Shown piece by piece: positions 1-64,000 of a DNA stretch of 64,000 nucleotides (position 1 is the stretch's first letter; the number at the start of each line of letters is the position of its first letter). The stretch is taken from the NCBI GenBank assembly GCA_963755025.1, contig CAVWIH010000014.1, positions 32,001 to 96,000 on the forward strand, written 5' to 3'. The DNA is from an uncultured Actinomycetes bacterium (GTDB taxonomy: Bacteria > Actinomycetota > Thermoleophilia > UBA2241). The notes under the pieces were generated by a model, which saw only the letters and a list, made by a program, of their open reading frames with translations, did not search any database and was not told the DNA's origin. Made by a program: the position numbers and the translations under genes.

Positions 1-939
1 ACGCCCACGCCGACCGCGACCCCCACGCCCACCCCGACCCCGACCGTGACTCCCACGGTCACCCCGACCACGACCCCCACGCCGGTCTCCGGCGACACCA
101 CGATCACCGGCCAGACCTTCAACACCTACACCATCCCCGCCGGCACCCACGACGTGGACTACGTCGACTGCACCTTCAACGGCGGTAACGCAAGCACAGC
201 CGTGCTCACCTTGAACCAGACCTGCTACGACCTCACCTTCACCGACTGCACGGTCGGCTCGGGCCCCTGGAACGGCGTCACCATCAACGTCACAAACGGC
301 AACATCCACGACATCACTTTCACCGGCTGCCACATCCTGGCGGCGGGGCGCATGGGCATCGAGTGCACGCAGCGTCCGGCCTCCAACACCGTGGGCTACA
401 AGAACATGAAGTTCATCAACGACGTGATCGAGCCCTCAGCCGAAGAGGCGATGAGCTTCGACGGCGGCTACTTCGCCGCCGACAGCCTGATCGACGGCTG
501 CACGATCAACGGCTCCGACAACTCTGCCAACCCGCAGTGGGATGGAGCTCTAGAGATCAACGGCCCGAAGGACTTCACAGTAAGTAACACCACCATCTAC
601 GAATGCAAAGAGGGCGGTCTGAACCTTGAAGGCCAGCCTGGCGCAAACTGCGGCCTCGTGTTCGACAACGACACTGTCGACTTCTCTCAGCTCAGGGAGA
701 CCTACCCCGTGGACAGCTCGACCGCTCGCCTCACCGAGCTGCAGAACGTCAACGGCGCGGTCTTCAGCAACTGCAAGTTCGTTCTGGGCAAGGCTTGGAA
801 CGCGGGCTACTGGACCAGCTCCTCCAACAACGACCTCTCGACCAGCTCCATCAGTGGCAGCACGCCTGCAGGGCAAGGCAGGTCGATGTGGTCGTTGGAT
901 TCCGGCTCTCTAAGCAACAAGATGCCGACCCAGGAATAG
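1..939 (+). CDS. Secreted right-handed beta-helix (pectin lyase-like) protein with Pro/Thr linker; 5' truncated by the window edge
   Basis: Frame 1 is open from base 1 (TPTPTATPTPTPT...), followed by parallel beta-helix repeats (xxITFTxCxI). Close paralog of 17192-18116. Confidence 0.8.
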   Translation, partial: TPTPTATPTPTPTPTVTPTVTPTTTPTPVSGDTTITGQTFNTYTIPAGTHDVDYVDCTFNGGNASTAVLTLNQTCYDLTFTDCTVGSGPWNGVTINVTNGNIHDITFTGCHILAAGRMGIECTQRPASNTVGYKNMKFINDVIEPSAEEAMSFDGGYFAADSLIDGCTINGSDNSANPQWDGALEINGPKDFTVSNTTIYECKEGGLNLEGQPGANCGLVFDNDTVDFSQLRETYPVDSSTARLTELQNVNGAVFSNCKFVLGKAWNAGYWTSSSNNDLSTSSISGSTPAGQGRSMWSLDSGSLSNKMPTQE

Positions 940-1123
940 CCACTCGCTCCCGACATCGGAGACGATGCTCCAGTCTCCAATCGGAGCAAGTCTGGGCAAT
1001 GCGGCAGGTCAGTCCACCGACCTTACCGCATTGCCCTTTGCCCGTATTGAAAACGCGGTTGGCTGCGTATCGGTGTCGGGCAACCTGTAGGCTAAGGGCC
1101 GCGCGGGAGCCGCGGCCACCGCA

Positions 1124-2014
1124 TTGACCTATCAGGAGGGTTTCTTGGTCCCAAAAGTGGGAGATCAGCCGACTATCTCGGTAGTAACACCCTCTCTGAA
1201 CCAGGGTGAGTTCCTCGGAATGACCCTCGATTCAGTTTTGACGCAGCACTACCCCAATCTCGAGTATGTGGTCATTGATGGAGGCTCGACCGACGGCAGC
1301 GCTGAGACGATCGCCCGTCACGAAGCAGATTTGACGTATTGGGTGAGCGAGCCGGACCAAGGGCACGCCCACGCCCTCAACAAGGGCTTCGCCAAGACCA
1401 GTGGCGAGATCATGTGCTGGATCAACAGCTCCGACATGTACTACCCGTGGACGTTCGAGACCGTCGCTCAAATCTTTCGGCAGCACCCCCAGGTCGACTG
1501 GATAGTCGGCATGGCATCTTGGTTCGACATCAACGGTGGTCCAAGGGGAATCGCCCCCGGGCGCGGGACGATCAACGAGTACGACGTTCTTGCCGGGAAC
1601 TACCGGTGGATTCAGCAGGAGTCAGTGTTCTGGCGGCGCCATCTGTGGGAGCGAGCAGGCGGCCACCTCGACCAGAGTCTAAAGTGCGCAGCCGACTTCG
1701 ATCTCTGGCTGCGATTCTTTCGCCTCGCCTCTCTCTACCACGTCCAAACGGTTTTGGGCGGATTCAGGGTGCATGGCAACCGGCTGGCCGACGCAGGCGA
1801 CGGGCTCTATGAGCGTGAGGCTCGCCAAGTCCACGCGCGCTTCACTGCCGACCACGATCGAAAATCACGTGCTCGCGCCCGCCTCGTCCGCTTGGCCGGC
1901 GCTCGCGGCGCCCGGAATGTCGGCGACAACCTCAACAAGATCGGCGTCTTGGACTGGTATAGGCACCCGCGCCTGGAATTCGACTGCGACAGAATGGTGT
2001 GGCTCCTTCGATAG
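1124..2014 (+). CDS. Glycosyltransferase family 2
   Basis: ISVVTPSLNQG...VVIDGGSTDGS...NSSD motifs, typical GT-A fold. Confidence 0.9.
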   Translation: MTYQEGFLVPKVGDQPTISVVTPSLNQGEFLGMTLDSVLTQHYPNLEYVVIDGGSTDGSAETIARHEADLTYWVSEPDQGHAHALNKGFAKTSGEIMCWINSSDMYYPWTFETVAQIFRQHPQVDWIVGMASWFDINGGPRGIAPGRGTINEYDVLAGNYRWIQQESVFWRRHLWERAGGHLDQSLKCAADFDLWLRFFRLASLYHVQTVLGGFRVHGNRLADAGDGLYEREARQVHARFTADHDRKSRARARLVRLAGARGARNVGDNLNKIGVLDWYRHPRLEFDCDRMVWLLR

Positions 2015-2817
2015 GCCGAGCCCGACGCGGGCGAGCAGCCCCTCGCGCTGTGCGCGCCCCTGGGACCCCTGACCCAAGGCCCAGCCCACCAAACGTGAGA
2101 CGCGGATACGCTTCATGCGATCCCTGTAGTGGTTCGGACTGGTCTCCCGGAGGATCGCCAGGTACTCTCTGTCGTCGCCGAGCGCCCGGTAGTCGCGCAA
2201 GGTGTCGATCAGGCTTCGTTTTGCGACCGTGAGCCGGTCGGACCCTTCGGTGTGGACGACAAGAAGGGACGGCGCAACGTAGTATCGGCGCGCTCTGCGT
2301 CCGATCTTCAGCCATAGGGTCTCCTCGCCCCAGGGAATGCGCTCGTCGAACCGCATACCCCGAGCAGATCCGTGCGCGTGATGCCCCAGTGCACACCACC
2401 GACCAAGGCGGGGTCGAGCCAGCCGTCGACGTCGACCCCCGTCCCAGTCAAGCCCCCCGTGACAGAGTCGACGGCGTTGCAATCGACTGCTGTGGCCCCG
2501 GTGCGCTCAGCAGCGGCCATCATGACGGAGAGCGCGTCAGGCGCCATCTCATCGTCGGAATCGAGCGTCGTGAACCACTCGCCCCTGATGCGATCGAACC
2601 CCGTGTTCTTCGCGGCCGTCACCCCACGGTTCACTTTGTGACGCGCGAGCCTGATGCGAGGATCATCGTAACGCTCGATGACCTCGACTGAACCGTCTGT
2701 CGAGCCATCGTCGACAACGATGAGTTCCCAATCGTCGGAGTCCTGCATCAGCACACTGTCGATGGCCCTCCCGATCGTGCGCTCGCGGTTGTAGTTGGCG
2801 ATGATGACACTGATCAA
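1865..2817 (-). CDS. Glycosyltransferase family 2 (frameshift near 2360; 3' end uncertain)
   Basis: ISVIIANYNRE...VVDDGSTD...LDSDD. Continues after a G-run slip as MRFDERIPWGEETLWL in another frame. Confidence 0.8.
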
Positions 2818-2952
2818 CGGATCCCTCCCGGCCGGCTACCTCCATGTTACCATCGGCAGCAAGGTCGGACTTCACCACAGTACGAGTTTCATCGCTGATT
2901 CTCGGAGCGCTCTTGCGGGTGCTGGCGCACGGCCACAAGTCGCGGGAGATGA

Positions 2953-3868
2953 TCAGGAGTCCGGCGGACTCACGGCGGAGGCGGCGGCGAGCCCGGCGCT
3001 CGGCTCGTTGGACAAGAGCTTGAGCCGACAGCACTCGGCGATCAGGTCGGCGGCATGCCACTCGACATCGTCGGCCACGCGCAGCTCGCCCAGCCGCTCG
3101 AGCACCGCCCTGGTCGCCGCCGCCATCGGGCCGGCCTGTCCGATATCCGAAAGCCAGCGGACGGTCTCGTCGAGCTCCTCGACGCGGCGCGCGACGTGGC
3201 GTGGGTAGCTCGGCAGGAGCCGCTCGACGCTCGCCATGCTGCCGGGGTAGAAGTCGGCCAGGCGATCGAGCAACTCGCCGCGCTGTCCGAGGCGGTCGGC
3301 CGCCGCGGCGGCTTCGAGGACGAGCGCCACGAGCCCTTTGTTGAAGCCGGCGAACGAGAGCTTGAACGCCGACGCCAGGCCCACGTCGGCGCCCAGCACG
3401 CGTACCCGCAGGGCCGGCTCGAGGAGGGCGCCCAGGCGCTGCGCCCCGGGGCCGCTCAGGTAGAGCGTCGTCTGGCCGCCGATCGTCGCCGCCCCGCCCA
3501 CGAACGCGCCGTCGACGGCTTCGCAGCCGGCCGCGGCGGCGAGGGCGAGCGCGGCGCGCCGCCGTTTGCGGCGCCACCGAGTTGGCGTCGAGGTAGCACG
3601 GCTGGGCACCGGTACGGCCGACGGCCGCGGCGCAGGCCGCAGCCGTGGCGACGACGGCGTGCTGGGGCACGAGCGAGACGACCAGGTCGGCCTGCGCGAC
3701 GACATCGTCGAGCGAGGCGAGGACTTCGACCCCGGCGGCTCGCGCCAGGGCGCCGGTGCGCGCGCCGCGCCCATCGAGGCAGGCGACGGCTCGCCAGCCG
3801 CGCTCGGTAAGGCGGCGCGCCAGCGCGGCGCCCATGTCGCCCGGGTAGAGGACGGCGACGGTGCTCAC
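2953..3868 (-). CDS. NAD(P)-dependent oxidoreductase, 6-phosphogluconate/3-hydroxyacid dehydrogenase-like (DUF1932 type); frameshift near 3565
   Basis: N-terminal VAVLYPGDMGAALA Rossmann motif and YLDANSVAP. C-terminal ASAFKLSFAGFNKG and HVARRVEELDE in a second frame. Confidence 0.8.
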
Positions 3869-5086
3869 CGGGCAGTTCCCCGAGCCGCGTCGTCGCACAC
3901 GCCCAGGCGCCGCGCGACGAACTTCGCGGCGTGTCCGGCGAACGACATGGAGCCCACCAGCGAAGGCAGCGGGTCGGACCAGCTGAAGAAGGGCAGCACC
4001 TGGCGATGGGCGATGCTGGCGAGGTAGGCCGCGCCCGTCGCCTCGCCGCGCGCCCGCGCGGCCAGGAAGCTGCGCAGGTCCTTGCCGGGGCGCCAGAAGT
4101 CGCAGGCCCCGGCGGTAGACGCGGTCGGCCGGCGGCGCCGGCCGGCGGCCGACCAGGCGCTCGTAGACGAACAGGCCGAGGTCGCAGCCGCTCGCCACGA
4201 GGAGCCCGTTGGCGGCGGTGAAGCGGGCGTTGCACTCGATGACCTTGAGGCGTCCGTCGCGCTCGTCGCGCTTGAACTCGACGTTGCCCACGCCCTGCAG
4301 GCCGGCGTGGCGCAGCAGCCGCAGCGCCAGGTCGCGGGCTTCGGGGATCCAGTCGGTGACGTGGTAGCAGCCGATGCCTTCGCCGGCCGGGAAGCGCCGC
4401 ACGATGCGCTTGGTGAAGTCGCAGAGGGGCGTCCCGTTCTCGTCTAAGTAGGTGTAGTAGCTGCAAAGGCGGTCGTCGGCGCCCGGTATCTCTTCGAGCA
4501 GCACGACGTCGAGATCGTGCTCGCGCACGCGGCGATACGCGGCCAGGAGCTCGGCGAAGTCGTTGACCCTCACGAACTTGGCGCCGGCGAACACGGCCTG
4601 GAAGCGGTGCGAGTAGAGCGGTTTGACGAGCAGCGGGTACACGTAGTCGCCTTGCTGGGCTTCGACCTGCGCGACGCTGTCGGCCGACCAGAAAAGCGGC
4701 GTGGGCACCCCGGCGTCGCGCGCCGCGCGATAGGTCGACAGCTTGTCGAGCATGAGGCGCTGGGCGCCGGGGTCGGAGATGTCGAGCACGAACTTGGCGG
4801 CGAGCGCGGCGCGGTGCTGCATCAGGATCTCGATGCCGGCGTCGGAGCAGGCGAGCAGCACGGCGCCGCGCCAGGGTTCGGACTCGTCGCCGAGCAGAAA
4901 GCGCTCCCACGACCCCTGGTCGCTGCCGGTGCGCCGGCCCCCGTCGCGCGCGTAGCGCGAGTAGCGGTCGGGCGAGCGTTCGGAGGTGAGCAGCAGCACC
5001 CGGACGCCCCGACGGCCGAGACTGCGCGCGACCGAGAGGGCGTTGCCGCCCGCGCCGCCGACGATGATCGCGGGGGGCAGGCTCAA
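3865..5086 (-). CDS. ATP-grasp carboxylate-amine ligase (D-aspartate ligase-like); frameshift near 4095
   Basis: GGNALSVARSLGRRGV, DKLSTY, YPLLVKP, EEIPG, VEFKRDERDGRLKVIECNARF. C-terminal FSWSDPLP in the shifted frame. Confidence 0.8.
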
Positions 5087-6153
5087 CGGGGGGCCGCCAG
5101 GCGCTCGAGCACCATGACCGCGACCGGCACGCCCGGCCCCTTGCGCAGGTAGTGGTAGTAGTAGCCGGGCGTGGCGTTCACTTCGATCACCTTGCCGCCG
5201 GCCTCGGCCAGGGCCACGGTGGGATCGGGCGTGATGACGTCGACCCCCACCAGCCGAGCGGCGATCGCCGCCGCCGTGCGCGCGCCTTCGGCGACGAGCG
5301 CCGGGCAGAGCGTGCCCATGACGTCCTCGTTGTCGTCGCGGCGGTTGTCGTTGACCACGTTCTTGAGCACCACGACCCGGTCTGAGCCGGGCACCGCGCG
5401 CAGCCAGAGCCCCTGGCCGCGCAGCGTCTCTTTGAGCTCCCAGTCGATCTGCACGAGCGACTGGCCGCCCTCGATGCCGGCCTCGGTGCGCGCCCGGTTC
5501 TCGGACTCGATCAGCTGCCGCATGGTCGAGATACCGTCGCCGCGCACCGTCGGCGGCCGCCGCAGCACGGCGTCGAGCAGCTCGCCGTCGAAGTAGAGCA
5601 GGCGGTAGACCCCGCCCGCCACGTGCTCCTCGATCAGGACCTCGTCGCAAAAGACGGCGGCCTTGACCAGCGCGACCGCCAGGCGCGCCTGGCCGCGCAC
5701 GCCCGTCGTGATGCCGGTGCCGCCGGCGCTGCCCCGGGCCGGCTTGACCACGCAAGGCGCGCCGGCCGCCTTGACGAATCGCCAGGCGGCGGCCAGGTCG
5801 TCGGCGCGACAGACGTGGTGGCGGGGCACCGGGATGCCGCGCTCGGTCAGCAGCCGGTAGACGAGCGGCTTGTCTTCGGCGATGGCGACCGTGACGGGAT
5901 CGTCGAGCGAGGTGACGTTGTTGCGCGCGCGCAGCACGACGTCGCCGCAGGCGATCTCGAGCAGGTGCGGCTGCAGGCGGCGCACCGAACCCCCCACCGC
6001 CGCCGCCGCTTCGGTCCACACGTTGTCGTAGAACGACGAGCGCCGCTCGTCGACCTGCCGTTTGGCAGGCGTACGCACGTAGAGCTTGTTGGCCACCTTG
6101 CCGGCCAGGGCAGCCGAGTCGAGCATCGTTCGTGTGATAGTCACGCCGGCCAC
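5083..6153 (-). CDS. Stand-alone cyanophycin synthetase/GshAB-like ATP-grasp ligase
   Basis: DKPLVYRLL..GIPVP, VVKPARGSAGGTGITT, LIEEHVAG..YRLL, RRPPTVRGDG, IEVNATPG. No Mur ligase domain. Confidence 0.8.
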   Translation of the reverse strand: MAGVTITRTMLDSAALAGKVANKLYVRTPAKRQVDERRSSFYDNVWTEAAAAVGGSVRRLQPHLLEIACGDVVLRARNNVTSLDDPVTVAIAEDKPLVYRLLTERGIPVPRHHVCRADDLAAAWRFVKAAGAPCVVKPARGSAGGTGITTGVRGQARLAVALVKAAVFCDEVLIEEHVAGGVYRLLYFDGELLDAVLRRPPTVRGDGISTMRQLIESENRARTEAGIEGGQSLVQIDWELKETLRGQGLWLRAVPGSDRVVVLKNVVNDNRRDDNEDVMGTLCPALVAEGARTAAAIAARLVGVDVITPDPTVALAEAGGKVIEVNATPGYYYHYLRKGPGVPVAVMVLERLAAPR

Positions 6154-6154
6154 C

Positions 6155-6880
6155 CTACGGCGTGATGACGCAGCCGCTCTCGGCCAGCAGGTCGTCGACC
6201 CAGGCGTTCGAGAACTCGCCCCTCTTCACGCCCGCGAAGTAGTCGCGGTTCTTGGCGGCGTAGGCCGTGAGGCGTTCGAAGATGTCGTGGGCGTTCTCGC
6301 GCGGCACGATGACGACGCCGTAACCGTCGGCCACCACGATGTCGCCGGGGTTCACGACGACGCCGCCGCAGCAGATCGGATAGTTGATCTCGCCCGGCCC
6401 GCGGTGCAGGGGGCCGATCGGCGTGGTGCCGCGGGCGAAGATGGGAAAGTCGAGCGGCACGATCTCGGGCAGGTCGCGGATGTAGCCATCGACCACAAAG
6501 CCGGCCAGCTTGCGATGGCGCGCCTTGGTCGAGATCAGGCCGCCGAGCGCGGCGTTCATGCGCGAGCCGCCGGCGTCGACCACGACGACGTCGCCGGGCT
6601 GGGCGACGTCGAGCGCCTTGTGCACCATGAGGTTGTCGCCCGGATAGACCCTGACCGTGCAGGCGGGGCCGATGAGGTGGTGGTCGTCGCCGGTGACGCA
6701 TTTGATCTGCGAGGCTAGCGCGTAGAGCCGGTTGAGCTGGTCGGAGATATCGGGCGAGTCGAACGCCGCGAAGCGCTGCATGAACTCGTGGTCGAGGCGC
6801 TCGAACGACAGACGGATGCGAAAGCCGGGGCCCGGGTTGATCTCGGCCGACTTGGGTTTGTTGGGTACGGCTGTCGACAC
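6155..6880 (-). CDS. RraA family / 4-hydroxy-4-methyl-2-oxoglutarate aldolase-like protein
   Basis: GPACTV..PGDNLMVHKALD.AQPGDVVVVDAGG, VVDGYIRD, VNPGDIVVADGYGVV. GAGGAGG Shine-Dalgarno before the GTG at 6880. Confidence 0.85.
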   Translation of the reverse strand: MSTAVPNKPKSAEINPGPGFRIRLSFERLDHEFMQRFAAFDSPDISDQLNRLYALASQIKCVTGDDHHLIGPACTVRVYPGDNLMVHKALDVAQPGDVVVVDAGGSRMNAALGGLISTKARHRKLAGFVVDGYIRDLPEIVPLDFPIFARGTTPIGPLHRGPGEINYPICCGGVVVNPGDIVVADGYGVVIVPRENAHDIFERLTAYAAKNRDYFAGVKRGEFSNAWVDDLLAESGCVITP

Positions 6881-6981
6881 GACGACCTCCTCCTGGTGCG
6901 GTGCGCTGCTCGCGGCCACGAGCTTAGGCCATTATCCCACGCACGGCCAACGGCGGCCGAGCGAGACTTAGGGCAACGAGG

Positions 6982-8332
6982 ATGCTAGCCTTCGCCTCAA
7001 GAGCGCGCGCACGCGGCGCGCCGCGCGGGCTTGGGGCGGGCCGGGAGGAGCCGTTGAGTAGCAGCCAGAAAGTGGGAAGCGGTGTTCCCGAGGGGGCGCT
7101 GCCGGCCGGCGACGCCGGCCGGCAGCGCCCCCTCGAAGTCGTCATTCTCGGCGACTGGCTGCGCTTTCCGCACGGTATGGCGGCCACCAGCCGCGCCCGC
7201 CTCGTGGCGCGGGCGCTGGCCGAAGCTGGCGTGCGCGTGCGCGTCGTGGTGCTGCAGGCCGGCGACCGCGCCTCGCACGTCGAGAACACGGCCGTGCGGG
7301 GCGTCTTCGACGGGATCCCGTTCGAGTACACCTGCGGCACGACCGTACGCCACGACTCGTTCGCGGCGCGCCGCCTGATCGCCGCCTGGGGCTGGGTGCA
7401 CGGCGCCCTGCGCCTGATGCGGCTGCGCGCCGAGGGCCGCCTCGACCTCGTCTGCCTGTGGTTCTGGACGCCAAGACCCGCCGCGCGCCTCGCCGTGTTC
7501 ATGCTCCTGCTGCGCCTGCTCAAGGTGCCGGTCGTGCGCGAGGTCGACGAAAGCACGTGGTCGCAACGCGACGAGACGACCGCCCTCGAGCGCCTCTGGT
7601 CGCCGCTGTCCGGCATGGCCGGCGTGCTCGCCATCTCGGCCGAGCTCGACCGCTGGGCCCGAGCCGAAGCCCGGGGCCGGCCGCTGCGCGTCGTCGAGGT
7701 GCCCATCCTGGTCGACGTCGACGAGCATGCGCCGAGCGCGTATCCCGACGGCGACCCGGTGGTCGTCTTTGCGGGCGCACCGGGCTACAACGAGACGATC
7801 AGGTTCATCTTCGCGGCCATGGACGAGGTCTGGCGCAGCCGGCCCGACTGCCGCCTGGCGGTGACCGGCGCCGACCCGCACGACCCCGCGTCGGACTGGC
7901 TGCGGGCCGAGGTGCGCGACGCCGGCCTCGGCGGCCGCGTCGACCTGGTGGGCTATCTCGACCGCGACGAGCTGCTCGCGCTGTACGCGCGCGCCCACGC
8001 CCTGCTGATCCCGCTCTTCGACAACACCCGCTCCAAGGCCCGCTTTCCGACCAAGATCGGCGAGTACCTCGGCGGCGGCGCGGCCGGTGGTGACGAGCGA
8101 CGTAGGCGAGATCCCGCGCTACTTCACCGACGGCGTCGACGGGGTCGTGTGCCCGCCCGGCGACCCGGTCGCCTTTGGCCGCGCCATCGTCGACCTGCTG
8201 GCCGACCCCGCTCGCGCCGCGCTCATCGGCCGCCGCGGGCGGCTGGTCGCCGAGACGCAGTTCCACTACGCACTGTACGGAGAGACGCTGGCGCGCGCCT
8301 TCGCCGAGACCGTCGGCGTGGCTGCGTCATGA
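6982..8332 (+). CDS. Glycosyltransferase family 4 (frameshift near 8075)
   Basis: GT-B C-terminal RFPTKIGEYL...PVVTSDVGEIP motif spans the frameshift. Confidence 0.8.
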
Positions 8333-8348
8333 GAGGCAGGGGGACCGC

Positions 8349-10235
8349 ATGTGCGGCATAACCGGGATCCTGCATCACTCCGTCGACGAGGCCGTCGACC
8401 CGGCGCTGGTCCACGTCATGACCGACGTGCTCGAACATCGCGGCCCCGACTCCGACGGCTTTCACCTTGAGCCGCGCGTGGGCGTGGGCGCCCGCCGCCT
8501 GAGCATCATCGACCTGGCGACCGGCGACCAGCCCATCGGCAACGAAGACGGCACCGTGTGGGCGGCCCTGAACGGCGAGATCTACAACTACGTCGAGCTG
8601 CGCACCCGCCTGATCGAACAGGGCCATCGCTTTCACACCGGCTGCGACACCGAGGTCATCGCCCACCAGTACGAGCAGGACGGCCTCGACTGCGTGCGCC
8701 GCTTCCGCGGCATGTTCGCCTTCGCCGTGTGGGACGCGCGCAGCGGCGAGCTCATGATCGCCCGCGACCGGTTCGGCATAAAGCCGCTGTTCGTAGCCGA
8801 GGCGCCCGGCGCGCGCATGGCCTTCGCCTCTGAGATCAAGTCGCTCCTGCACCTGCCGTGGCTCGACCGTTCGTGGAACGCCGAGGCGCTGCGCGCCTAC
8901 CTGCAGGTGGGCTACGTGCCCTGTCCCATGACCGCCTACAACGGCGTGCGCAAGATGGCTCCCGGCACCGCCGAACTGTGGCGTCTGAGCGACTCCGACC
9001 ACGGCGGAGGTCTGCAGCGCAGCTCGCGCTACTGGGCCCCGCGCCTGGTGGCGGCCCGCCCCGTGCCGTCGTTCGACGAGGCGCGCGAGCGCGCCGCCGA
9101 GCTGCTGCAGGAGAGCATCCGGCTGCACCTGCGCAGCGACGTGCCGCTCGGCGCGTTCCTGTCCGGCGGCGTCGACTCGAGCACCGTCGTCGCCCTCACG
9201 CACGCGAGCGGCGTCCACGACCTGAAGACGTTCTCGATAGGCTTCGAGGGCGAGGCCTCGAGCGAGCTGCCCTACGCCGACCGGGTGGCGCGCCACCTGG
9301 GCACCGACCACCACACCGAGATCGTAGGCGCCACCGAAGCGCGCCTGCTGCCCGAGCTGCTCGCCCGCTTCGACGAACCCTTCGCCGACGCTTCGGCGAT
9401 CCCCACCTTCCTCGTGAGCAGGCTGGCGCGCCAGCACGTGACGGTCTCGCTGTCGGGCGACGGCGGCGACGAGCTCTTCGCCGGCTACCCGGTCTACGCC
9501 GCCCTGGCGCCCTACCGGGCCATCGACCGCGTGCCGCTCGCGCTCCGGCGCCCGCTGTCGCGGGTGGCGGCGCTGGCCATCTCCGAGGGCGCCCGCGGCG
9601 GCGGGTTCGTGCGCCGCATGACCTCGCCGAAGGAGCTGCGCTACCTGTCGCTGCGCCACGGCCTCACGCCCCTCGAGGGGCCGGTCATGGACGCGCTGAG
9701 CCCCTCCTTCGCGTCGTTCCTGCGCGAGGTCGGCGACGCCGGCTGGCAGCTCGGCTTCACCTACGACGGCAGCGTCGGCGACGCCCAGCGCATCGACCAG
9801 TCGACCTACCTGATCGACGACGTGCTGACCAAGGTCGACCGCAGCAGCATGGCGGTCTCGCTCGAGGCCCGCGTGCCGCTGCTCGACCACGTCTTCGCCG
9901 ACTACGTCAACGCGCTCCCGCTCTCGTTCAAGCAGCGCGGCTCCCGCCAGAAGATCCTGCTCAGGGCGATCGGCGAGCCGCTGCTGCCCAAAGGCATCTT
10001 CGACCGCCCCAAGCAGGGCTTCTCCGTGCCCCTGCGCACGTGGCTCGACGGGCCGCTCAGCAAGTTCTCGCGGGAGCGGCTCATAGGCGACGAGGTCGGG
10101 CTGTTCTCGCAAGCCGGCGTGGCGGCGCTGCTCGAGCTGCAGCACTGCAGCACGCGCAACATGAGCCCGCGCGTGTGGACGCTGCTCAGTCTGGCGACGT
10201 GGGCGGAGGCGGCGCGCAGCGGGGCGCCGTGGTGA
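8349..10235 (+). CDS. asnB: Asparagine synthase (glutamine-hydrolysing) family amidotransferase
   Basis: MCGITG N-terminal Cys, HRGPD, NGEIYNY, LSGGVDSS, LSGDGGDELFAGY, EARVPLLDH. Confidence 0.92.
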   Translation: MCGITGILHHSVDEAVDPALVHVMTDVLEHRGPDSDGFHLEPRVGVGARRLSIIDLATGDQPIGNEDGTVWAALNGEIYNYVELRTRLIEQGHRFHTGCDTEVIAHQYEQDGLDCVRRFRGMFAFAVWDARSGELMIARDRFGIKPLFVAEAPGARMAFASEIKSLLHLPWLDRSWNAEALRAYLQVGYVPCPMTAYNGVRKMAPGTAELWRLSDSDHGGGLQRSSRYWAPRLVAARPVPSFDEARERAAELLQESIRLHLRSDVPLGAFLSGGVDSSTVVALTHASGVHDLKTFSIGFEGEASSELPYADRVARHLGTDHHTEIVGATEARLLPELLARFDEPFADASAIPTFLVSRLARQHVTVSLSGDGGDELFAGYPVYAALAPYRAIDRVPLALRRPLSRVAALAISEGARGGGFVRRMTSPKELRYLSLRHGLTPLEGPVMDALSPSFASFLREVGDAGWQLGFTYDGSVGDAQRIDQSTYLIDDVLTKVDRSSMAVSLEARVPLLDHVFADYVNALPLSFKQRGSRQKILLRAIGEPLLPKGIFDRPKQGFSVPLRTWLDGPLSKFSRERLIGDEVGLFSQAGVAALLELQHCSTRNMSPRVWTLLSLATWAEAARSGAPW

Positions 10236-11337
10236 GGGCCGCCCAGGCCGGCCCCGGCGGCGCCGCCCGGCGGGCCGCCTCGGCGTAAAGCGCGAGGGTC
10301 TGCTCGACCATGGCCGCGACTGAGAGCTCGGTGAGGATCACCGCGCGCCCGGCGGCGCCCATCGCGCAGCGTTCGTCGGGCCGCGCGCGCAGCCAGGCGA
10401 GGCGTTCGGCCAGAGCGTCGGGGTCGGCCGGCCGCACGATGAAGCCGGTGACCCCGTGCCGCACCAGCTCGGGGTTGCCGCCGCCGTCGCCGCAGACGAC
10501 CGGCAGGCCCAGCGCCATGTACTCCATGATCGAGTTGCTGAAGCCCTCGTTGGCCAGGGCGGGGTTGGTCATGAGCACGCCGATGTCGGCGTCGCGCACC
10601 AGACCGAGGACCTCGGACCCCGGCTCGGGGAACGCGACGACACCGCCGTCGACCAGGTCGTGCGCGGCGCCGCGCAGGCGCTCGCGGTCGGGCCCGTCGC
10701 CGACCAGCACAAAGCGCCAGCCGGCCGCGTCGCGGCTCAGCCGGCGGGCGGCGTCGAGCACGACGTCGTAGTGCTTGACCGGCGTCATGCGGCCGGTCAT
10801 GACCACGGTGCAGCACTCGGGGTCGGTCCGGCGCTCCAGGTCGAGCTGGGCCAGGCGCGTCTGGTCGAACCCGTTGTAGACCACGCGGCCCTTCGTGGGG
10901 CTCACTCTCCAGGCGCGCAACCCGGCGCGCGTGTTGGCGACGACGAGCGTGGCGCCGGCCAGGCCGAGGCGCTTGAGGCGGGTGTGGTCGAGGTCGACGG
11001 CGCCGCTGCGGATCATGCCGTTGACGAGCGGGATACCCAGCACCCGGCACAGGGGCGCCGCCGCCAGGCCCGCCATCCAGCTCCACGCGTGCACGACGTC
11101 GGGCCGCCACGAGCGCAGCACCGACAGCAACGCGCCGGCCGGCGCCGGATCGAAACGAAAGCGCCGCTGCCGCACGGTGACGTCGACGTCGCGGTCGCGC
11201 AGATACCCGGTGAAGGTACCGCCGTCCATGGCCCAGACCCGCGCCTCCCACTCCGGCGGCAGGCTCGTGGCGAGCAGCGCGAGCTGGCGCTCGAGCCCGC
11301 CGTTGACCAGCGTGTCGGCCAGCAGCAGGACCCTCAC
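10186..11337 (-). CDS. Glycosyltransferase family 4
   Basis: GGLERQL, EGFSNSIMEYMALGLPVV. Confidence 0.9.
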   Translation of the reverse strand: MRVLLLADTLVNGGLERQLALLATSLPPEWEARVWAMDGGTFTGYLRDRDVDVTVRQRRFRFDPAPAGALLSVLRSWRPDVVHAWSWMAGLAAAPLCRVLGIPLVNGMIRSGAVDLDHTRLKRLGLAGATLVVANTRAGLRAWRVSPTKGRVVYNGFDQTRLAQLDLERRTDPECCTVVMTGRMTPVKHYDVVLDAARRLSRDAAGWRFVLVGDGPDRERLRGAAHDLVDGGVVAFPEPGSEVLGLVRDADIGVLMTNPALANEGFSNSIMEYMALGLPVVCGDGGGNPELVRHGVTGFIVRPADPDALAERLAWLRARPDERCAMGAAGRAVILTELSVAAMVEQTLALYAEAARRAAPPGPAWAALTTAPRCAPPPPTSPD

Positions 11338-12332
11338 AGGGGCTTCACTGCGAGGCGGCCGCCGGCAAGCAGCGCGTCGGCGATCGGGGTGAGCGTGGCG
11401 AACTCACCGCCCGCGCGGGTCACGAAGCCAAAGAACGAGTCGAGGCAGTCGAGCAGGTCACGCACCGACCGCGCGTCGGGGCGAAAGGGGCTCCCGCCGG
11501 GCATGAGCTCGCTGCTGTGGAACATCATGACGAGCGTGTCGAGCCCGAGGCGGGCGGCGCAGCGCCACAGGTCGGCGAGGTCGGCGGCGGTAAGGCGCGG
11601 GTCGGGGGTGAGCCACATGGGCTGAGGGCGCAGCCAGCGCGACAACAGCAGCTTGCGGGCGGCGCGCACCGGCAGGAGCTGGTAGGCGCCGAGCAGGGCG
11701 GGCGACCTGCGCAAGATGGTGTAGGTCGGGATGATGGTGACGGGGATCTCGACCAGCGGACGCTCGCCGGCGCCGAGCAGGAACGGGCGCGGCAGGTGTG
11801 CGCTGAAATCGGGCCCGCCCTCGCCGCCCAGGCCCGCGTGCTTGCGCCACGACCACAGCGGGGTCACCGACGAGTCGACCGTATAGCCGGCCGCGGCCAG
11901 GAACGCCGCGCTGCGGTCGTCGAAGCCGAACCGGCCCGCCCGGTACGACGTGGGGCGGCCGCCGAACGCGGCCACGAACTGCTCGGTCAGCGTGGCGATC
12001 TTGTCGCCCAGCAGGTCGCCGGGAAGCTGCGACGGAAAGGCGTGGTCGGGGTCGTTATAGCGCAGGCCCGGCCGGTCGACGAAGGGCGGCGTCGTCCAGG
12101 GGTGCAGGTGGGTGCCCACCTCGGCGGCGCCGCGCGACGCCCACGAGGTGAGCAGCTCGCGACCTTGGTCGTCGGCCATGATCTCGGTCGTGACGAGGTA
12201 GGTCGGAGCGGCGCCGTGGCGCTCGCAGAGTTCCTGGAACGGAGCCCAGAAGCCGACGTTGCGCGTGGTCAGCGGCGCACCGTGGTCCCACTGGCCGTCG
12301 GCTTCGGTGTCGATGGTGACGGCGAGTCTCAT
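11334..12332 (-). CDS. Polysaccharide deacetylase (CE4/WalW-like)
   Basis: VTIDTEAD, EVGTHLHPW, SYRAGRFG, VDSSV, MFHSSELMPGGSP. Confidence 0.85.
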   Translation of the reverse strand: MRLAVTIDTEADGQWDHGAPLTTRNVGFWAPFQELCERHGAAPTYLVTTEIMADDQGRELLTSWASRGAAEVGTHLHPWTTPPFVDRPGLRYNDPDHAFPSQLPGDLLGDKIATLTEQFVAAFGGRPTSYRAGRFGFDDRSAAFLAAAGYTVDSSVTPLWSWRKHAGLGGEGGPDFSAHLPRPFLLGAGERPLVEIPVTIIPTYTILRRSPALLGAYQLLPVRAARKLLLSRWLRPQPMWLTPDPRLTAADLADLWRCAARLGLDTLVMMFHSSELMPGGSPFRPDARSVRDLLDCLDSFFGFVTRAGGEFATLTPIADALLAGGRLAVKPL

Positions 12333-13570
12333 CGCGACCGATCGTCGGCTCGAAGACGCACGAGAGCCTCCACCCGGCGCTCGGCGTTCGCCAGAGCGCA
12401 GACCGCAGGCGAGCAGACCTTCTCGTGGATCGCCAGCGACCTGGTCAAGTGGTCAAGCGAGGCGAAGCCCCGTTTGAACTGGTTGATGCCCCACAGCGAG
12501 TCGCCGGGTCGCGCCATCATGGAGTAACCGACGAGGTCGAACGTCGTGCAGCCGTGCAGCCGCGCCCAGCGCATGGCCTCGTAGACAAGCAGGTGGCTGG
12601 CCGGAAGCTTGTCGTGATGGTGCGACGAGGGGATGACCGGCAGGTAGGCGGTCGAGCCGTGGACGATCACGAGAGCGGCCGCCAGCGGCTCGCCGTCGTG
12701 GCGCGCGACGAGCACGGTGCCACCGGACCCATCGATCCTGCCCGCCATCCAGGCGGCTTCGATGCGCGCCAGCGTCGCTTCGTCGAGCTCGGGCACCGGC
12801 GCCCTGCGCCGGAGCTCCGCCTGCAGGCTCGAGAGCGTCGACCAGCCTGACGGTGTGTCTTCGACGCGCACCTCTATGCCGTGGCGCTGCGATTGACGGA
12901 TGGCGCGCCGGGTCTCGGCCCGAAACGAAGCGAGGACATCGTCGTCGTCGTGCCCGATGTCGACCAGCAGCGTCGCCCAGCCGCCCATGGCCCGGCGCCG
13001 CGCGAAGCCCTGGCGCTCGAGGATGGTCTCGGCGTCGTCGCCGCCGGCGTCGAGGCGCATGGCGGGTTGGACCCGCAGCCGGGCCGCCTCGCGACCGAGC
13101 CGCCCGCCGAGCCACGACAGCCAGTCGTCGAGGACGGCGCTGTCGAGGACCAGCGGACCCCGGTTGAACTCCCAGAAGACGCGGCCGGGGAGAGGCAAGT
13201 GACGCCGCACGCCGAGCGCCGTCAGGCAGATGACGCCGTCGCGCTCGGCCCAGAAGAAGAAGGGCTGCCGCGCCGTCGAGCCGCTGCCGCAGCGCTCGAC
13301 CTCGGCCCACGCCGGATCCTGGTGATAGCTGGCCCAGGGCACGCCGTGGGCGAACTCACGCCAGCGCAAGGGCTGCTCGCCATCGAGTCGCGGCGCGGCG
13401 AAGTACCGCAGTCCGGCCGCCGGGCTCGCCGCCGGGCTCGCCGGGGCCGCAGTCGAGGCCGCCGGGACCATGATCGAGGTCGCCGTCGGGCTCTCCGAAC
13501 TCCCCGACGACCGCGCGGCGCCTTCGACCCTATGCAGCGGACTGTTGACCCTCGCCCCCGTCATCGTCAT
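12329..13570 (-). CDS. FemAB/FemX-like aminoacyltransferase (GNAT superfamily)
   Basis: YHQDPAWAEV, RRAIRQSQRHGIEV, EAMRWARLHGCTTFDLVG, GINQFKRGF. Confidence 0.8.
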   Translation of the reverse strand: MTMTGARVNSPLHRVEGAARSSGSSESPTATSIMVPAASTAAPASPAASPAAGLRYFAAPRLDGEQPLRWREFAHGVPWASYHQDPAWAEVERCGSGSTARQPFFFWAERDGVICLTALGVRRHLPLPGRVFWEFNRGPLVLDSAVLDDWLSWLGGRLGREAARLRVQPAMRLDAGGDDAETILERQGFARRRAMGGWATLLVDIGHDDDDVLASFRAETRRAIRQSQRHGIEVRVEDTPSGWSTLSSLQAELRRRAPVPELDEATLARIEAAWMAGRIDGSGGTVLVARHDGEPLAAALVIVHGSTAYLPVIPSSHHHDKLPASHLLVYEAMRWARLHGCTTFDLVGYSMMARPGDSLWGINQFKRGFASLDHLTRSLAIHEKVCSPAVCALANAERRVEALVRLRADDRSR

Positions 13571-13779
13571 TACCCCGTCGGCGCGGCCGTCGCTCGCTCA
13601 AGTGCTCGCGACCCCTGCCTTGAGCCGGCGAACGCGCTCGCCCATAGTTTATTCCATCGACGACGTCAAACTGGCGTGACGAGCGTTTGCCGGTGAAAGA
13701 ATGGAGCCGCTCACCGGCGCCCGACCGCCGTTGTCCTTTCTGCCGGACTGACCGTCCAGCAGGTCTCCAGAGGGGTCAC

Positions 13780-15998
13780 ATGCCACACCTGAGCGTCTCG
13801 ACGGTCGTACCCACGTACAACCGCGCGCGCCTGCTCGAGCGCGCGCTGCGCTCGGCGCTCGCCGAGTGCCGGCCCGGCGACGAGATCATCGTCGTCGACG
13901 ACGGCTCGAGCGACGACACCGAGGCCGTCGTGCGCGACCTCGGGCCGGCGCTGCGCTACCTGCGCACGCCTCACCTCGGCGCCGGGGCGGCGCGCAACGC
14001 GGGTGTGGAGGCCGCGACCGGCGACCTGGTCGCCTTTCTCGACTCCGACGACGAATGGGCGCCGGGCAAGCTCGCCTGGCAGCGCGCCGTCATGGAGCAG
14101 TTCCCCGACGTCCTCTATCTGTTCAGTGACTTCGGCGGCGTCGACTGGACGGGCGAGCGGCAGCACGAGCGCATCTCGTCGTGGCGTGGCGACCAGCGCC
14201 CCTGGACCGAGGTCCTGGGCCCGGCGGTCTCCTCGACGACGATCGCCGGCCTGCCGCCCGGTGCGCCGCAGTTCGACCTGCACGTCGGTGACTTCTACGA
14301 CGCCTACCTGCGCGACTGGTGCGTGTACACCTGCACGGTGGTCGTGCGCCGCGAACAGGCCGCGGCGGCGTTGCGCTTTGCCGAAGACCTTCCGACCTAC
14401 GAAGACGTCGAGTGTTTCGCGCGGCTCGCGAGGCACGGTCTGGCCGGCTACATGACGTGCGAGACCGCCTGGCAGCATGGCCACACAGGGACGCGTCTGA
14501 CCGACGCCGACCCCGCCACCCGAGCCGACGCCGCGGTCACGATCGTGCGCCGCGTCTGGGGGGCCGATCCTCGAGTTTCTCGGCCGTGCGGGCAAGCGGC
14601 GCGAGCTCGAGGCGGTCATCGACGAGCACCGCGCCCGCAAGGCGCGCGCCCTCCTCGCGGCCGGCCAGGCCGAGCAGGCTCGCCTCGAGCTCGCTCGCTG
14701 CTTTGGCTTTCCCTGGTCGCTGTACCTCCTCACCCTTCTGCCCGTCAGCGTGACGCGCCTCGGCGTGACGGGTGTGCGCCTGGCGCGAGCGTTGCAAGCT
14801 CACGGCGCGCCGGCTTCTCTGCCGGACGGCTGGAGCATCGTCGAGCACCGTGGCAGCGAGGCGTTCGCGAAGCTGCAGGCCGACTGGGACCGTCTCTGCG
14901 ACGCCATGCCGCAACGCACCGCCTTTCAGGCTCGCGAAGCGCAGCGTGCCTATGCCGAACTGCTCATGGATGCGCCCGACCGCTTGCGTTGCCTCGTGCT
15001 GCACGACGGCGACACCGTGCGGGCCATCTGTCCGCTCGAGGCACGGACCGACGACGTCCTGGGGCCCAGGCTCGCCGTCTGGGGCGTGCCCTGGCACCCT
15101 CACCTGCTGGTGTCCGACGTGGTCTGCCCCGAAGACGACGCTCGCGGGGTGCTGATCCCCGCGCTCGCCGAGTACCTGCGACGCGAACCGCGCGGCGGGC
15201 GCTTCGCGGTCCTCGGTCCATTGCCGGCTGCGTCGGCGCTGTGGGACGGGCTGCGCGGGCTCGGCCCCCTCGGCTACTGCCTGCAGAACGCCGAGCCCTG
15301 CGACATCTTCGACTGCGCACGACCGTTCGACGAGCTCATGGCGCGGCTCTCCAAGCACTTCCGCCGCAACCTGCGCGCCCACCGCAAGAAGCTCGAGTCG
15401 TTTGCCGACGTGCGCTTCGTGACCGCCACGGGCGACGACCTGGCCGCGGCGTTCGAGACCTTCGTCGCCGTCGAGGCCTCGGGCTGGAAGGGCGCGTCGG
15501 GCGTGGGCAGCGCGATCGCGCTGCACCCGGACCTGCTCGCGTTCTATCGTCGCCTCGCCGCGAGCACCCGTGATCGCTGCGAGATCGAACTCGCTCGTCG
15601 CCGACGGCCGCTGCCTCGCCACCCAGTTCTGCATGGTCAGCGGCGAACAGTACTCCATCCTGAAGATCGCCTACGACGAGGACTACGCTCGCATCGCTCC
15701 CGGGCTCCTGCTGCTCGAGACAACGCTCGAACGGTGCTGCGCCGATCCCGCCATCAGCCGCATGAGCCTGGTGACCGACGGCGCCTGGCAGCGCGACTGG
15801 CGCCCCGACGTGATCGCCATGCAGCGCGCCTACCTGGGGCTCGGCCGCTGGTCGGCAAGGCCACTGGCCGCGTTGCTCAGCCTGCGGTTCGGACCCGAGC
15901 CCCGGCTCGTGGTCTGGGCGCGCGAGCGCCGGGCCAGGAACCGCAGCAAACGCTGCAGGTTGCTTCACGTCTCGGGTAGATATGCCGACTACTCGTAG
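13780..15998 (+). CDS. GT2 glycosyltransferase fused to a CelD/BcsL-type GNAT acyltransferase (frameshifts near 14570 and 15590)
   Basis: VVPTYNRA...FLDSDD GT2 domain. After a 1-nt slip the frame runs without a stop into WDRL...LSKHFRRNLR...EASGWKG, then LKIAYDEDYARIAPGLLL. Confidence 0.7.
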
Positions 15999-16129
15999 GC
16001 GACCCGCGACCGCGAGGCGGTCACGGGTCGGCCGACGGCCTACACGCCCGTGAAGACGCTGGCCGCGTCGTCGTCCGGACCTTGTCCGGTCAGACCGGCC
16101 AGGCGACCTTCGCCCTACAAGGAGGAGCA

Positions 16130-17089
16130 GTGTCACAGGACCGAGTACTCGTCACCGGCGGAGCCGGTTTCATCGGGTCTAACATCGTCGACGCCCTGCT
16201 GGCCGACGGCTCGTACACGGTGAGGGTGCTCGACAGCTTCGCCACCGGGCACCGCGGCAACCTCGCGCACTGCCTCTCCGACATCGAGCTGGTCGAGGGC
16301 GACATGCGCGACGTCGAGACCGTCGAAGAGGCGGTCGACGGCGTGCAGCTCATCCTGCACGAGGCGGCGCTGCCGTCGGTGAGCCGTTCGGTCAAGGCCC
16401 CGGTCACCACGAACGCCGTCAACGTCGAAGGCACGCTCAAGCTCCTGAGCGCCGCGCGGCGGGCGGGCGTCAAACGGGTGGTGCTGGCGTCGTCGTCGTC
16501 GGTCTACGGCGACGGCCACGAGCTGCCCAAGTCCGAAGAGATGCCGCCGCGCCCCATGTCGCCCTATGCGGTCACCAAGCTGGCCGCCGAGAACTTCTGT
16601 CGCGTGTTCTCAGAGATCTACGGCCTCGAGACGCTCGCCTTGCGCTACTTCAACGTCTTCGGCCCGCGCCAGGACCCCACGTCGCAGTACTCGGGAGTGA
16701 TCGCCCGCTTCGCCACCTGTGCCCTGAAGAACATCCCCTATCGCGTCTACGGCGACGGCCTGCAGTCGCGCGACTTCTCGTTCATCGACAACATCGTCCA
16801 CGCCAACCTGCTCGCCCTGCGCGCCCCGCGCGTCACCGGCGAGGTGGTCAACGTGGCCTGTGGCGAGCGCATCACGCTGCTCGACATGATCGCCATCCTG
16901 AACTCGCTGGTCGGTCGCGAGATCGCGGTCGAGTTCGTGCCGCCGCGCCCCGGCGAGGTGCGCCACTCCCAGGCGGCCATCGGCCGGGCGGCCGAGCTGC
17001 TCGACTACCGCCCCGTCGTCGACTTTCGCGAGGGCCTGGCGCGCACGTTCGCCTGGTACCGCGAGCAGGAAACGGTGCCAGTGGTCTAA
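16130..17089 (+). CDS. NAD-dependent nucleotide-sugar 4-epimerase (WbpP-like SDR)
   Basis: LVTGGAGFIGS, SSSVYG, SPYAVTK, RYFNVFGPRQDP. AGGAGG Shine-Dalgarno. Confidence 0.92.
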   Translation: MSQDRVLVTGGAGFIGSNIVDALLADGSYTVRVLDSFATGHRGNLAHCLSDIELVEGDMRDVETVEEAVDGVQLILHEAALPSVSRSVKAPVTTNAVNVEGTLKLLSAARRAGVKRVVLASSSSVYGDGHELPKSEEMPPRPMSPYAVTKLAAENFCRVFSEIYGLETLALRYFNVFGPRQDPTSQYSGVIARFATCALKNIPYRVYGDGLQSRDFSFIDNIVHANLLALRAPRVTGEVVNVACGERITLLDMIAILNSLVGREIAVEFVPPRPGEVRHSQAAIGRAAELLDYRPVVDFREGLARTFAWYREQETVPVV

Positions 17090-17094
17090 CGACG

Positions 17095-17138
17095 GCGACG
17101 GCCGGGGGCGGCGCCATGCGCCGCCCCCCGGCCGTCGC
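17095..17138. terminator. GC-rich hairpin between convergent genes
   Basis: gcgacggccgggggcggcgc-cat-gcgccgccccccggccgtcgc inverted repeat. Confidence 0.6.
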
Positions 17139-17191
17139 TCCCGGCCGCGGCGCGCGAGCGCGCCCCAGCCGTGGCTACCGGTCGGCCGGAG

Positions 17192-18116
17192 TTACTTGCG
17201 GACCGGCATCTTGTTGTTCGCGCAGGTGCCGTTCGGGCGACCACATGGCGCGGCCCGCCGGCGTCTTGCCGGTGAGGCTGCTCTTCGACAGGTTGTTGTT
17301 GGAGCTGTCGGTCCAGTAGCCGGCGTTCCAGGCCTGGCCCAGCGTGAAGTGGCAGCCCGTGAAGACGGCGCCGTTGACGCTCTGCAGCTCGGTCAGGCGC
17401 GCAGTCGAGGAGTCGGTCGCGACGCTCTCGTAGCGCTTGGCATAGTCGATCGTGACGTTACGGAACACGAGGTGGCCGTTGCCGCTGGGGCCCTCGAGGT
17501 TCAGGGCGTTCTTGCGGCAGGCGTAGATCTTTGTGTTCTGCACGGTGAAGTGCGTGGGACCGTTGATCTCGATGGCGCCGGACCAGGCAGGGTTGGTCTG
17601 GTTGTCGGAACCCATGATGGTCACGCCCGAGATGAGGTCGGACGACGCGAAGTAGCCACCGTCGTACGACATGGCCTCTTCTGCCGAAGGCTCGATGACC
17701 GTGTCGATCACCTTGATGTGCTTGGGACCGACGCTGTTCGAAGCCGGCCGCTGCGTGACCTCGATGCCCATGCGGCCCGCGCTCAGGATGCGGCAGTGGG
17801 TGAAGGTGATGTCGTGGATGTTACCGTTCGTCGCGTTGATCGTGATGCCGTTGTAGGGCCCGCGGTCGATCGTGCAGTGCGTGAAGGTGATGTTGCGGGC
17901 GGCGTGGTTGATGGTGAGCACGGCGGTGCTGCTGTTGCCGCCCTTGAACGTGACGTGGTCGTACACCCGGTTGTGGGCGCCGGACGGCACGTTGTAGGTC
18001 GTGAAGGTCTTGTTCTTGATGGTGGTCGCGTGGGCGGTAGCCGGATTGAGTGCGACGGCCAGCAGGGCGCTCACGAGAAGGGCGAGGACCGCTATGGCCA
18101 CGATGCTGCGTTTCAT
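17192..18116 (-). CDS. Secreted beta-helix (pectin lyase-like) protein, paralog of gene 1 (frameshift near 17235)
   Basis: Signal peptide MKRSIVAIAVLALL...ATAHA. Shares GGNxSTAVLT, AGRMGIExTQRPASN and AWNAGYWT with gene 1. The corrected end NNKMPVRK* resembles the gene 1 end SNKMPTQE. Confidence 0.85.
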
Positions 18117-18384
18117 CCAGAACTCCGTTTCCTTGCCACTCGAAGGTCGGCGGCGACCCTGAGGGTCGCGGTGGAGGCCGTCCTTCCTTGCCGTGTCGCG
18201 CCTTTCTGTTCGCGACCTCGGCTCCTCCCGGGCGGCAGGAGCTGCGCACCCCTCGCCCGGCTCGTCAGATGGACCGACGCCTCGCCGCCTGCGCAGCAAG
18301 CGAGCGTCGGATCCGGCGGTCTCGAGACATGCCGAGACCACGCCGAAGCGGCCGCGAACGACCGTCGGCGACTGCCGTCTGGGA

Positions 18385-18495
18385 TCAGCGAACGAAGGGG
18401 GTCACCGCGCGGTCATCTCGAACGAGGAGTGAGATGGGGCGGTAGGGGGTATAGAGGTCGTGCAAGTGGGCCGGGGCCAATCGTCTACGGTGCAT
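18385..18495 (-). CDS. Putative 36-aa leader/small peptide MHRRRLAPAHLHDLYTPYRPISLLVRDDRAVTPFVR
   Basis: Strong GAAAGGAGG Shine-Dalgarno 6 nt upstream of the ATG. Below the ORF-track length cutoff; no recognised homology. Confidence 0.35.
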   Translation of the reverse strand: MHRRRLAPAHLHDLYTPYRPISLLVRDDRAVTPFVR

Positions 18496-18802
18496 GACCT
18501 GCCTCCTTTCGGAAGTCTGGCGGACCTCCTTGGGTGGGCGCCGTCAATAAGCGCGCCGTTCGTTTTTGGTCGGTTCTTCGCGTTGCCTAGCCAGTAAACG
18601 TTGGGAACCATACCGGCCCACTGCGTATGGGTCAACCATCCCTCCCGCTAGTACCAAAATCGTCGGATTGCAGGTAATTTCGTAGTTTGTGCTGCAATTC
18701 ACGAATAGCCGCGCGAGGCCCGTCGCGCTCCCCGGCGGCCTTCGATTTTCCTTCCGTACTACTCCGCAGCTACCCACCGCACAGCCCCCACCGACGCCAA
18801 GT

Positions 18803-18936
18803 CCGGGGGCGCTCTCAACGGCTGCCACCGGCGGCCCGGGGGCGCTCGCAGTGGCTGCCACCGGCGATCAGCGGCCGCCTTCTCAACGGTTGCCACCGGC
18901 GATCCGGGTGCGTTTGCAACGGCTACGACCGGGGGG
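18803..18936. repeat. Four imperfect ~33-35 bp tandem repeats (core caacggctgccaccggcg)
   Basis: Units start at about 18803, 18836, 18869 and 18904, in the intergenic region between divergent beta-helix genes. Confidence 0.8.
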
Positions 18937-19048
18937 TTCGCGGTAGACTCTCGCGGCGACCGCCGGTCGTGGCCTTGGGTCGCCGGCGACCCCGCGCGAA
19001 CGCCCGAGCCGATGCTGCTCGGGGAGATGCCAGACGAACGCGAGGCCG

Positions 19049-20515
19049 GTGAGCGAGACGCGATCCCCAGAGGCCGACGGTGCGGGAGCCGGGCGCGGGC
19101 ACGACCCGTCGTCGCCCGCGGGCGCGGCGCCCGGTCGGTCGCGGCGCGCGCGCCGCACGCGCCGACTGGTCGTGCTCGCCGTCGTCGCCGCCGTGCTTGC
19201 GGGCGCGGCGATCGCGACCGTGGTGCTCACCCACAGCGGCGGGGTGCCCGCGGGAGCCGTCTCAGTGGCCGCCTACGGCGCCCGGGGCGACGGCGCGACA
19301 GACGACACCAAAGCGATCGACAGGGCGCTCAGCGCCGCCACAGCGGCCCACAAGGCGCTGTACTTTCCGGCGGGCACTTACAAAGTCGGCGCCCTCGCCG
19401 TGCCGCGCGGCGCCGACCTCGTGGGCGCCGGCGCCCGCAGCTGGCTGTCGGGCCGCCTCGAGATCGCCGGGGACAGCCGCCTGCGCGACATGGAGCTGGG
19501 CGTCAAAGGCGCCGCCCTGCACTTCGTCGACGGCGCCTCGCACACGACCTTCGAGCAAGTCACCTTCACGGGTGGCGGCGCCATGAGCGGCGACGGCTGC
19601 GTGGTGTCGTTCGAGTCGGGGCGCGCCGCGTCGTACCTCACCTTTCGCGACTGCACGATCGAGGCGAACCCGTTCGACGGCAACGGCGTGAGCCTGAACA
19701 GCCTGGGTTGGAGCGGCGCCACCTATCACGACATCGTCTGGCAGCGCTGCCACTTCATGGGCTCGCCGCGCATGGACCTGGAGTGCACGCAGCGCTTCGA
19801 CGGCGTGCACGCGATCACCGCCGGTTACCACACCATCACGGTCAACGACTGCCTCTTTGAGCCCTCAGGTTCCGAGGCGATCTCGTTCGACGCGACCGGC
19901 AGGGGCGGCCTCTCGACGATCTCGGGTTGCACCATCAAGGGGGCCGGCTGGAACAGCGCCTACCCCTGGCAGGAGGGAGTCGAGTTCAACCACGCCGTCG
20001 GCATGCGGTTCGTCGACAACACCGTCTACCGCTGCCGGGGGGCGATGATCAACTACGGCTCCGACCAGAGCGTCGCGGTCGACAACGTGCTCTCCGGCAA
20101 CCGCTTCGACGCCACCAGGACGTTCATCTCGGTGTCGCCGCCCTCGACCTCGGCGATCATCTACTTCTCTGGTGTCAACGGGGCGCAGTTCACGGACAAC
20201 CTGGTGAAGAGCGACGTCGGCGGCCAACTGCTCTACCTGAGCGCCTCGCCGAACAACCACTTCACCAACGACCGCTTCATCGACACGCGCAGCGGCTACA
20301 ACGCCCACCAGTGCGCCTGGCTCACGAGCGGCTCGTCGGGCAACACCTTCAGCGCCGATCTCTTTCAGTCGCCGCTGCCCACCGGCCTGCTGCACGTCGA
20401 GGCGGGCGCGACGGGCACCACGGTGCGCGACAGCACCTTCGTGACCTTCGGAGCGCCGGTGCTCGACACGCCGCCCGGCGTGACGGTCACCCTCGTGAAC
20501 AACACGCGGCGCTAG
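19049..20515 (+). CDS. Membrane-anchored beta-helix protein (pectate lyase 3/GH28-related)
   Basis: N-terminal TM helix, VSVAAYGARGDGATDDTKAI..ALYFPAGTY motif, beta-helix repeats. Confidence 0.85.
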   Translation: MSETRSPEADGAGAGRGHDPSSPAGAAPGRSRRARRTRRLVVLAVVAAVLAGAAIATVVLTHSGGVPAGAVSVAAYGARGDGATDDTKAIDRALSAATAAHKALYFPAGTYKVGALAVPRGADLVGAGARSWLSGRLEIAGDSRLRDMELGVKGAALHFVDGASHTTFEQVTFTGGGAMSGDGCVVSFESGRAASYLTFRDCTIEANPFDGNGVSLNSLGWSGATYHDIVWQRCHFMGSPRMDLECTQRFDGVHAITAGYHTITVNDCLFEPSGSEAISFDATGRGGLSTISGCTIKGAGWNSAYPWQEGVEFNHAVGMRFVDNTVYRCRGAMINYGSDQSVAVDNVLSGNRFDATRTFISVSPPSTSAIIYFSGVNGAQFTDNLVKSDVGGQLLYLSASPNNHFTNDRFIDTRSGYNAHQCAWLTSGSSGNTFSADLFQSPLPTGLLHVEAGATGTTVRDSTFVTFGAPVLDTPPGVTVTLVNNTRR

Positions 20516-20526
20516 GGGAATGGCGC

Positions 20527-20599
20527 CGGCGGCAGCCGGCGGCCTAGTAGGCGCCGCGCTTGTCGGCGGCTGCCGGCGGCTTAGTAGGCGCCGCGCTTG
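20527..20599. repeat. Tandem 36-bp duplication that includes the 3' end and stop codon of the sugar transferase gene
   Basis: cggcggc(a/t)gccggcggc(c/t)tagtaggcgccgcgcttg occurs twice, period 37. Confidence 0.75.
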
Positions 20600-22152
20600 C
20601 CCAGCACGGCCGGCAGGGTCTCGAGCAGCAGCTTGATGTCCCAGGACAGCGTCCAGCCCGTCACGTACATGTAGTCGAGCTTGACCATCTCGTCGAAGGG
20701 CACGTCGTTGCGTCCGGTGACCTGCCACAGGCCGGTGATGCCGGGGGTGATATCGAGGCGTTTCTTGGTCCAGCCGCGGCAGCGGCTGGCTTCGTCGACC
20801 CAGAGCGGCCGCGGCCCGACCAGGCTCATGTCGCCGCGCATCACGTTGAGGAGCTGGGGTACTTCGTCGAGGCTCCACTTGCGGATCACCGCTCCCACGC
20901 GCGTGATACGGGGGTCGCCCTTGATCTTGAACATGGGGCCCGAGTACTCGTTGAGCTCGGCCAAGTCGTAGCGCAGCTCCTCGGCGTTGGCGTGCATCGA
21001 GCGCAGCTTGAAGATGCGGAACGGCACGCCGCCGCGGCCCATGCGCTCCTGCCTGAAGAACACCGGCCCGCGCGAGTCGAGCTTGATGGCGAGGGCCAGC
21101 AGGCCGATCAGCGGCAGGGCGACGATCGTGAGCACGCCGCCGACCACAAGGTCGAAGACGCGCTTGACGATGGTGTTGAAGCGCGACATCTCGACGTGGG
21201 CCACGTCGAGCAGTGGGATGCCCTCGACGTCGTCCATGGCGGTCTGCGAGCTTAAGATCTCGAACAGGCGAGGCACGATGTTGACGCGCACGCCGCGGTC
21301 GGCGCAGGTGCGCACCACGTCGAGGATCTGCTGGTGGCGAGCGCGCGAGAAGGCGATGATGACCCGGGTGACGTCGTAGCCGTCGAGCACGTCGTTCAAG
21401 TCCTCGAGGCGCCCCACGACCGGCACGGGCGGCTGGCTCGCCCCGAAGGGCTCGCCGTCGTCTAAGTAGCCGACCAGCTTGAGGTTGTACTCGGGGTGCT
21501 TGCCGATCTTCTCGCCGAGCAGGTGACCCACGGCCCCCGCTCCCACGATCAGCGTGCGCTCCGACAGTCGCGGAGACTGCCAGATGGCGGCGCGCGCGGC
21601 CGCGCGGCACGACGGCACCGCGACCACCTCGCAGGCCCAGAAGACCGCGATGAAGCCCAATGAGTCGGTCGTGCCCGCGACCGCCAGCGTGAGGATGAGC
21701 ATGCTCCAGGCGGCCACCGAGAGCGCCGTCAGGCCGCGCAGGCCCTCGGAGACGACCCAGCCGTTGATGCTGCGTGCCGAGCTGCGGTAGAGCCCGTACC
21801 CGTAGAGCACGAAGATCGTCCAGGGGATCATGAGGCTCTCTACGGCGAGCGGCGGACGGACCTCGGCGTACTCGGCGAGCGAGCGCCCGACGACCGGCAG
21901 GTGCCAGCCGACGGGCAGGAGCAGCAGGGCGATCAGCGTGACGATGGCCAGCGCGATCACGTCGCCGATCAAGGTGACCAGCACGCGCCGGCCGCCGATG
22001 CCGCGCGCGGGGGCGACCTCGGCCTCGTCGAGTCCCAGTTCCGCCACCGCCGTCGCAGGCCGCGGCTTGGTCACGTAGGTCTTCTTCTTGACGATACCGT
22101 CGCTCACGTGATCGGTGCTCTCTCCCCGGATCTGCTTAAGGCCACGGCCCAC
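20581..22152 (-). CDS. Priming undecaprenyl-phosphate sugar-phosphate transferase (WcaJ/WbaP family)
   Basis: TM helices and CoA-binding-like LIVGAG domain. KRVFDL...FKLRSM...DPRITRVG...SLDEVPQL..V..GDMSLVGPRP. Confidence 0.92.
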   Translation of the reverse strand: MGRGLKQIRGESTDHVSDGIVKKKTYVTKPRPATAVAELGLDEAEVAPARGIGGRRVLVTLIGDVIALAIVTLIALLLLPVGWHLPVVGRSLAEYAEVRPPLAVESLMIPWTIFVLYGYGLYRSSARSINGWVVSEGLRGLTALSVAAWSMLILTLAVAGTTDSLGFIAVFWACEVVAVPSCRAAARAAIWQSPRLSERTLIVGAGAVGHLLGEKIGKHPEYNLKLVGYLDDGEPFGASQPPVPVVGRLEDLNDVLDGYDVTRVIIAFSRARHQQILDVVRTCADRGVRVNIVPRLFEILSSQTAMDDVEGIPLLDVAHVEMSRFNTIVKRVFDLVVGGVLTIVALPLIGLLALAIKLDSRGPVFFRQERMGRGGVPFRIFKLRSMHANAEELRYDLAELNEYSGPMFKIKGDPRITRVGAVIRKWSLDEVPQLLNVMRGDMSLVGPRPLWVDEASRCRGWTKKRLDITPGITGLWQVTGRNDVPFDEMVKLDYMYVTGWTLSWDIKLLLETLPAVLGKRGAY

Positions 22153-22342
22153 CGGCCCTGACTACCCTTCCCCCGAGCGCCCGGCTCGGGGCCGTTGCGC
22201 ACCGCCCGGCGCTCGGATTTTCTCGGCCCACGCTCCCCCTTGTTCATCGGTGTGCAGGCCGCGCCACTTGAGGCGGGCCGACGTTGCCGGCACGGCCGCG
22301 GCGTCCGCGCCGGCCGGGGCCCCGGGGCGATGGGGCCGGTTG

Positions 22343-23116
22343 TCAGCAGCGCCGTTCGAGGCGCTCTATGGCGGTCGCCCTGCCACCCTCGGCGGTCACG
22401 ATCACGGCGTCTAAGCGCACGTCGCCGTCGGCCACCTCGAACTGCGCGGGCAGCTCGGTCAGGAAGCGTCGCAAGATGATCTCGCTGCGCACGCCGATCA
22501 CAGAGTCGCGGGGGCCGCACATGCCGACGTCGGTGATGGCGGCGGTGCCTTTGGCGCTGACGCGTTCGTCGGCGGTCTGCACGTGCGTGTGGGTGCCGAT
22601 CACGGCCGTCACGCGGCCGTCGAGGTACTGCGACATGGCGATCTTCTCGCTGGTCGCCTCGGCGTGGAGGTCGACGACGATGGTCTCGGCCAGCGTCTGG
22701 GCTTCGTCGACCAGGGCGTCGACTATGCGGAACGGCGAGATGCCGGTGCCCATGAAGACCTGGCCCATGAGGTTGATGACCGCGACCTCGACGCCGCCCG
22801 CGGCGGTGCGCACGGTCAGGCCGCGTCCGGGGCTCGACGGCGGAAAGTTGGCGGGCCGCACGATGCGCGCGCTGGAATCGAGGAACGGATAGACCTCGCG
22901 CTGGCGCCACACGTGGTTGCCGGTGGTGATGATGTCGACACCGGCGGTGAGCAGCTTCTGGGCGAGCTTCGAGGTGATGCCCGCGCCGTTGGCGATGTTC
23001 TCGCCGTTGGCTATGACGAAATCGGCGGCGGTGTCGTCGATCAGTTCGGGGAGCTCGCGTACGACGGCGTCGCGCCCGGGCTGACCGAAGACGTCGCCCA
23101 AAAACAGGATGTTCAC
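22343..23116 (-). CDS. ymdB: YmdB family metallophosphoesterase (TIGR00282)
   Basis: LFLGDVFGQPG, NGEN, TGNHVW, DLHAEATSEK, GTHTHVQTAD. Confidence 0.9.
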   Translation of the reverse strand: MNILFLGDVFGQPGRDAVVRELPELIDDTAADFVIANGENIANGAGITSKLAQKLLTAGVDIITTGNHVWRQREVYPFLDSSARIVRPANFPPSSPGRGLTVRTAAGGVEVAVINLMGQVFMGTGISPFRIVDALVDEAQTLAETIVVDLHAEATSEKIAMSQYLDGRVTAVIGTHTHVQTADERVSAKGTAAITDVGMCGPRDSVIGVRSEIILRRFLTELPAQFEVADGDVRLDAVIVTAEGGRATAIERLERRC

Positions 23117-23216
23117 GCTCTGCCCTCCACTCCGCGCCCGCCCGGTCAGTGGTACTAAGTGTACCCCGCCGTCAACGACTTCGGCGGGCGGCGCAGGGCG
23201 AGTTGGTACAGGAGGG

Positions 23217-24751
23217 TCAGGCCTTGAGGAACACGCGCACGGCGCCCTCGGCGGCGGCGATGACGGGCGCCGGATAGAGGCCCACGGCCAGCACGCCCAA
23301 CACGGCGACCACGGTGCTGGCCGTGATGCCGGCCCGCACGCCGAGCAGCTCGGGCAGCTCCGCGGCGGCGGCCGGCTCTTCGGCCTCGCGGAAGTAGAGG
23401 TACCACACGACCCGCAGGTAGTAGAAGGCCGACACCGCGCTCATGATCACGGCGACCACGGCCAGCCAGGTCATGTGGGCGGCGACCACCGCGGTGAAGA
23501 TGAAGAACTTGCCCCAGAAGCCCGCGAGCGGCGGGATGCCGGTGAGCGAGAGCATGAAGACCAGCATGGCGAGGGACGTGAGCGGCATGGTGCGCCCGAG
23601 TCCGGCGAGCTCGTCGAGGGTGTAGCGGAACGGCCGGCGGTTGCGGATGAGCACGAGCACGCCGAAGGCGCCGAGGTTCATGAAGGTGTAGGCGGCCAGG
23701 TAGAAGAGGATGGCGCTGGCCCCGGCGGGGTCGCCGCTGCGTCCGACGGCGATCAGGCCGAGCAGCAGGTAGCCGGCGTGGGCGATGCTCGAGTAGGCCA
23801 GCATGCGCTTGAGGTTGCGCTGCGGCAGGGCGAGCACGTTGCCCACGATCATGGTGGCCACGGCGAGCACGATCAGCACGTCCGACCAGCCCTGGGCGGC
23901 CGGCAGCAGAGCCGGACCGACGAGGCGCAGGAACCCGGCGAAGGCCCCCGCCTTGATGCCCACCGACATGAAGGCGGTGACCGGCGTGGGGGCGCCTTCG
24001 TAGACATCGGGCGCCCAGCCGTGGAAGGGCACCGCGGCGATCTTGAAGCCGAAGCCGGTCGCGACCAGCACCAGGGCGACCAGCAGCATGGCGTTGCGCG
24101 GGTCGGTATGAGAGAGGGCGGCGCGGATGGCGACCGTAGCCCGTCTGCCCGGTGACGCCGTAGACGAGCGCCAGGCCGAAGGCCAGCACCGCCGACGAGA
24201 AGGCGCCGTTGATGAAGTACTTGATGGCGGCCTCGCCCGAGCGGCGGTCGGAGCGCAGCACGCCGGCCAGCACGTAGCTGGGCAGCGACATGAGCTCGAA
24301 CGAGACGAGCAGGGCGATCAGGTCGGTGGAGACCGCCATGCCGATCATGCCGGCGAGGATGAGCAGCAGCAGCGCGTAGAACTCGCCGGGCTTGATGTCG
24401 TGTTGCGCGAGGTAGTCGTCGGACAGCAGGATGGTGAGCACACCGATGGCGCAGAACAGGACCGTGAAGAACAGGCCGTACCGGTCGAGGCGCACCATGC
24501 CGCTGAAGCCGTACTCCGGCCTGCGGGCGTTCATGACGAGGCCGCCCGTGAACACGCGCCAGAGCGCGCCGCCGCCCTGCCAGGTCGTCCACTGGGCGAC
24601 CGCCACCGCGGCGGCCACCACGAGGCCGGTCGCCGCGACCCACGCCGGCACGAGCCGGCGACCGCCGGCGAAGGCGTCGACGAACAGCACGACGAGGGCC
24701 GTCGCCAGCACGATGGCACGGGGGCAGCACGACGATGATCGAATCGTTCAT
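23217..24751 (-). CDS. nuoN: NADH-quinone oxidoreductase subunit N (frameshifted)
   Basis: FELMSLPSYVL, EAAIKYF, FKIAAVPFHGWAPDVYEGAPTP, KRMLAYSSIAHAGY. Confidence 0.9.
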
Positions 24752-26343
<1,592 letters not shown>

Positions 26344-28241
26344 TTATGCCCCCCAGAAGTACCGGATGAGGATGACGAGCACGAACAGGCCGCCGAACAC
26401 GCCGAAGGCGTAGCTCTGGGCGCGTCCGGTCTGCAGCGGCCGCAGGGCGCGCCCGCAGCGCGCCCCACGCCCAGGCGAGGCCGTTGACGGCGCCGTCGAT
26501 GACCTTGACGTCGACGAAGGTCCACAGCCAGGTGGCGAAGCCCATGACCGGACGGATCACGGCGCCCTCGTAGAACTCGTCCATGTAGAACTTGCGGTAG
26601 GAGGCCTGATAGGCCCAGGGCACGAGCGCCACGACGCGCGCCGGCAGGCCGGGGCGCCGCAGGTAGGCCACGTAGGCGGTGTAGATGCCCGCCACCACCA
26701 CGGCCAGTGAGAGCAGCAGCAGGCCGCCGCCGGTGCCGGCCCAGACGAAGTGCTCCTTTTCGACGTTGAAGAACACGGGCTGCAGGAAGGTGTGCAGCCA
26801 GCCGCCGTCGGGCGGCAGGCCGACGACCAGGCCGAGCACGGCCGCCGGGCACCGCGAGAATGACGAGCGGCCAGGTCATGACGCGCGGCGACTCGTGGAT
26901 GTGGCTCTGCACGTCGGGCGCCGAGCGGTTCTCGCCCCAGAAGGTCAGGAAGATGAGGCGGAACATGAACAGGGCGGTGACGAAGGCGGTGACCAGGCCG
27001 ATGACCCAGACAAAGTAGTAGTGGGCGCTGAAATCGCCGCCCAGGATCTCGTCTTTGGCCCAGAAGCCGGCGAAGGGGAACAACCCCACGTTGGCCAGGG
27101 CGCCGATCATCATGGCCCAGAAGGTGATGGGCAGCTTTTTGCGCAGGCCCCCCATGCGGCGCATGTCCTGCTCGCCCGACATGGAGTGGATCACCGAGCC
27201 CGAGCCCAGGAACAGCAGCCCCTTGAAGAAGCCGTGGGCGAACAGGTAGAAGATGGCCGCCACCCAGGCGCCCGCGCCCAGGGCCATGAACATGAAGCCC
27301 AGCGACGAGATGGTGGAGTAGGCGATCACCTTCTTGATGTCGTTCTGGGTGAGCGCGATGGCGGCCGCGTAGATGGCCGTGAAGGTGCCCACGATCATCA
27401 CCACCAGCATGGCCGTGTGCGACTGGCTCACGAGCGGGTAGCTGCGGGCGATCATGTAGACGCCGGCGTTGACCATGGTGGCGGCGTGGATGAGGGCGCT
27501 GACCGGGGTCGGGCCCTCCATGGCGTCGGGCAGCCAGACGTGCAGCGGGAACTGGGCGCTCTTGCCCACCGCTCCCACGAACAGCAGCAGGGCGATCCAG
27601 GTGATGACGCCGTGGCTCACGTGCGGCGCGCGGGCGAAGACCTGGCCGAACTGCAGCGAGCCGAACGTGGTGAAGATGAGGAACAGGCCCAGCGTGAAGC
27701 CCCAGTCGCCCACGCGGTTCACGAGGAAGGCCTTCTTGCCCGCCTGCGACGCCGACTTCTTGTGGAACCAGAACGAGATCAGCAGGTACGAGCACAGGCC
27801 CACGCCCTCCCAGCCGAGGAAGACGAGCAGGTAGTTGTTGGCCAGGATGAGGGTGAACATGGCGAACATGAAGAGGTTGAGGTAGGCGAAGAAGCGGTAG
27901 TAGCCGCCGTCGCCGCGCATGTAGCCGATCGAGTAGTAATGCACGAGCATGCCGATGGTGCTCACCACGATCAGCATGATGGCCGCCAGCGAGTCGACGA
28001 GGTAGCCCCACTGCACGCGGAACGTACCGGCCGACACCCAGGTGAACAGGTTGAAGTCGATGGCCTTGGTGTGGTGACCCAGGACGTGCGCCACGACGAT
28101 CATGGAGAGCACCCACGAGGCGGTGACCGCGATGAGCGAGACGACCTCGGGCCGCCGCTTGAGCACGTTCTTGCCGAGCAGGAGCGTGACCAGGAAGCCG
28201 GCCAGCGGCACCAGGGGGATGAGGGTGATCATGACATGCAT
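26344..28241 (-). CDS. nuoL: NADH-quinone oxidoreductase subunit L (frameshifts near 26850 and 26460)
   Basis: GWEGVGLCSYLLI, GKSAQFPLHVWLPDAMEGPTPVSALIHAATMV. C-terminal IDGAVNG...LQTGRAQSYA. Confidence 0.92.
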
Positions 28242-28251
28242 GCGCGCCGCC

Positions 28252-28560
28252 CTAGCCCTTCAGCTCGCTGAACTCGTCGGCCTGGACCGAACGCCGGTTG
28301 CGATAGTTGGCCACGATGATGGCCAGGCCTATGGTGACCTCGGCCGCGGCCAGCGTGACGATGAAGAGCACGAAGAAGGTACCGCGGGCGCCGGCGTGCG
28401 GCATGAAGTTGGCAAAGGCCGCCAGAGCGATGTTGACCGCGTTCAGCATGAGCTCGAGGCTCATGACGATGAGCAGCACGTTGCGCCGCGCGAGCACGCC
28501 GTAGGCGCCTATGCAGAACAGGCCGGTGGCGAGCGTGAGATACCAGTCGACGGGGCTCAT
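28252..28560 (-). CDS. nuoK: NADH-quinone oxidoreductase subunit K
   Basis: RRNVLLIVMSLELMLNAVN, AAAEVTIGLAI. Confidence 0.92.
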   Translation of the reverse strand: MSPVDWYLTLATGLFCIGAYGVLARRNVLLIVMSLELMLNAVNIALAAFANFMPHAGARGTFFVLFIVTLAAAEVTIGLAIIVANYRNRRSVQADEFSELKG

Positions 28561-29069
28561 GGCAGTCGGTCCTCTTTGCGGGCCAGCACGATGGCGCCGA
28601 TCATGGCCGCCAGCAGCACGAACGACACGAGCTCAAAGGGGAACACGTAGCCGTTGAACAGCCCGCTGGCGATGCCGGAGAGCGAGATGTTGTGCGACGT
28701 CGAGCCGTTGGGGGCCATCTTCGAGGTCACCAGGATGACGGTGATCACGACGGCCGTGGCGACCGCCAGCGGCGCGGCGAAGATGGCCTGGCGGTTGAAG
28801 AAGAAGCCGAGCTTGGTCTCGCGCTGGTCGGTCATCATGATGGCGAACAGCACGACCACCGAGATGGCGCCCACGTAGACCAGGATCTGGATGATCGCCA
28901 GCAGGCCGGCGTTCAGCAGCACGTAGGCCGCCGCCACACCCAGAAAGCAGAGGACCATGGACATGGCCGAGTGCACGACGTTGCGGAAGGCCACGACGCC
29001 GAGGCCGCAGACCAGCACCCAGACGGCCACGATGACGAACAGGACCGGATGAAAGTCGCCGTGGGGCAT
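28557..29069 (-). CDS. nuoJ: NADH-quinone oxidoreductase subunit J
   Basis: RNVVHSA, QILVYVGAISVVVLFAIMM, PFELVSFVLLAAMIGAIVLAR. Confidence 0.9.
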   Translation of the reverse strand: MPHGDFHPVLFVIVAVWVLVCGLGVVAFRNVVHSAMSMVLCFLGVAAAYVLLNAGLLAIIQILVYVGAISVVVLFAIMMTDQRETKLGFFFNRQAIFAAPLAVATAVVITVILVTSKMAPNGSTSHNISLSGIASGLFNGYVFPFELVSFVLLAAMIGAIVLARKEDRLP

Positions 29070-31555
29070 CAGTCGCCGCGCTCCATCTCGTCGAGGTCGA
29101 GGCCGTCGCCCTTGACCGGCGTCCACTGCCAGCCGTTGCCTTCGACGGCGTCGCGCACGCGCGGGTCGACGTCGGGCACGGCCGACTCGGCCAGCGCGGC
29201 CGGCCTGGCGGCGCGCACGTAGAGCGACTCCCCGGCGAGCTGGGTACGGCTGGTGCCGGCCAGCTCGAAGAAGTCGGTCTGCTCGAGGGCGCCGTAGGGG
29301 CAGACCTCGACGCATTCGCCACAGAAGATGCAGCGGCTCTCGTCTAAGTCGTAGCTCTGCAGGGCGCGCTGGTTGACCTGGATGGACCCGGTCGGGCAGG
29401 TCTCGGCGCAGCGCCCGCACGAGACGCAGCCCACGGTCTGCAACGGCAGGTTGTCGGGCGTCGAGACGATCGTGTCCCAGCCGCGGCCGATGGCGTCGTA
29501 GCAGCTCGCCCCGACCTCCATGCGGCAGACCCGCACGCAGCGCAGGCACATGATGCAGCGGTTGGGCTCGCGCATGATGAAGTCGTGACGAAAGTCGGCC
29601 GGGTAGTCGTGGGAGGCCTGCCCGTGGAACCTGTTGGCGAAGACCTCGTACTCGATGCCGTAGCGCTGCAGGTCGCAGCTGCCGTTGGCCGGGCAGTGGC
29701 AGTCGAGGCAGAGCTCGGCGCCGAGGCGCGCCTGGGCTTCGGTGAGACCCAGGTCGACCTCGTCGAAGGTCGTCGTGCGGGCGCCCAGCGCCAGCGTGGC
29801 CGTCTCGACCGGCGGCGCGGGGTGCGAGACGTCGGTGGTCATGTCGATGAACACCGGCGGTATCTCGGCCATGCGCACGACGGTGGGGTCGAGCTCGCGC
29901 CGCGCTCCGAGGGCGGCCACGAACGGCTTGGCCTGCAGCTCGGCGAGGGCGCGCGCCACCTCGCGCATGTCGAGCCCACGCAGGAACGCATCGATGCTCC
30001 AGGCGGCCTTCTTGCCCTGAGCGACGGCTTCGACCACGGTGCGCGCGCCCAGCACGACGTCGCCGCCGGCGAAGATGCGCGGGTCGTCGGTCTGGAGCGT
30101 GAGCCCGTCGACCTCGATGGTGCGGGCGGCCGTGCGCTTGACGCCCTGCTCTTCGCTCGTGCCGTCGAGCTTTGGGAAGAGCTCGGTGGCGTAAATCAGC
30201 TGGTCGCAGGCGACGACCGACGTAGGACCGGCGGGCGTGGGCTGGTAGCGGCCCTCGGCGTCGGGCGCGCCCGCGTCGGTGGGCTGCACCTCGATGCCGG
30301 TTAGCTTGTGGCCCGAGTCGGTGACGACGCGCACCGGGGCGACGAGCGAGCGCACGTGCACGCCCTCTTCTTCGGCCGCGGCGACCTCGGCCGCGGGGGC
30401 CGCCATCGCCTGACGGGGCTCGTGGCACAGCAGCGTGACCTCGCGGGCGCCCTTGCGGACCGCTATGCGACAGGCCTCGACGGCGGCGAAGCCGTCGCCG
30501 ACGACGGCCACCCTGTCGCCGACGCTGACGTCGCCGGCAAGTTCGACGTCGCCGACGAAGTCGAGCGCGGCGACCACGCCCGCGGCGTCGTCGCCGGCGA
30601 TGCCGAGGGCGGCGGAATCGAGCGCACCGAGGCCCAGGAAGACGGCGTCGTACTCAACGGTCAGGTCGTCGAGCTGGTAGTCGACGCCGAGGCGCGTGTC
30701 GCACTCGAGCTCGACCCCCATGCGCCACAGGACGTTGAGCTCCTTGTCGAGCACGGTGCGCGGCAGGCGGAAGTTGGGGATGGCGTAGCGCAGCATGCCG
30801 CCGGGCTTGGGCAGCGCCTCGAAGACCTTGACCCGATGGCCCTCGAGACGGGCGTAGAAGGCGCACGCGAGGCCGGCCGGACCGGCGCCGACGACGGCGA
30901 TCTTCTTGCCGCTGTCGGGCTTGGGCTCGACGGGCAGCAGCAGCTCGCCGGCCTGCTCGTCGTCGAGGCACTGGTCGGCCATGAAGCGGTGCAGCCGGCA
31001 GATCGTGATCGGCTGGTCGACGAGCTGGCGCCGGCAGGGCTCTTCGCACGGGTGCGTGCAGACGCGGCCGAGGATGGCCGGGAACGGCAGGTCCTCGCGC
31101 AGCTTGCGCACGCCCGACCGGTAGTCGCCGCGCGCGATGGCGTCGAGGAACTGCGGGATCTTGATATGCGTCGGGCAGGCGTCGCGGCAGGGCGGCGTGC
31201 AGAAGGAGTTGTGGTCGGACAGCAGCAGCTCGAGGTAGAGGCGCCGCATCTTGCGCACCTTCTCGGTGTCGGTGTGCACGACGATGCCGTCGGCGGCAGC
31301 CGTCGAGCAACTCGACACGGGCTTGCCCCAGCCCTCGACCTCGACCATGCACAGGCGGCAGGCCGCCGACGCCGGCAGCCGGGATTCGTAGCAGAGGGTG
31401 GGGATGTGGATGCCGACGCGCTCGGCCGCCTGCAGTATGGTCTCGCCGCGATCGCAGGTCACGTCGCGACCGTCGATGGTCAGCGCGATCTGCGAGGCGC
31501 GCACCGCGGGATGTGATGCGGCTGTAGCTTCGGGCTTGTCGTTGCGCGGCGTCAT
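29069..31555 (-). CDS. NuoG/HydA-like Fe-S subunit with an inserted GltD/NfnB-like FAD domain and a C-terminal half of NuoI
   Basis: In order: IPTLC..ACRLCMVE 2Fe-2S; SDHNSFC; PCRDACP...GRVCTHPCEEPC; VVGAGPAG; CLDCHC...CDLQ; CIMCLRCVRVC; CVSCGRCAETCP; then YDLDESRCIFCGECVEVCP..ALEQTDFFELA. One uninterrupted ORF. Confidence 0.85.
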   Translation of the reverse strand: MTPRNDKPEATAASHPAVRASQIALTIDGRDVTCDRGETILQAAERVGIHIPTLCYESRLPASAACRLCMVEVEGWGKPVSSCSTAAADGIVVHTDTEKVRKMRRLYLELLLSDHNSFCTPPCRDACPTHIKIPQFLDAIARGDYRSGVRKLREDLPFPAILGRVCTHPCEEPCRRQLVDQPITICRLHRFMADQCLDDEQAGELLLPVEPKPDSGKKIAVVGAGPAGLACAFYARLEGHRVKVFEALPKPGGMLRYAIPNFRLPRTVLDKELNVLWRMGVELECDTRLGVDYQLDDLTVEYDAVFLGLGALDSAALGIAGDDAAGVVAALDFVGDVELAGDVSVGDRVAVVGDGFAAVEACRIAVRKGAREVTLLCHEPRQAMAAPAAEVAAAEEEGVHVRSLVAPVRVVTDSGHKLTGIEVQPTDAGAPDAEGRYQPTPAGPTSVVACDQLIYATELFPKLDGTSEEQGVKRTAARTIEVDGLTLQTDDPRIFAGGDVVLGARTVVEAVAQGKKAAWSIDAFLRGLDMREVARALAELQAKPFVAALGARRELDPTVVRMAEIPPVFIDMTTDVSHPAPPVETATLALGARTTTFDEVDLGLTEAQARLGAELCLDCHCPANGSCDLQRYGIEYEVFANRFHGQASHDYPADFRHDFIMREPNRCIMCLRCVRVCRMEVGASCYDAIGRGWDTIVSTPDNLPLQTVGCVSCGRCAETCPTGSIQVNQRALQSYDLDESRCIFCGECVEVCPYGALEQTDFFELAGTSRTQLAGESLYVRAARPAALAESAVPDVDPRVRDAVEGNGWQWTPVKGDGLDLDEMERGD

Positions 31556-33481
31556 GCGCCCTGCCGCCCTTCGTCGGCCTGGTCGGACCGTTCGACTCCG
31601 GAGCGCACCTTGACCGCGGCGAAGTTGCAGACCTGCCGACAGGTGTCGCACTTGATGCACAGGTCCTCGTCGATCACGTGGATCTGCTTCTTCTCGCCGG
31701 TGATGGCTTTGGTGGGGCACTTCTTGGCGCAAAGGCCGCAGCCCGTGCAGTCGCCGCCGATGTAGTAGGTGATGAGCGCCTTGCAGCGGCCGGCGGGGCA
31801 GCACTTATCGTGGATGTGCGCCTCGTATTCGTGGCGAAAGTACTGGAGCGTGCTCAGCACGGGGTTCGGAGCACTGCCGCCGAGGGCGCACAGCGAGCCG
31901 TCGATGATGTACTCCGAGAGCTCCTCGAGCAAGGCGATGTCGCCGGGACGCCCCTCGCCATCGGTGATGCGCACGAGCGTCTCGAGCATACGTTTGGTGC
32001 CCAGTCGGCAGGGCACACACTTGCCGCAGCTCTCGTCCTGGGTGAACTGCAGAAAGAACTTGGCGAAGTCGACCATACAGGTGGCGTCGTCGACCACGAC
32101 CATGCCACCGGAGCCCATCATGGAGCCCGCAGCGAGCAGGCTCTCGAAGTCGACGGGCGAGTCGAGCAAGTCGGCAGGCAGGCAACCGCCCGACGGTCCT
32201 CCGAGCTGAACGGCCTTAAACTCACGGCCGGGCAGCATGCCGCCGCCGATATCGAAGATGACCTCGCGGAGCGTGGCGCCCATCGGCACCTCGACGAGGC
32301 CGCCGTTCTGCAACTTTCCCGTCAGGCTGAATATCTTGGTGCCCTTCGAGGTCTCGGTACCCATCGCGCGGTAAGCGTCGACGCCGTTCGACACGATCCA
32401 GGGCACGTTGGCGAACGTCTCGACGTTGTTCAGGTTGGTGGGCTCGCCGTAGAGGCCGTGGGCGACCGTGCGGATGTGTTTGCCGCGCGGCATGCCGCGC
32501 TGGCCCTCGATGCTCGCCGTCAGTGCGGTCGATTCGCCGCAGACGAAGGCGCCGGCACCCTGGTTGATGACGATGTCGAACGTAAAGCCTGAGCCGAGGA
32601 TGTCGTCGCCTAGCAGGTTGCGTTCGCGGGCCTGGGCAAGCGCGGCGTCGAGGCGCTGCACGGCGAACGGATACTCGGCGCGGACGTACACGTAGCCGTG
32701 CACCGGGGCGACGCCGGCGCCGATAGCGAAGGCAGCGATAATCATACCCTCGATCACGGAGTGCGGGTTGCCCTCGAGCACGGAGCGGTCCATGAACGCG
32801 CCGGGGTCGCCCTCGTCGCCGTTGCAGATGACGTACTTGCAGTTGCCGGGGTTGGCCCGGCAGAAGCGCCACTTCTTGCCGGCGGGGAACCCGGCGCCGC
32901 CGCGGCCGCGCAGGCCGGCCGACTCCACCGTGTCGATGACGGCCATGGGGTCGTCGGCGGCGAGCACCTGAGCTAGGGCCCGGTAGCCGCCCTGCGTCAG
33001 GTAGTCGTCGATAGAGTACGGGTCGATCTTGCCGTTCAGCGCGAGTACGAGCCGGCGCTGACCGGCGTAGAAGGGGATGTCGCTCTCGTAGGGCACCGGC
33101 TTGCCGCTGCCGGGATCCTTGTAGAGCCGTTTCTCGTAGATGCCGTCGGAGGTGATGCTGGCGCCGATGATGCCGGCGACGTCGCTTGCGCGCACCCGCG
33201 AGTAGAACAACCCCTGCGGCTGTACAACTACGATAGGCCCCTGCTCGCAGAAGCCGTGGCAACCAGTCTCGACCACGCGCACTTCATCGGCAAGGCCGAG
33301 CTCGCCAAGCTGATCGTGGAAGGCGGCAGTCGACGGCTGGGCGTCCCGAGGCGTGACAAGCAGTGCCGGCGCAGATGCGCACCTCGCGCGCGCCGTCGTG
33401 CGCGACGACCTGGTCGGCGTGAAGGGCGCGTTCGAGGGCGGCGTGGACGGCCTGTGCGCGGTCGGTGGTCGTGGTGCTCAT
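31552..33481 (-). CDS. nuoF: NuoF/HydB-like flavoprotein of bifurcating type (frameshifts near 33285-33320)
   Basis: N-terminal CAGTAC...TGCHGFCEQGP 2Fe-2S; GLRGRGGAGFP; NGDEGDPGAFMDR; GGPSGG; CGKCVPCRLG; C-terminal 2x[4Fe-4S]. Confidence 0.85.
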
Positions 33482-34241
33482 CGGTCGACCTCGGCCCTCT
33501 GTCGGAGCTCGTTTACGAGGCCGCGCGCCCTGTCGGGCGTCATGCGGCCGTGGGTCTCGTCGTCGCCGATCCTGACCACGGGAGCGAGAGCGCACGCGCC
33601 CACGCAACTCACCGTCTGGAGCGTGAACAGCCTGTCTTTTGTGGTCTTGCCGACTTCGATGCCGAGCTCCTCGGCGAAGGCCTCGGTGATGAGCGGCGCG
33701 CCGGCGACGTGGCAGGCGGTGCCGTGGCAGACGGTGATCGACGAAGCGGCCGACCGGCGACAGCCGGAACTGGTCGTAGAAGCTGGCCACGCCGTAGAGC
33801 TGCGAGAGCGACACGCCGGTCTCGACCGAGATCTCCTCGAGGGCGAGCGCGCGGCAGGTAGCCGTAGATCTCCTGCGTGTGCTGCAGGACGGCCATGAGG
33901 CCCGTGCCGGTCTCGCGGTAGTGGTCGATGACCGGCGCGATCCGGGTGAGGTCGGGCGCCGGCTGCGAGTCGGCGCGCACCCGCTTGATGCGCGCCTCGT
34001 TCACGGCCGGCAGCGCGTGCGTCGACTGGTAGTTGACGCGGATGACCTGCACGGGGCAGTTGGTCTCGCACAGCGTGCAGGAGCGGCAGCGGGGCTCGCC
34101 CGTCGCCGGGTCGACGACCACCCGGAACAGCCCGCGGCTGCGCTCCGGGAGCTGCTCGCGCTGCTCGGGGTACTGGACCGTGATCTTGCGCTGCGGCAGG
34201 TGGCCCAGGGTGGTGCGCATGGCTTTGAGGATGCCGAGCAT
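33478..34241 (-). CDS. Fusion of the NuoI N-terminal half with NuoE/HydC (frameshifts near 33850 and 33740)
   Basis: ITVQYPEQREQLPERSRG...CRSCTLCETNCP (NuoI-N) is in frame with LMAVLQHTQEIYGYLP. Then GVASFYDQF, VCHGTACHV, SCVGACALAPV (NuoE). Confidence 0.85.
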
Positions 34242-35365
34242 CAGGTGAGCACCGCCACGCGGCTACGCTGCCGCTTGAGCCGCCAGCGCAGCACCGAGTC
34301 GAACAGGCCGACGAAGGCGATCAGGAAGATCCAGCTGTAGATCGCCATGGCGAGCTTCCAGTGCGGCGCCCAGAGCATGACGGCGGCGGTCGCCAGGATG
34401 TTGACCAGGCCGAGCGGGATGAGCACCTTCCAGGCGAATCCCATGAGCTGGTCGACCTGCAGCCGGGGCACCGACAGGCGGATCCAGACCAGGGCGAAGA
34501 CCAGCGCGTAGACCTTGACCAGGAACCAGACGATGGGCGATGAGCGACACGCCGTGGATGACGAACGCGTTCGCGAGCGGTCCCTGCCAGCCGCCCAGGA
34601 ACAGGGTGACCGTGACCATCGACATGATGGTCATGCCGGCGTACTCGTTCAGGAAGAACATGCCGAAGCGCATGCCCGAGTACTCGGTGCCGTAGCCGGC
34701 CACGAGCTCGGATTCGGATTCGGGCAGGTCGAAGGGCCCGCGGTTGAGCTCGGCGATGGAGGCGATGAAGAACAGCAGGAACGTGAAGGGCATGGTGAAG
34801 GCGAACCACTCGTAGTGGCTCTGGGCGCGCACCACGGCGTTCAGGCTGAGCGAGTCGGCGGCCATGGCGACGACCAGCAGGGCGAGGATCATGGGCAGCT
34901 CGTACGAGACCATCTGGGCCGCCGAGCGCAGGGCGCCGACCAGCGAGTACTTGTTGTGCGAGGCCCAGCCGCCCAGCAGGATCGCAGAGCACCGTGAAGC
35001 TCGTGATGGCGACGATGTAGATGAGGCCGACGTTCAGGTTCTGGTCGGTCCAGCCCTTCGTGTAGGGAATGACGACCTGGATGGCGACCGCGCCGATCAT
35101 GACCATGATCGGCGCCAGCGTGAACATCGCCTTGTCGGCGGCAGCCGGCGCGAAGTCTTCTTTGCCCATCATCTTGAACGAGTCGGCGACGCTCTGCAGG
35201 ATGCCCTGCCAGCCGGTGCGGTTGGGGCCCAGGCGGTCCTGCAGGAAGGCCAGCATGCGGCGCTCGAAGAGGATGTTGACGAGCGCCGCCACGAAGACGA
35301 TGCGAGTAGGCGATGGCGACCGCCACGACGACGCGCACGATGGCCCAGACGAGGTCCCAGCTCAT
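34241..35365 (-). CDS. nuoH: NADH-quinone oxidoreductase subunit H (several frameshifts)
   Basis: ERRMLAFLQDRLGPN, QMVSYELP, AELNRGPFDLPESESELVAGYGTEYSG, PRLQVDQLM..WK. Confidence 0.9.
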
Positions 35366-36579
35366 CGGTCGATCCCTCCGAGTACGAGGTCCATGCTGCC
35401 CGAGATGGCCACGGCGTCGGCGATCTTGTTGCCGCGCAGCAGCTTGGGGAAGATCTGCAGGTTGCACGAAGCAGGGGTCGCGGAACTTGAGCCGGTAGGG
35501 GTAGCGCGAGCCGTCGCTCACGATGTAGGTGCCGTACTCGCCGCGCGGGTTCTCCTGGCCTGTGTAGCAGGCGCCGGGCGGCGGCGTGATGATGTAGGGC
35601 GCGCGCAGCGTGCCGAGCTGCACCGGGCCGGGCGCCAGCAGGTCGAGCGCACTGCAGCACGATCTTGGCCGACTCGCGGATCTCGTCGACCCGCACCTGG
35701 TAGCGGTCGAGCACGTCGCCGTGCTCGCCCAGGCAGACCTTGAAGTCGAGCTCGGGGTAGACCGAGTAGGGCCGCGTGCGGCGCAGGTCGTGCGCCACGC
35801 CCGAGGCGCGCGCGTTGGGACCGGTGATGCCGTAGTCGGCCACGTCTTCCTGGGTCATGACGCCCTTGCCCATGCAGCGCTGCAGGAAGACGGCGTTGTC
35901 GTTGACGAGCGACTCGTACTCGTCGCACCAGGCGGGCACCTGGGCCATGAGCGCGCGGCACTTCTCGACCCAGCCGTCGGGCAGGTCGTAGCGCACGCCG
36001 CCGAAGCGGAAGTAGTTGAACATCATGCGCGCGCCGCTGGCCGACTCGAAGAGGTCGAGGATCTGCTCGCGGTGGCGGAAGGCGTAGAACACGAGGGCCG
36101 TGCCCAGGGGCGCGAGGTCGGCGGTGAACGTGCCGACGCCGACCTGGTGGCTGGCGATGCGGTTGAGCTCGGCCATGATCGATGCGGATGAACTCGGCGC
36201 GGCGCGTGGGCCGTATGCCGGCGAGCTTCTCGACGGTCATCACGTAGCCCCACTCGCAGTTCATGCCGGCGACGTACTCGGTGCGGTCGACGATCGGGAT
36301 GTACTGGAAGTAGGTGCGCTTCTCGGCGATCTTCTCTTTGCTGCGGTGCAGGTAGCCGATCACCGGGATGACGTCTTTGATGAGCTCGCCGTCGAGCGTG
36401 ACGACCAGGCGCAGCACGCCGTGGGTCGAGGGATGCTGCGGCCCCATGTTGACGACCACCTGGTCGAAGCCCAGCCCCGCCATGTCGCTGCCGTGACCGG
36501 AGGCCTCGGACGCGGCGATGCGCCGCAGCGCCAGGGCCATGGCCTCGTCGGGGGCCGCTATGGGAAAGGGCTCAGGCAT
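35362..36579 (-). CDS. nuoD: NADH-quinone oxidoreductase subunit D (frameshifted)
   Basis: NMGPQHPSTHGVLRL, GYLHRSKEK, DRTEY, AELNRIASH, ENPRGE, DLVLGGIDR. No Ni-binding CxxC. Confidence 0.9.
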
Positions 36580-37066
36580 GCGGGTGGTTCTCGACCGAGT
36601 CGACGTAGTCTTTGCGCAGCGGGTGGCCCACCCAGTCGTCGCCGAGCAGGATGCGGCGCAGGTCGGGATGGCCGTCGAAGCGGATGCCCATCATGTCCCA
36701 GGCCTCGCGCTCGTGCCAGTCGGCGGCGGGCCAGACGTCGGTCACCGTGGGCAGCACGGGCTTGTCGCGCGCCACGTCGACGTGCAGCTCGAGGTAGGTG
36801 TTGGAGGCGAACGAGTAGAGGTGATAGACGGCCTCGAAGCGCTCGCCGTGGTCGACGGCGGCGACGAAGTTGCAGGTCTCGTAGGCGATGCCGTCGAGCG
36901 CGCGCAGGGCCACCGCGAGGTCGTGCAGGCGAGCGCCCGCGACGATCGCGACGACGGTGTCGGGCTCCTGGACCCGCGCCTCGGCCAGGTCGTCGCCGAG
37001 CTCGGCGGCAAGGCGCGCGGCGACGGCGTCGATCGACAGGGCGGCGGAACCGATGGCCGGCAGCAC
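36572..37066 (-). CDS. nuoC: NADH-quinone oxidoreductase subunit C
   Basis: WPAADWHEREAWDMMGIRFDGHPDLRRIL..DWVGHPLRKDY. Confidence 0.92.
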   Translation of the reverse strand: MLPAIGSAALSIDAVAARLAAELGDDLAEARVQEPDTVVAIVAGARLHDLAVALRALDGIAYETCNFVAAVDHGERFEAVYHLYSFASNTYLELHVDVARDKPVLPTVTDVWPAADWHEREAWDMMGIRFDGHPDLRRILLGDDWVGHPLRKDYVDSVENHPHA

Positions 37067-37067
37067 G

Positions 37068-37760
37068 CTAGCTCCTGACCTTCTCGAGGCGGTCGTCAAC
37101 GGGCGGCGCGTCGTCGGCGACGTCGCTGCCGGCCTCAGCGTCGGGCGAGGCGGCGGGCGTGGCGCTTGCCGCGGGCGCGACGGCTTCGGGCGTCGCCTCG
37201 GCGACGGGCGCGGCGTCGGGGGGCGCCTGCAGCGGCGGCACGATGCGCATGGCCTGGATCTTCTTCTGCAGCTCGAGCAGCCCCTGGAACAGGGCCTCGG
37301 GGCGGGGCGGACAACCGGGGATGTAGACGTCGACCGGCACGATCTTGTCGACGCCGTTCACGACGTTGTAGCTATCGTAGAACGGGCCGCCGCTCGTGGC
37401 GCAGGCGCCCATGGCGATGACCCACTTGGGCTCGGCCATCTGCTCGTAGAGGAGCTTGAGCACGGGCGCCATCTTCTCGTTCACGGTGCCGGCCACGATC
37501 ATGAGGTCGCACTGCCGGGGCGTGGGCCGAAAGACCTCCATGCCGTAGCGCGCCACGTCGTAGCGGGCAAAGCCCGAGCTCAGCATCTCGATGGCGCAGC
37601 AGGCGAGACCATAGGTGAAGGGAAAGACGGAGTGCGAGCGCGCCCAGCTGAAGATGAAGTCGACCGTGGTCGTGACGACGTTGGGCTTTTCGAACTGGCT
37701 GATGTTGGGGTAGTGCACGTTCTCGGCGAGGGCCTTGAGATCGAGGTCGGTCAGACCCAT
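37068..37760 (-). CDS. nuoB: NADH-quinone oxidoreductase subunit B
   Basis: [35 protein letters not shown]. Confidence 0.93.
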
Positions 37761-38119
37761 TCGAGAGCCCCCTTGCGCCAGGCGTACACGAGGCCCACCG
37801 CCAGGACGGCGACGAAGACGACGACCTCGACGAAGCCCGTCGAGCCGAGGCTGCGAAAGCGCAGGGCCCAGGGGAACAGGAAGATGGCTTCGACGTCGAA
37901 GACCAGAAAGAGCAGGGCGAAGATGTAGTAGCGCACCGCGAACGGGTGCCAGGAGTCGCCGACCGGCTCGATGCCGCACTCGTAGGTGGAGTACTTGTCG
38001 CGCGAGGGGTGGACCGGGTAGATGAGCCGCGACATCAGCAGGATGCCTACGACCATCGCGGCGCCCGCGGCCATGAACACCGCGACGTAGATCCAGTTTG
38101 TCAGGAATGCGGTCGTCAT
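37751..38119 (-). CDS. nuoA: NADH-quinone oxidoreductase subunit A
   Basis: [41 protein letters not shown]. Confidence 0.93.
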
Positions 38120-38156
38120 GCTCCAGCGTCGACTCGCGATCGGCAAATAAGCTGGT

Positions 38157-38208
38157 CTGTGAAGGTGTTCACGAAGCGACTATAGCAAAGCCCGTCGAAG
38201 CGGCGCAA
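38157..38208 (-). promoter_or_regulatory. nuo promoter with an overlapping Rex-like operator
   Basis: CTGTGAAggtgTTCACGA (38157-38174) versus the Rex consensus TTGTGAAn4TTCACAA. Extended -10 TGcTATAGT and -35 TTGCGC on the minus strand. Confidence 0.65.
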
Positions 38209-38349
38209 CCTGCTCTCAAGGCCCCGGCAGACCCCGCGGACATGCCCGTTTTGCAGGACATTAGTACGGCGCGCCGGCGCGCTTTCGAGCGCGCCCGGCG
38301 GCGCGGCCGGCGGCGCGGCCCAGAAGAAGCCGCTCTTTGCAGGAGAAGA

Positions 38350-38378
38350 TTGACGCTCTCGAGCCGGGTGCGTACTCT
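38350..38378 (+). promoter_or_regulatory. Sigma70-type promoter for tatBC
   Basis: TTGACG-17 bp-TACTCT. Confidence 0.6.
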
Positions 38379-38426
38379 GGGGAAGAGGCTCAAGCGGCCC
38401 CTGAACCCACGAAGGCAGGTCCTCAA

Positions 38427-39023
38427 GTGTTTCCCGGGATCGGACTCTCCGAGATCGCCATAGTGATCCTTATCGCCCTGGTCGTGTTCGGCCCCAAGCG
38501 GCTGCCCGAGATGGGGCGCCAGCTCGGCAAGGTCATCCGCGAGTTCCGCGACGCGACCTCCGACATACGTTCGCAGATCGGCATCGACGACATCACCGAC
38601 TCCGTCAAAGACATCAAGTCGGGCTTCAGCCTCACCTCGACCGGCGGCGCCACGACCGGCGCAGCCGCCGCCACGCCGGCCGCGGCTGCTACGCTCGACG
38701 CCGCGCTCGATACGCCGCAGATCGACACCGCGAGCGCCCCCGCGGCCACGCGCAGCAGCAACCGGCCGGTCGCCGCCGGCGCGCCGCCGGCCGCTCCCGA
38801 GGTGCGCAACGGCCCGGTCGCCGCGGGCGCGCCGGCACCGGCCGCGCCGCCCGTCGCCGCCGAGGCGGCCGTCGGCGCCCCGTCCCCGGTCACCGCCCCA
38901 TCACCGGTCAGCGCCCCGTCACGCGTCGCCGACGACGCCGGCGCCGGTGCTGAGGGAGGCGTCGAAGCGTTCGGCAAGCTCACCCGCCGCTCCGCTTCGT
39001 CGGTCCGCCCGACCGCCGACTGA
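38427..39023 (+). CDS. tatB: Twin-arginine translocase TatB/TatA family subunit with Ala/Pro-rich tail
   Basis: MFPGIGLSEIAIVILIALVVFGPKRLPEMGRQLGK. Confidence 0.8.
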   Translation: MFPGIGLSEIAIVILIALVVFGPKRLPEMGRQLGKVIREFRDATSDIRSQIGIDDITDSVKDIKSGFSLTSTGGATTGAAAATPAAAATLDAALDTPQIDTASAPAATRSSNRPVAAGAPPAAPEVRNGPVAAGAPAPAAPPVAAEAAVGAPSPVTAPSPVSAPSRVADDAGAGAEGGVEAFGKLTRRSASSVRPTAD

Positions 39024-39030
39024 CGGCGGC

Positions 39031-39819
39031 ATGGTCGACTTCGAAGAGAAAGTCACTCTTGTCGAGCACCTCGACGAACTGCGCCGGCGCATCGTCTACG
39101 CCGCGATAGCCCTGCTGGTCGGCATCCTGCTCGCCGCCCTCCTCAACCGCTTCGTGTTCGCGCTCCTGCTCCATCCGCTCAAGGTGCTGCCGGCGGGCGC
39201 GCCCCACAAGATCGTCACCTTCGGCCCGGCCGAGCCCTTCATGGTCAGCCTCAAGGTGTGGGCCTACTTCGGCATCGTGGCGGCCTCGCCGATCATCATC
39301 TATCAGTTCTGGGCCTTCATCGGGCCGGCTTTCAGCCCCGTCAGCCGGCGTGTGGTCCTGTTCGTGGTCGCCTGCTGCGTCTTTCTGTTCCTCTTCGGCG
39401 TGGTGTTCTGCTACCTCATCGTCCTGCCCCGGGGCCTGGCGTGGCTGTTCGACTTCAACAGCCACTACTTCACGGCCCAGGCGCGAGCCACCGACTACTT
39501 CTCGTTCGTCGCCTGGTTCCTGGTGGCGTTCGGGGCGGTCTTCGAGATGCCGGTCGTGATCATCGCCGCGGTGCGCATGGGCATCGTCAAGACCAAGTTC
39601 CTGCGCAAGAACTGGCGCTACGCCATCGTGATCAACGCCGTCATCGCCATGGTGGCCACTCCCAGCCAGGACGCCTTTTCGTTCATCGCCATGTTCATCC
39701 CGCTCGAGATCCTCTACGAGATCTCGCTGCTCATCGCGCGCGTCATGGAGAAGCGCCGGGCGGCCACCGCCTCGCAGCCGGCCGACGACGACACCGGGCC
39801 CACCACCGCTCCCGCCTGA
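39031..39819 (+). CDS. tatC: Twin-arginine translocase TatC
   Basis: TLVEHLDELRRRI, YQFWAFIGP, FEMPV, ATPSQD, LYEIS. Confidence 0.92.
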   Translation: MVDFEEKVTLVEHLDELRRRIVYAAIALLVGILLAALLNRFVFALLLHPLKVLPAGAPHKIVTFGPAEPFMVSLKVWAYFGIVAASPIIIYQFWAFIGPAFSPVSRRVVLFVVACCVFLFLFGVVFCYLIVLPRGLAWLFDFNSHYFTAQARATDYFSFVAWFLVAFGAVFEMPVVIIAAVRMGIVKTKFLRKNWRYAIVINAVIAMVATPSQDAFSFIAMFIPLEILYEISLLIARVMEKRRAATASQPADDDTGPTTAPA

Positions 39820-39844
39820 TGAAGCGGTACACTAGGGCTACCTC

Positions 39845-41932
39845 ATGAAGGACGTAGCAGACACGACCCCGACCAAACGCGCCCGCAAACGCCGCGCCAA
39901 GCGGCGGCCGCGCATGCACTGGGGCCGCCTGATCGTCTGCATCGTGATCTTCGCCGTGATCGCCGTGGTGGGGCTCGTGAGCGGCACCATCGTCGCCGTG
40001 TCGCACAACCTGCCCAACATCGACGCCATGAAGCCCCAGCAGCTCGGCCAGGACACCGTGATCTTCGACCGCAACGGCAACCGCATCGCCGAGCTCTACG
40101 GCGCGGTGAACCGCGTCGTGGTGCCCAGCAGGCAGATCCCCGAGGTCATGAAGAACGCCACCGTGGCCATCGAAGACAAGCGCTTCTACAAGCATCACGG
40201 CGTCGACTTCACGGGCATCGCCCGCGCCCTGGTCGACGACATCAAGGCCGGCCACGTGGTCGAGGGCGCCAGCACGATCACCGAGCAGTACGTGAAGAAC
40301 GCCTACATCGGCGACGACCCCACCCTCACGCGCAAGCTCAAAGAGGCGGTGCTCGCCTGGGAGCTCGAGGACCGCTGGTCCAAAGACAAGATCCTCACCG
40401 AATACCTGAACACCGTCTACTACGGGGCCGGCGCCTACGGCGTGCAGGCGGCGGCGCTCACCTACTTCCACAAGCCGGTCTCAAAGCTGACCCTGCCCCA
40501 GGCGGCGCTGCTCGCCGCGCTGCCCAAGTTCCCCAGCGAGTACTCGCCGATCACCGACCCCCAGGTCATCACCGAGCGCCGCAACCTGGTGCTCGACGGC
40601 ATGGCCCAGCAGGGCTACATCACCGTCGCCCAGGCCGCCGCGGCCAAGGCCGTCAAACTGCGCGTGTACGCCAAACCGGTCTCGAAGACCAACGACCCGG
40701 CGGGCTACTTCGTCGACTACGTCACCGGTCTGCTCGTCAACCGCTACGGCGCAAGCGAGGTCTACGAGGGCGGCCTGCGCGTGTACACCTCGATCGACAT
40801 GTCCATGCAGCAAGACGCCATCGCCGCGCTCAAGGAGCGCCTGCCCTCCACCGGCCAGGCCGGCGCCCTCGTGGCCATCGACCCGACCAACGGCTACATC
40901 CGCGTCATGTCGGCCAGCACCGACTTCAAGACCTACAAGTACGGCCTCGACTGGCAGGCACAGCGGCAGCCGGGCTCGACCATGAAGCCCTTCGCCCTCA
41001 TCGCCGCCGTCGAAGAGCACGCCGACCCGGCCACCACCTACTACAACTCGCACCCGCTGCACATCTACCTGGGTCCCGGCGCGAACCCGCCCTATTGGGA
41101 CGTCTACACCGCCGAAAAGTCGTCGGGCGGGCGCATGAACCTGGTGCAGGCCACCCTGCAGTCCGACAACACGGTGTTCGCCCAGCTCTGCCTCGACCTG
41201 GGGCCGGCGGCGATCGTGAAGGTCGCCCACGAGATGGGCGTCACCACCAAGCTCACGGCGATCCCCTCGATCGTGCTGGGCAGCGAAGACGTGAACGCGC
41301 TCGAGATGGCCGACGCCTACGCCACCATGGCCAGCGAGGGCGTGCACCACGCCCCACAGGCGATCGAGAAGGTCGTCTTCCCCAGCGGCAAGGTCGTCAA
41401 GACCAAGATCAAGGGCAACCGCGTGCTGTCGGCCGGCGTAGCCTACACCGTCGACAAGATCCTCGAGCAGAACACGAGCTCGTCGGGCGGCACCGCGGCG
41501 TCGATGCCCGACTACTACAGAGGCCGCTCGGCGGGCAAGACGGGCACCACCGACAACTACGTCGATGCCTGGTTCGACGGCTTCAACCCCAAGCTGGCGA
41601 CGGCCGTCTGGATGGGCTATATCGACTCGCGGCCCATGCCCGACGTGTTCGGCGCCACCTACTCGCTGCCCATCTGGGGCACGTTCTACAACAGCGTCTT
41701 CGGCTCGACCTACATCCCCGACTTCGCCACGCCCGCGGTCATGCCGTACTGGCTGCCGTGGGAGGGCAAGTACTCCAAGATGGCGCCGTCCCCGTCGCCC
41801 TCGCCCTCGTCGGGCTCGCCGTCGCCCGGGCCGACCCACACGACCCCCGCGACGACACCGCCGACGACGCACTCCTCGTCGCCCAAGCCGACGACACCGC
41901 CACCGACCACCACGGCCTCGCCCAAACCGTAG
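39845..41932 (+). CDS. Class A penicillin-binding protein (transglycosylase/transpeptidase)
   Basis: EDKRFYKHHGVD, GASTITEQY, SxxK (STMK), SDN, KTG. Ser/Pro/Thr-rich tail. Confidence 0.92.
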   Translation: MKDVADTTPTKRARKRRAKRRPRMHWGRLIVCIVIFAVIAVVGLVSGTIVAVSHNLPNIDAMKPQQLGQDTVIFDRNGNRIAELYGAVNRVVVPSRQIPEVMKNATVAIEDKRFYKHHGVDFTGIARALVDDIKAGHVVEGASTITEQYVKNAYIGDDPTLTRKLKEAVLAWELEDRWSKDKILTEYLNTVYYGAGAYGVQAAALTYFHKPVSKLTLPQAALLAALPKFPSEYSPITDPQVITERRNLVLDGMAQQGYITVAQAAAAKAVKLRVYAKPVSKTNDPAGYFVDYVTGLLVNRYGASEVYEGGLRVYTSIDMSMQQDAIAALKERLPSTGQAGALVAIDPTNGYIRVMSASTDFKTYKYGLDWQAQRQPGSTMKPFALIAAVEEHADPATTYYNSHPLHIYLGPGANPPYWDVYTAEKSSGGRMNLVQATLQSDNTVFAQLCLDLGPAAIVKVAHEMGVTTKLTAIPSIVLGSEDVNALEMADAYATMASEGVHHAPQAIEKVVFPSGKVVKTKIKGNRVLSAGVAYTVDKILEQNTSSSGGTAASMPDYYRGRSAGKTGTTDNYVDAWFDGFNPKLATAVWMGYIDSRPMPDVFGATYSLPIWGTFYNSVFGSTYIPDFATPAVMPYWLPWEGKYSKMAPSPSPSPSSGSPSPGPTHTTPATTPPTTHSSSPKPTTPPPTTTASPKP

Positions 41933-42037
41933 GCCCGACCAGGGCCGAACGCCCGAGTGGCGCGCCGCGGTGTTCGGCGCGCAAGCGGCTTGGGCCGACC
42001 TGAGGCGGCGGCCCGGCCGGTTGCCGGCCGGTCGCCC

Positions 42038-42586
42038 TCAGAGACTCCGCTCGACGAACACGACGTCGACCAGGCGCCCGCCGACGCGTGCCAGCTCGTG
42101 AGCGACGCCCGCGACCGTGAACCCCAGGCTGCGGTAGAAGCGCAGCGAGGCCTCGTTGTCGGCGCGGATCTCGGTGAGCAGGCGCATGCGGCCCGCCGCC
42201 CGCGCGGCGGCAAAGCAGTGGTCGGCCAGCAAGCGGCCTATGCCGCGGCGCCGGAACGACTCGTCGACGTAGGTCCCTACGGTGAGCACGTGGTCGAAGG
42301 CGTGCGTACCGAACGAGGCGTAGGGCTCGAGCGACTGAAAGCCGACCACCCGCGGCCCCACGGCGGCGGCGCCCGCGCCGACCCCGGCGCCCGCCACGGG
42401 CGCCTCGGCCACCGCAAAGACGCCGCCCGCCGGGAACCCGGCGATGTAGCGGCGCTCCTCGTCGACCATGAAGGGTGTGTCGAGCAGGCTCTGGCGACCG
42501 TCGGCGATGGCCGCGTTCAGGATGGCGCAGACGGCCGCCGCGTCGTCGGGCGCCGCCCTGCGCACACGGACCGCATCGAGCTCCAC
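42038..42586 (-). CDS. GNAT N-acetyltransferase (phosphinothricin acetyltransferase-like)
   Basis: YVDESFRRRGIG, NEASLRFYRSLGF. Confidence 0.8.
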   Translation of the reverse strand: MELDAVRVRRAAPDDAAAVCAILNAAIADGRQSLLDTPFMVDEERRYIAGFPAGGVFAVAEAPVAGAGVGAGAAAVGPRVVGFQSLEPYASFGTHAFDHVLTVGTYVDESFRRRGIGRLLADHCFAAARAAGRMRLLTEIRADNEASLRFYRSLGFTVAGVAHELARVGGRLVDVVFVERSL

Positions 42587-42670
42587 GCTCAGCCCCCTAC
42601 GCCGGAGGGCGGCGAGCCGGCCCGCCCCTGCCCCACCGCGTTCGCGCCTTCGCCCGCCGCGGCCTTTGGC

Positions 42671-44020
42671 CTACTGTGGCCGCTTGTCGATGACGCGCAC
42701 GGCCTTGCCCTCGCTGCGGGCGATGGTGCGCGGCTCTTTGAGCTTCACCTGCACCTGGATGTTGAGCACGCTGTACAGGCGGTGCTGCACGGCGCGCTCG
42801 AAGGTCTCGAGCTGGCCCATGGTCTCGCCGAACAGGTCCTCGCCGACCTCGATCCAGACCTCGACCATGTCGAGGTGGTCCCTGCGCTCGATCAGGATCT
42901 GGTAGTGCGGCTCGATCTGCGGGATCGTCATGAGGACTTCTTCGATCTGGCTGGGGAAGACGTTGACGCCGCGGATGATGAGCATGTCGTCGGTACGACC
43001 GACGGGCTTGCTCATGCGCACCAGGGTGCGGCCGCAGTCGCAGGTCGCCGAGCTCAGGCTGCAGAGGTCGCGCGTGCGATAGCGTACGAGCGGCTGCGCC
43101 ACCCGGCTCAGGGTCGTCACGACAAGCTCGCCCACCGTGCCCTCGGGCACCGCCTGCAGGGTCTCGGGGTCGACGATCTCGACCAGGTAGTGGTCTTCGC
43201 TCACGTGCATGCCCGTCTTGCAGAGGCACTCGAAGGCCACGCCCGGCCCGCCCATCTCGGAGAGGCCGTAGATGTCGAGCGCGTCGATGCCCAGCGCGGC
43301 CTCGATCTGGCGGCGCATCTCGTTGCTCCACGGCTCGGCGCCGTGAAAACCGACCCTGATGGGCAGGTCGGCGGGGCGCAAGCCGCGGTCGCGGGCCGCT
43401 TCGGCCAGGTAGAGGGCGTACGACGGCGTGCACGACAGGGCCGCCGCACCGAAGTCGCGCATGAGCTTGAGCTGACGGTCGGTGTTGCCGCCGGAGATGG
43501 GCAGCACGGTGGCGCCGAGGCGCTCGCAGCCGTAATGCAGGCCGAGGCCGCCGGTGAACAGCCCGTAGCCGTAGGCGTTCTGCAACATGTCGCCGGGCCC
43601 CATGCCGCCCGCCGCCAGTGTGCGCGCGATCAGGTCGGCCCACAGCTCGACGTCGCCGAGCGTGTAGCCCACGGTGGTCGGATTGCCCGTGGTGCCCGAC
43701 GAGGCGTGCACCCGCACGAGCCGGTCGCGAGGCACCGCGAACATGCCGAACGGGTAGTGGTCGCGCAGGTCGGCCTTGGTCGTGAAGGGCAGGGCGGCGA
43801 CGCGCTCGCGCGTGGTGAGGTCGTCGGGAGCGACGCCCGCGTCGGCCAGGCGGCGGCGGTAGAAGGGCACGTTGTCGACGGCGTTGCGCAAGGTGGCGCG
43901 CAGGCGCTCGAGCTGGGTGTCGCGCAGCTGTTCGAGCGGCATGGTCTCGGCGGCCTGCTGCCAGTGGTTGCCGCCGGCCTTGTCGGCCGTGACCGCGCCG
44001 GCCGCGGTGGCCACGCTCAC
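42671..44020 (-). CDS. paaK: Phenylacetate-CoA ligase
   Basis: HASSGTTGNP, YGYGLFTGGLG, DIYGLSE, RYRTRD, GRTDDMLIIRGVNVFPSQIE. Confidence 0.9.
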   Translation of the reverse strand: MSVATAAGAVTADKAGGNHWQQAAETMPLEQLRDTQLERLRATLRNAVDNVPFYRRRLADAGVAPDDLTTRERVAALPFTTKADLRDHYPFGMFAVPRDRLVRVHASSGTTGNPTTVGYTLGDVELWADLIARTLAAGGMGPGDMLQNAYGYGLFTGGLGLHYGCERLGATVLPISGGNTDRQLKLMRDFGAAALSCTPSYALYLAEAARDRGLRPADLPIRVGFHGAEPWSNEMRRQIEAALGIDALDIYGLSEMGGPGVAFECLCKTGMHVSEDHYLVEIVDPETLQAVPEGTVGELVVTTLSRVAQPLVRYRTRDLCSLSSATCDCGRTLVRMSKPVGRTDDMLIIRGVNVFPSQIEEVLMTIPQIEPHYQILIERRDHLDMVEVWIEVGEDLFGETMGQLETFERAVQHRLYSVLNIQVQVKLKEPRTIARSEGKAVRVIDKRPQ

Positions 44021-44430
44021 AGGGTCTTCACCTGCTCGTCGGAGAGCAGCGCGACCTTGCCCGCGAGCAGCCCGACGGCGCGGTCGATGTCGTGCACCGC
44101 GAAGCAGATGTTGTTGAACGAGATGCTGTAGAGGTAGTCGACCGAGATCTTCTGCTCGGCGAGCGTGTCGAGCACGCGCGCGAGACCGCCCGGCTGGTCG
44201 GTCACGCCCACGCAGATGACCTGCGAGAGGTGGGTGGTGAAGCCGGCTTCGTGCAGGATCTCGCGAGCGGCGACCGGGTCGGGCACGATCAGGCGCACGA
44301 TGCCGTATTCGGCGGCCTCGGTCGTTGAGAAGCCGCGGATGTTCACGCCGCGGCGCCCCAGAAGGTCGGCGATCTCGGCAAGCCGCCCGCTGCGGTTTTC
44401 AAGAAAGACCGTCACTTGCGTGACCTTCAC
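44017..44430 (-). CDS. ACT domain protein
   Basis: QVTVFLENRSGRL...DQPGGLA tandem ACT domains; typical neighbour of paaK. Confidence 0.85.
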   Translation of the reverse strand: MKVTQVTVFLENRSGRLAEIADLLGRRGVNIRGFSTTEAAEYGIVRLIVPDPVAAREILHEAGFTTHLSQVICVGVTDQPGGLARVLDTLAEQKISVDYLYSISFNNICFAVHDIDRAVGLLAGKVALLSDEQVKTL

Positions 44431-45032
44431 GACCCCTCCTCGGTGAGTGCGACCGTTGGTGCAGCGGCCTCGCGGCCAAGGGCGAACGCCCGCCGGTTGA
44501 GCTCGAGCAGCTTGCCCGGGATGGCCAGCTCGAGCGCCCGCTCCCAGGCGCGCGAGCCGAAGGGCAGGGCGTGCGTCGCCGCGCCCACGAGGGCGACGTT
44601 GGCGGCGCGCACCGAGCCCGCCTCGCGGCCCAGCGCTTCGGCGTCGACGGCGATGAGCTGGATGAGCCGCGCCCGGGCGGCCTCGGCCAGGTCGGTGGGG
44701 TAGGCGCGCTCACCGCGCAGGACGCTGCCGGGAGCGATCGTGGTCGTGGCGTAGACCAGGGTGCCCTTGTCGGGCAGCAACGCGAGCGCGCGACGGCCCT
44801 CGAGCGCCTCGGTGGCGATCACGAGGTCGGCGCGCGGCGCCACCGGCGACCAGACCTGCGTGCCGTAGCGCACCGTCGAGACCACGCTGCCGCCGCGCTG
44901 CGCCATGCCGTGGACCTCGCTCGTCTTCACCTCGAAGCCGGCCGCCATGGCGGCCTGGGCGACCAGCGAGGCCGCCAGGAGGATGCCCTGGCCGCCCACC
45001 CCCGCCAGCGCCACTGTGGCGACGCCGTTCAC
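44427..45032 (-). CDS. iorB: Indolepyruvate:ferredoxin oxidoreductase beta subunit
   Basis: AGVGGQGILLA, SEVHGMAQRGGSV, NRRAFALG. Confidence 0.9.
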   Translation of the reverse strand: MNGVATVALAGVGGQGILLAASLVAQAAMAAGFEVKTSEVHGMAQRGGSVVSTVRYGTQVWSPVAPRADLVIATEALEGRRALALLPDKGTLVYATTTIAPGSVLRGERAYPTDLAEAARARLIQLIAVDAEALGREAGSVRAANVALVGAATHALPFGSRAWERALELAIPGKLLELNRRAFALGREAAAPTVALTEEGS

Positions 45033-46897
45033 GAGCCGGCCGGGGCGGCATCGGGCGGTTCGGGGGCCGCGTCGGGCCGGGGCGCGGCCGCGTCGGCCGC
45101 GGACGGGTCGGCCTCGTCGCGTGGCGCGGGCGCGCTGATCGCGCCGCGCGCGCAGACCGCCAGGCACACCCCGCAGCCGGTGCAGTCGCTCGTGATCTCG
45201 ACCGACTCGTCGCCGGCCGCGACCGCCGGGCAGCCGAGCTCGAGGCACAGGCCGCAGAGATTGCAGCGGTCGTCGTCGACGACCACCGCGTCGCGCGGAC
45301 CCTTGCCGGTGAGCAGCACACAAGGCGCGAGGGCGACCAGCACGCGCAGCTCGCCGGCCGCAATGGCCGCGGTGATGGCGGCCTTGACGGCCGCTTCGTC
45401 GAAGGCGTCGACGGTGCTGACCGGCACGCCGATGCCGCGACAGAGCTGCTCGATGTCGACCGCCGGGCCGCTGGCCTTGTCGGGGTGCAAGCCGGTGCCG
45501 GGGTGGCCCTGGCGACCGGTCATGGCGGTCGTGCGGTTGTCGAGCACGATCACGAGGCCGGGCGTCTGGTTGTAGTGGGCGTCGATCAGGGGCGTGATGC
45601 CCGAGTGAAAGAAGGTGGAGTCGCCGATCACCGACACGGCGGCGATGCGCTTGAGCATGCGGTTCATGCCGGCCATCATGCCGATGCCGGCGCCCATGCA
45701 CAGGCAGCTCTCGAGTGAGAGCAGCGGCGGCAGCGCGCCCAGCGTGTAGCAGCCGATGTCGCCCATCACGGCGACCTTCTGGCGGCGCAGCATGGCGTAG
45801 ACGGCGCGGTGCGGGCAGCCCGGGCACAGCACGGGCGGACGCACCGGCAGGTCGGCGGCCGGCGTGGGCGCGGGCGTGATCATCGGCGGCGGCGGGTACA
45901 CGGGGCGCTTGCGCCGCGGCGGGCGGCGCTTGAGCACCGGCTCGAGGGCATCGAAGACGATCTCCTGGTTCAGCTCGCCGTTGCTCGGGATGACCTCTTT
46001 GCCGACCACCGGCAGGCCGAGGGCGCGTACCTGGTCTTCGATGAACGGGTCGAGCTCTTCGACCACGAACACGCGCGACACCGAGTCGTAGAGCTTGGCG
46101 ACCTTGCCGTAGGGCAGCGGGTGCGACATGCCGAGCTTGAGGAACCAGGCCTTGGGGAAGGCCTCGCGGGCGTAGGTGTAGGCCACCCCCGACGCGATGA
46201 TGCCGATGTCGCTGGTGCCGGCCTCGAGGACGTTGAGCGGCGACTGCTCGGCGCGCCGGCGCAGCGCTTCGAGGCGGGCGAGCGCCAGGCGATTGCGCTC
46301 GCGGGCGTACTCGGGGACCATCACGTACTTGGCGACGTCTTTGACGTAAGCGGGCGAGTCGGGGAGCAGCGGGGCGCGCGGCACGACCTGCCCGCGACCG
46401 TGCGAGAGGCGCGTGGTCGAGCGCAGCAGCACCGGCGTGTCGAACTCTTCAGAGAGCTCGAACGCCCAGGCCATGAAGTCGTAGGCCTCCTGGCTGTCGG
46501 AGGGCTCGAGCAGGGGCACGCGGGCGAAGGCGGCGTAGTGGCGGTTGTCCTGCTCGTTCTGCGAGGAGTGCATGCCGGGGTCGTCGGCCGAGACGATCAC
46601 GAGACCGGCGTTCACACCGGTGAGCGCCAGCGTCATGAAGGGGTCGGCCGCCACGTTCAGGCCGACGTGCTTCATGGTGACGAGCGTCCGGCCCCCGGCC
46701 AGGCCGGCGCCTATGCCGGTCTCGAGGGCGACCTTCTCGTTGGCGCACCACTCGACGATCGGCCCCTCGAGCCCGGCGAGCTCCTCGATGATCTCGGTCG
46801 AGGGCGTGCCGGGGTAGCCGCAGGCAAAGCCCAGGCCGGCGCGTACCGCGCCGCGCGCGATCGCTTCGTTTCCTGACAGGAAGGGGAGCCGTTCCAC
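45029..46897 (-). CDS. iorA: Indolepyruvate:ferredoxin oxidoreductase alpha subunit
   Basis: SGNEAIARG, GYPGTPSTEI, MKHVGLNVAAD, LCPGCPHR, GDIGCYTLG, GDSTFFH, C-terminal ferredoxin. TATAAT at 46908-46913. Confidence 0.92.
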   Translation of the reverse strand: MERLPFLSGNEAIARGAVRAGLGFACGYPGTPSTEIIEELAGLEGPIVEWCANEKVALETGIGAGLAGGRTLVTMKHVGLNVAADPFMTLALTGVNAGLVIVSADDPGMHSSQNEQDNRHYAAFARVPLLEPSDSQEAYDFMAWAFELSEEFDTPVLLRSTTRLSHGRGQVVPRAPLLPDSPAYVKDVAKYVMVPEYARERNRLALARLEALRRRAEQSPLNVLEAGTSDIGIIASGVAYTYAREAFPKAWFLKLGMSHPLPYGKVAKLYDSVSRVFVVEELDPFIEDQVRALGLPVVGKEVIPSNGELNQEIVFDALEPVLKRRPPRRKRPVYPPPPMITPAPTPAADLPVRPPVLCPGCPHRAVYAMLRRQKVAVMGDIGCYTLGALPPLLSLESCLCMGAGIGMMAGMNRMLKRIAAVSVIGDSTFFHSGITPLIDAHYNQTPGLVIVLDNRTTAMTGRQGHPGTGLHPDKASGPAVDIEQLCRGIGVPVSTVDAFDEAAVKAAITAAIAAGELRVLVALAPCVLLTGKGPRDAVVVDDDRCNLCGLCLELGCPAVAAGDESVEITSDCTGCGVCLAVCARGAISAPAPRDEADPSAADAAAPRPDAAPEPPDAAPAGS

Positions 46898-47090
46898 TGG
46901 TCTCGCGATTATAGCGGTCCGCCGCGGGTTGGGCACGACCCGGCGCAATTCGCTCGACTCGGAGCCTGGCGAGCGACCCGGCGCACCCCCGAACACGCGG
47001 GGCCGGCAGGAATCGCGGCGCCGGGCGCGAAACGTGGACCATGCGGCATGTTGGCCATCTCACTCTCGTCCCCCGAGGCGCAGGCAAGCG

Positions 47091-48101
47091 GTGAAGACCC
47101 CGCCTCGCAGACGCCCCTCACCGGAGCTCTCGCGAGGTCGCTTCCGGACCCTCTTTTTTGGCCTTGTCGTGTGCGCCGCCCTGGCGCTGCGCGTGGCGCC
47201 GGCGGCCCTCACGGCGGCCATCGCCGCCGGCTTCGGCGCCTGGTCGATCTCGATCGCCCGCGGCCGCGGCCGCTCCCTCTCGCAAAGCTTCGTGGTGTGT
47301 GACTGGCTGCTGCTCGGACTGACCCTCGTGCTCAGCGGCGGCGTGAGCAGCCCGCTGCTCGTCGCCGTGCCCCTGCTGGTCGTCGTGCAGCTCCTGCCCA
47401 GCGAGAAGGCCGAGTGGCCCTACCTCGTGGGTCCGAGCCTGCTGCTGCCGATCGTGCTGGCCATCGCCGACCCTACGCTCGGCGGCCACCGCATCTTCGC
47501 CCTGGGCGCGCTCGCCGGGCTCGTGCTCGCCGGCGTTGCGCTGGCGGTGCGGCTGCGGCGCGTGCCGCGCCGCAGCCGCACCGCCAGCGCCCCCGCCGTC
47601 GACGCCACCACGGGCTACTACGGCCGCCAGCGCCTGCGCTCTCTGCTGCCCACCGAGCTGGCCGCCGCCGAGGCGGCCCACGAGCCGCTGGCGCTGGTCT
47701 GCGTGCGCCTCGACCACTTCCGCGACCTGCACGACTTTCGCGGCGCCGAGGGCAGCGAGGCGGTCGTGCGCACCGTGGCGCGGCGCCTGAAAGGCACGCT
47801 CGGCCCCGACGACCTGGCCTTTCGCCTGAGCCCGGACACGCTGGCCTTCACGCTGCGCGATCGCGACGCCCGCGCGGCGAAGGCGTGGGCGCAGGCGGCC
47901 GGCCACGAAGTCGCCGGCCGCCTCATCGACCGTCACCGCCAGACGCTGTCGTTCGGTCACGCCGCCTACCCGCCGCTGCACGACCCACGCGAGCTCTTAG
48001 ACGAAGCCCTCGCCGCGCTCGCCGCTCCCGTGAGCACCGAGCTGGTGCCCGCCGCACCCGCCCTGGCGAACGCCGACCTGCCGGTCGCGGTCGCCCAGTA
48101 G
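47091..48101 (+). CDS. Membrane protein with a degenerate GGDEF domain
   Basis: Several TM helices, then DATTGYY..., LDHFRDLHDFRG, and RLSPDTL in place of RxGGDEF. Confidence 0.7.
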   Translation: MKTPPRRRPSPELSRGRFRTLFFGLVVCAALALRVAPAALTAAIAAGFGAWSISIARGRGRSLSQSFVVCDWLLLGLTLVLSGGVSSPLLVAVPLLVVVQLLPSEKAEWPYLVGPSLLLPIVLAIADPTLGGHRIFALGALAGLVLAGVALAVRLRRVPRRSRTASAPAVDATTGYYGRQRLRSLLPTELAAAEAAHEPLALVCVRLDHFRDLHDFRGAEGSEAVVRTVARRLKGTLGPDDLAFRLSPDTLAFTLRDRDARAAKAWAQAAGHEVAGRLIDRHRQTLSFGHAAYPPLHDPRELLDEALAALAAPVSTELVPAAPALANADLPVAVAQ

Positions 48102-48258
48102 GCGCCGGTCGCCGCGGCCACCCGGTCGCGCGGCCCGGCACGCTGGTCGCGCGGCAGGCCCCGCCACACCCGCCCGGACGCCCGCCGTCACTGCCGCCGG
48201 CAGCGCCATCTCCAAGGTCCGCTTGAAACCGCGCGAACCGTAGCCCTAGTATGGGGCT

Positions 48259-48558
48259 GTGGAGATCGACATCGGCAGCGAACAGATCAGCCAGGGGATC
48301 GCCGTGCACGTCCGCGTCCGCCTGTCTGCGCGCGAGCTGAACCGTCTCTTCATGTCGGGCGACACCCTCGTCCAGCTTCCCCTCGACGGCGCGCTCGACG
48401 ACGCCGGGGGACCTCCCATCCCGCGCATGAGCATGTTCCTCAGCGAGATCGCCGGCGCGCCCGACGGCTTTCTGCGCACCTTCTCCGATGCGGCGTACGC
48501 CGACAGCTTCGCCAGAGTCGTGCGCGAACAGATCTCGACAGCCCTGGAGGCCTCATGA
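48259..48558 (+). CDS. Hypothetical protein, probably leaderless
   Basis: Good codon usage. TTGAAA-18-TAGTAT promoter places the start site at the GTG. Stop overlaps the next ATG. Confidence 0.6.
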   Translation: MEIDIGSEQISQGIAVHVRVRLSARELNRLFMSGDTLVQLPLDGALDDAGGPPIPRMSMFLSEIAGAPDGFLRTFSDAAYADSFARVVREQISTALEAS

Positions 48559-48893
48559 ACACAAGCGACGCGCTCGTCGCCAAGCTCGCGCCGTACCGGG
48601 AGCGGCCCGGAGTCAAGGCCGCTCTTCTCGTCTCGCACGACGGCTTTCTGGTAGCGACGTCGGCCGACCCCGACATCGACGCCGAAGCGATCGCCGCCCA
48701 CCTCGGCGGCACGATCGACATAGGCGCCCGCCTGGCCGACGAGCTCGGCCAGCACGAGACGCGCCTCATCACCATCGAGCTCGACGCCTTGCGAGTCGTG
48801 CTCGCGCCCTTCAGCGACGAGCTGCTGCTCTGCCTGATCGGCACGACCGACGCCATCACGCTCGAGTACCGCCTGCGCGGCGGGAGCGTGTGA
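48555..48893 (+). CDS. Roadblock/LC7 (MglB-like) domain protein
   Basis: PGVKAALLVSHDGFLVA...DAEAIAA...ELG..ITIE. Confidence 0.85.
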   Translation: MNTSDALVAKLAPYRERPGVKAALLVSHDGFLVATSADPDIDAEAIAAHLGGTIDIGARLADELGQHETRLITIELDALRVVLAPFSDELLLCLIGTTDAITLEYRLRGGSV

Positions 48894-48984
48894 GCGCAGC
48901 CGCACCACCGTTCACTCCCGCCCCCGTGCCCTTCGCACGGGGAGCGGTCTCCGCGGACCCTCGAAGCAAAGGAGTGTGGTCCCT

Positions 48985-49581
48985 ATGGAAGACGCCGCCG
49001 AGAAGCTCGACGAGCTGGCGCGGGCCGAACAACAGTGCACGAGATGCGGCGACATCGTGTCCTGCCGGCTACGCGCCTTATCCGGAACCGGACATCCGCA
49101 CGCCCAGGTCATGTTCGTGTCGCTCCATCCGTCGCCCGAAGAAGAGGCCGCAAACCTCCCCGCCGGCACCGCCGTACTGCGCGAGCTTGCCGAGCTGATC
49201 CCGGCGCTGTCGAACGGCGGCCGCGCCAAGGCCTATTTCACGACCGTCGTGAAATGCGTGCCGCGCAGCGACTGCCACCTGCGCCGACCCAACTCCGACG
49301 AGCAGGACAACTGCTACACGTTCCTGTCCCGCGAGATCTCGATCACCACACCGCACTACGTCGTGCCCATCGGCGACGAAGCCTCGCGCTTCTTGCTCGA
49401 CAAGCTGTTCGGGCAGGCCGACGCCGACGACCACGACCCCCTCGAGGTGCGCGTCTACGACAGCCCTTCGTTCAAGGTGGTGCCCATCGCGGCGCCCGGC
49501 GAGGTGGCGGTGCGCGAGCCGCGGGCCCGCGACGAGTACGTCAAGGCGCTGCGCACCCTGGCCACGGTGATGGGCCTGTAA
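48985..49581 (+). CDS. Uracil-DNA glycosylase family 4-like protein with degenerate catalytic motifs
   Basis: CTRC..R...G.G...A.VMFV, TTVVKCVP..RRP...E..NC. GEAPG is replaced by SLHPS and HP by AP. Confidence 0.7.
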   Translation: MEDAAEKLDELARAEQQCTRCGDIVSCRLRALSGTGHPHAQVMFVSLHPSPEEEAANLPAGTAVLRELAELIPALSNGGRAKAYFTTVVKCVPRSDCHLRRPNSDEQDNCYTFLSREISITTPHYVVPIGDEASRFLLDKLFGQADADDHDPLEVRVYDSPSFKVVPIAAPGEVAVREPRARDEYVKALRTLATVMGL

Positions 49582-49653
49582 GGTCGCGCGAGCGCCGCGG
49601 CGCCGCCGGCCCGCCGCCCGTAAGGGCGCCCGGCCGGCGGCGCCGCTCGCCTG

Positions 49654-50544
49654 CTAGGGCACGATCACTCGCAAGGCGGCCGGCGCTATGCGGCAGTCGA
49701 TGGGCAGCCGGCCGGCCGGCTCGCCGTCGGTCTGCACCAGCACCTCGCCCTTCTCATCCGGCGCGACCGAGAGGCGCGCGCTCTTGGTGCGGAAGTAGCG
49801 CACCTTGGAGTGCTGCATGGGGGCGGACAGCAGGGCCGCCAGCCAGTAGCCGGCGAACTCGAAGAACGATTTGTCGGTGAGCACGCAGACGTCGAGCAGG
49901 CCGTCGCGCATGTCGGCCAGCGGCGTCACGCCAAAGTTGCCGCCGTAGTTCGAGGCGTTGCCGAGCACCACGAAGTAGCCGTCGACGCACTCTTCGTCGG
50001 TCTCGATGCGAATGAGGGGAGAGTCGCTCGTCAGGTACTTGGCGAACCCCTGAATGGCGAAGGCCGCCTCGCGCAACGCGCGCTTGAGCGTGGGGTTCAG
50101 CGACGACACCACGGCGGCGTCGACCCCGGCGCCGGCCATGAGCGCGAAGTAGCGGTCGCCGGCCAGCCCCAGGTCGATGGCGATGACGTGACCGGCCGCC
50201 GCCAGGCGGCAGGCGTCGGGCGGGTCGAGCGGGATGCCGAGCTCGATCGCCAGCACGTTCACGGTGCCCGTGGGAATGACGGCCAGCGGCACGTCGCTGC
50301 CCGCCATGCCGTTGACGACCTCGTTGACCGTGCCGTCGCCGCCGACCGCGCAGATCACGTCGACGCCCGCCGCTACGGCCGCCCTGGCCAGGTCGGTGGC
50401 GTGGCCGGCCCGCTCGGTCGGCGCCTCGTCGACGTCGAACCCGAGCGCGCGCAGCGACCCCACGATGAGCGGTACGTCGCGCCGAAAGCGACCGCCGCCC
50501 GACGTCGGGTTGTAGATGGCGACCATGCGGCGGCCGACGCTCAT
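49654..50544 (-). CDS. Diacylglycerol kinase family lipid kinase (YegS/DAGK-like)
   Basis: YNPTSG, AVGGDGTVNEV, PTGTVNVLA, NYGG, DGLLDV, QTDGE. Confidence 0.9.
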   Translation of the reverse strand: MSVGRRMVAIYNPTSGGGRFRRDVPLIVGSLRALGFDVDEAPTERAGHATDLARAAVAAGVDVICAVGGDGTVNEVVNGMAGSDVPLAVIPTGTVNVLAIELGIPLDPPDACRLAAAGHVIAIDLGLAGDRYFALMAGAGVDAAVVSSLNPTLKRALREAAFAIQGFAKYLTSDSPLIRIETDEECVDGYFVVLGNASNYGGNFGVTPLADMRDGLLDVCVLTDKSFFEFAGYWLAALLSAPMQHSKVRYFRTKSARLSVAPDEKGEVLVQTDGEPAGRLPIDCRIAPAALRVIVP

Positions 50545-50844
50545 GACGCCGCCGCGAGGCGCTCGCCGGCGGGCGGGCACGGGTGGAGCGGCAGGTCGAG
50601 CAGGCGGCGCATGGTCGAATGATATGCGAAGCGGCCGCCGCAGAGCACCGATGGGCCGTCTGCCTGCGCCGTCTTGCTGCGCAGCCACGTCGCCAGTCTG
50701 GACAACGCCGAAACGCCCGCCGAAGTTTCGGTTCCAGTCTCGGAACCGCAGACTTTGGCTTGAGTGGGCGGCATCGGCCGGCAGGAGTCGCCTGAACCGG
50801 CGCGAACTCCTAGCCCTGCCGCCCAGCCGTCGAGGAGGAACCAG

Positions 50845-51093
50845 ATGGCAGACCAGCAAGCGAGCACCGAGGTGAAGACGATCGTCGTACCCAAGGCGCT
50901 CGAGGAGTTCTTCGCCCCCCGTCTCGAAGCGCGCTATGCGGCGCGCGGCGACGTACGCGTGGTCGTCGACAGGCGGCAGTCCGAACGCCGCGTGGCGGCC
51001 GGTCCCCGGCCCCAGCCCGATCGCCGCACCACCGAGCGACGCGTACTGGCCGGCTGGTGGAGCCTGCCCGACCTGCCGTTCCAGACCAACTAG
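50845..51093 (+). CDS. Small hypothetical protein with tandem DRRxxERR motifs
   Basis: AGGAGG Shine-Dalgarno; VVVDRRQSERR...DRRTTERR. Confidence 0.6.
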   Translation: MADQQASTEVKTIVVPKALEEFFAPRLEARYAARGDVRVVVDRRQSERRVAAGPRPQPDRRTTERRVLAGWWSLPDLPFQTN

Positions 51094-51114
51094 CGCCGCC
51101 GGCCGACACGGCCG

Positions 51115-51159
51115 ACGAAACGAGGGCGGGGCGCCTGCGGCGCCCCGCCCTCGTTTCGT
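51115..51159. terminator. Bidirectional hairpin terminator
   Basis: acgaaacgagggcggggcgcc-tgc-ggcgccccgccctcgtttcgt, a perfect inverted repeat between convergent genes. Confidence 0.8.
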
Positions 51160-51228
51160 GAGTCCTTCGTTCGTGCTCTCAGCCGTACTACGGGCTGTCC
51201 CTTGTGCGAGCCGCGCTCGCGGCCGACG

Positions 51229-51816
51229 TCAGATCCAGCCGTGCTCGCGGCTCACGATGACCGCCTGGGCGCGATCGACGACCTCGAGCTTGTGGTAGAC
51301 GTTGTGGAGGTGGTTGCGGATGGTGCTCTGCGACACCTGCAGGGCGTTGGCCACCTGCTTGTAGGTCTTGCCGCTGGCGAGCAGTTTGACGACTTCGTGC
51401 TCGCGCTCGGTGAGCGGGCTCGGCACGTCGGTCTTGGGCGCCTCGCCTTCGTGGAGGTGCACCTTCACGCGCGCCAGCAGCTCCTTTATGTGGAAGGGCT
51501 TGGTGATGTAGTCGACGGCGCCTTTTTCGAAGCCCTGCAGGCGGCTGTCGATGTCGCCGGCCGCCGTGAGGAAGATGATGGGGCAGTCGAGCGCGGCCGG
51601 CTTTTCGCGCAGCTTGGTGCAAACGGTGAACCCGTCGTAGTCGGGCAGGCCGATGTCGAGCAGCACGAGGTCGGGCAGCGACAGGGCGCCGTCGCGCACC
51701 GCCGAGCGTCCGTCGGGCGAGGTCGTGACCTCGTAGCCGGCCTGCGAAAGGGCTTCGTCGACCAACCGCAGGACGTCGGGGTTGTCGTCGACGACGAGTA
51801 TGCGTTTGGCGCCCAT
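51229..51816 (-). CDS. Response regulator (REC plus LuxR-type HTH)
   Basis: ILVVDD, DLVLLDIGLP, GAVDYITKPF, LTEREHEVV..LASG...STIRNHLHNVYHKL. Confidence 0.9.
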   Translation of the reverse strand: MGAKRILVVDDNPDVLRLVDEALSQAGYEVTTSPDGRSAVRDGALSLPDLVLLDIGLPDYDGFTVCTKLREKPAALDCPIIFLTAAGDIDSRLQGFEKGAVDYITKPFHIKELLARVKVHLHEGEAPKTDVPSPLTEREHEVVKLLASGKTYKQVANALQVSQSTIRNHLHNVYHKLEVVDRAQAVIVSREHGWI

Positions 51817-52017
51817 CAGCGGGCCGTGGGCCACGCCGGGCGCCTGGTGGGTACTGAACGCTGAAGGTTCACGGTTCGTGCCTCGATTCGCTGTCGCATC
51901 GCCGTGGGCAGCGCCGGGGTGATGCGTCTCAGGGTATCGGCACACGCAGCACAAACCTTAGGAGCGCCGGAGGGTGCGGCCGCGCCGGGCGGCGGCGGCC
52001 AGGCCTCGGAGCAGGCC

Positions 52018-52197
52018 CTACTGCAGCAGAGCGTCGCCGTAGGTGAACAACAGCCAGACGGTGAGCACGACGACCGCGCCGGCGACGCCGATGTCGAGGA
52101 ACTGCCGCCGCCGCACGGCGTCGATAACGAGCTCGATCAAAAAGAAGGCGGCGACCGCCAGGCCCACAGCTCCGGCGGCGATGATGACGACGTTCAC
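52018..52197 (-). CDS. 59-aa two-TM small membrane protein coupled to korC
   Basis: GTG overlaps the korC TGA. Translates as MNVVIIAAGAVGLAVAAFFLIELVIDAVRRRQFLDIGVAGAVVVLTVWLLFTYGDALLQ. Confidence 0.6.
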   Translation of the reverse strand: MNVVIIAAGAVGLAVAAFFLIELVIDAVRRRQFLDIGVAGAVVVLTVWLLFTYGDALLQ

Positions 52198-52841
52198 GCC
52201 GGGGGCAGCGCCGCGTCGCGGCCGGCCTCGCCGGCGGCGTCGAGCAGCGCGGCGTGGTCGCGCCCCAGCTGCAGGGCCCGCAGGTTGAGCTCGACGATGC
52301 GCGCCGGCAGGCGGCGACGCAGGGCGTCGGCCAGGGCGTCGGCGTCGACCAGGCCGCTCAGCTGCGAGACGGCGCCGAGCATGACGATGTTGGCGGCGAT
52401 GGCCTTGCCCAGCTCGTCCTCGGCCAGCTCGGTGAAGGGCAGGCCGACGAGGCGGCGCTCCGGCAGGGGCGCCGGGCGCACCAGCCGGTCGTCGTAGACC
52501 ACGAGACCGCCGGCCACGGTAAGACCCGCGTAGGCGTCGAACGCCTCCTGCGACAGACAGACGGTGATGACGGGCGACGTGACCTCGGGAAAGTCGATCT
52601 CGTCGTCGGAGACGATCACCTCGGCCTTTGAGGCGCCGCCGCGGGCCTCGGGGCCGTAGTTCTGGGTGGCGATGACCTCGCGGCCGGTGGCTACCGCGGC
52701 GTCGGCGAGCAGCGTGGCCGCCAGGATGATGCCCTGACCGCCGGCTCCCGAGAACCGGACCTCGTGACGGGCGGCCGCGACCGGCACTGCCGGCGCTGCC
52801 GGTGCAGTGCGTGCGGTTGGGGCGACGGGCGGCTCAGTCAC
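52194..52841 (-). CDS. korC: 2-oxoacid:ferredoxin oxidoreductase gamma subunit
   Basis: FSGAGGQGIIL, QNYGPEARGGAS, NIVMLGA, NLRALQLG. Confidence 0.88.
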   Translation of the reverse strand: MTEPPVAPTARTAPAAPAVPVAAARHEVRFSGAGGQGIILAATLLADAAVATGREVIATQNYGPEARGGASKAEVIVSDDEIDFPEVTSPVITVCLSQEAFDAYAGLTVAGGLVVYDDRLVRPAPLPERRLVGLPFTELAEDELGKAIAANIVMLGAVSQLSGLVDADALADALRRRLPARIVELNLRALQLGRDHAALLDAAGEAGRDAALPPA

Positions 52842-53724
52842 TGGGCGGCTCCTGAGAGCGGCGCACCACGTCGGCGTAGGCCGCCGTGTACTCCTGGCGC
52901 TCGGCGTGGTGCAGCACGCCGACCGGGTAGCGGTCGCGCAGGCGCGGGCCCTCGCTGTCAAACTTCTCGACGGGCACGGCGCGGGCCTTCTGCATCTTGA
53001 GCATGTCGGCCGGCGTGGGGATGCCGTTCTGGCGGCCGTAGTAGGTGGGGCAGGCGACCATGGCCTCGACGAACGAGAACCCCTTGTGGGCGATGCCGCC
53101 GGCAATCAACTGCGCGAGGCGCTGGTAGTTGTACGACGTGCCGCGGGCCACGTAGGTGGCGCCGGCGGCGCGGGCCAGCTCGCAGATGTCGAAGGCCTGC
53201 TCGACGTTACCGTAGACGCTCGTCGTGGAGACGTCGCCCTCGAAGGTCGTGGGACTCATCTGGCCGCCGGTCATGCCGTAGATGGAGTTGTTGAAGACCA
53301 CGGCGGTGACGTCGATGTTGCGCCGCGCTGCGTGGATCAGGTGGTTGCCGCCGATCGCCACGCAGTCGCCGTCGCCCATGACGACGATCACGTTCAAGCC
53401 CGGGTCGGCCGCCTTGGCGCCGGTCGCCACGGCCAGGGCGCGGCCGTGGGCGGTGTGCACGGTCGACCAGTTGAGGTAGGCGGTGATACGCCCGGCGCAG
53501 CCGATGCCGGCGATCACGCAGGTGCGGTCGGCGTCGAAGTCGAGCGCCAGCGAGGCGTCGATCAGCGCGCGGGTGACGATGCCGTTGGAGCAGCCCGGAC
53601 ACCAGAGCGTCTTGGGCGTGCGCAGGTGGCTCGTGATCTCGGCCGTGCGGTGCGGCGTGACGCGCGGCAGGCTGGTGTCGTGCGGGGCGCGTTCGAGCAG
53701 TTCTTCGTCGACCAGGGCGGTCAT
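52834..53724 (-). CDS. korB: 2-oxoacid:ferredoxin oxidoreductase beta subunit
   Basis: WCPGCSNG, GIGC, HTAHGRA, GDGD...GGNHLIHAARRN, CPTYYG. Confidence 0.9.
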   Translation of the reverse strand: MTALVDEELLERAPHDTSLPRVTPHRTAEITSHLRTPKTLWCPGCSNGIVTRALIDASLALDFDADRTCVIAGIGCAGRITAYLNWSTVHTAHGRALAVATGAKAADPGLNVIVVMGDGDCVAIGGNHLIHAARRNIDVTAVVFNNSIYGMTGGQMSPTTFEGDVSTTSVYGNVEQAFDICELARAAGATYVARGTSYNYQRLAQLIAGGIAHKGFSFVEAMVACPTYYGRQNGIPTPADMLKMQKARAVPVEKFDSEGPRLRDRYPVGVLHHAERQEYTAAYADVVRRSQEPPSD

Positions 53725-54891
53725 GGGGTCTCCTCGAAGCGGTGGTAGTGGAACTCGCGGCGAATGAGGTCCTGGATCTCTTCGGGTGCGATGAGCTTGC
53801 CGTCGATGCGCCCGTAGTCGACCACGCGGGCCCGGCCCCAGACGGCGGCCTGGACCTCCCAGGCGATCTGCTTGAGGTTCATCTCGGGAACGATGATGGT
53901 GCGCACCTGCTCGGCCATGTGGTCGACGGCCTCGGTGGGGAACGGCCACAGCGTGATGGGCCGCACAAGGCCGACCTTGACGCCCTGACGGCGCGCCCAC
54001 TTCATGGCCGCGCGGGCCGAGCGCGCCACCGAGCCGTAGGCGAAGATGGCGACCTCGGCGTCTTCCATCTCGAGTCTCCTCGACGCGGCAGATGGCGTCG
54101 CGGTGGTGGTAGATCTTCTCGCGCAGGTAGCGCCCGAGGCCCGCGGCGACGGACGGCGTGCCGGTGGCCGGTACGCCCCCGCGGCTCGAGTCGTAGACCA
54201 GGCCGGTGACGTGCACGGAGTAGCGCGAGCCCAGCGCGGGCCGCGGCATGATGTTGTCGACGGTCGACATGACCTCGTCGTAGTCTTCGGGCGGCACGTC
54301 GGGCTCGCCGCGCGCGGCGATCAGCAGCTCTTCGGGCAGCGGCAGGGCCACGGCTTCGCGGAGGTGGCCGATCGTCGCGTCGGAGAGCAGGATGACCGGC
54401 GTGCGGTACGCCTCGGCCAGGTTGAAAGCCTCGACGGTCAGCGAGAAGCACTCGGCCACCGAGCTCGGCACGAGCGCGATGATCGAGTGTTCGCCGTGAG
54501 TCCCCCAGCGGGCCTGCATGACGTCGCCCTGCGAGGGCTCGGTCGGCAGTCCGGTCGACGGGCCGCCGCGCATGACGTCGACGATGACGCAGGGCACCTG
54601 GGCCATGCTGGCGTACCCGATGCTCTCCTGCATGAGCGAAAAGCCGGGGCCCGACGTGGCCGTGAGCGCCTTGGCGCCGGCCAGCGAGGCGCCGATGACG
54701 GCGGCGATCGAGGCGATCTCGTCTTCCATCTGCACGAAGTGGCCGTCGACCTGCGGCAGGCGGCGCGACAGCACTTCGGCGATCTCGGTCGAGGGGGTGA
54801 TGGGGTACCCGGCGAAGAAGCGCGCGCCGGCGGCGATGGCGCCCTCGGCGACCGCTTCGTTGCCGGCGATCAGGCGGCGCGGCTGGGGCAT
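53721..54891 (-). CDS. korA: 2-oxoacid:ferredoxin oxidoreductase alpha subunit (frameshift near 54070)
   Basis: GNEAVAEGA, GYPITPSTE, QMEDEIAS, TSGPGFSLM, RGGPSTG, VPEMN. Confidence 0.9.
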
Positions 54892-55127
54892 CAGTCTCTG
54901 CCTTTCGCGGGGCACGACGTCGATGGCGAAATCGGGGCAGTGACGTTCGCAGAAGAGCAGGCCGTGCAGTCGGCCAGGCGGGCCACGACGGGGCGACCGA
55001 AGTCGTCGCGGTCAAAGACGTCGGTCGGGCAGAAGGCGATGCAGATGCCGCAGGCCTTGCAGAGTTCGAGGTCGATCACGACCGCCTCGGGGGCGCGGCT
55101 TCTTGCTCTTGTGGAGGCGTCAGTCAT
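54891..55127 (-). CDS. korD: 2[4Fe-4S] ferredoxin, 2-oxoacid oxidoreductase delta subunit (compensating indels)
   Basis: CKACGICIAFCP and, after a slip, CTAC(L)FCERHCPDFAI. Confidence 0.8.
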   Translation of the reverse strand: MTDASTRARSRAPEAVVIDLELCKACGICIAFCPTDVFDRDDFGRPVVARLADCTACSSANVTAPISPSTSCPAKGRD

Positions 55128-55300
55128 CAGTGTCGCTAAGCGGCAGCCGCAGCCGCCCCCTACGGGGAGAACGACGACCGTTACTGCCTGCATAGAGTGT
55201 ATGCGCTGGGGCCGAGCAGCGCCACCGCAAAACGCGGGTCTTGCGCTCTTGTCCGGCCCGGATCGTCAGGTGAGACGCCGGTGTCGTCGTTCGGCCGCGG

Positions 55301-58177
55301 TCAGTCGAGGAGCAACCGCTCGGCGAGCAGCTCGAGAGGGTGGCGGGCGGGCCGGTCGGCGAGGTCGGCGATCTGCGAGCGGCACGAGGTGCCGGTCGCC
55401 AGCAACGCCGCGTCGGCGCCGGCCGCGCGCAGCGCCGGCAGCAGGGCGCGCTCGGCGATGCGCACGCTGAGCTCATAGCGTTCCTTGCGATAGCCGAACA
55501 CCCCCGACATGCCGCAGCAGCCCGCGTCGAGCACCTGCAGGTCGAGGGCGGGCACGTAGCGCAGCGCACGCACGGTATCGTCGGCCCCGAACACGGCGCG
55601 CTCGTGGCAGTGCGGGTGGACCACGGCGCGGCCCCCCGGCGCGAAACGCAACCGGCCGGCCGCAGCGTCGTCGGCGACCAGGCCGAGGCGCGGAGCGCGC
55701 CGCCGCCGCCACGGCGGCCGCCGCGGCGTCGCCGGGCAGCAGCCGGCGCCAGTCGTCGCAGACCATCGCCTGGCAGCTCGGTTCGACGAAGACGATCGGT
55801 AGTCCGGCGGCGGCGTGCGGCTCAAGCGCGGCGGCAGTCGCGCGCGCCGCGCGGCGCGCCTTGTCGATCATGCCCACCGACAGCATGGTGCGCCCGCAGC
55901 AGCCGGCGCTCACCACCTGCGGCGTGTGGCCGGCGGCGCGCAGGAGCGCGAGCAGCGCCTCGCCGACGTGGGGCTCCTGGTGCTCGATGAAGCAGTCGGC
56001 GAAGACGATGAGGTCGGCGGGCGGCGCGACGGGCGATCGTGGCGCGCGCTGCGTGAACGAGCGCCGCGCGAAGGTCGGCGCCGGCCGCCGCGGGTCGACG
56101 CCCGCGAGCGGCAGGAGGGCGCGGGCCGCAGGCCCGCGCCCGAGCGCGTTGACCAGCGGCGCGAACGGAGCCGCCAGGCGCGAGAGCGTGCGCAGGTTGG
56201 CGACGGCCACGGCGAGCGGCGGGGCGCCGTCGCGGGCGTTGCGCTCGGCCAGCCACTCGGCTTTGAGCGTGGCCATGTCGACCGCCGCGGGGCATTCGGC
56301 GCTGCAGGCCTTGCAGGCGACGCACGTGCCGAGCACGTCCTCGAACTCGTCGCTGCCGATCTCGGCGAGCGGCACCGCGCCGGCGACCACCGCCTGCAGC
56401 AGGTTCGCGCGCGCCCGCGTGGTGTGCCACTCGTCGCGCGAGACCGCCGCCGGCGGGCACATGGTGCCCGTCTGCTTCTTGCACAGGCCCGCTCCGAAGC
56501 AGCGCTCGACGGCGCGGTCGAAGCCGCCCTCGCGGGCCCAGGAGAGCCGCGGCCGCCAAGCGCCGCCGCCGCGGTAGCCGGCGCCCAGGCGCAGGTTCTC
56601 GGCGATCGGCGGCCCCTCGACCTTGCGGCCCGGGCTGAGCTGCCGCCGCGGGTCGAACAGGTCTTTCAGGGCGACGAGCTCGCCGTACAGCTCGGGACCG
56701 AACAGCTCGGCGTTGAACCACGAGCGCGAGAAGCCGTCGCCGTGCTCGCCGAGAACGAGCCGTGGCGCTCGGCCACGAGACGGCCGACGTCGCGGGCGAT
56801 GGCCTGCAGGCGCTCCACGCCGACGGCCGTCTTCAAGTCGATCATGGGGCGCACGTGCATGCAGCCCACCGAGGTGTGGCCGGTAAAGGAGGCGCGCGCG
56901 CCGTGCGACGCGACGACGCGCTGGAACTCCTCGACGTAGTCGGCGAGGCGTTCGGGCGGCACCGCGGTGTCCTCGACGAACGACTCGGGGCGCTCGGCCC
57001 CCGGCGCGCCCATGAGCAGCGGCAGCGTAGCGCGGCGCAGCTCCCAGGCCTCGGCCAGGGCGGCGGGATCTGCGAAGAAGACGGTGGTGCGCGCGCCCAG
57101 CCCGGGCGCGACGGCGCGCAGGCGGTCGAGCCCGGCGAGGCCCTCGTCGCGCGTGCCCTGGTACTCGACCAGCAGCACGGCCGGGTCGTCGCCGTCGAGG
57201 ATGGGCCCGAGGCGCGTGAAGCGCTGCAGGTTGGGCGAGCGGCGCAGCGGCGCCAGGTCGATGAGCTCGACCGCCGACGGCTCCGTCGGCAGGATGGCGA
57301 GGTTGGCCTCGAGCGCGGCGCGCAGACTGGCGAAGGTGAGCGCCGCCAGCGGCCGCGACTCGGGCCGCACGTCGAGCTGCACCTCGATCTCGGTGAACAG
57401 CAGAAGCGTGCCCTCGGAGCCCGCGAACAGGCGGGCCAGGTTGGGCTGGGGCTCGAGCAGCTCGGGCAGGTTGTAGCCCGAGACGCGGCGGGCCGTGCGC
57501 GGGTAGCCGGCGGCGATGCGGGCGCGCGAGCGCGCCCGCATCGCCGCGAGGCCAGCCGCGAGCGGCCCGCCGCTCCCCGCCGTCACGCCGCTGCGCAGGT
57601 CGTCGCCGTCGCACGGCCCAAAGGCGGCCGCCTCCCCCCCGGCGAGCACGCCGCGCACGCGCAGCAGCTTGTCCTTGGTCTCGCCGTAGATGATCGAGCG
57701 CGAGCCCGACGAGTTGTTGCCCACCATGCCGCCGATGGTGGCCTGCTCGACGGTCGAGGTGTCGGGCCCGAACTCGAGGCCGTAGGCGGCGGCGGCGCGG
57801 TTGAGCGCGCCTTGGACGACGCCCGGCTCGACCCGCGCGATGCGGCGCTCGGGATCGATCTCGAGGATGCGATCGAGGTGAAAGCAGTCGATCGCGATGC
57901 CGGCGCCGAGCGTCTGCCCGGCCAGGCTCGTGGCCGCGCCGCGCACGCACAGCGGCACGCCGTGGCGCGCTGTGATCTCGGCCGCCGCCGCCAGGTCGTC
58001 GACCGAGCGCGCCACCAGCACCGCGTCGGGCAGCACCCGGTAAATCGAGGCGTCGGTCGAGTACAGCCAGCGCGACAGCGGACTCGTACGCACCTCGCCG
58101 GCCACGTGGCGGGCAAGCTCGGCGGCCGCGGCCAAGCCGCGCTCGCAGGGGGCAGCTATGGCGGCGTCGGCGCTCAT
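55301..58177 (-). CDS. FAD-binding and Fe-S-binding D-2-hydroxyacid dehydrogenase (YdiJ/GlcDF-like); frameshifts near 56750 and 55690
   Basis: YSTDASIY, GSEGTL, GEHGDG, CFGAGLC, CVACKACSAECP, two CCG domains. Confidence 0.88.
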
Positions 58178-58305
58178 CGGCCAAGCATAGACGGCGGCGA
58201 GAGGGCGACGCCAGTGAGGGCGCTCCGGCTGGGGCAAGGGCTGTCCTTTGGCGCACGCCAGGGCGCGCGCTGCCGGCCGGGCTCCGCCGGGTCGCCTCCT
58301 GTACA

Positions 58306-59640
58306 GTGGACGTACGCGCCGGCGCCGGTCCGGCGCCCCCTCACGATCGGAGCAGGCCCACGGCGTCAGACCCCAGAGTCGAGTTCCTGAAGACCCTGGC
58401 GCGAGAGCTCGCGCCGCTCGGGCAGACGGCTGCCGAGCTCACCGAGCAACTCTCGGGCTGCAGCGAGGGGCTCGACCTGGCGGCCCACTTCTTCGTGCTG
58501 CCCACCGTGGTGCAGATCATCTACGAGGAGTTCGGCGAGGAGCACATCGCCTTCGTCCCTATAGGGCGGGGCAGCGTCGACCTGGAGACCCACGCCCTGC
58601 TCGAGAACATCGCCGTCGATGCCGGCAAGGGCTGGATCAGCCCGCAGGCAGGCACCGAGCGCATCGCCGCGCTGGTCGCCCACCGGCCGCGCTTTCCATT
58701 GTGGCTGCGCCTCGTGGCCGGCGGCCTCGGGCCGGCCGCCATCGCCCTGCTGCTCGGCGGCGGTCCGCGCGAGGCGCTCGCCGCCATGGGCATCGGGCTC
58801 GCGGTGGCCGTCTTTCACGGCCTGGCGCGACGCAGCTCCCGCCTGGAGGGGCTGCTCGAGCTCTCGTCGGCGGCCTTCGCCGCCTGCCTCGCCCTGCTGC
58901 TCGCCCACGTCCTGCACCGCTTCGACGCGACGACCGTGGTGCTGGCCGCCATCGTGCAGCTGCTGCCCGGCCTGCGCATCACCCAGGGAGTCTCCGAGCT
59001 CGCCGCCGGCGACCTCGTCTGCGGCACCGCACGCCTCGCCGGGGCCGCCGTGACGCTGCTCAACCTGAGCATCGGGGTGGCGATCACCTGGACCGTCTTT
59101 CGCCGGCTCCACGAGTTCCCCGTGCTCAGCCGCGCGCACGGCGCGACCGCCGCCATGCTGGTGCTCGCGGTCGTTGGCGCAGCCCTGGCCTTCTCGGTCT
59201 CCGAGAACGCCCGCCGCCGCGACGTGGGCTGGGTGTTCGTCGCCGTGATCACGGCGACGGTCGCTAGCCGCTTCGGCGTGTGGGCGCTGGGCACGACCCT
59301 CGGCGTGGGCATCGCCAGCCTGGCCGTGGGCCTCGCCGGCAACGCCTACTCGCGCTACCTGCACCACCCCAAGTCGACCATCACGGTGCCGGGGCTGACG
59401 GTGCTCGTGCCAGGGGCGCTGGGCTTCAAAGGCGTCTTCAGTCTCGTGAGCAAGGGCGGCGTCGGCGGCGTGAACGTGCTCGTCACCACGCTGCTGCTCG
59501 CCGTGGCGCTCGTGGTGGGCTCGACGATCGCCGAGGCGATCGTGGCGCCGCGCACCCTGGCGCAGCGCGTGAGCGAGCCGCTCGCCCTGCCGCCGCGCCT
59601 GCCCCGCCTGGGGCGCGGCAGGCGCGTCCGGCGGCCCTGA
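58306..59640 (+). CDS. ThrE-family threonine/serine exporter
   Basis: About 10 TM helices; LLPGLRITQGVSELAAGDLVCG and VPG..VLVPG motifs. Confidence 0.8.
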   Translation: MDVRAGAGPAPPHDRSRPTASDPRVEFLKTLARELAPLGQTAAELTEQLSGCSEGLDLAAHFFVLPTVVQIIYEEFGEEHIAFVPIGRGSVDLETHALLENIAVDAGKGWISPQAGTERIAALVAHRPRFPLWLRLVAGGLGPAAIALLLGGGPREALAAMGIGLAVAVFHGLARRSSRLEGLLELSSAAFAACLALLLAHVLHRFDATTVVLAAIVQLLPGLRITQGVSELAAGDLVCGTARLAGAAVTLLNLSIGVAITWTVFRRLHEFPVLSRAHGATAAMLVLAVVGAALAFSVSENARRRDVGWVFVAVITATVASRFGVWALGTTLGVGIASLAVGLAGNAYSRYLHHPKSTITVPGLTVLVPGALGFKGVFSLVSKGGVGGVNVLVTTLLLAVALVVGSTIAEAIVAPRTLAQRVSEPLALPPRLPRLGRGRRVRRP

Positions 59641-59703
59641 CCGGTCCCGCGCCGGGGGCGCAGCAGGCGCGTCGGACGGCTCTGACCGGCCTCGCGCCAG
59701 GGC
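59610..59703. repeat. Imperfect 45-bp tandem duplication that includes the thrE stop codon
   Basis: ggggcgc(g/a)gcaggcgcgtc...tgaccgg..cgcgcc occurs twice, period 45. Confidence 0.65.
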
Positions 59704-59773
59704 TCGACCGGCGCCCGCGCTTGCTATACTGAAGATCCGTACGGTGACGCAACGACAGGGGGGCAAGCCGCTC

Positions 59774-60420
59774 ATGGCCGACAAGATCGAGTTCGTCCGT
59801 AACTACTCCGACCACTCGACCGACAACGGCTTTCAGTTCGAGTTCACCTGCAACCGCTGCGGCAACGGCTACAAGACGCCGTTCAAGGCCTAGACCCTCG
59901 GTTCGGTGAGCCAGGTGGCCGACGGCGCCAGCAGCATGCTGGGCGGCCTGTTCAGCCGCGCCGCCGACGTCACCCAGCGCGCCAAGTCGGCCGCCTGGGA
60001 GAAGGCGCGCGACAAGGCGATGGCCGCGGCCGTCGCCGAGATGAAGCCCGACTTCGTGCAGTGCCCGCGCTGCAGCGCCTGGGTCTGCCGCGCGCAGTGC
60101 TGGAACGACAAGCGCGGCCTCTGCAAGGGCTGCGCCCCCGACCTGGGTATCGAGACGTCGGCCGCGCAGGCCGACCGCTCGGTCGGCGAGGTCTGGGCCA
60201 CGCCCAGATGAGCGCCGAGGACAAGAAGCTCACCGAGGGCGACTGGCGCGAGACGATCGTCGCCTCCTGCCCCTCGTGCGGCGCGCCGCAAGAGATCAAC
60301 GCCAAGTTCTGCCCCGGCTGCGGCGCCGACCTCAAAGCCGGCGCCTTCTGCGCCCAGTGCGGCGCCAAGCTGCAGCCCGGCGCCAAGTTCTGCCAGGAGT
60401 GCGGCGCCCACACCGCGTAG
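59774..60420 (+). CDS. Multi-zinc-ribbon (double zinc ribbon) protein; in-frame TAG at 59891 and frameshift near 60200
   Basis: MADKIEFVRNYSDHSTDNGFQFEFTCNRCG, CPRC..VC...CW...LCKGC, then four CxxCG motifs. Extended -10 TGcTATACT upstream. Confidence 0.7.
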
Positions 60421-60427
60421 CGCCTGC

Positions 60428-60462
60428 GGCCGGGGGCGGCCAGCTGGCCGCCCCCGGCCTTT
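60428..60462 (+). terminator. Intrinsic terminator
   Basis: ggccgggggcggcc-agct-ggccgcccccggcc-ttt. Confidence 0.7.
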
Positions 60463-60543
60463 GCGCCTTCGGCCAACGACGCGCTATACTACCCCCCCGG
60501 GTATCCTGCCCGAGGCCGCGATAAAACCGACGAGCGAGGGTCC

Positions 60544-60774
60544 ATGGCCACGTACGATCTTGTGTGTCTCGAGTGCGGCCGCGATTTCGAGGTCTTCGTG
60601 CCGGGCTTCATCAAAGACGAAGACCGGCAGTGCCCGGCCTGCGGCTCGTTCAAGACCCGGCAGAAGTACTCGGCCTTCCTCACCAACGCCTCGACCTCGT
60701 CGAGCTCGTCGAGCTCGTCGAGCTCCGCCGGCTGCGCCGACTGCGCGCAGGGGTCGTCGGGCGGCTTCACCTGA
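60544..60774 (+). CDS. FmdB-family zinc ribbon protein
   Basis: MATYDLVCLECGRDFE...CPACGS...Ser-rich...CADC. Confidence 0.8.
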   Translation: MATYDLVCLECGRDFEVFVPGFIKDEDRQCPACGSFKTRQKYSAFLTNASTSSSSSSSSSSAGCADCAQGSSGGFT

Positions 60775-60859
60775 GGATCCTGACCGGGCGCGTGCGCCCG
60801 TAACGCGAGATAACGCGAAAGCCCCGGCGACGCCCGTCGCCGGCTGCTACGATATTCCC

Positions 60860-61862
60860 ATGAACGTGCTTGTCACCGGCGCCGCCGGCTACATCGGCAG
60901 CGTGATCGCCGCGCGGCTGCTGGCCGCCGGCCACGCCGTCACCGTCTACGACGACCTCTCGCGCGGGCACCGCGCGGCCGTACCCGCCGACGCCGCGCTG
61001 GTCGAGGGGGACATCCGCGACACCGAGCGCCTCGCAGCGGCGCTCACGCACGGCGCTTGCGACGCCATCGTGCACATGGCGGCGCTCGCCGAGGTGGCCG
61101 AATCGGTCGCCTTTCCCGAGCGCTACCACGACGTGAACACGGGCGGCACCCGGGCGGTGATCGAGGCGGCCCTGGCCGCCGGCGTCTCACGCATCGTCTT
61201 CTCGTCGACGGCGGCCGTCTACGGCGCGCCCGACGCGATCCCCATCGACGAACGCGCACCGCTCGCGCCGGCCAACCCCTACGGCGACAGCAAGCTCGCC
61301 GCCGAGCGCCTGCTCGGCGAGGCGGCCGCCGCCAGCGGCGGCCGCCTCGCCACGGTCGCCTTGCGGTACTTCAACGCCGCCGGCGCCGCCGGCCCGCGCG
61401 GCGAAGACCACGCCCCCGAAAGCCACCTCGTGCCGCTGGCCCTGGCGGCCACCCGCGACGGCGGCGTGCTCAAGATCTTCGGCGACGACTACCCCACGCC
61501 CGACGGCACCTGCGTGCGCGACTACGTGCACGTGAGCGACCTGGCCGCGGCTCACGTGGCCGCGCTCGAACGGCTGCCGCAGGCGGCCGGCGCCTACAAC
61601 CTGGGCACCGGCCGGGGCAGTTCGGTGCGCGAGGTGGTGCACGCGGTCGCGGCCGCGACCGGCCGCGCGCCCTCGGTCGAGAGCGCCCCGCGGCGCGCCG
61701 GCGACCCGCCGGTCCTCGTGGCCTCCAACGAGCGCGCCCGGCTGGCGCTGGGCTGGCAGCCGCGGCGCAGCCTCGACGACTATCGTGGCCGACGCCTGGC
61801 GCTGGATGGGCGACCACCCGCGGGGCTACGACGACAGGGGCGACGCGCCGCGCTACAGCTAG
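60860..61862 (+). CDS. galE: UDP-glucose 4-epimerase (frameshift near 61780)
   Basis: LVTGAAGYIGS, FSSTAAVYG, NPYGDSK, LRYFN, DYPTPDGTCVRDYVHV. Confidence 0.92.
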
Positions 61863-61957
61863 GCAGCACGCGAGCTCGGGCGATGCGCCGCGACGACTCA
61901 CGCCAGGGTGCAGGTCGACGAGGCGCTGCGGCGCCGGTGGTCGGCGCGGAACGGACC

Positions 61958-62383
61958 TCAGGCGGGCGACGAGGCAGGCACGGGCGCGAGCTCGGCGAGC
62001 GTGACCTGACCGAGCACGTCCATCATGCGCTCCTGAGCCAGGACCCAGACCTCGTGCATGCGGCAGTCGCCGCTACGCCGGCAGTCTTCGGGCCACAGCA
62101 CGCAGCCGTTCAGGGCGATGGGCCCGTCGACGGCCTCGACGATCTCACGCACGGTGATGTCGGCCGGCGGGCGCGCCAGCGAGAAGCCGCCGTGCGCGCC
62201 GCGCTGCGAGACCACGAGGCCGGCGTGCACGAGGCTCTGGAAGATCTTGGCGAGGAAGCTCTCGGGGATGTCCTGCTCGGCGCCGACGCCGTGCAGCGAG
62301 GTGATCTCGCCCACGGGCCTGCGCGCCAGATAGGTCATCGCTCGAATGGCGTACTCGCCGCCTCGTGTCAGTTGCAGTCCCAT
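61958..62383 (-). CDS. Rrf2 family transcriptional regulator with three Cys (likely Fe-S)
   Basis: EYAIRAM, FLAKIFQSL..AGLV.SQRG..GGF.L, C-x6-C-x5-C. Confidence 0.9.
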   Translation of the reverse strand: MGLQLTRGGEYAIRAMTYLARRPVGEITSLHGVGAEQDIPESFLAKIFQSLVHAGLVVSQRGAHGGFSLARPPADITVREIVEAVDGPIALNGCVLWPEDCRRSGDCRMHEVWVLAQERMMDVLGQVTLAELAPVPASSPA

Positions 62384-62409
62384 GATCCTCACCCGCGCCG
62401 CGTAGCAGT

Positions 62410-62467
62410 CGGATAGTTTTTGTCCGTTTCTACGCGTACTCTAGTCGGCCAACGGCGCGGGCGTCAA
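62410..62467 (-). promoter_or_regulatory. Rrf2 promoter and candidate autoregulatory inverted repeat
   Basis: TTGACG-18-TAGAGT on the minus strand. Palindrome CGGATAgttttTGTCCG at 62410-62426. Confidence 0.5.
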
Positions 62468-62651
62468 GCAAGCCTGGGCGTTGCGGTAAGCGAGGCCGGG
62501 CGGCGAGCGACGCGAGCCTCAGACGTTTGTTAAGCAAGCGTTAAGGACTGTTACAGGCCGTCCGATAGAGCGGCGAGGCCCCAAAGTCGGTCGCATACTA
62601 CAAGCAGCTGCCCGCGCCCTTGCCCGCCGTTGTACGAAAGGACTTGTCGCG

Positions 62652-63275
62652 TTGCGGAGACACTACGCCGTCGCCGGCATCGTCGTTGCCGTCCTGGTCG
62701 CCGCCCTCATCGTGTTCGCCGGCGCGCGCTCGCGCGGCGACGGGGCAAGCGGCGGCGATGCCCACGACGCCGACGCCGCCACGCTGCCCACGACGCGCCC
62801 CGCCCCCAGCGCCGAGAGCCCGTCGCCCACCGACTACGCCGCCATGGTGGGGCTGCTCAAAGCGCGCTACGCCCGCCAGCCGTCGAACGCGACCGCCCTG
62901 GCGCTCGCCGACGCCTACCTCATGACCGAACAGCCGGCCAAGGCGCAGCGCCTCTACACCAGGGTGCTGGCCAGCGACCCCGACAACGAAGACGCCAAGT
63001 CGCAGCTCGCCCTGGCGTTGCACGCGAGCGGCCACGACGACCAGGCCCTGGGCCTGCTCACGAGCGTCCTCAAGGCCGATCCCCGCAGCCAGCTCGCCCA
63101 CTTCAACCTGGCGGTCCTCTACTTCTCGGAGCAGAAGTCGCGCCAGGCGCGCGACGAGTGGCGCGAGGCCGCCGCGATCGATCCCGACACGAGCATCGGC
63201 CACACCTCGCAGAGCTTCGTGAACCTCATGCAGGGCGTCACGGGCAGCGGCGCGGGCGCCGCGAAGGGCGGCTGA
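62652..63275 (+). CDS. Membrane-anchored TPR repeat protein
   Basis: N-terminal TM helix; TPR motifs (LADAY..., AHFNLAVLY...W..A..IDP). Confidence 0.75.
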   Translation: MRRHYAVAGIVVAVLVAALIVFAGARSRGDGASGGDAHDADAATLPTTRPAPSAESPSPTDYAAMVGLLKARYARQPSNATALALADAYLMTEQPAKAQRLYTRVLASDPDNEDAKSQLALALHASGHDDQALGLLTSVLKADPRSQLAHFNLAVLYFSEQKSRQARDEWREAAAIDPDTSIGHTSQSFVNLMQGVTGSGAGAAKGG

Positions 63276-63384
63276 CCGGCGCGGCGAGGCGCGATCGACG
63301 GCCCCGGCGCACGATGGCTGACCCGCCGGACGACGCCGCGAGGTCGTGACCGACCCGGCACACCGCCCAGTCGCGCTACGCGAC

Positions 63385-64000
63385 CTACCTGACGAGCTCG
63401 AGGCGCGGATTGGGCCGCTCGACGCGGCCCTCTTTGGCGCAGGGGCGGCCGTCGACCCGCACGACGTCGGCCGTGAAGTCGAGCTTGCCGCGCAGCAGGC
63501 TCGAGCCCACGCCATAGGCGTCGGCCGGCACGCCGCTCCTCTCGAACTCGGCGATGCGCTGCGCGTCGAACCCGCCGCTCACCACGATGCGCACGTGATC
63601 GAACCCCTCGGCGTCGAGAGCGCGGCGCACGTTGCGCACGAGCTGTGGGTTGACGCCGACCGGGCGGAACTGGCCCATGCACTCCCACAGCGAGCGGTCG
63701 ACCATCGTCTCCGAGGTGTCGAGCCGCACGCCCCACAGGCGTTCGCCGAGGGCGCGGGCGCAGGCCAGCGAAGTCGCCACGCAGTCGTTGTCGAAGTCGA
63801 CCAGGGCGATCACGTTGACGTCGGGGTAGAGCACGTCGGTGAAGGCTTCGGAAGCCGCCACCGTGTCGCCGGCGTAGGCGGCGATCAGGCCGTGCGGCAC
63901 CGTGCCGCCGCCCTTGCCACCCCACCACGAAGCCTGCTCGTCGGTCGACACGCCGATCGCCCCGGCGATGTGCGCCGCCCAGCCGTCGCCGGCCTGCACG
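63385..64000 (-). CDS. Nicotinate phosphoribosyltransferase family protein (5' truncated)
   Basis: GTVPHGLI, LVDFDNDC, GVRLDTS, IVVSGGF, YGVGS, FTADVV. Confidence 0.85.
   Translation of the reverse strand, partial: VQAGDGWAAHIAGAIGVSTDEQASWWGGKGGGTVPHGLIAAYAGDTVAASEAFTDVLYPDVNVIALVDFDNDCVATSLACARALGERLWGVRLDTSETMVDRSLWECMGQFRPVGVNPQLVRNVRRALDAEGFDHVRIVVSGGFDAQRIAEFERSGVPADAYGVGSSLLRGKLDFTADVVRVDGRPCAKEGRVERPNPRLELVR

Follow-up and report, generated by a model that had tools for sequence, protein, structure and literature searches.

The window, the whole 64,000-nucleotide stretch of DNA analysed here, carries a second nuo operon of a Thermoleophilia bacterium, and on balance this operon probably encodes a non-canonical complex I in which a BfuCBA module, lodged inside nuoI, makes the enzyme a confurcating proton pump. 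Its electron-input side consists of a BfuCBA module from the family of flavin-based bifurcating enzymes, with a NuoE-like BfuC and a BfuA of the Nfn/Stn type that contains a GltD-like FAD domain. The truly unusual part of the locus is the split of NuoI.

Thirteen genes, all on the minus strand, are arranged in the order nuoA, nuoB, nuoC, nuoD, nuoH, the N-half of nuoI fused to bfuC, bfuB, bfuA fused to the C-half of nuoI, nuoJ, nuoK, nuoL, nuoM and nuoN. The subunits that make up the membrane and quinone parts, NuoA, B, C, D, H, J, K, L, M and N, are ordinary. We located nuoA (37754..38119) by tblastn with the protein of the related genome G011, nuoB (37068..37763) by tblastn and by the cluster N2 cysteines read by eye in the translation, and nuoC (36572..37099) by its Pfam Complex1_30kDa match. 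They are followed by nuoD (35362..36579), nuoH (34244..35358) and the genes of the module, namely the bfuC fusion (33478..34241; hereafter E), bfuB (31552..33481; F) and the bfuA fusion (29069..31549; G'). Finally, nuoJ (28557..29069) and nuoK (28252..28560), both found by tblastn, lead to nuoL (26344..28241), nuoM (24752..26343) and nuoN (23217..24751). The gene ends, as read from the sequence, overlap at E/F, F/G' and G'/J. The same genome holds a separate canonical nuo operon of the 14-subunit type, with ordinary NuoF and NuoI.

Within about 15 kb, 15 frameshifts interrupt the operon, all of them +1 insertions, with no deletion and no stop codon. The extra bases lie at about 36180, 35647 and 35464 in nuoD, 35302, 34986 and 34538 in nuoH, 33847 and 33737 in the bfuC fusion, 33330-33332 in bfuB, 26848 and 26458 in nuoL, 26190 and 25257 in nuoM, and 24718 and 24132 in nuoN. 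Nine of the 15 sites, inside 31500-36600, were compared with contigs of four public runs from four different studies, and the extra base is missing at all nine; some of these contigs are otherwise more than 99% identical to the window. Therefore, the frameshifts are consensus errors of the assembly, and the genes are intact in nature. Most of the insertion contexts (GTGC, TCGC, CTCT, GGTC, CGCG, GCGC and CCGT), judged by eye, resemble both alleles of a wobble SNP placed side by side. In bfuB, the extra letter is absent from the contigs of runs X1, X2 and X5. Bases 33481-33332 translate to MSTTTT...ICAGTACHASGRPAV, and past the extra base the frame resumes with TAAFHDQLG...VETGCHGFCEQGP; aligned with the uninterrupted G004 and G011 orthologs, the two pieces abut exactly.

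The product of 31552..33481 is a HydB/BfuB-type flavoprotein, and not a canonical NuoF, as established by Pfam, PDB phmmer, motifs, reading frames and reads. Its domains are, in order, an N-terminal thioredoxin-like 2Fe-2S domain, the FMN/NADH core, the N3-type 4Fe-4S site, a His/Cys3 hinge and a C-terminal 2x[4Fe-4S] domain. In the 576-residue reading frame at 31552-33282, Pfam finds Complex1_51K (E 6e-42), NADH_4Fe-4S (E 4e-34), SLBB (22.2 bits, E 1.3e-4, under the 27-bit cut-off) and, at residues 510-556, the Fer4 dicluster families. Thus, equivalents of all four domains by which Schut et al. (2022; PMC9304861) gathered BfuB sequences, the 51K FMN-binding, SLBB, NADH_4Fe-4S and 4Fe-4S ferredoxin-type domains, are found, with SLBB below the cut-off. 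A motif scan of the same frame places GDEGDPGAFM at residue 155, FKAVQLGGPSG at 355 (its QLGGPSG at 361), CGKCVPC at 419, HIHDKCCPAGRC at 489 and the ferredoxin-like C-terminal motifs CTGCGLCAKKCP and CIKCDTCRQVCN at 512 and 542. The last two provide the two CX2CX2CX3C(P) motifs of clusters B3 and B4, the second of which ends in CN rather than CP, and the AFM motif and GGPSG loop are both present around the FMN/NADH site. The thioredoxin-like domain has the four cysteines of the B5 site, as CAGTAC and CHGFC on either side of the frameshift artefact, at a site where a cluster and zinc are indistinguishable. Consistently, the intact G011 ortholog (638 residues, 88% identical) has 2Fe-2S_thioredx (PF01257) at residues 28-105, together with the remaining domains. 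In the literature, the extra B2-B5 clusters are named as marks of BfuB (Schut et al., 2022), and the AFM and GGPSG motifs are described as conserved in bifurcating enzymes and absent from non-bifurcating ones (Xiao, 2025; PMC12018979). Since zinc is reported to occupy the B2 and B5 positions in some cases, in place of clusters (Xiao, 2025), the motifs do not by themselves prove the redox roles.

Sequence comparisons with chains of solved structure place this subunit with the bifurcating enzymes. The full-length G011 BfuB scored 784 to 643 bits against 7t2r_B, 8a6t_B, 9bov_B, 7q4v_B, 8oh5_B, 9n5u_B and 7p5h_B in PDB phmmer, as compared to 358 bits for Nqo1 and 329 for the NuoF of E. coli. No match to a non-bifurcating NuoF or FdsB exceeded 390 bits, while the matches to solved BfuB chains (E about 1e-235) are far beyond chance. 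In the reverse control, the genome's own canonical NuoF reached 427 bits with the NuoF of E. coli and about 303-318 bits with the Bfu B chains. In a quick, midpoint-rooted tree built without named bifurcating references, the canonical NuoF proteins (the genome's own copy and that of E. coli) separate from 30 BfuB-type rows with an SH-aLRT of 99. A canonical NuoF, with about 420-450 residues and no extra cluster domains, was rejected as the identity of this protein, which has about 640 residues, extra domains and its best matches among Bfu B subunits.

The first-pass annotation had read this gene as a HydB-type subunit of a complex I, on the basis of the thioredoxin-like 2Fe-2S domain, the motifs and the C-terminal 2[4Fe-4S] domain. 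All of these are present in 31552..33481 on the minus strand. Its interpretation is partly supported: the scores and the quick tree bear out the subunit type, the gene lies inside a complete nuoABCDH...JKLMN operon, and the motifs it took as marks of bifurcation, AFM/GGPSG and the B2-B5 clusters, are those in print (PMC12018979, PMC9304861). It had overlooked three things: the BfuB frameshift, the GltD-containing G subunit of the NfnA/StnC type and the NuoI split.

The neighbours of BfuB are both fusions. The 33478..34241 product, analysed by tblastn, Pfam, PDB, TIGR01971 and BLASTP, begins with the N-half of NuoI, which takes up about residues 1-75 and contains one CxxCxxCxxxCP motif; a linker and a thioredoxin-like 2Fe-2S NuoE/BfuC follow. 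PF01257 covers residues 104-245 (E 1e-43), the NuoE-like four-helix bundle and thioredoxin-like domain are present, the C1 2Fe-2S ligands CHGTAC...CVGAC are visible in the alignment, and the best PDB matches of this part are 8oh5_A, 9bov_C and 9n5u_C. The 29069..31549 product, analysed by Pfam, PDB, TIGR01971, BLASTP and ortholog alignment, consists of a 2Fe-2S domain, a GltD-like region (Fer4_20 and FAD/NAD(P) Rossmann folds), a His/Cys and 2x[4Fe-4S] region, a third CxxCxxCxxxCP motif and a NuoI C-terminal tail; it has no molybdopterin-like domain. Its best PDB matches are 9bov_A (483 bits), StnC 8oh5_C (436 bits) and NfnA 9n5u_A (367 bits), and residues 10-698 of 9n5u_A are colinear with BfuA residues 25-712. 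BfuA thus has the layout of an Nfn-Bfu/Stn A subunit: 2Fe-2S first, then GltD-like with two 4Fe-4S clusters and FAD, then FeS domains.

The GltD-like domain differs among relatives in its NADP(H) fingerprint, vvGGGNTAMD...YRR..eMpA, which is common to 9bov_A, 8oh5_C, 9n5u_A and NfnI-L. The window BfuA instead reads VVGDGFAAVE...LLCHEPRQAMAA, and GGGxTAMD...YRR..EMPA becomes GDGFAAVE...CHEPRQAMAA in its sub-lineage, with variation among G004, G006, G007, G008 and G011. The fingerprint is retained in G001, G005, G013, G014, G015, G031, L022, L025, L026 and L028. The NADPH pocket thus looks degenerate in the window's sub-lineage, and NADP(H) use is doubtful there because the conserved residues of the pocket are gone; with the fingerprint lost and variable, the "Nfn" part of the analogy is weak for this genome. 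Since most orthologs keep the canonical pocket, those enzymes could use NADP(H) as a fourth partner.

What became of NuoI? Judged by profile matches, nuoI is cut in two, with the N-half on NuoE/BfuC and the C-half on the G subunit. TIGR01971, whose family cut-off is 113 bits, matches with its positions 2-66 at window 34020-34220 in the E fusion (50 bits) and with positions 69-115 at window 29234-29374 in the G' C-terminus (45.5 bits). No polypeptide of the operon combines both CxxCxxCxxxCP motifs with a score above this cut-off; there are two partial matches on two genes. Similarly, TYKY residues 30-95 match residues 4-70 of the E fusion and residues 104-143 match the G' C-terminus (PDB), and the genome's own NuoI matches the two in BLASTP with E 2e-14 and 7e-10, respectively. 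A separate nuoI between nuoH and nuoJ was not found in the operon gene content or by tblastn, and the only full-length NuoI of the genome above the TIGR01971 cut-off belongs to the canonical operon. In BLASTP, the G' C-terminus also aligns weakly with the first NuoI motif, through the preceding G' motif; because of this alternative, the assignment of the motif pairs rests on the Pfam Fer4_Nqo3 match and the profile tiling. Since the N-half of NuoI starts BfuC and the C-half ends BfuA, the entire E-F-G module is encoded inside nuoI.

This arrangement is conserved in relatives. Intact operons with the same gene order occur in G011, G005 and G031. In one Thermoleophilia family (f1), all 55 genomes sampled contain a match to the BfuC fusion. 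Of its 253 residues, about 1-243 or more are covered in 46 of the listed f1 matches. Outside f1, the best matches listed reach only the NuoE part, and a full-length fusion was not found in the phylum sample of 401 genomes. The protein database contains 180 clusters with the NuoI N-half; among the 120 listed, all 120 have PF01257 and 115 measure 250-255 residues.

How would the BfuCBA module deliver electrons to the quinone? With the sequence tiling as the basis, we infer that the two NuoI halves, each bearing one CxxCxxCxxxCP motif, pair into the usual two-cluster NuoI fold. The reassembled fold would fasten BfuCBA to NuoB/D/H, and electrons would pass from the BfuA clusters through it to N2 and then to the quinone. 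In canonical complex I, NuoG is scaffolded by a large C-terminal domain; because G' does not have this domain, the geometry must differ. By analogy with Nuo-Bfu, NADH would be oxidised at the BfuB FMN together with reduced ferredoxin, which would give up its electrons to the C-terminal clusters of BfuB and BfuC, and the confurcated electrons would reduce menaquinone and drive proton pumping. The same analogy suggests the ferredoxin dependence, the type of quinone and the proton pumping themselves, and the enzyme may work in the opposite direction when reduced ferredoxin is needed.

A possible, though not the favoured, reading is that this reversed direction is the physiological one, in which proton-motive force and menaquinol would be spent on reducing ferredoxin and NAD(P)+ for biosynthesis. 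The idea is in print for the HydB-like NuoF of nitrite oxidisers, in the proposal for Nitrospina NUO-2 (PMC3578206), and it accords with the NADPH site kept by sister orthologs and with the ferredoxin-using enzymes, such as the Por-Bfu cluster, of the f1 genomes. However, by an indirect argument, a peat or soil heterotroph with pyruvate:ferredoxin oxidoreductase would more plausibly dispose of reduced ferredoxin.

It is rather unlikely that the enzyme is a plain, non-bifurcating NADH:menaquinone complex I, in which the extra clusters and GltD are structural or regulatory leftovers of ancestry. The degenerate NADPH pocket of the window's sub-lineage shows that parts of the module can decay, and the zinc option at B2/B5 (PMC12018979) leaves room for motifs without a redox role. 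Nevertheless, the genome already owns a canonical nuo operon with ordinary NuoF and NuoI, and the cysteine ligands of B3, B4, B5 and C1, along with the AFM and GGPSG motifs, are all conserved across the orthologs examined.

We regard as very improbable an operon for two enzymes, a soluble Nfn/Stn-like transhydrogenase and an 11-subunit complex I borrowing the NuoI of the other operon. Solved BfuCBA modules of the same type are indeed soluble, but here the NuoI halves are covalent parts of BfuC and BfuA that tile the NuoI profile, a separate nuoI is missing from the operon, the whole of f1 keeps the arrangement, and the gene ends overlap at all three junctions. Finally, the density of frameshifts might suggest a decaying pseudogene cluster, which is scarcely credible given their uniform +1 character, the allele-like contexts, the near-identical contigs that omit all nine of those compared, and the 73-90% protein identity to relatives (tblastn) with every ligand retained.

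Beyond the preferred reading of a confurcating complex I, we tentatively suggest that the BfuC-BfuB-BfuA cassette carries half of a 2x[4Fe-4S] ferredoxin domain at each end and is inserted in different two-cluster subunits, so that the refolded ferredoxin might serve as a universal plug to partner enzymes. The host subunit would be NuoI in this operon; in the family's paralogous Por-Bfu cluster it would be a PorD-like domain. If this is true, a single proton pump would exchange electrons with NADH, ferredoxin and menaquinone and, in most of the family, also with NADPH, up to four partners in all.

As compared to canonical complex I of E. coli and T. thermophilus, the window enzyme keeps the FMN/NADH core, N3, the NuoE fold, the NuoG 2Fe-2S and His-ligated region and both NuoI motifs. 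In contrast, its F is extended by cluster domains at both termini, its G has GltD instead of a molybdopterin-like domain, and its NuoI lies on two polypeptides. HydABC and NiFe-HydABCSL (7t2r, 8a6t, 7q4v and 7p5h) share the BfuB/BfuC core, and 7t2r_B is the single best F match (784 bits), whereas the window has no hydrogenase subunit or H-cluster domain, and its third partner is a quinone-reducing membrane complex. StnABC/NfnABC (Nfn-Bfu; 8oh5, 9n5u and 9bov) are the best or near-best solved relatives of all three subunits, and BfuA shares their order of 2Fe-2S, GltD-like FAD and FeS domains. These enzymes are soluble, and their A subunits (963-1178 residues, versus about 826 in the window BfuA) have a further C-terminal domain, in place of which the window BfuA has the NuoI C-half; moreover, the window BfuC has gained the NuoI N-half, and the window's sub-lineage has lost the NADPH fingerprint.

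The NUO-2 of Nitrospina gracilis/Kuenenia, as described by Luecker et al. (2013; PMC3578206), is a complex I copy with a NuoF that bears one extra 2Fe-2S and two extra 4Fe-4S clusters, and a quinol-ferredoxin link was proposed for it; this work foreshadowed the Nuo-Bfu idea. NuoF2 is reported there to have no FMN site, whereas the FMN loop is intact in the window, and the passages of that paper on NUO-2 mention neither a GltD domain nor a split NuoI.

The closest precedent is Nuo-Bfu, the bifurcating complex I predicted by Schut et al. (2022; PMC9304861), so that the bifurcating complex I of the first-pass annotation, though correct in subunit type, operon setting and use of motifs, is not new as an idea. 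As described there, Nuo-Bfu has 14 subunits (A-N), occurs in Deferribacteres, Proteobacteria, Planctomycetes and Nitrospirae, and is proposed to transfer electrons from NADH and reduced ferredoxin to menaquinone with proton pumping. In both, BfuABC genes take the place of NuoEFG midway through a nuo cluster, and BfuB has extra clusters. While Nuo-Bfu has separate subunits, a regular NuoI and a BfuA that has no NADP domain, the window has 13 genes, an Nfn/Stn-type BfuA with GltD, a NuoI split and fused to BfuC/BfuA, and a host among the Thermoleophilia; the words "fused", "fusion", "split" and "actinobacteria" are absent from the main text of Schut et al. The locus is a variant build of this published hypothesis, and it gives a soil actinobacterium a second complex I that is an unusual version of an enzyme type so far only predicted.

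The NuoF homolog F (31552–33481, minus strand) is encoded in a nuo operon that runs on the minus strand from 38119 down to 23217, in a source bin of 3.37 Mb (39 contigs, 84% complete, ~70% G+C). The genes are arranged in the order nuoA, B, C, D, H, a gene for a 253-aa fusion protein, the F gene, a gene for an ~826-aa “G” protein (29069–31549, hereafter called G′), and nuoJ, K, L, M, N. A canonical nuo operon, with ordinary NuoD, NuoF, and full-length NuoI matches, lies on the same contig (C14, locus L109, ~134000–141100), ~38 kb past the window end, and the genome contains six PF01512 copies in all. The flanking genes (19049–23116 and 38337–41932) are intact, and encode a beta-helix/pectate-lyase-like protein, a Bac_transf sugar transferase, YmdB, TatC, and a class A penicillin-binding protein, as well as a putative TatA/B ORF read by eye (38337–39023). 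The 724-aa ORF adjoining the penicillin-binding protein gene (41957–44131, plus strand) matched no Pfam family at E ≤ 1e-5.

How is the input module attached to the remainder of complex I? Residues ~100–250 of the 253-aa protein, encoded upstream of F, correspond to NuoE/BfuC (PF01257, E 1e-43; best PDB matches 8oh5_A, 9bov_C, and 9n5u_C), and residues 4–70 align with residues 30–95 of TYKY/NuoI (E ~1e-7). The last ~100 residues of G′ align with the C-terminal half of NuoI, matching the NuoI homologs TYKY (104–143), NdhI (87–149), and Nqo9 (73–172) with E-values of 1e-10 to 3e-8. When TIGR01971, the NCBIfam NuoI profile of 121 positions, was searched over the whole genome, it gave one full match in the canonical operon (positions 1–121, 156 bits), and was tiled by two partial matches in the present operon, with positions 2–66 at 34020–34220 and positions 69–115 at 29234–29374. 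By BLASTP, the two pieces are 36% (E 2e-14) and 32% (E 7e-10) identical to the genome's own NuoI, and no separate nuoI was found between nuoH and nuoJ. The NuoI halves thus reside on BfuC and BfuA, with the break located in the loop that separates the two CxxCxxCxxxCP motifs; therefore, the BfuC, BfuB, and BfuA genes lie in effect inside nuoI. Three such motifs are present in G′, and the first two fall within the Fer4_Nqo3 match, as in HydA and StnC. The third is the NuoI motif, and we infer that its partner is the single motif of BfuC; this pairing stops short of proof, because the G′ C-terminus has a weaker alternative alignment to the genome's own NuoI. A complex prediction for the two halves scored 0.18 against a mark of 0.32, and counts neither for nor against their binding.

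The reading frames of nuoD, nuoH, the fusion gene, the F gene, nuoL, and nuoN are interrupted in tblastn searches whose query proteins came from the intact operon of the related genome G011 (a query set without nuoM). By blastn, each frame change corresponds to one extra base in the window that is missing from all five relatives. The sites are at ~36180, 35647, 35464, 35302, 34986, 34538, 33847, 33737, 33330, 26848, 26458, 26190, 25257, 24718, and 24132, with ~26190 and ~25257 in nuoM. All 15 frame-breaking sites are insertions rather than deletions, and all lie outside homopolymers. In most of them, the two alleles of a synonymous third-position SNP seem to have been written in series (as in GTGC, TCGC, CTCT, GGTC, CGCG, GCGC, and CCGT); such doubled wobble alleles are expected from a consensus over mixed strains. 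We compared the stretch 31500–36600 with contigs from four runs (three DNA, one RNA), which belong to four different studies. The contigs leave out one letter at 33332, 33738, 33846 (33839 in the run X3), 34538, 34985, 35302, 35467, 35651, and 36181/36182, and the extra base is accordingly absent at all nine sites within this stretch, outside of which the six nuoL, nuoM, and nuoN sites are located. Some of these contigs otherwise differ from the window by only 2–4 letters in 850–880 bases, and the assembly's source sample may be among the runs. Because the extra bases are absent from both the relatives and the contigs of the other runs, we conclude that the frameshifts are assembly errors and that the nuo genes are intact in nature. 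Pseudogenisation of the operon is rejected. Programmed frameshifting or quadruplet decoding is also rejected, since no word is common to all 15 four-base contexts and the contigs of the other runs lack the extra bases. The contigs of the RNA run X5 cover parts of the stretch, which is a weak hint of expression, since an RNA library can contain DNA. Elsewhere in the window, the comparison with G011 revealed a few isolated +1 events (~8071, 54076, and 55694). A further BfuB-type paralog on contig C37 of the same genome (35925–37438) was matched as two adjoining pieces (query residues 2–370 and 375–513), probably reflecting another assembly frameshift.

With the frame restored, F has the domain composition that the first-pass annotation had assigned to it. 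The 576-aa ORF at 31552–33282 contains the Pfam domains Complex1_51K, SLBB, and NADH_4Fe-4S and a C-terminal 4Fe-4S dicluster domain, and a motif scan located all of the quoted motifs within it: GDEGDPGAFM (residue 155), FKAVQLGGPSG (355), HIHDKCCPAGRC (489), CTGCGLCAKKCP (512), and CIKCDTCRQVCN (542). The N-terminus reads MSTTTT...CHASGRPAV up to the extra base at ~33330, and then continues as TAAFHDQLG...ETGCHGFCEQGP in the ORF frame; when aligned to the intact orthologs of G011 and of another related genome, G004, the two pieces meet with neither gap nor overlap. The proposed N-terminal thioredoxin-like 2Fe-2S domain is present as PF01257 at residues 28–105 of the G011 ortholog (638 aa, 88% identical). 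Xiao et al. 2025 (PMC12018979) name AFM and GGPSG as conserved in bifurcating BfuB and absent from non-bifurcating homologs, and Schut et al. 2022 (PMC9304861) describe the latter as lacking the B2–B5 clusters.

The intact G011 ortholog matches the solved bifurcating B subunits over its full length, with 784 bits for 7t2r_B, 726 for 8a6t_B, 718 for 9bov_B, 715 for 7q4v_B, 703 for 8oh5_B, 695 for 9n5u_B, and 643 for 7p5h_B, as compared to 390 for an FdsB-type protein, 358 for Nqo1, and 329 for E. coli NuoF among the non-bifurcating relatives. In the reverse control, the genome's canonical NuoF (C14, ~135.4–136.7 kb) scored 427 bits with E. coli NuoF and ~303–318 bits with the Bfu B subunits. 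A quick maximum-likelihood tree (32 rows, midpoint root), in which E. coli NuoF was the only characterised reference and no characterised bifurcating enzyme was included, placed the 30 BfuB-type rows apart from canonical NuoF (the genome's own copy and that of E. coli) with an SH-aLRT support of 99. In this tree, F groups with its G004 counterpart, and both are nested in a clade composed only of the sampled relatives and “Thermoleophilia”-titled records. The earlier reading of a bifurcating complex I thus finds sequence support at the level of family membership only, and the idea itself is a known hypothesis.

G′ contains Fer2_4, Fer4_20 with Pyr_redox_2 (a GltD-like FAD/NAD(P) domain), a Fer4_Nqo3-like region, and the further 4Fe-4S motif. 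Among solved structures, it is most similar to 9bov_A (483 bits), StnC (8oh5_C, 436 bits), and NfnA (9n5u_A, 367 bits; colinear over residues 25–712). The solved NADP(H)-binding relatives share the fingerprint vvGGGNTAMD...YRR..eMpA, where the window's G′ reads VVGDGFAAVE...LLCHEPRQAMAA. The orthologs of G004, G006, G007, G008, and G011 resemble the window's, with GDGFAA and, at the YRR position, a variable stretch, and GGGFTAMD...LYRRSRKEMPAH is kept in the related genomes G001, G005, G013, G014, G015, and G031 and at the loci L022, L025, L026, and L028. None of these orthologs has lost the FAD fingerprint or the Fer4_20 cysteines. NADP(H) binding may therefore be under relaxed constraint in the window's sub-lineage.

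The operon is colinear and intact in G011 (locus L020), G005 (L021), and G031 (L107), the last of which belongs to another genus. In a class-level sample of 301 genomes, one Thermoleophilia family was matched in 55/55, and at least 46 of its listed matches span ~residues 1–243 or more of the fusion. The best listed matches in other families begin at residue 26 or later, and so leave at least the first 25 residues uncovered. At the phylum level, in a sample of 401 genomes, full-length fusion matches occurred in the same family only (the window's genome and G031), and a pattern scan of species-representative genomes found them only in Thermoleophilia-titled records and one Actinomycetes-titled record. 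In the protein collection, 180 clusters match the N-terminal half at E ≤ 1e-5; all 120 listed clusters carry PF01257, and 115 of them are 250–255 aa long. Near-identical DNA occurs in runs labelled as peat, soil, or wetland metagenomes. Contigs titled Vicinamibacteria and Coriobacteriia (L030 and L031) carry fusion gene copies 69–79% identical, and the BLAST figures for the BfuB of L031 were identical to those for the G001 protein; these other-group titles may be a binning or labelling effect.

Thermoleophilia use menaquinone. Starting from the observed gene content, domain and ligand inventory, NuoI tiling, and conservation, we propose that the two halves rebuild NuoI and thereby fix BfuCBA to the Q-module. 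The BfuA clusters would then hand electrons to the NuoI clusters, from which they would reach N2 in NuoB and finally quinone. NADH, reacting at the FMN, would most likely be co-oxidised with reduced ferredoxin, reacting at the B3/B4/C1 side; this would increase the driving force available for proton pumping when low-potential menaquinone is the acceptor, and the reaction may be reversible. This scheme follows by analogy from the Nuo-Bfu proposal (in PMC9304861) and the Nfn-Bfu mechanism (in PMC12018979).

Flavin-based bifurcation or confurcation in any complex I is so far a purely predicted idea. Since a split core subunit links the input module covalently to the Q-module, the question of one enzyme or two is far less ambiguous than for side-by-side genes, and the tied module is a natural construct for cryo-EM and assays. 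Few core subunits of complex I are as conserved as NuoI (TYKY). Its division between two other subunits implies that the fold tolerates assembly from two chains, and suggests how input modules were exchanged in evolution. The enzyme may also matter for the energy conservation of Thermoleophilia in wet soils, because many fusion clusters come from public metagenome data and near-identical DNA is found in such runs. In current annotation, the fusion proteins, where named, go only by “NADH-quinone oxidoreductase subunit E” or similar.

In our literature search (complex I, NuoI, GltD, bifurcating, Nfn, Thermoleophilia), no description of the present layout, with its split NuoI and GltD-type G′, was found, and the term “Nuo-Bfu” occurred only in PMC9304861. 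The main text of that paper contains none of the words “fused”, “fusion”, “split”, and “actinobacteria”, and its supplements may list Actinobacteria or GltD-type Nuo clusters. PMC7325909 (on Hakuba actinobacteria) and PMC7311640 held nothing bearing on the architecture.

Two related genomes contain a paralogous Por-Bfu cluster, at L106 (G014:C2:356000–375900) and L108 (G018:C5:46000–62000), with the order PorG, PorA, a half-ferredoxin::BfuC fusion, BfuB, and a BfuA with GltD fused to a ferredoxin motif and a TPP-binding PorB-like domain. Here, the split-ferredoxin design joins the Bfu module to pyruvate:ferredoxin oxidoreductase. The N-terminus of its BfuC shares the single cluster motif of the nuo-linked protein, but lacks the NuoI-specific TVQYPE segment, and the Por-Bfu BfuB is nested within the nuo-linked BfuBs in the quick tree. 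From this cluster organisation, the split-ferredoxin design therefore seems to have been used twice, with nuo and with Por. The solved relatives of G′ are the A subunits of the Nfn-Bfu and Stn transhydrogenases, whose C-terminal domain G′ lacks, and as compared to canonical NuoG, it lacks the molybdopterin-like domain. Bifurcating complex I itself is a known hypothesis; what is new here is that, in one Thermoleophilia family, a Bfu module of the Nfn/Stn type lies within a split NuoI.
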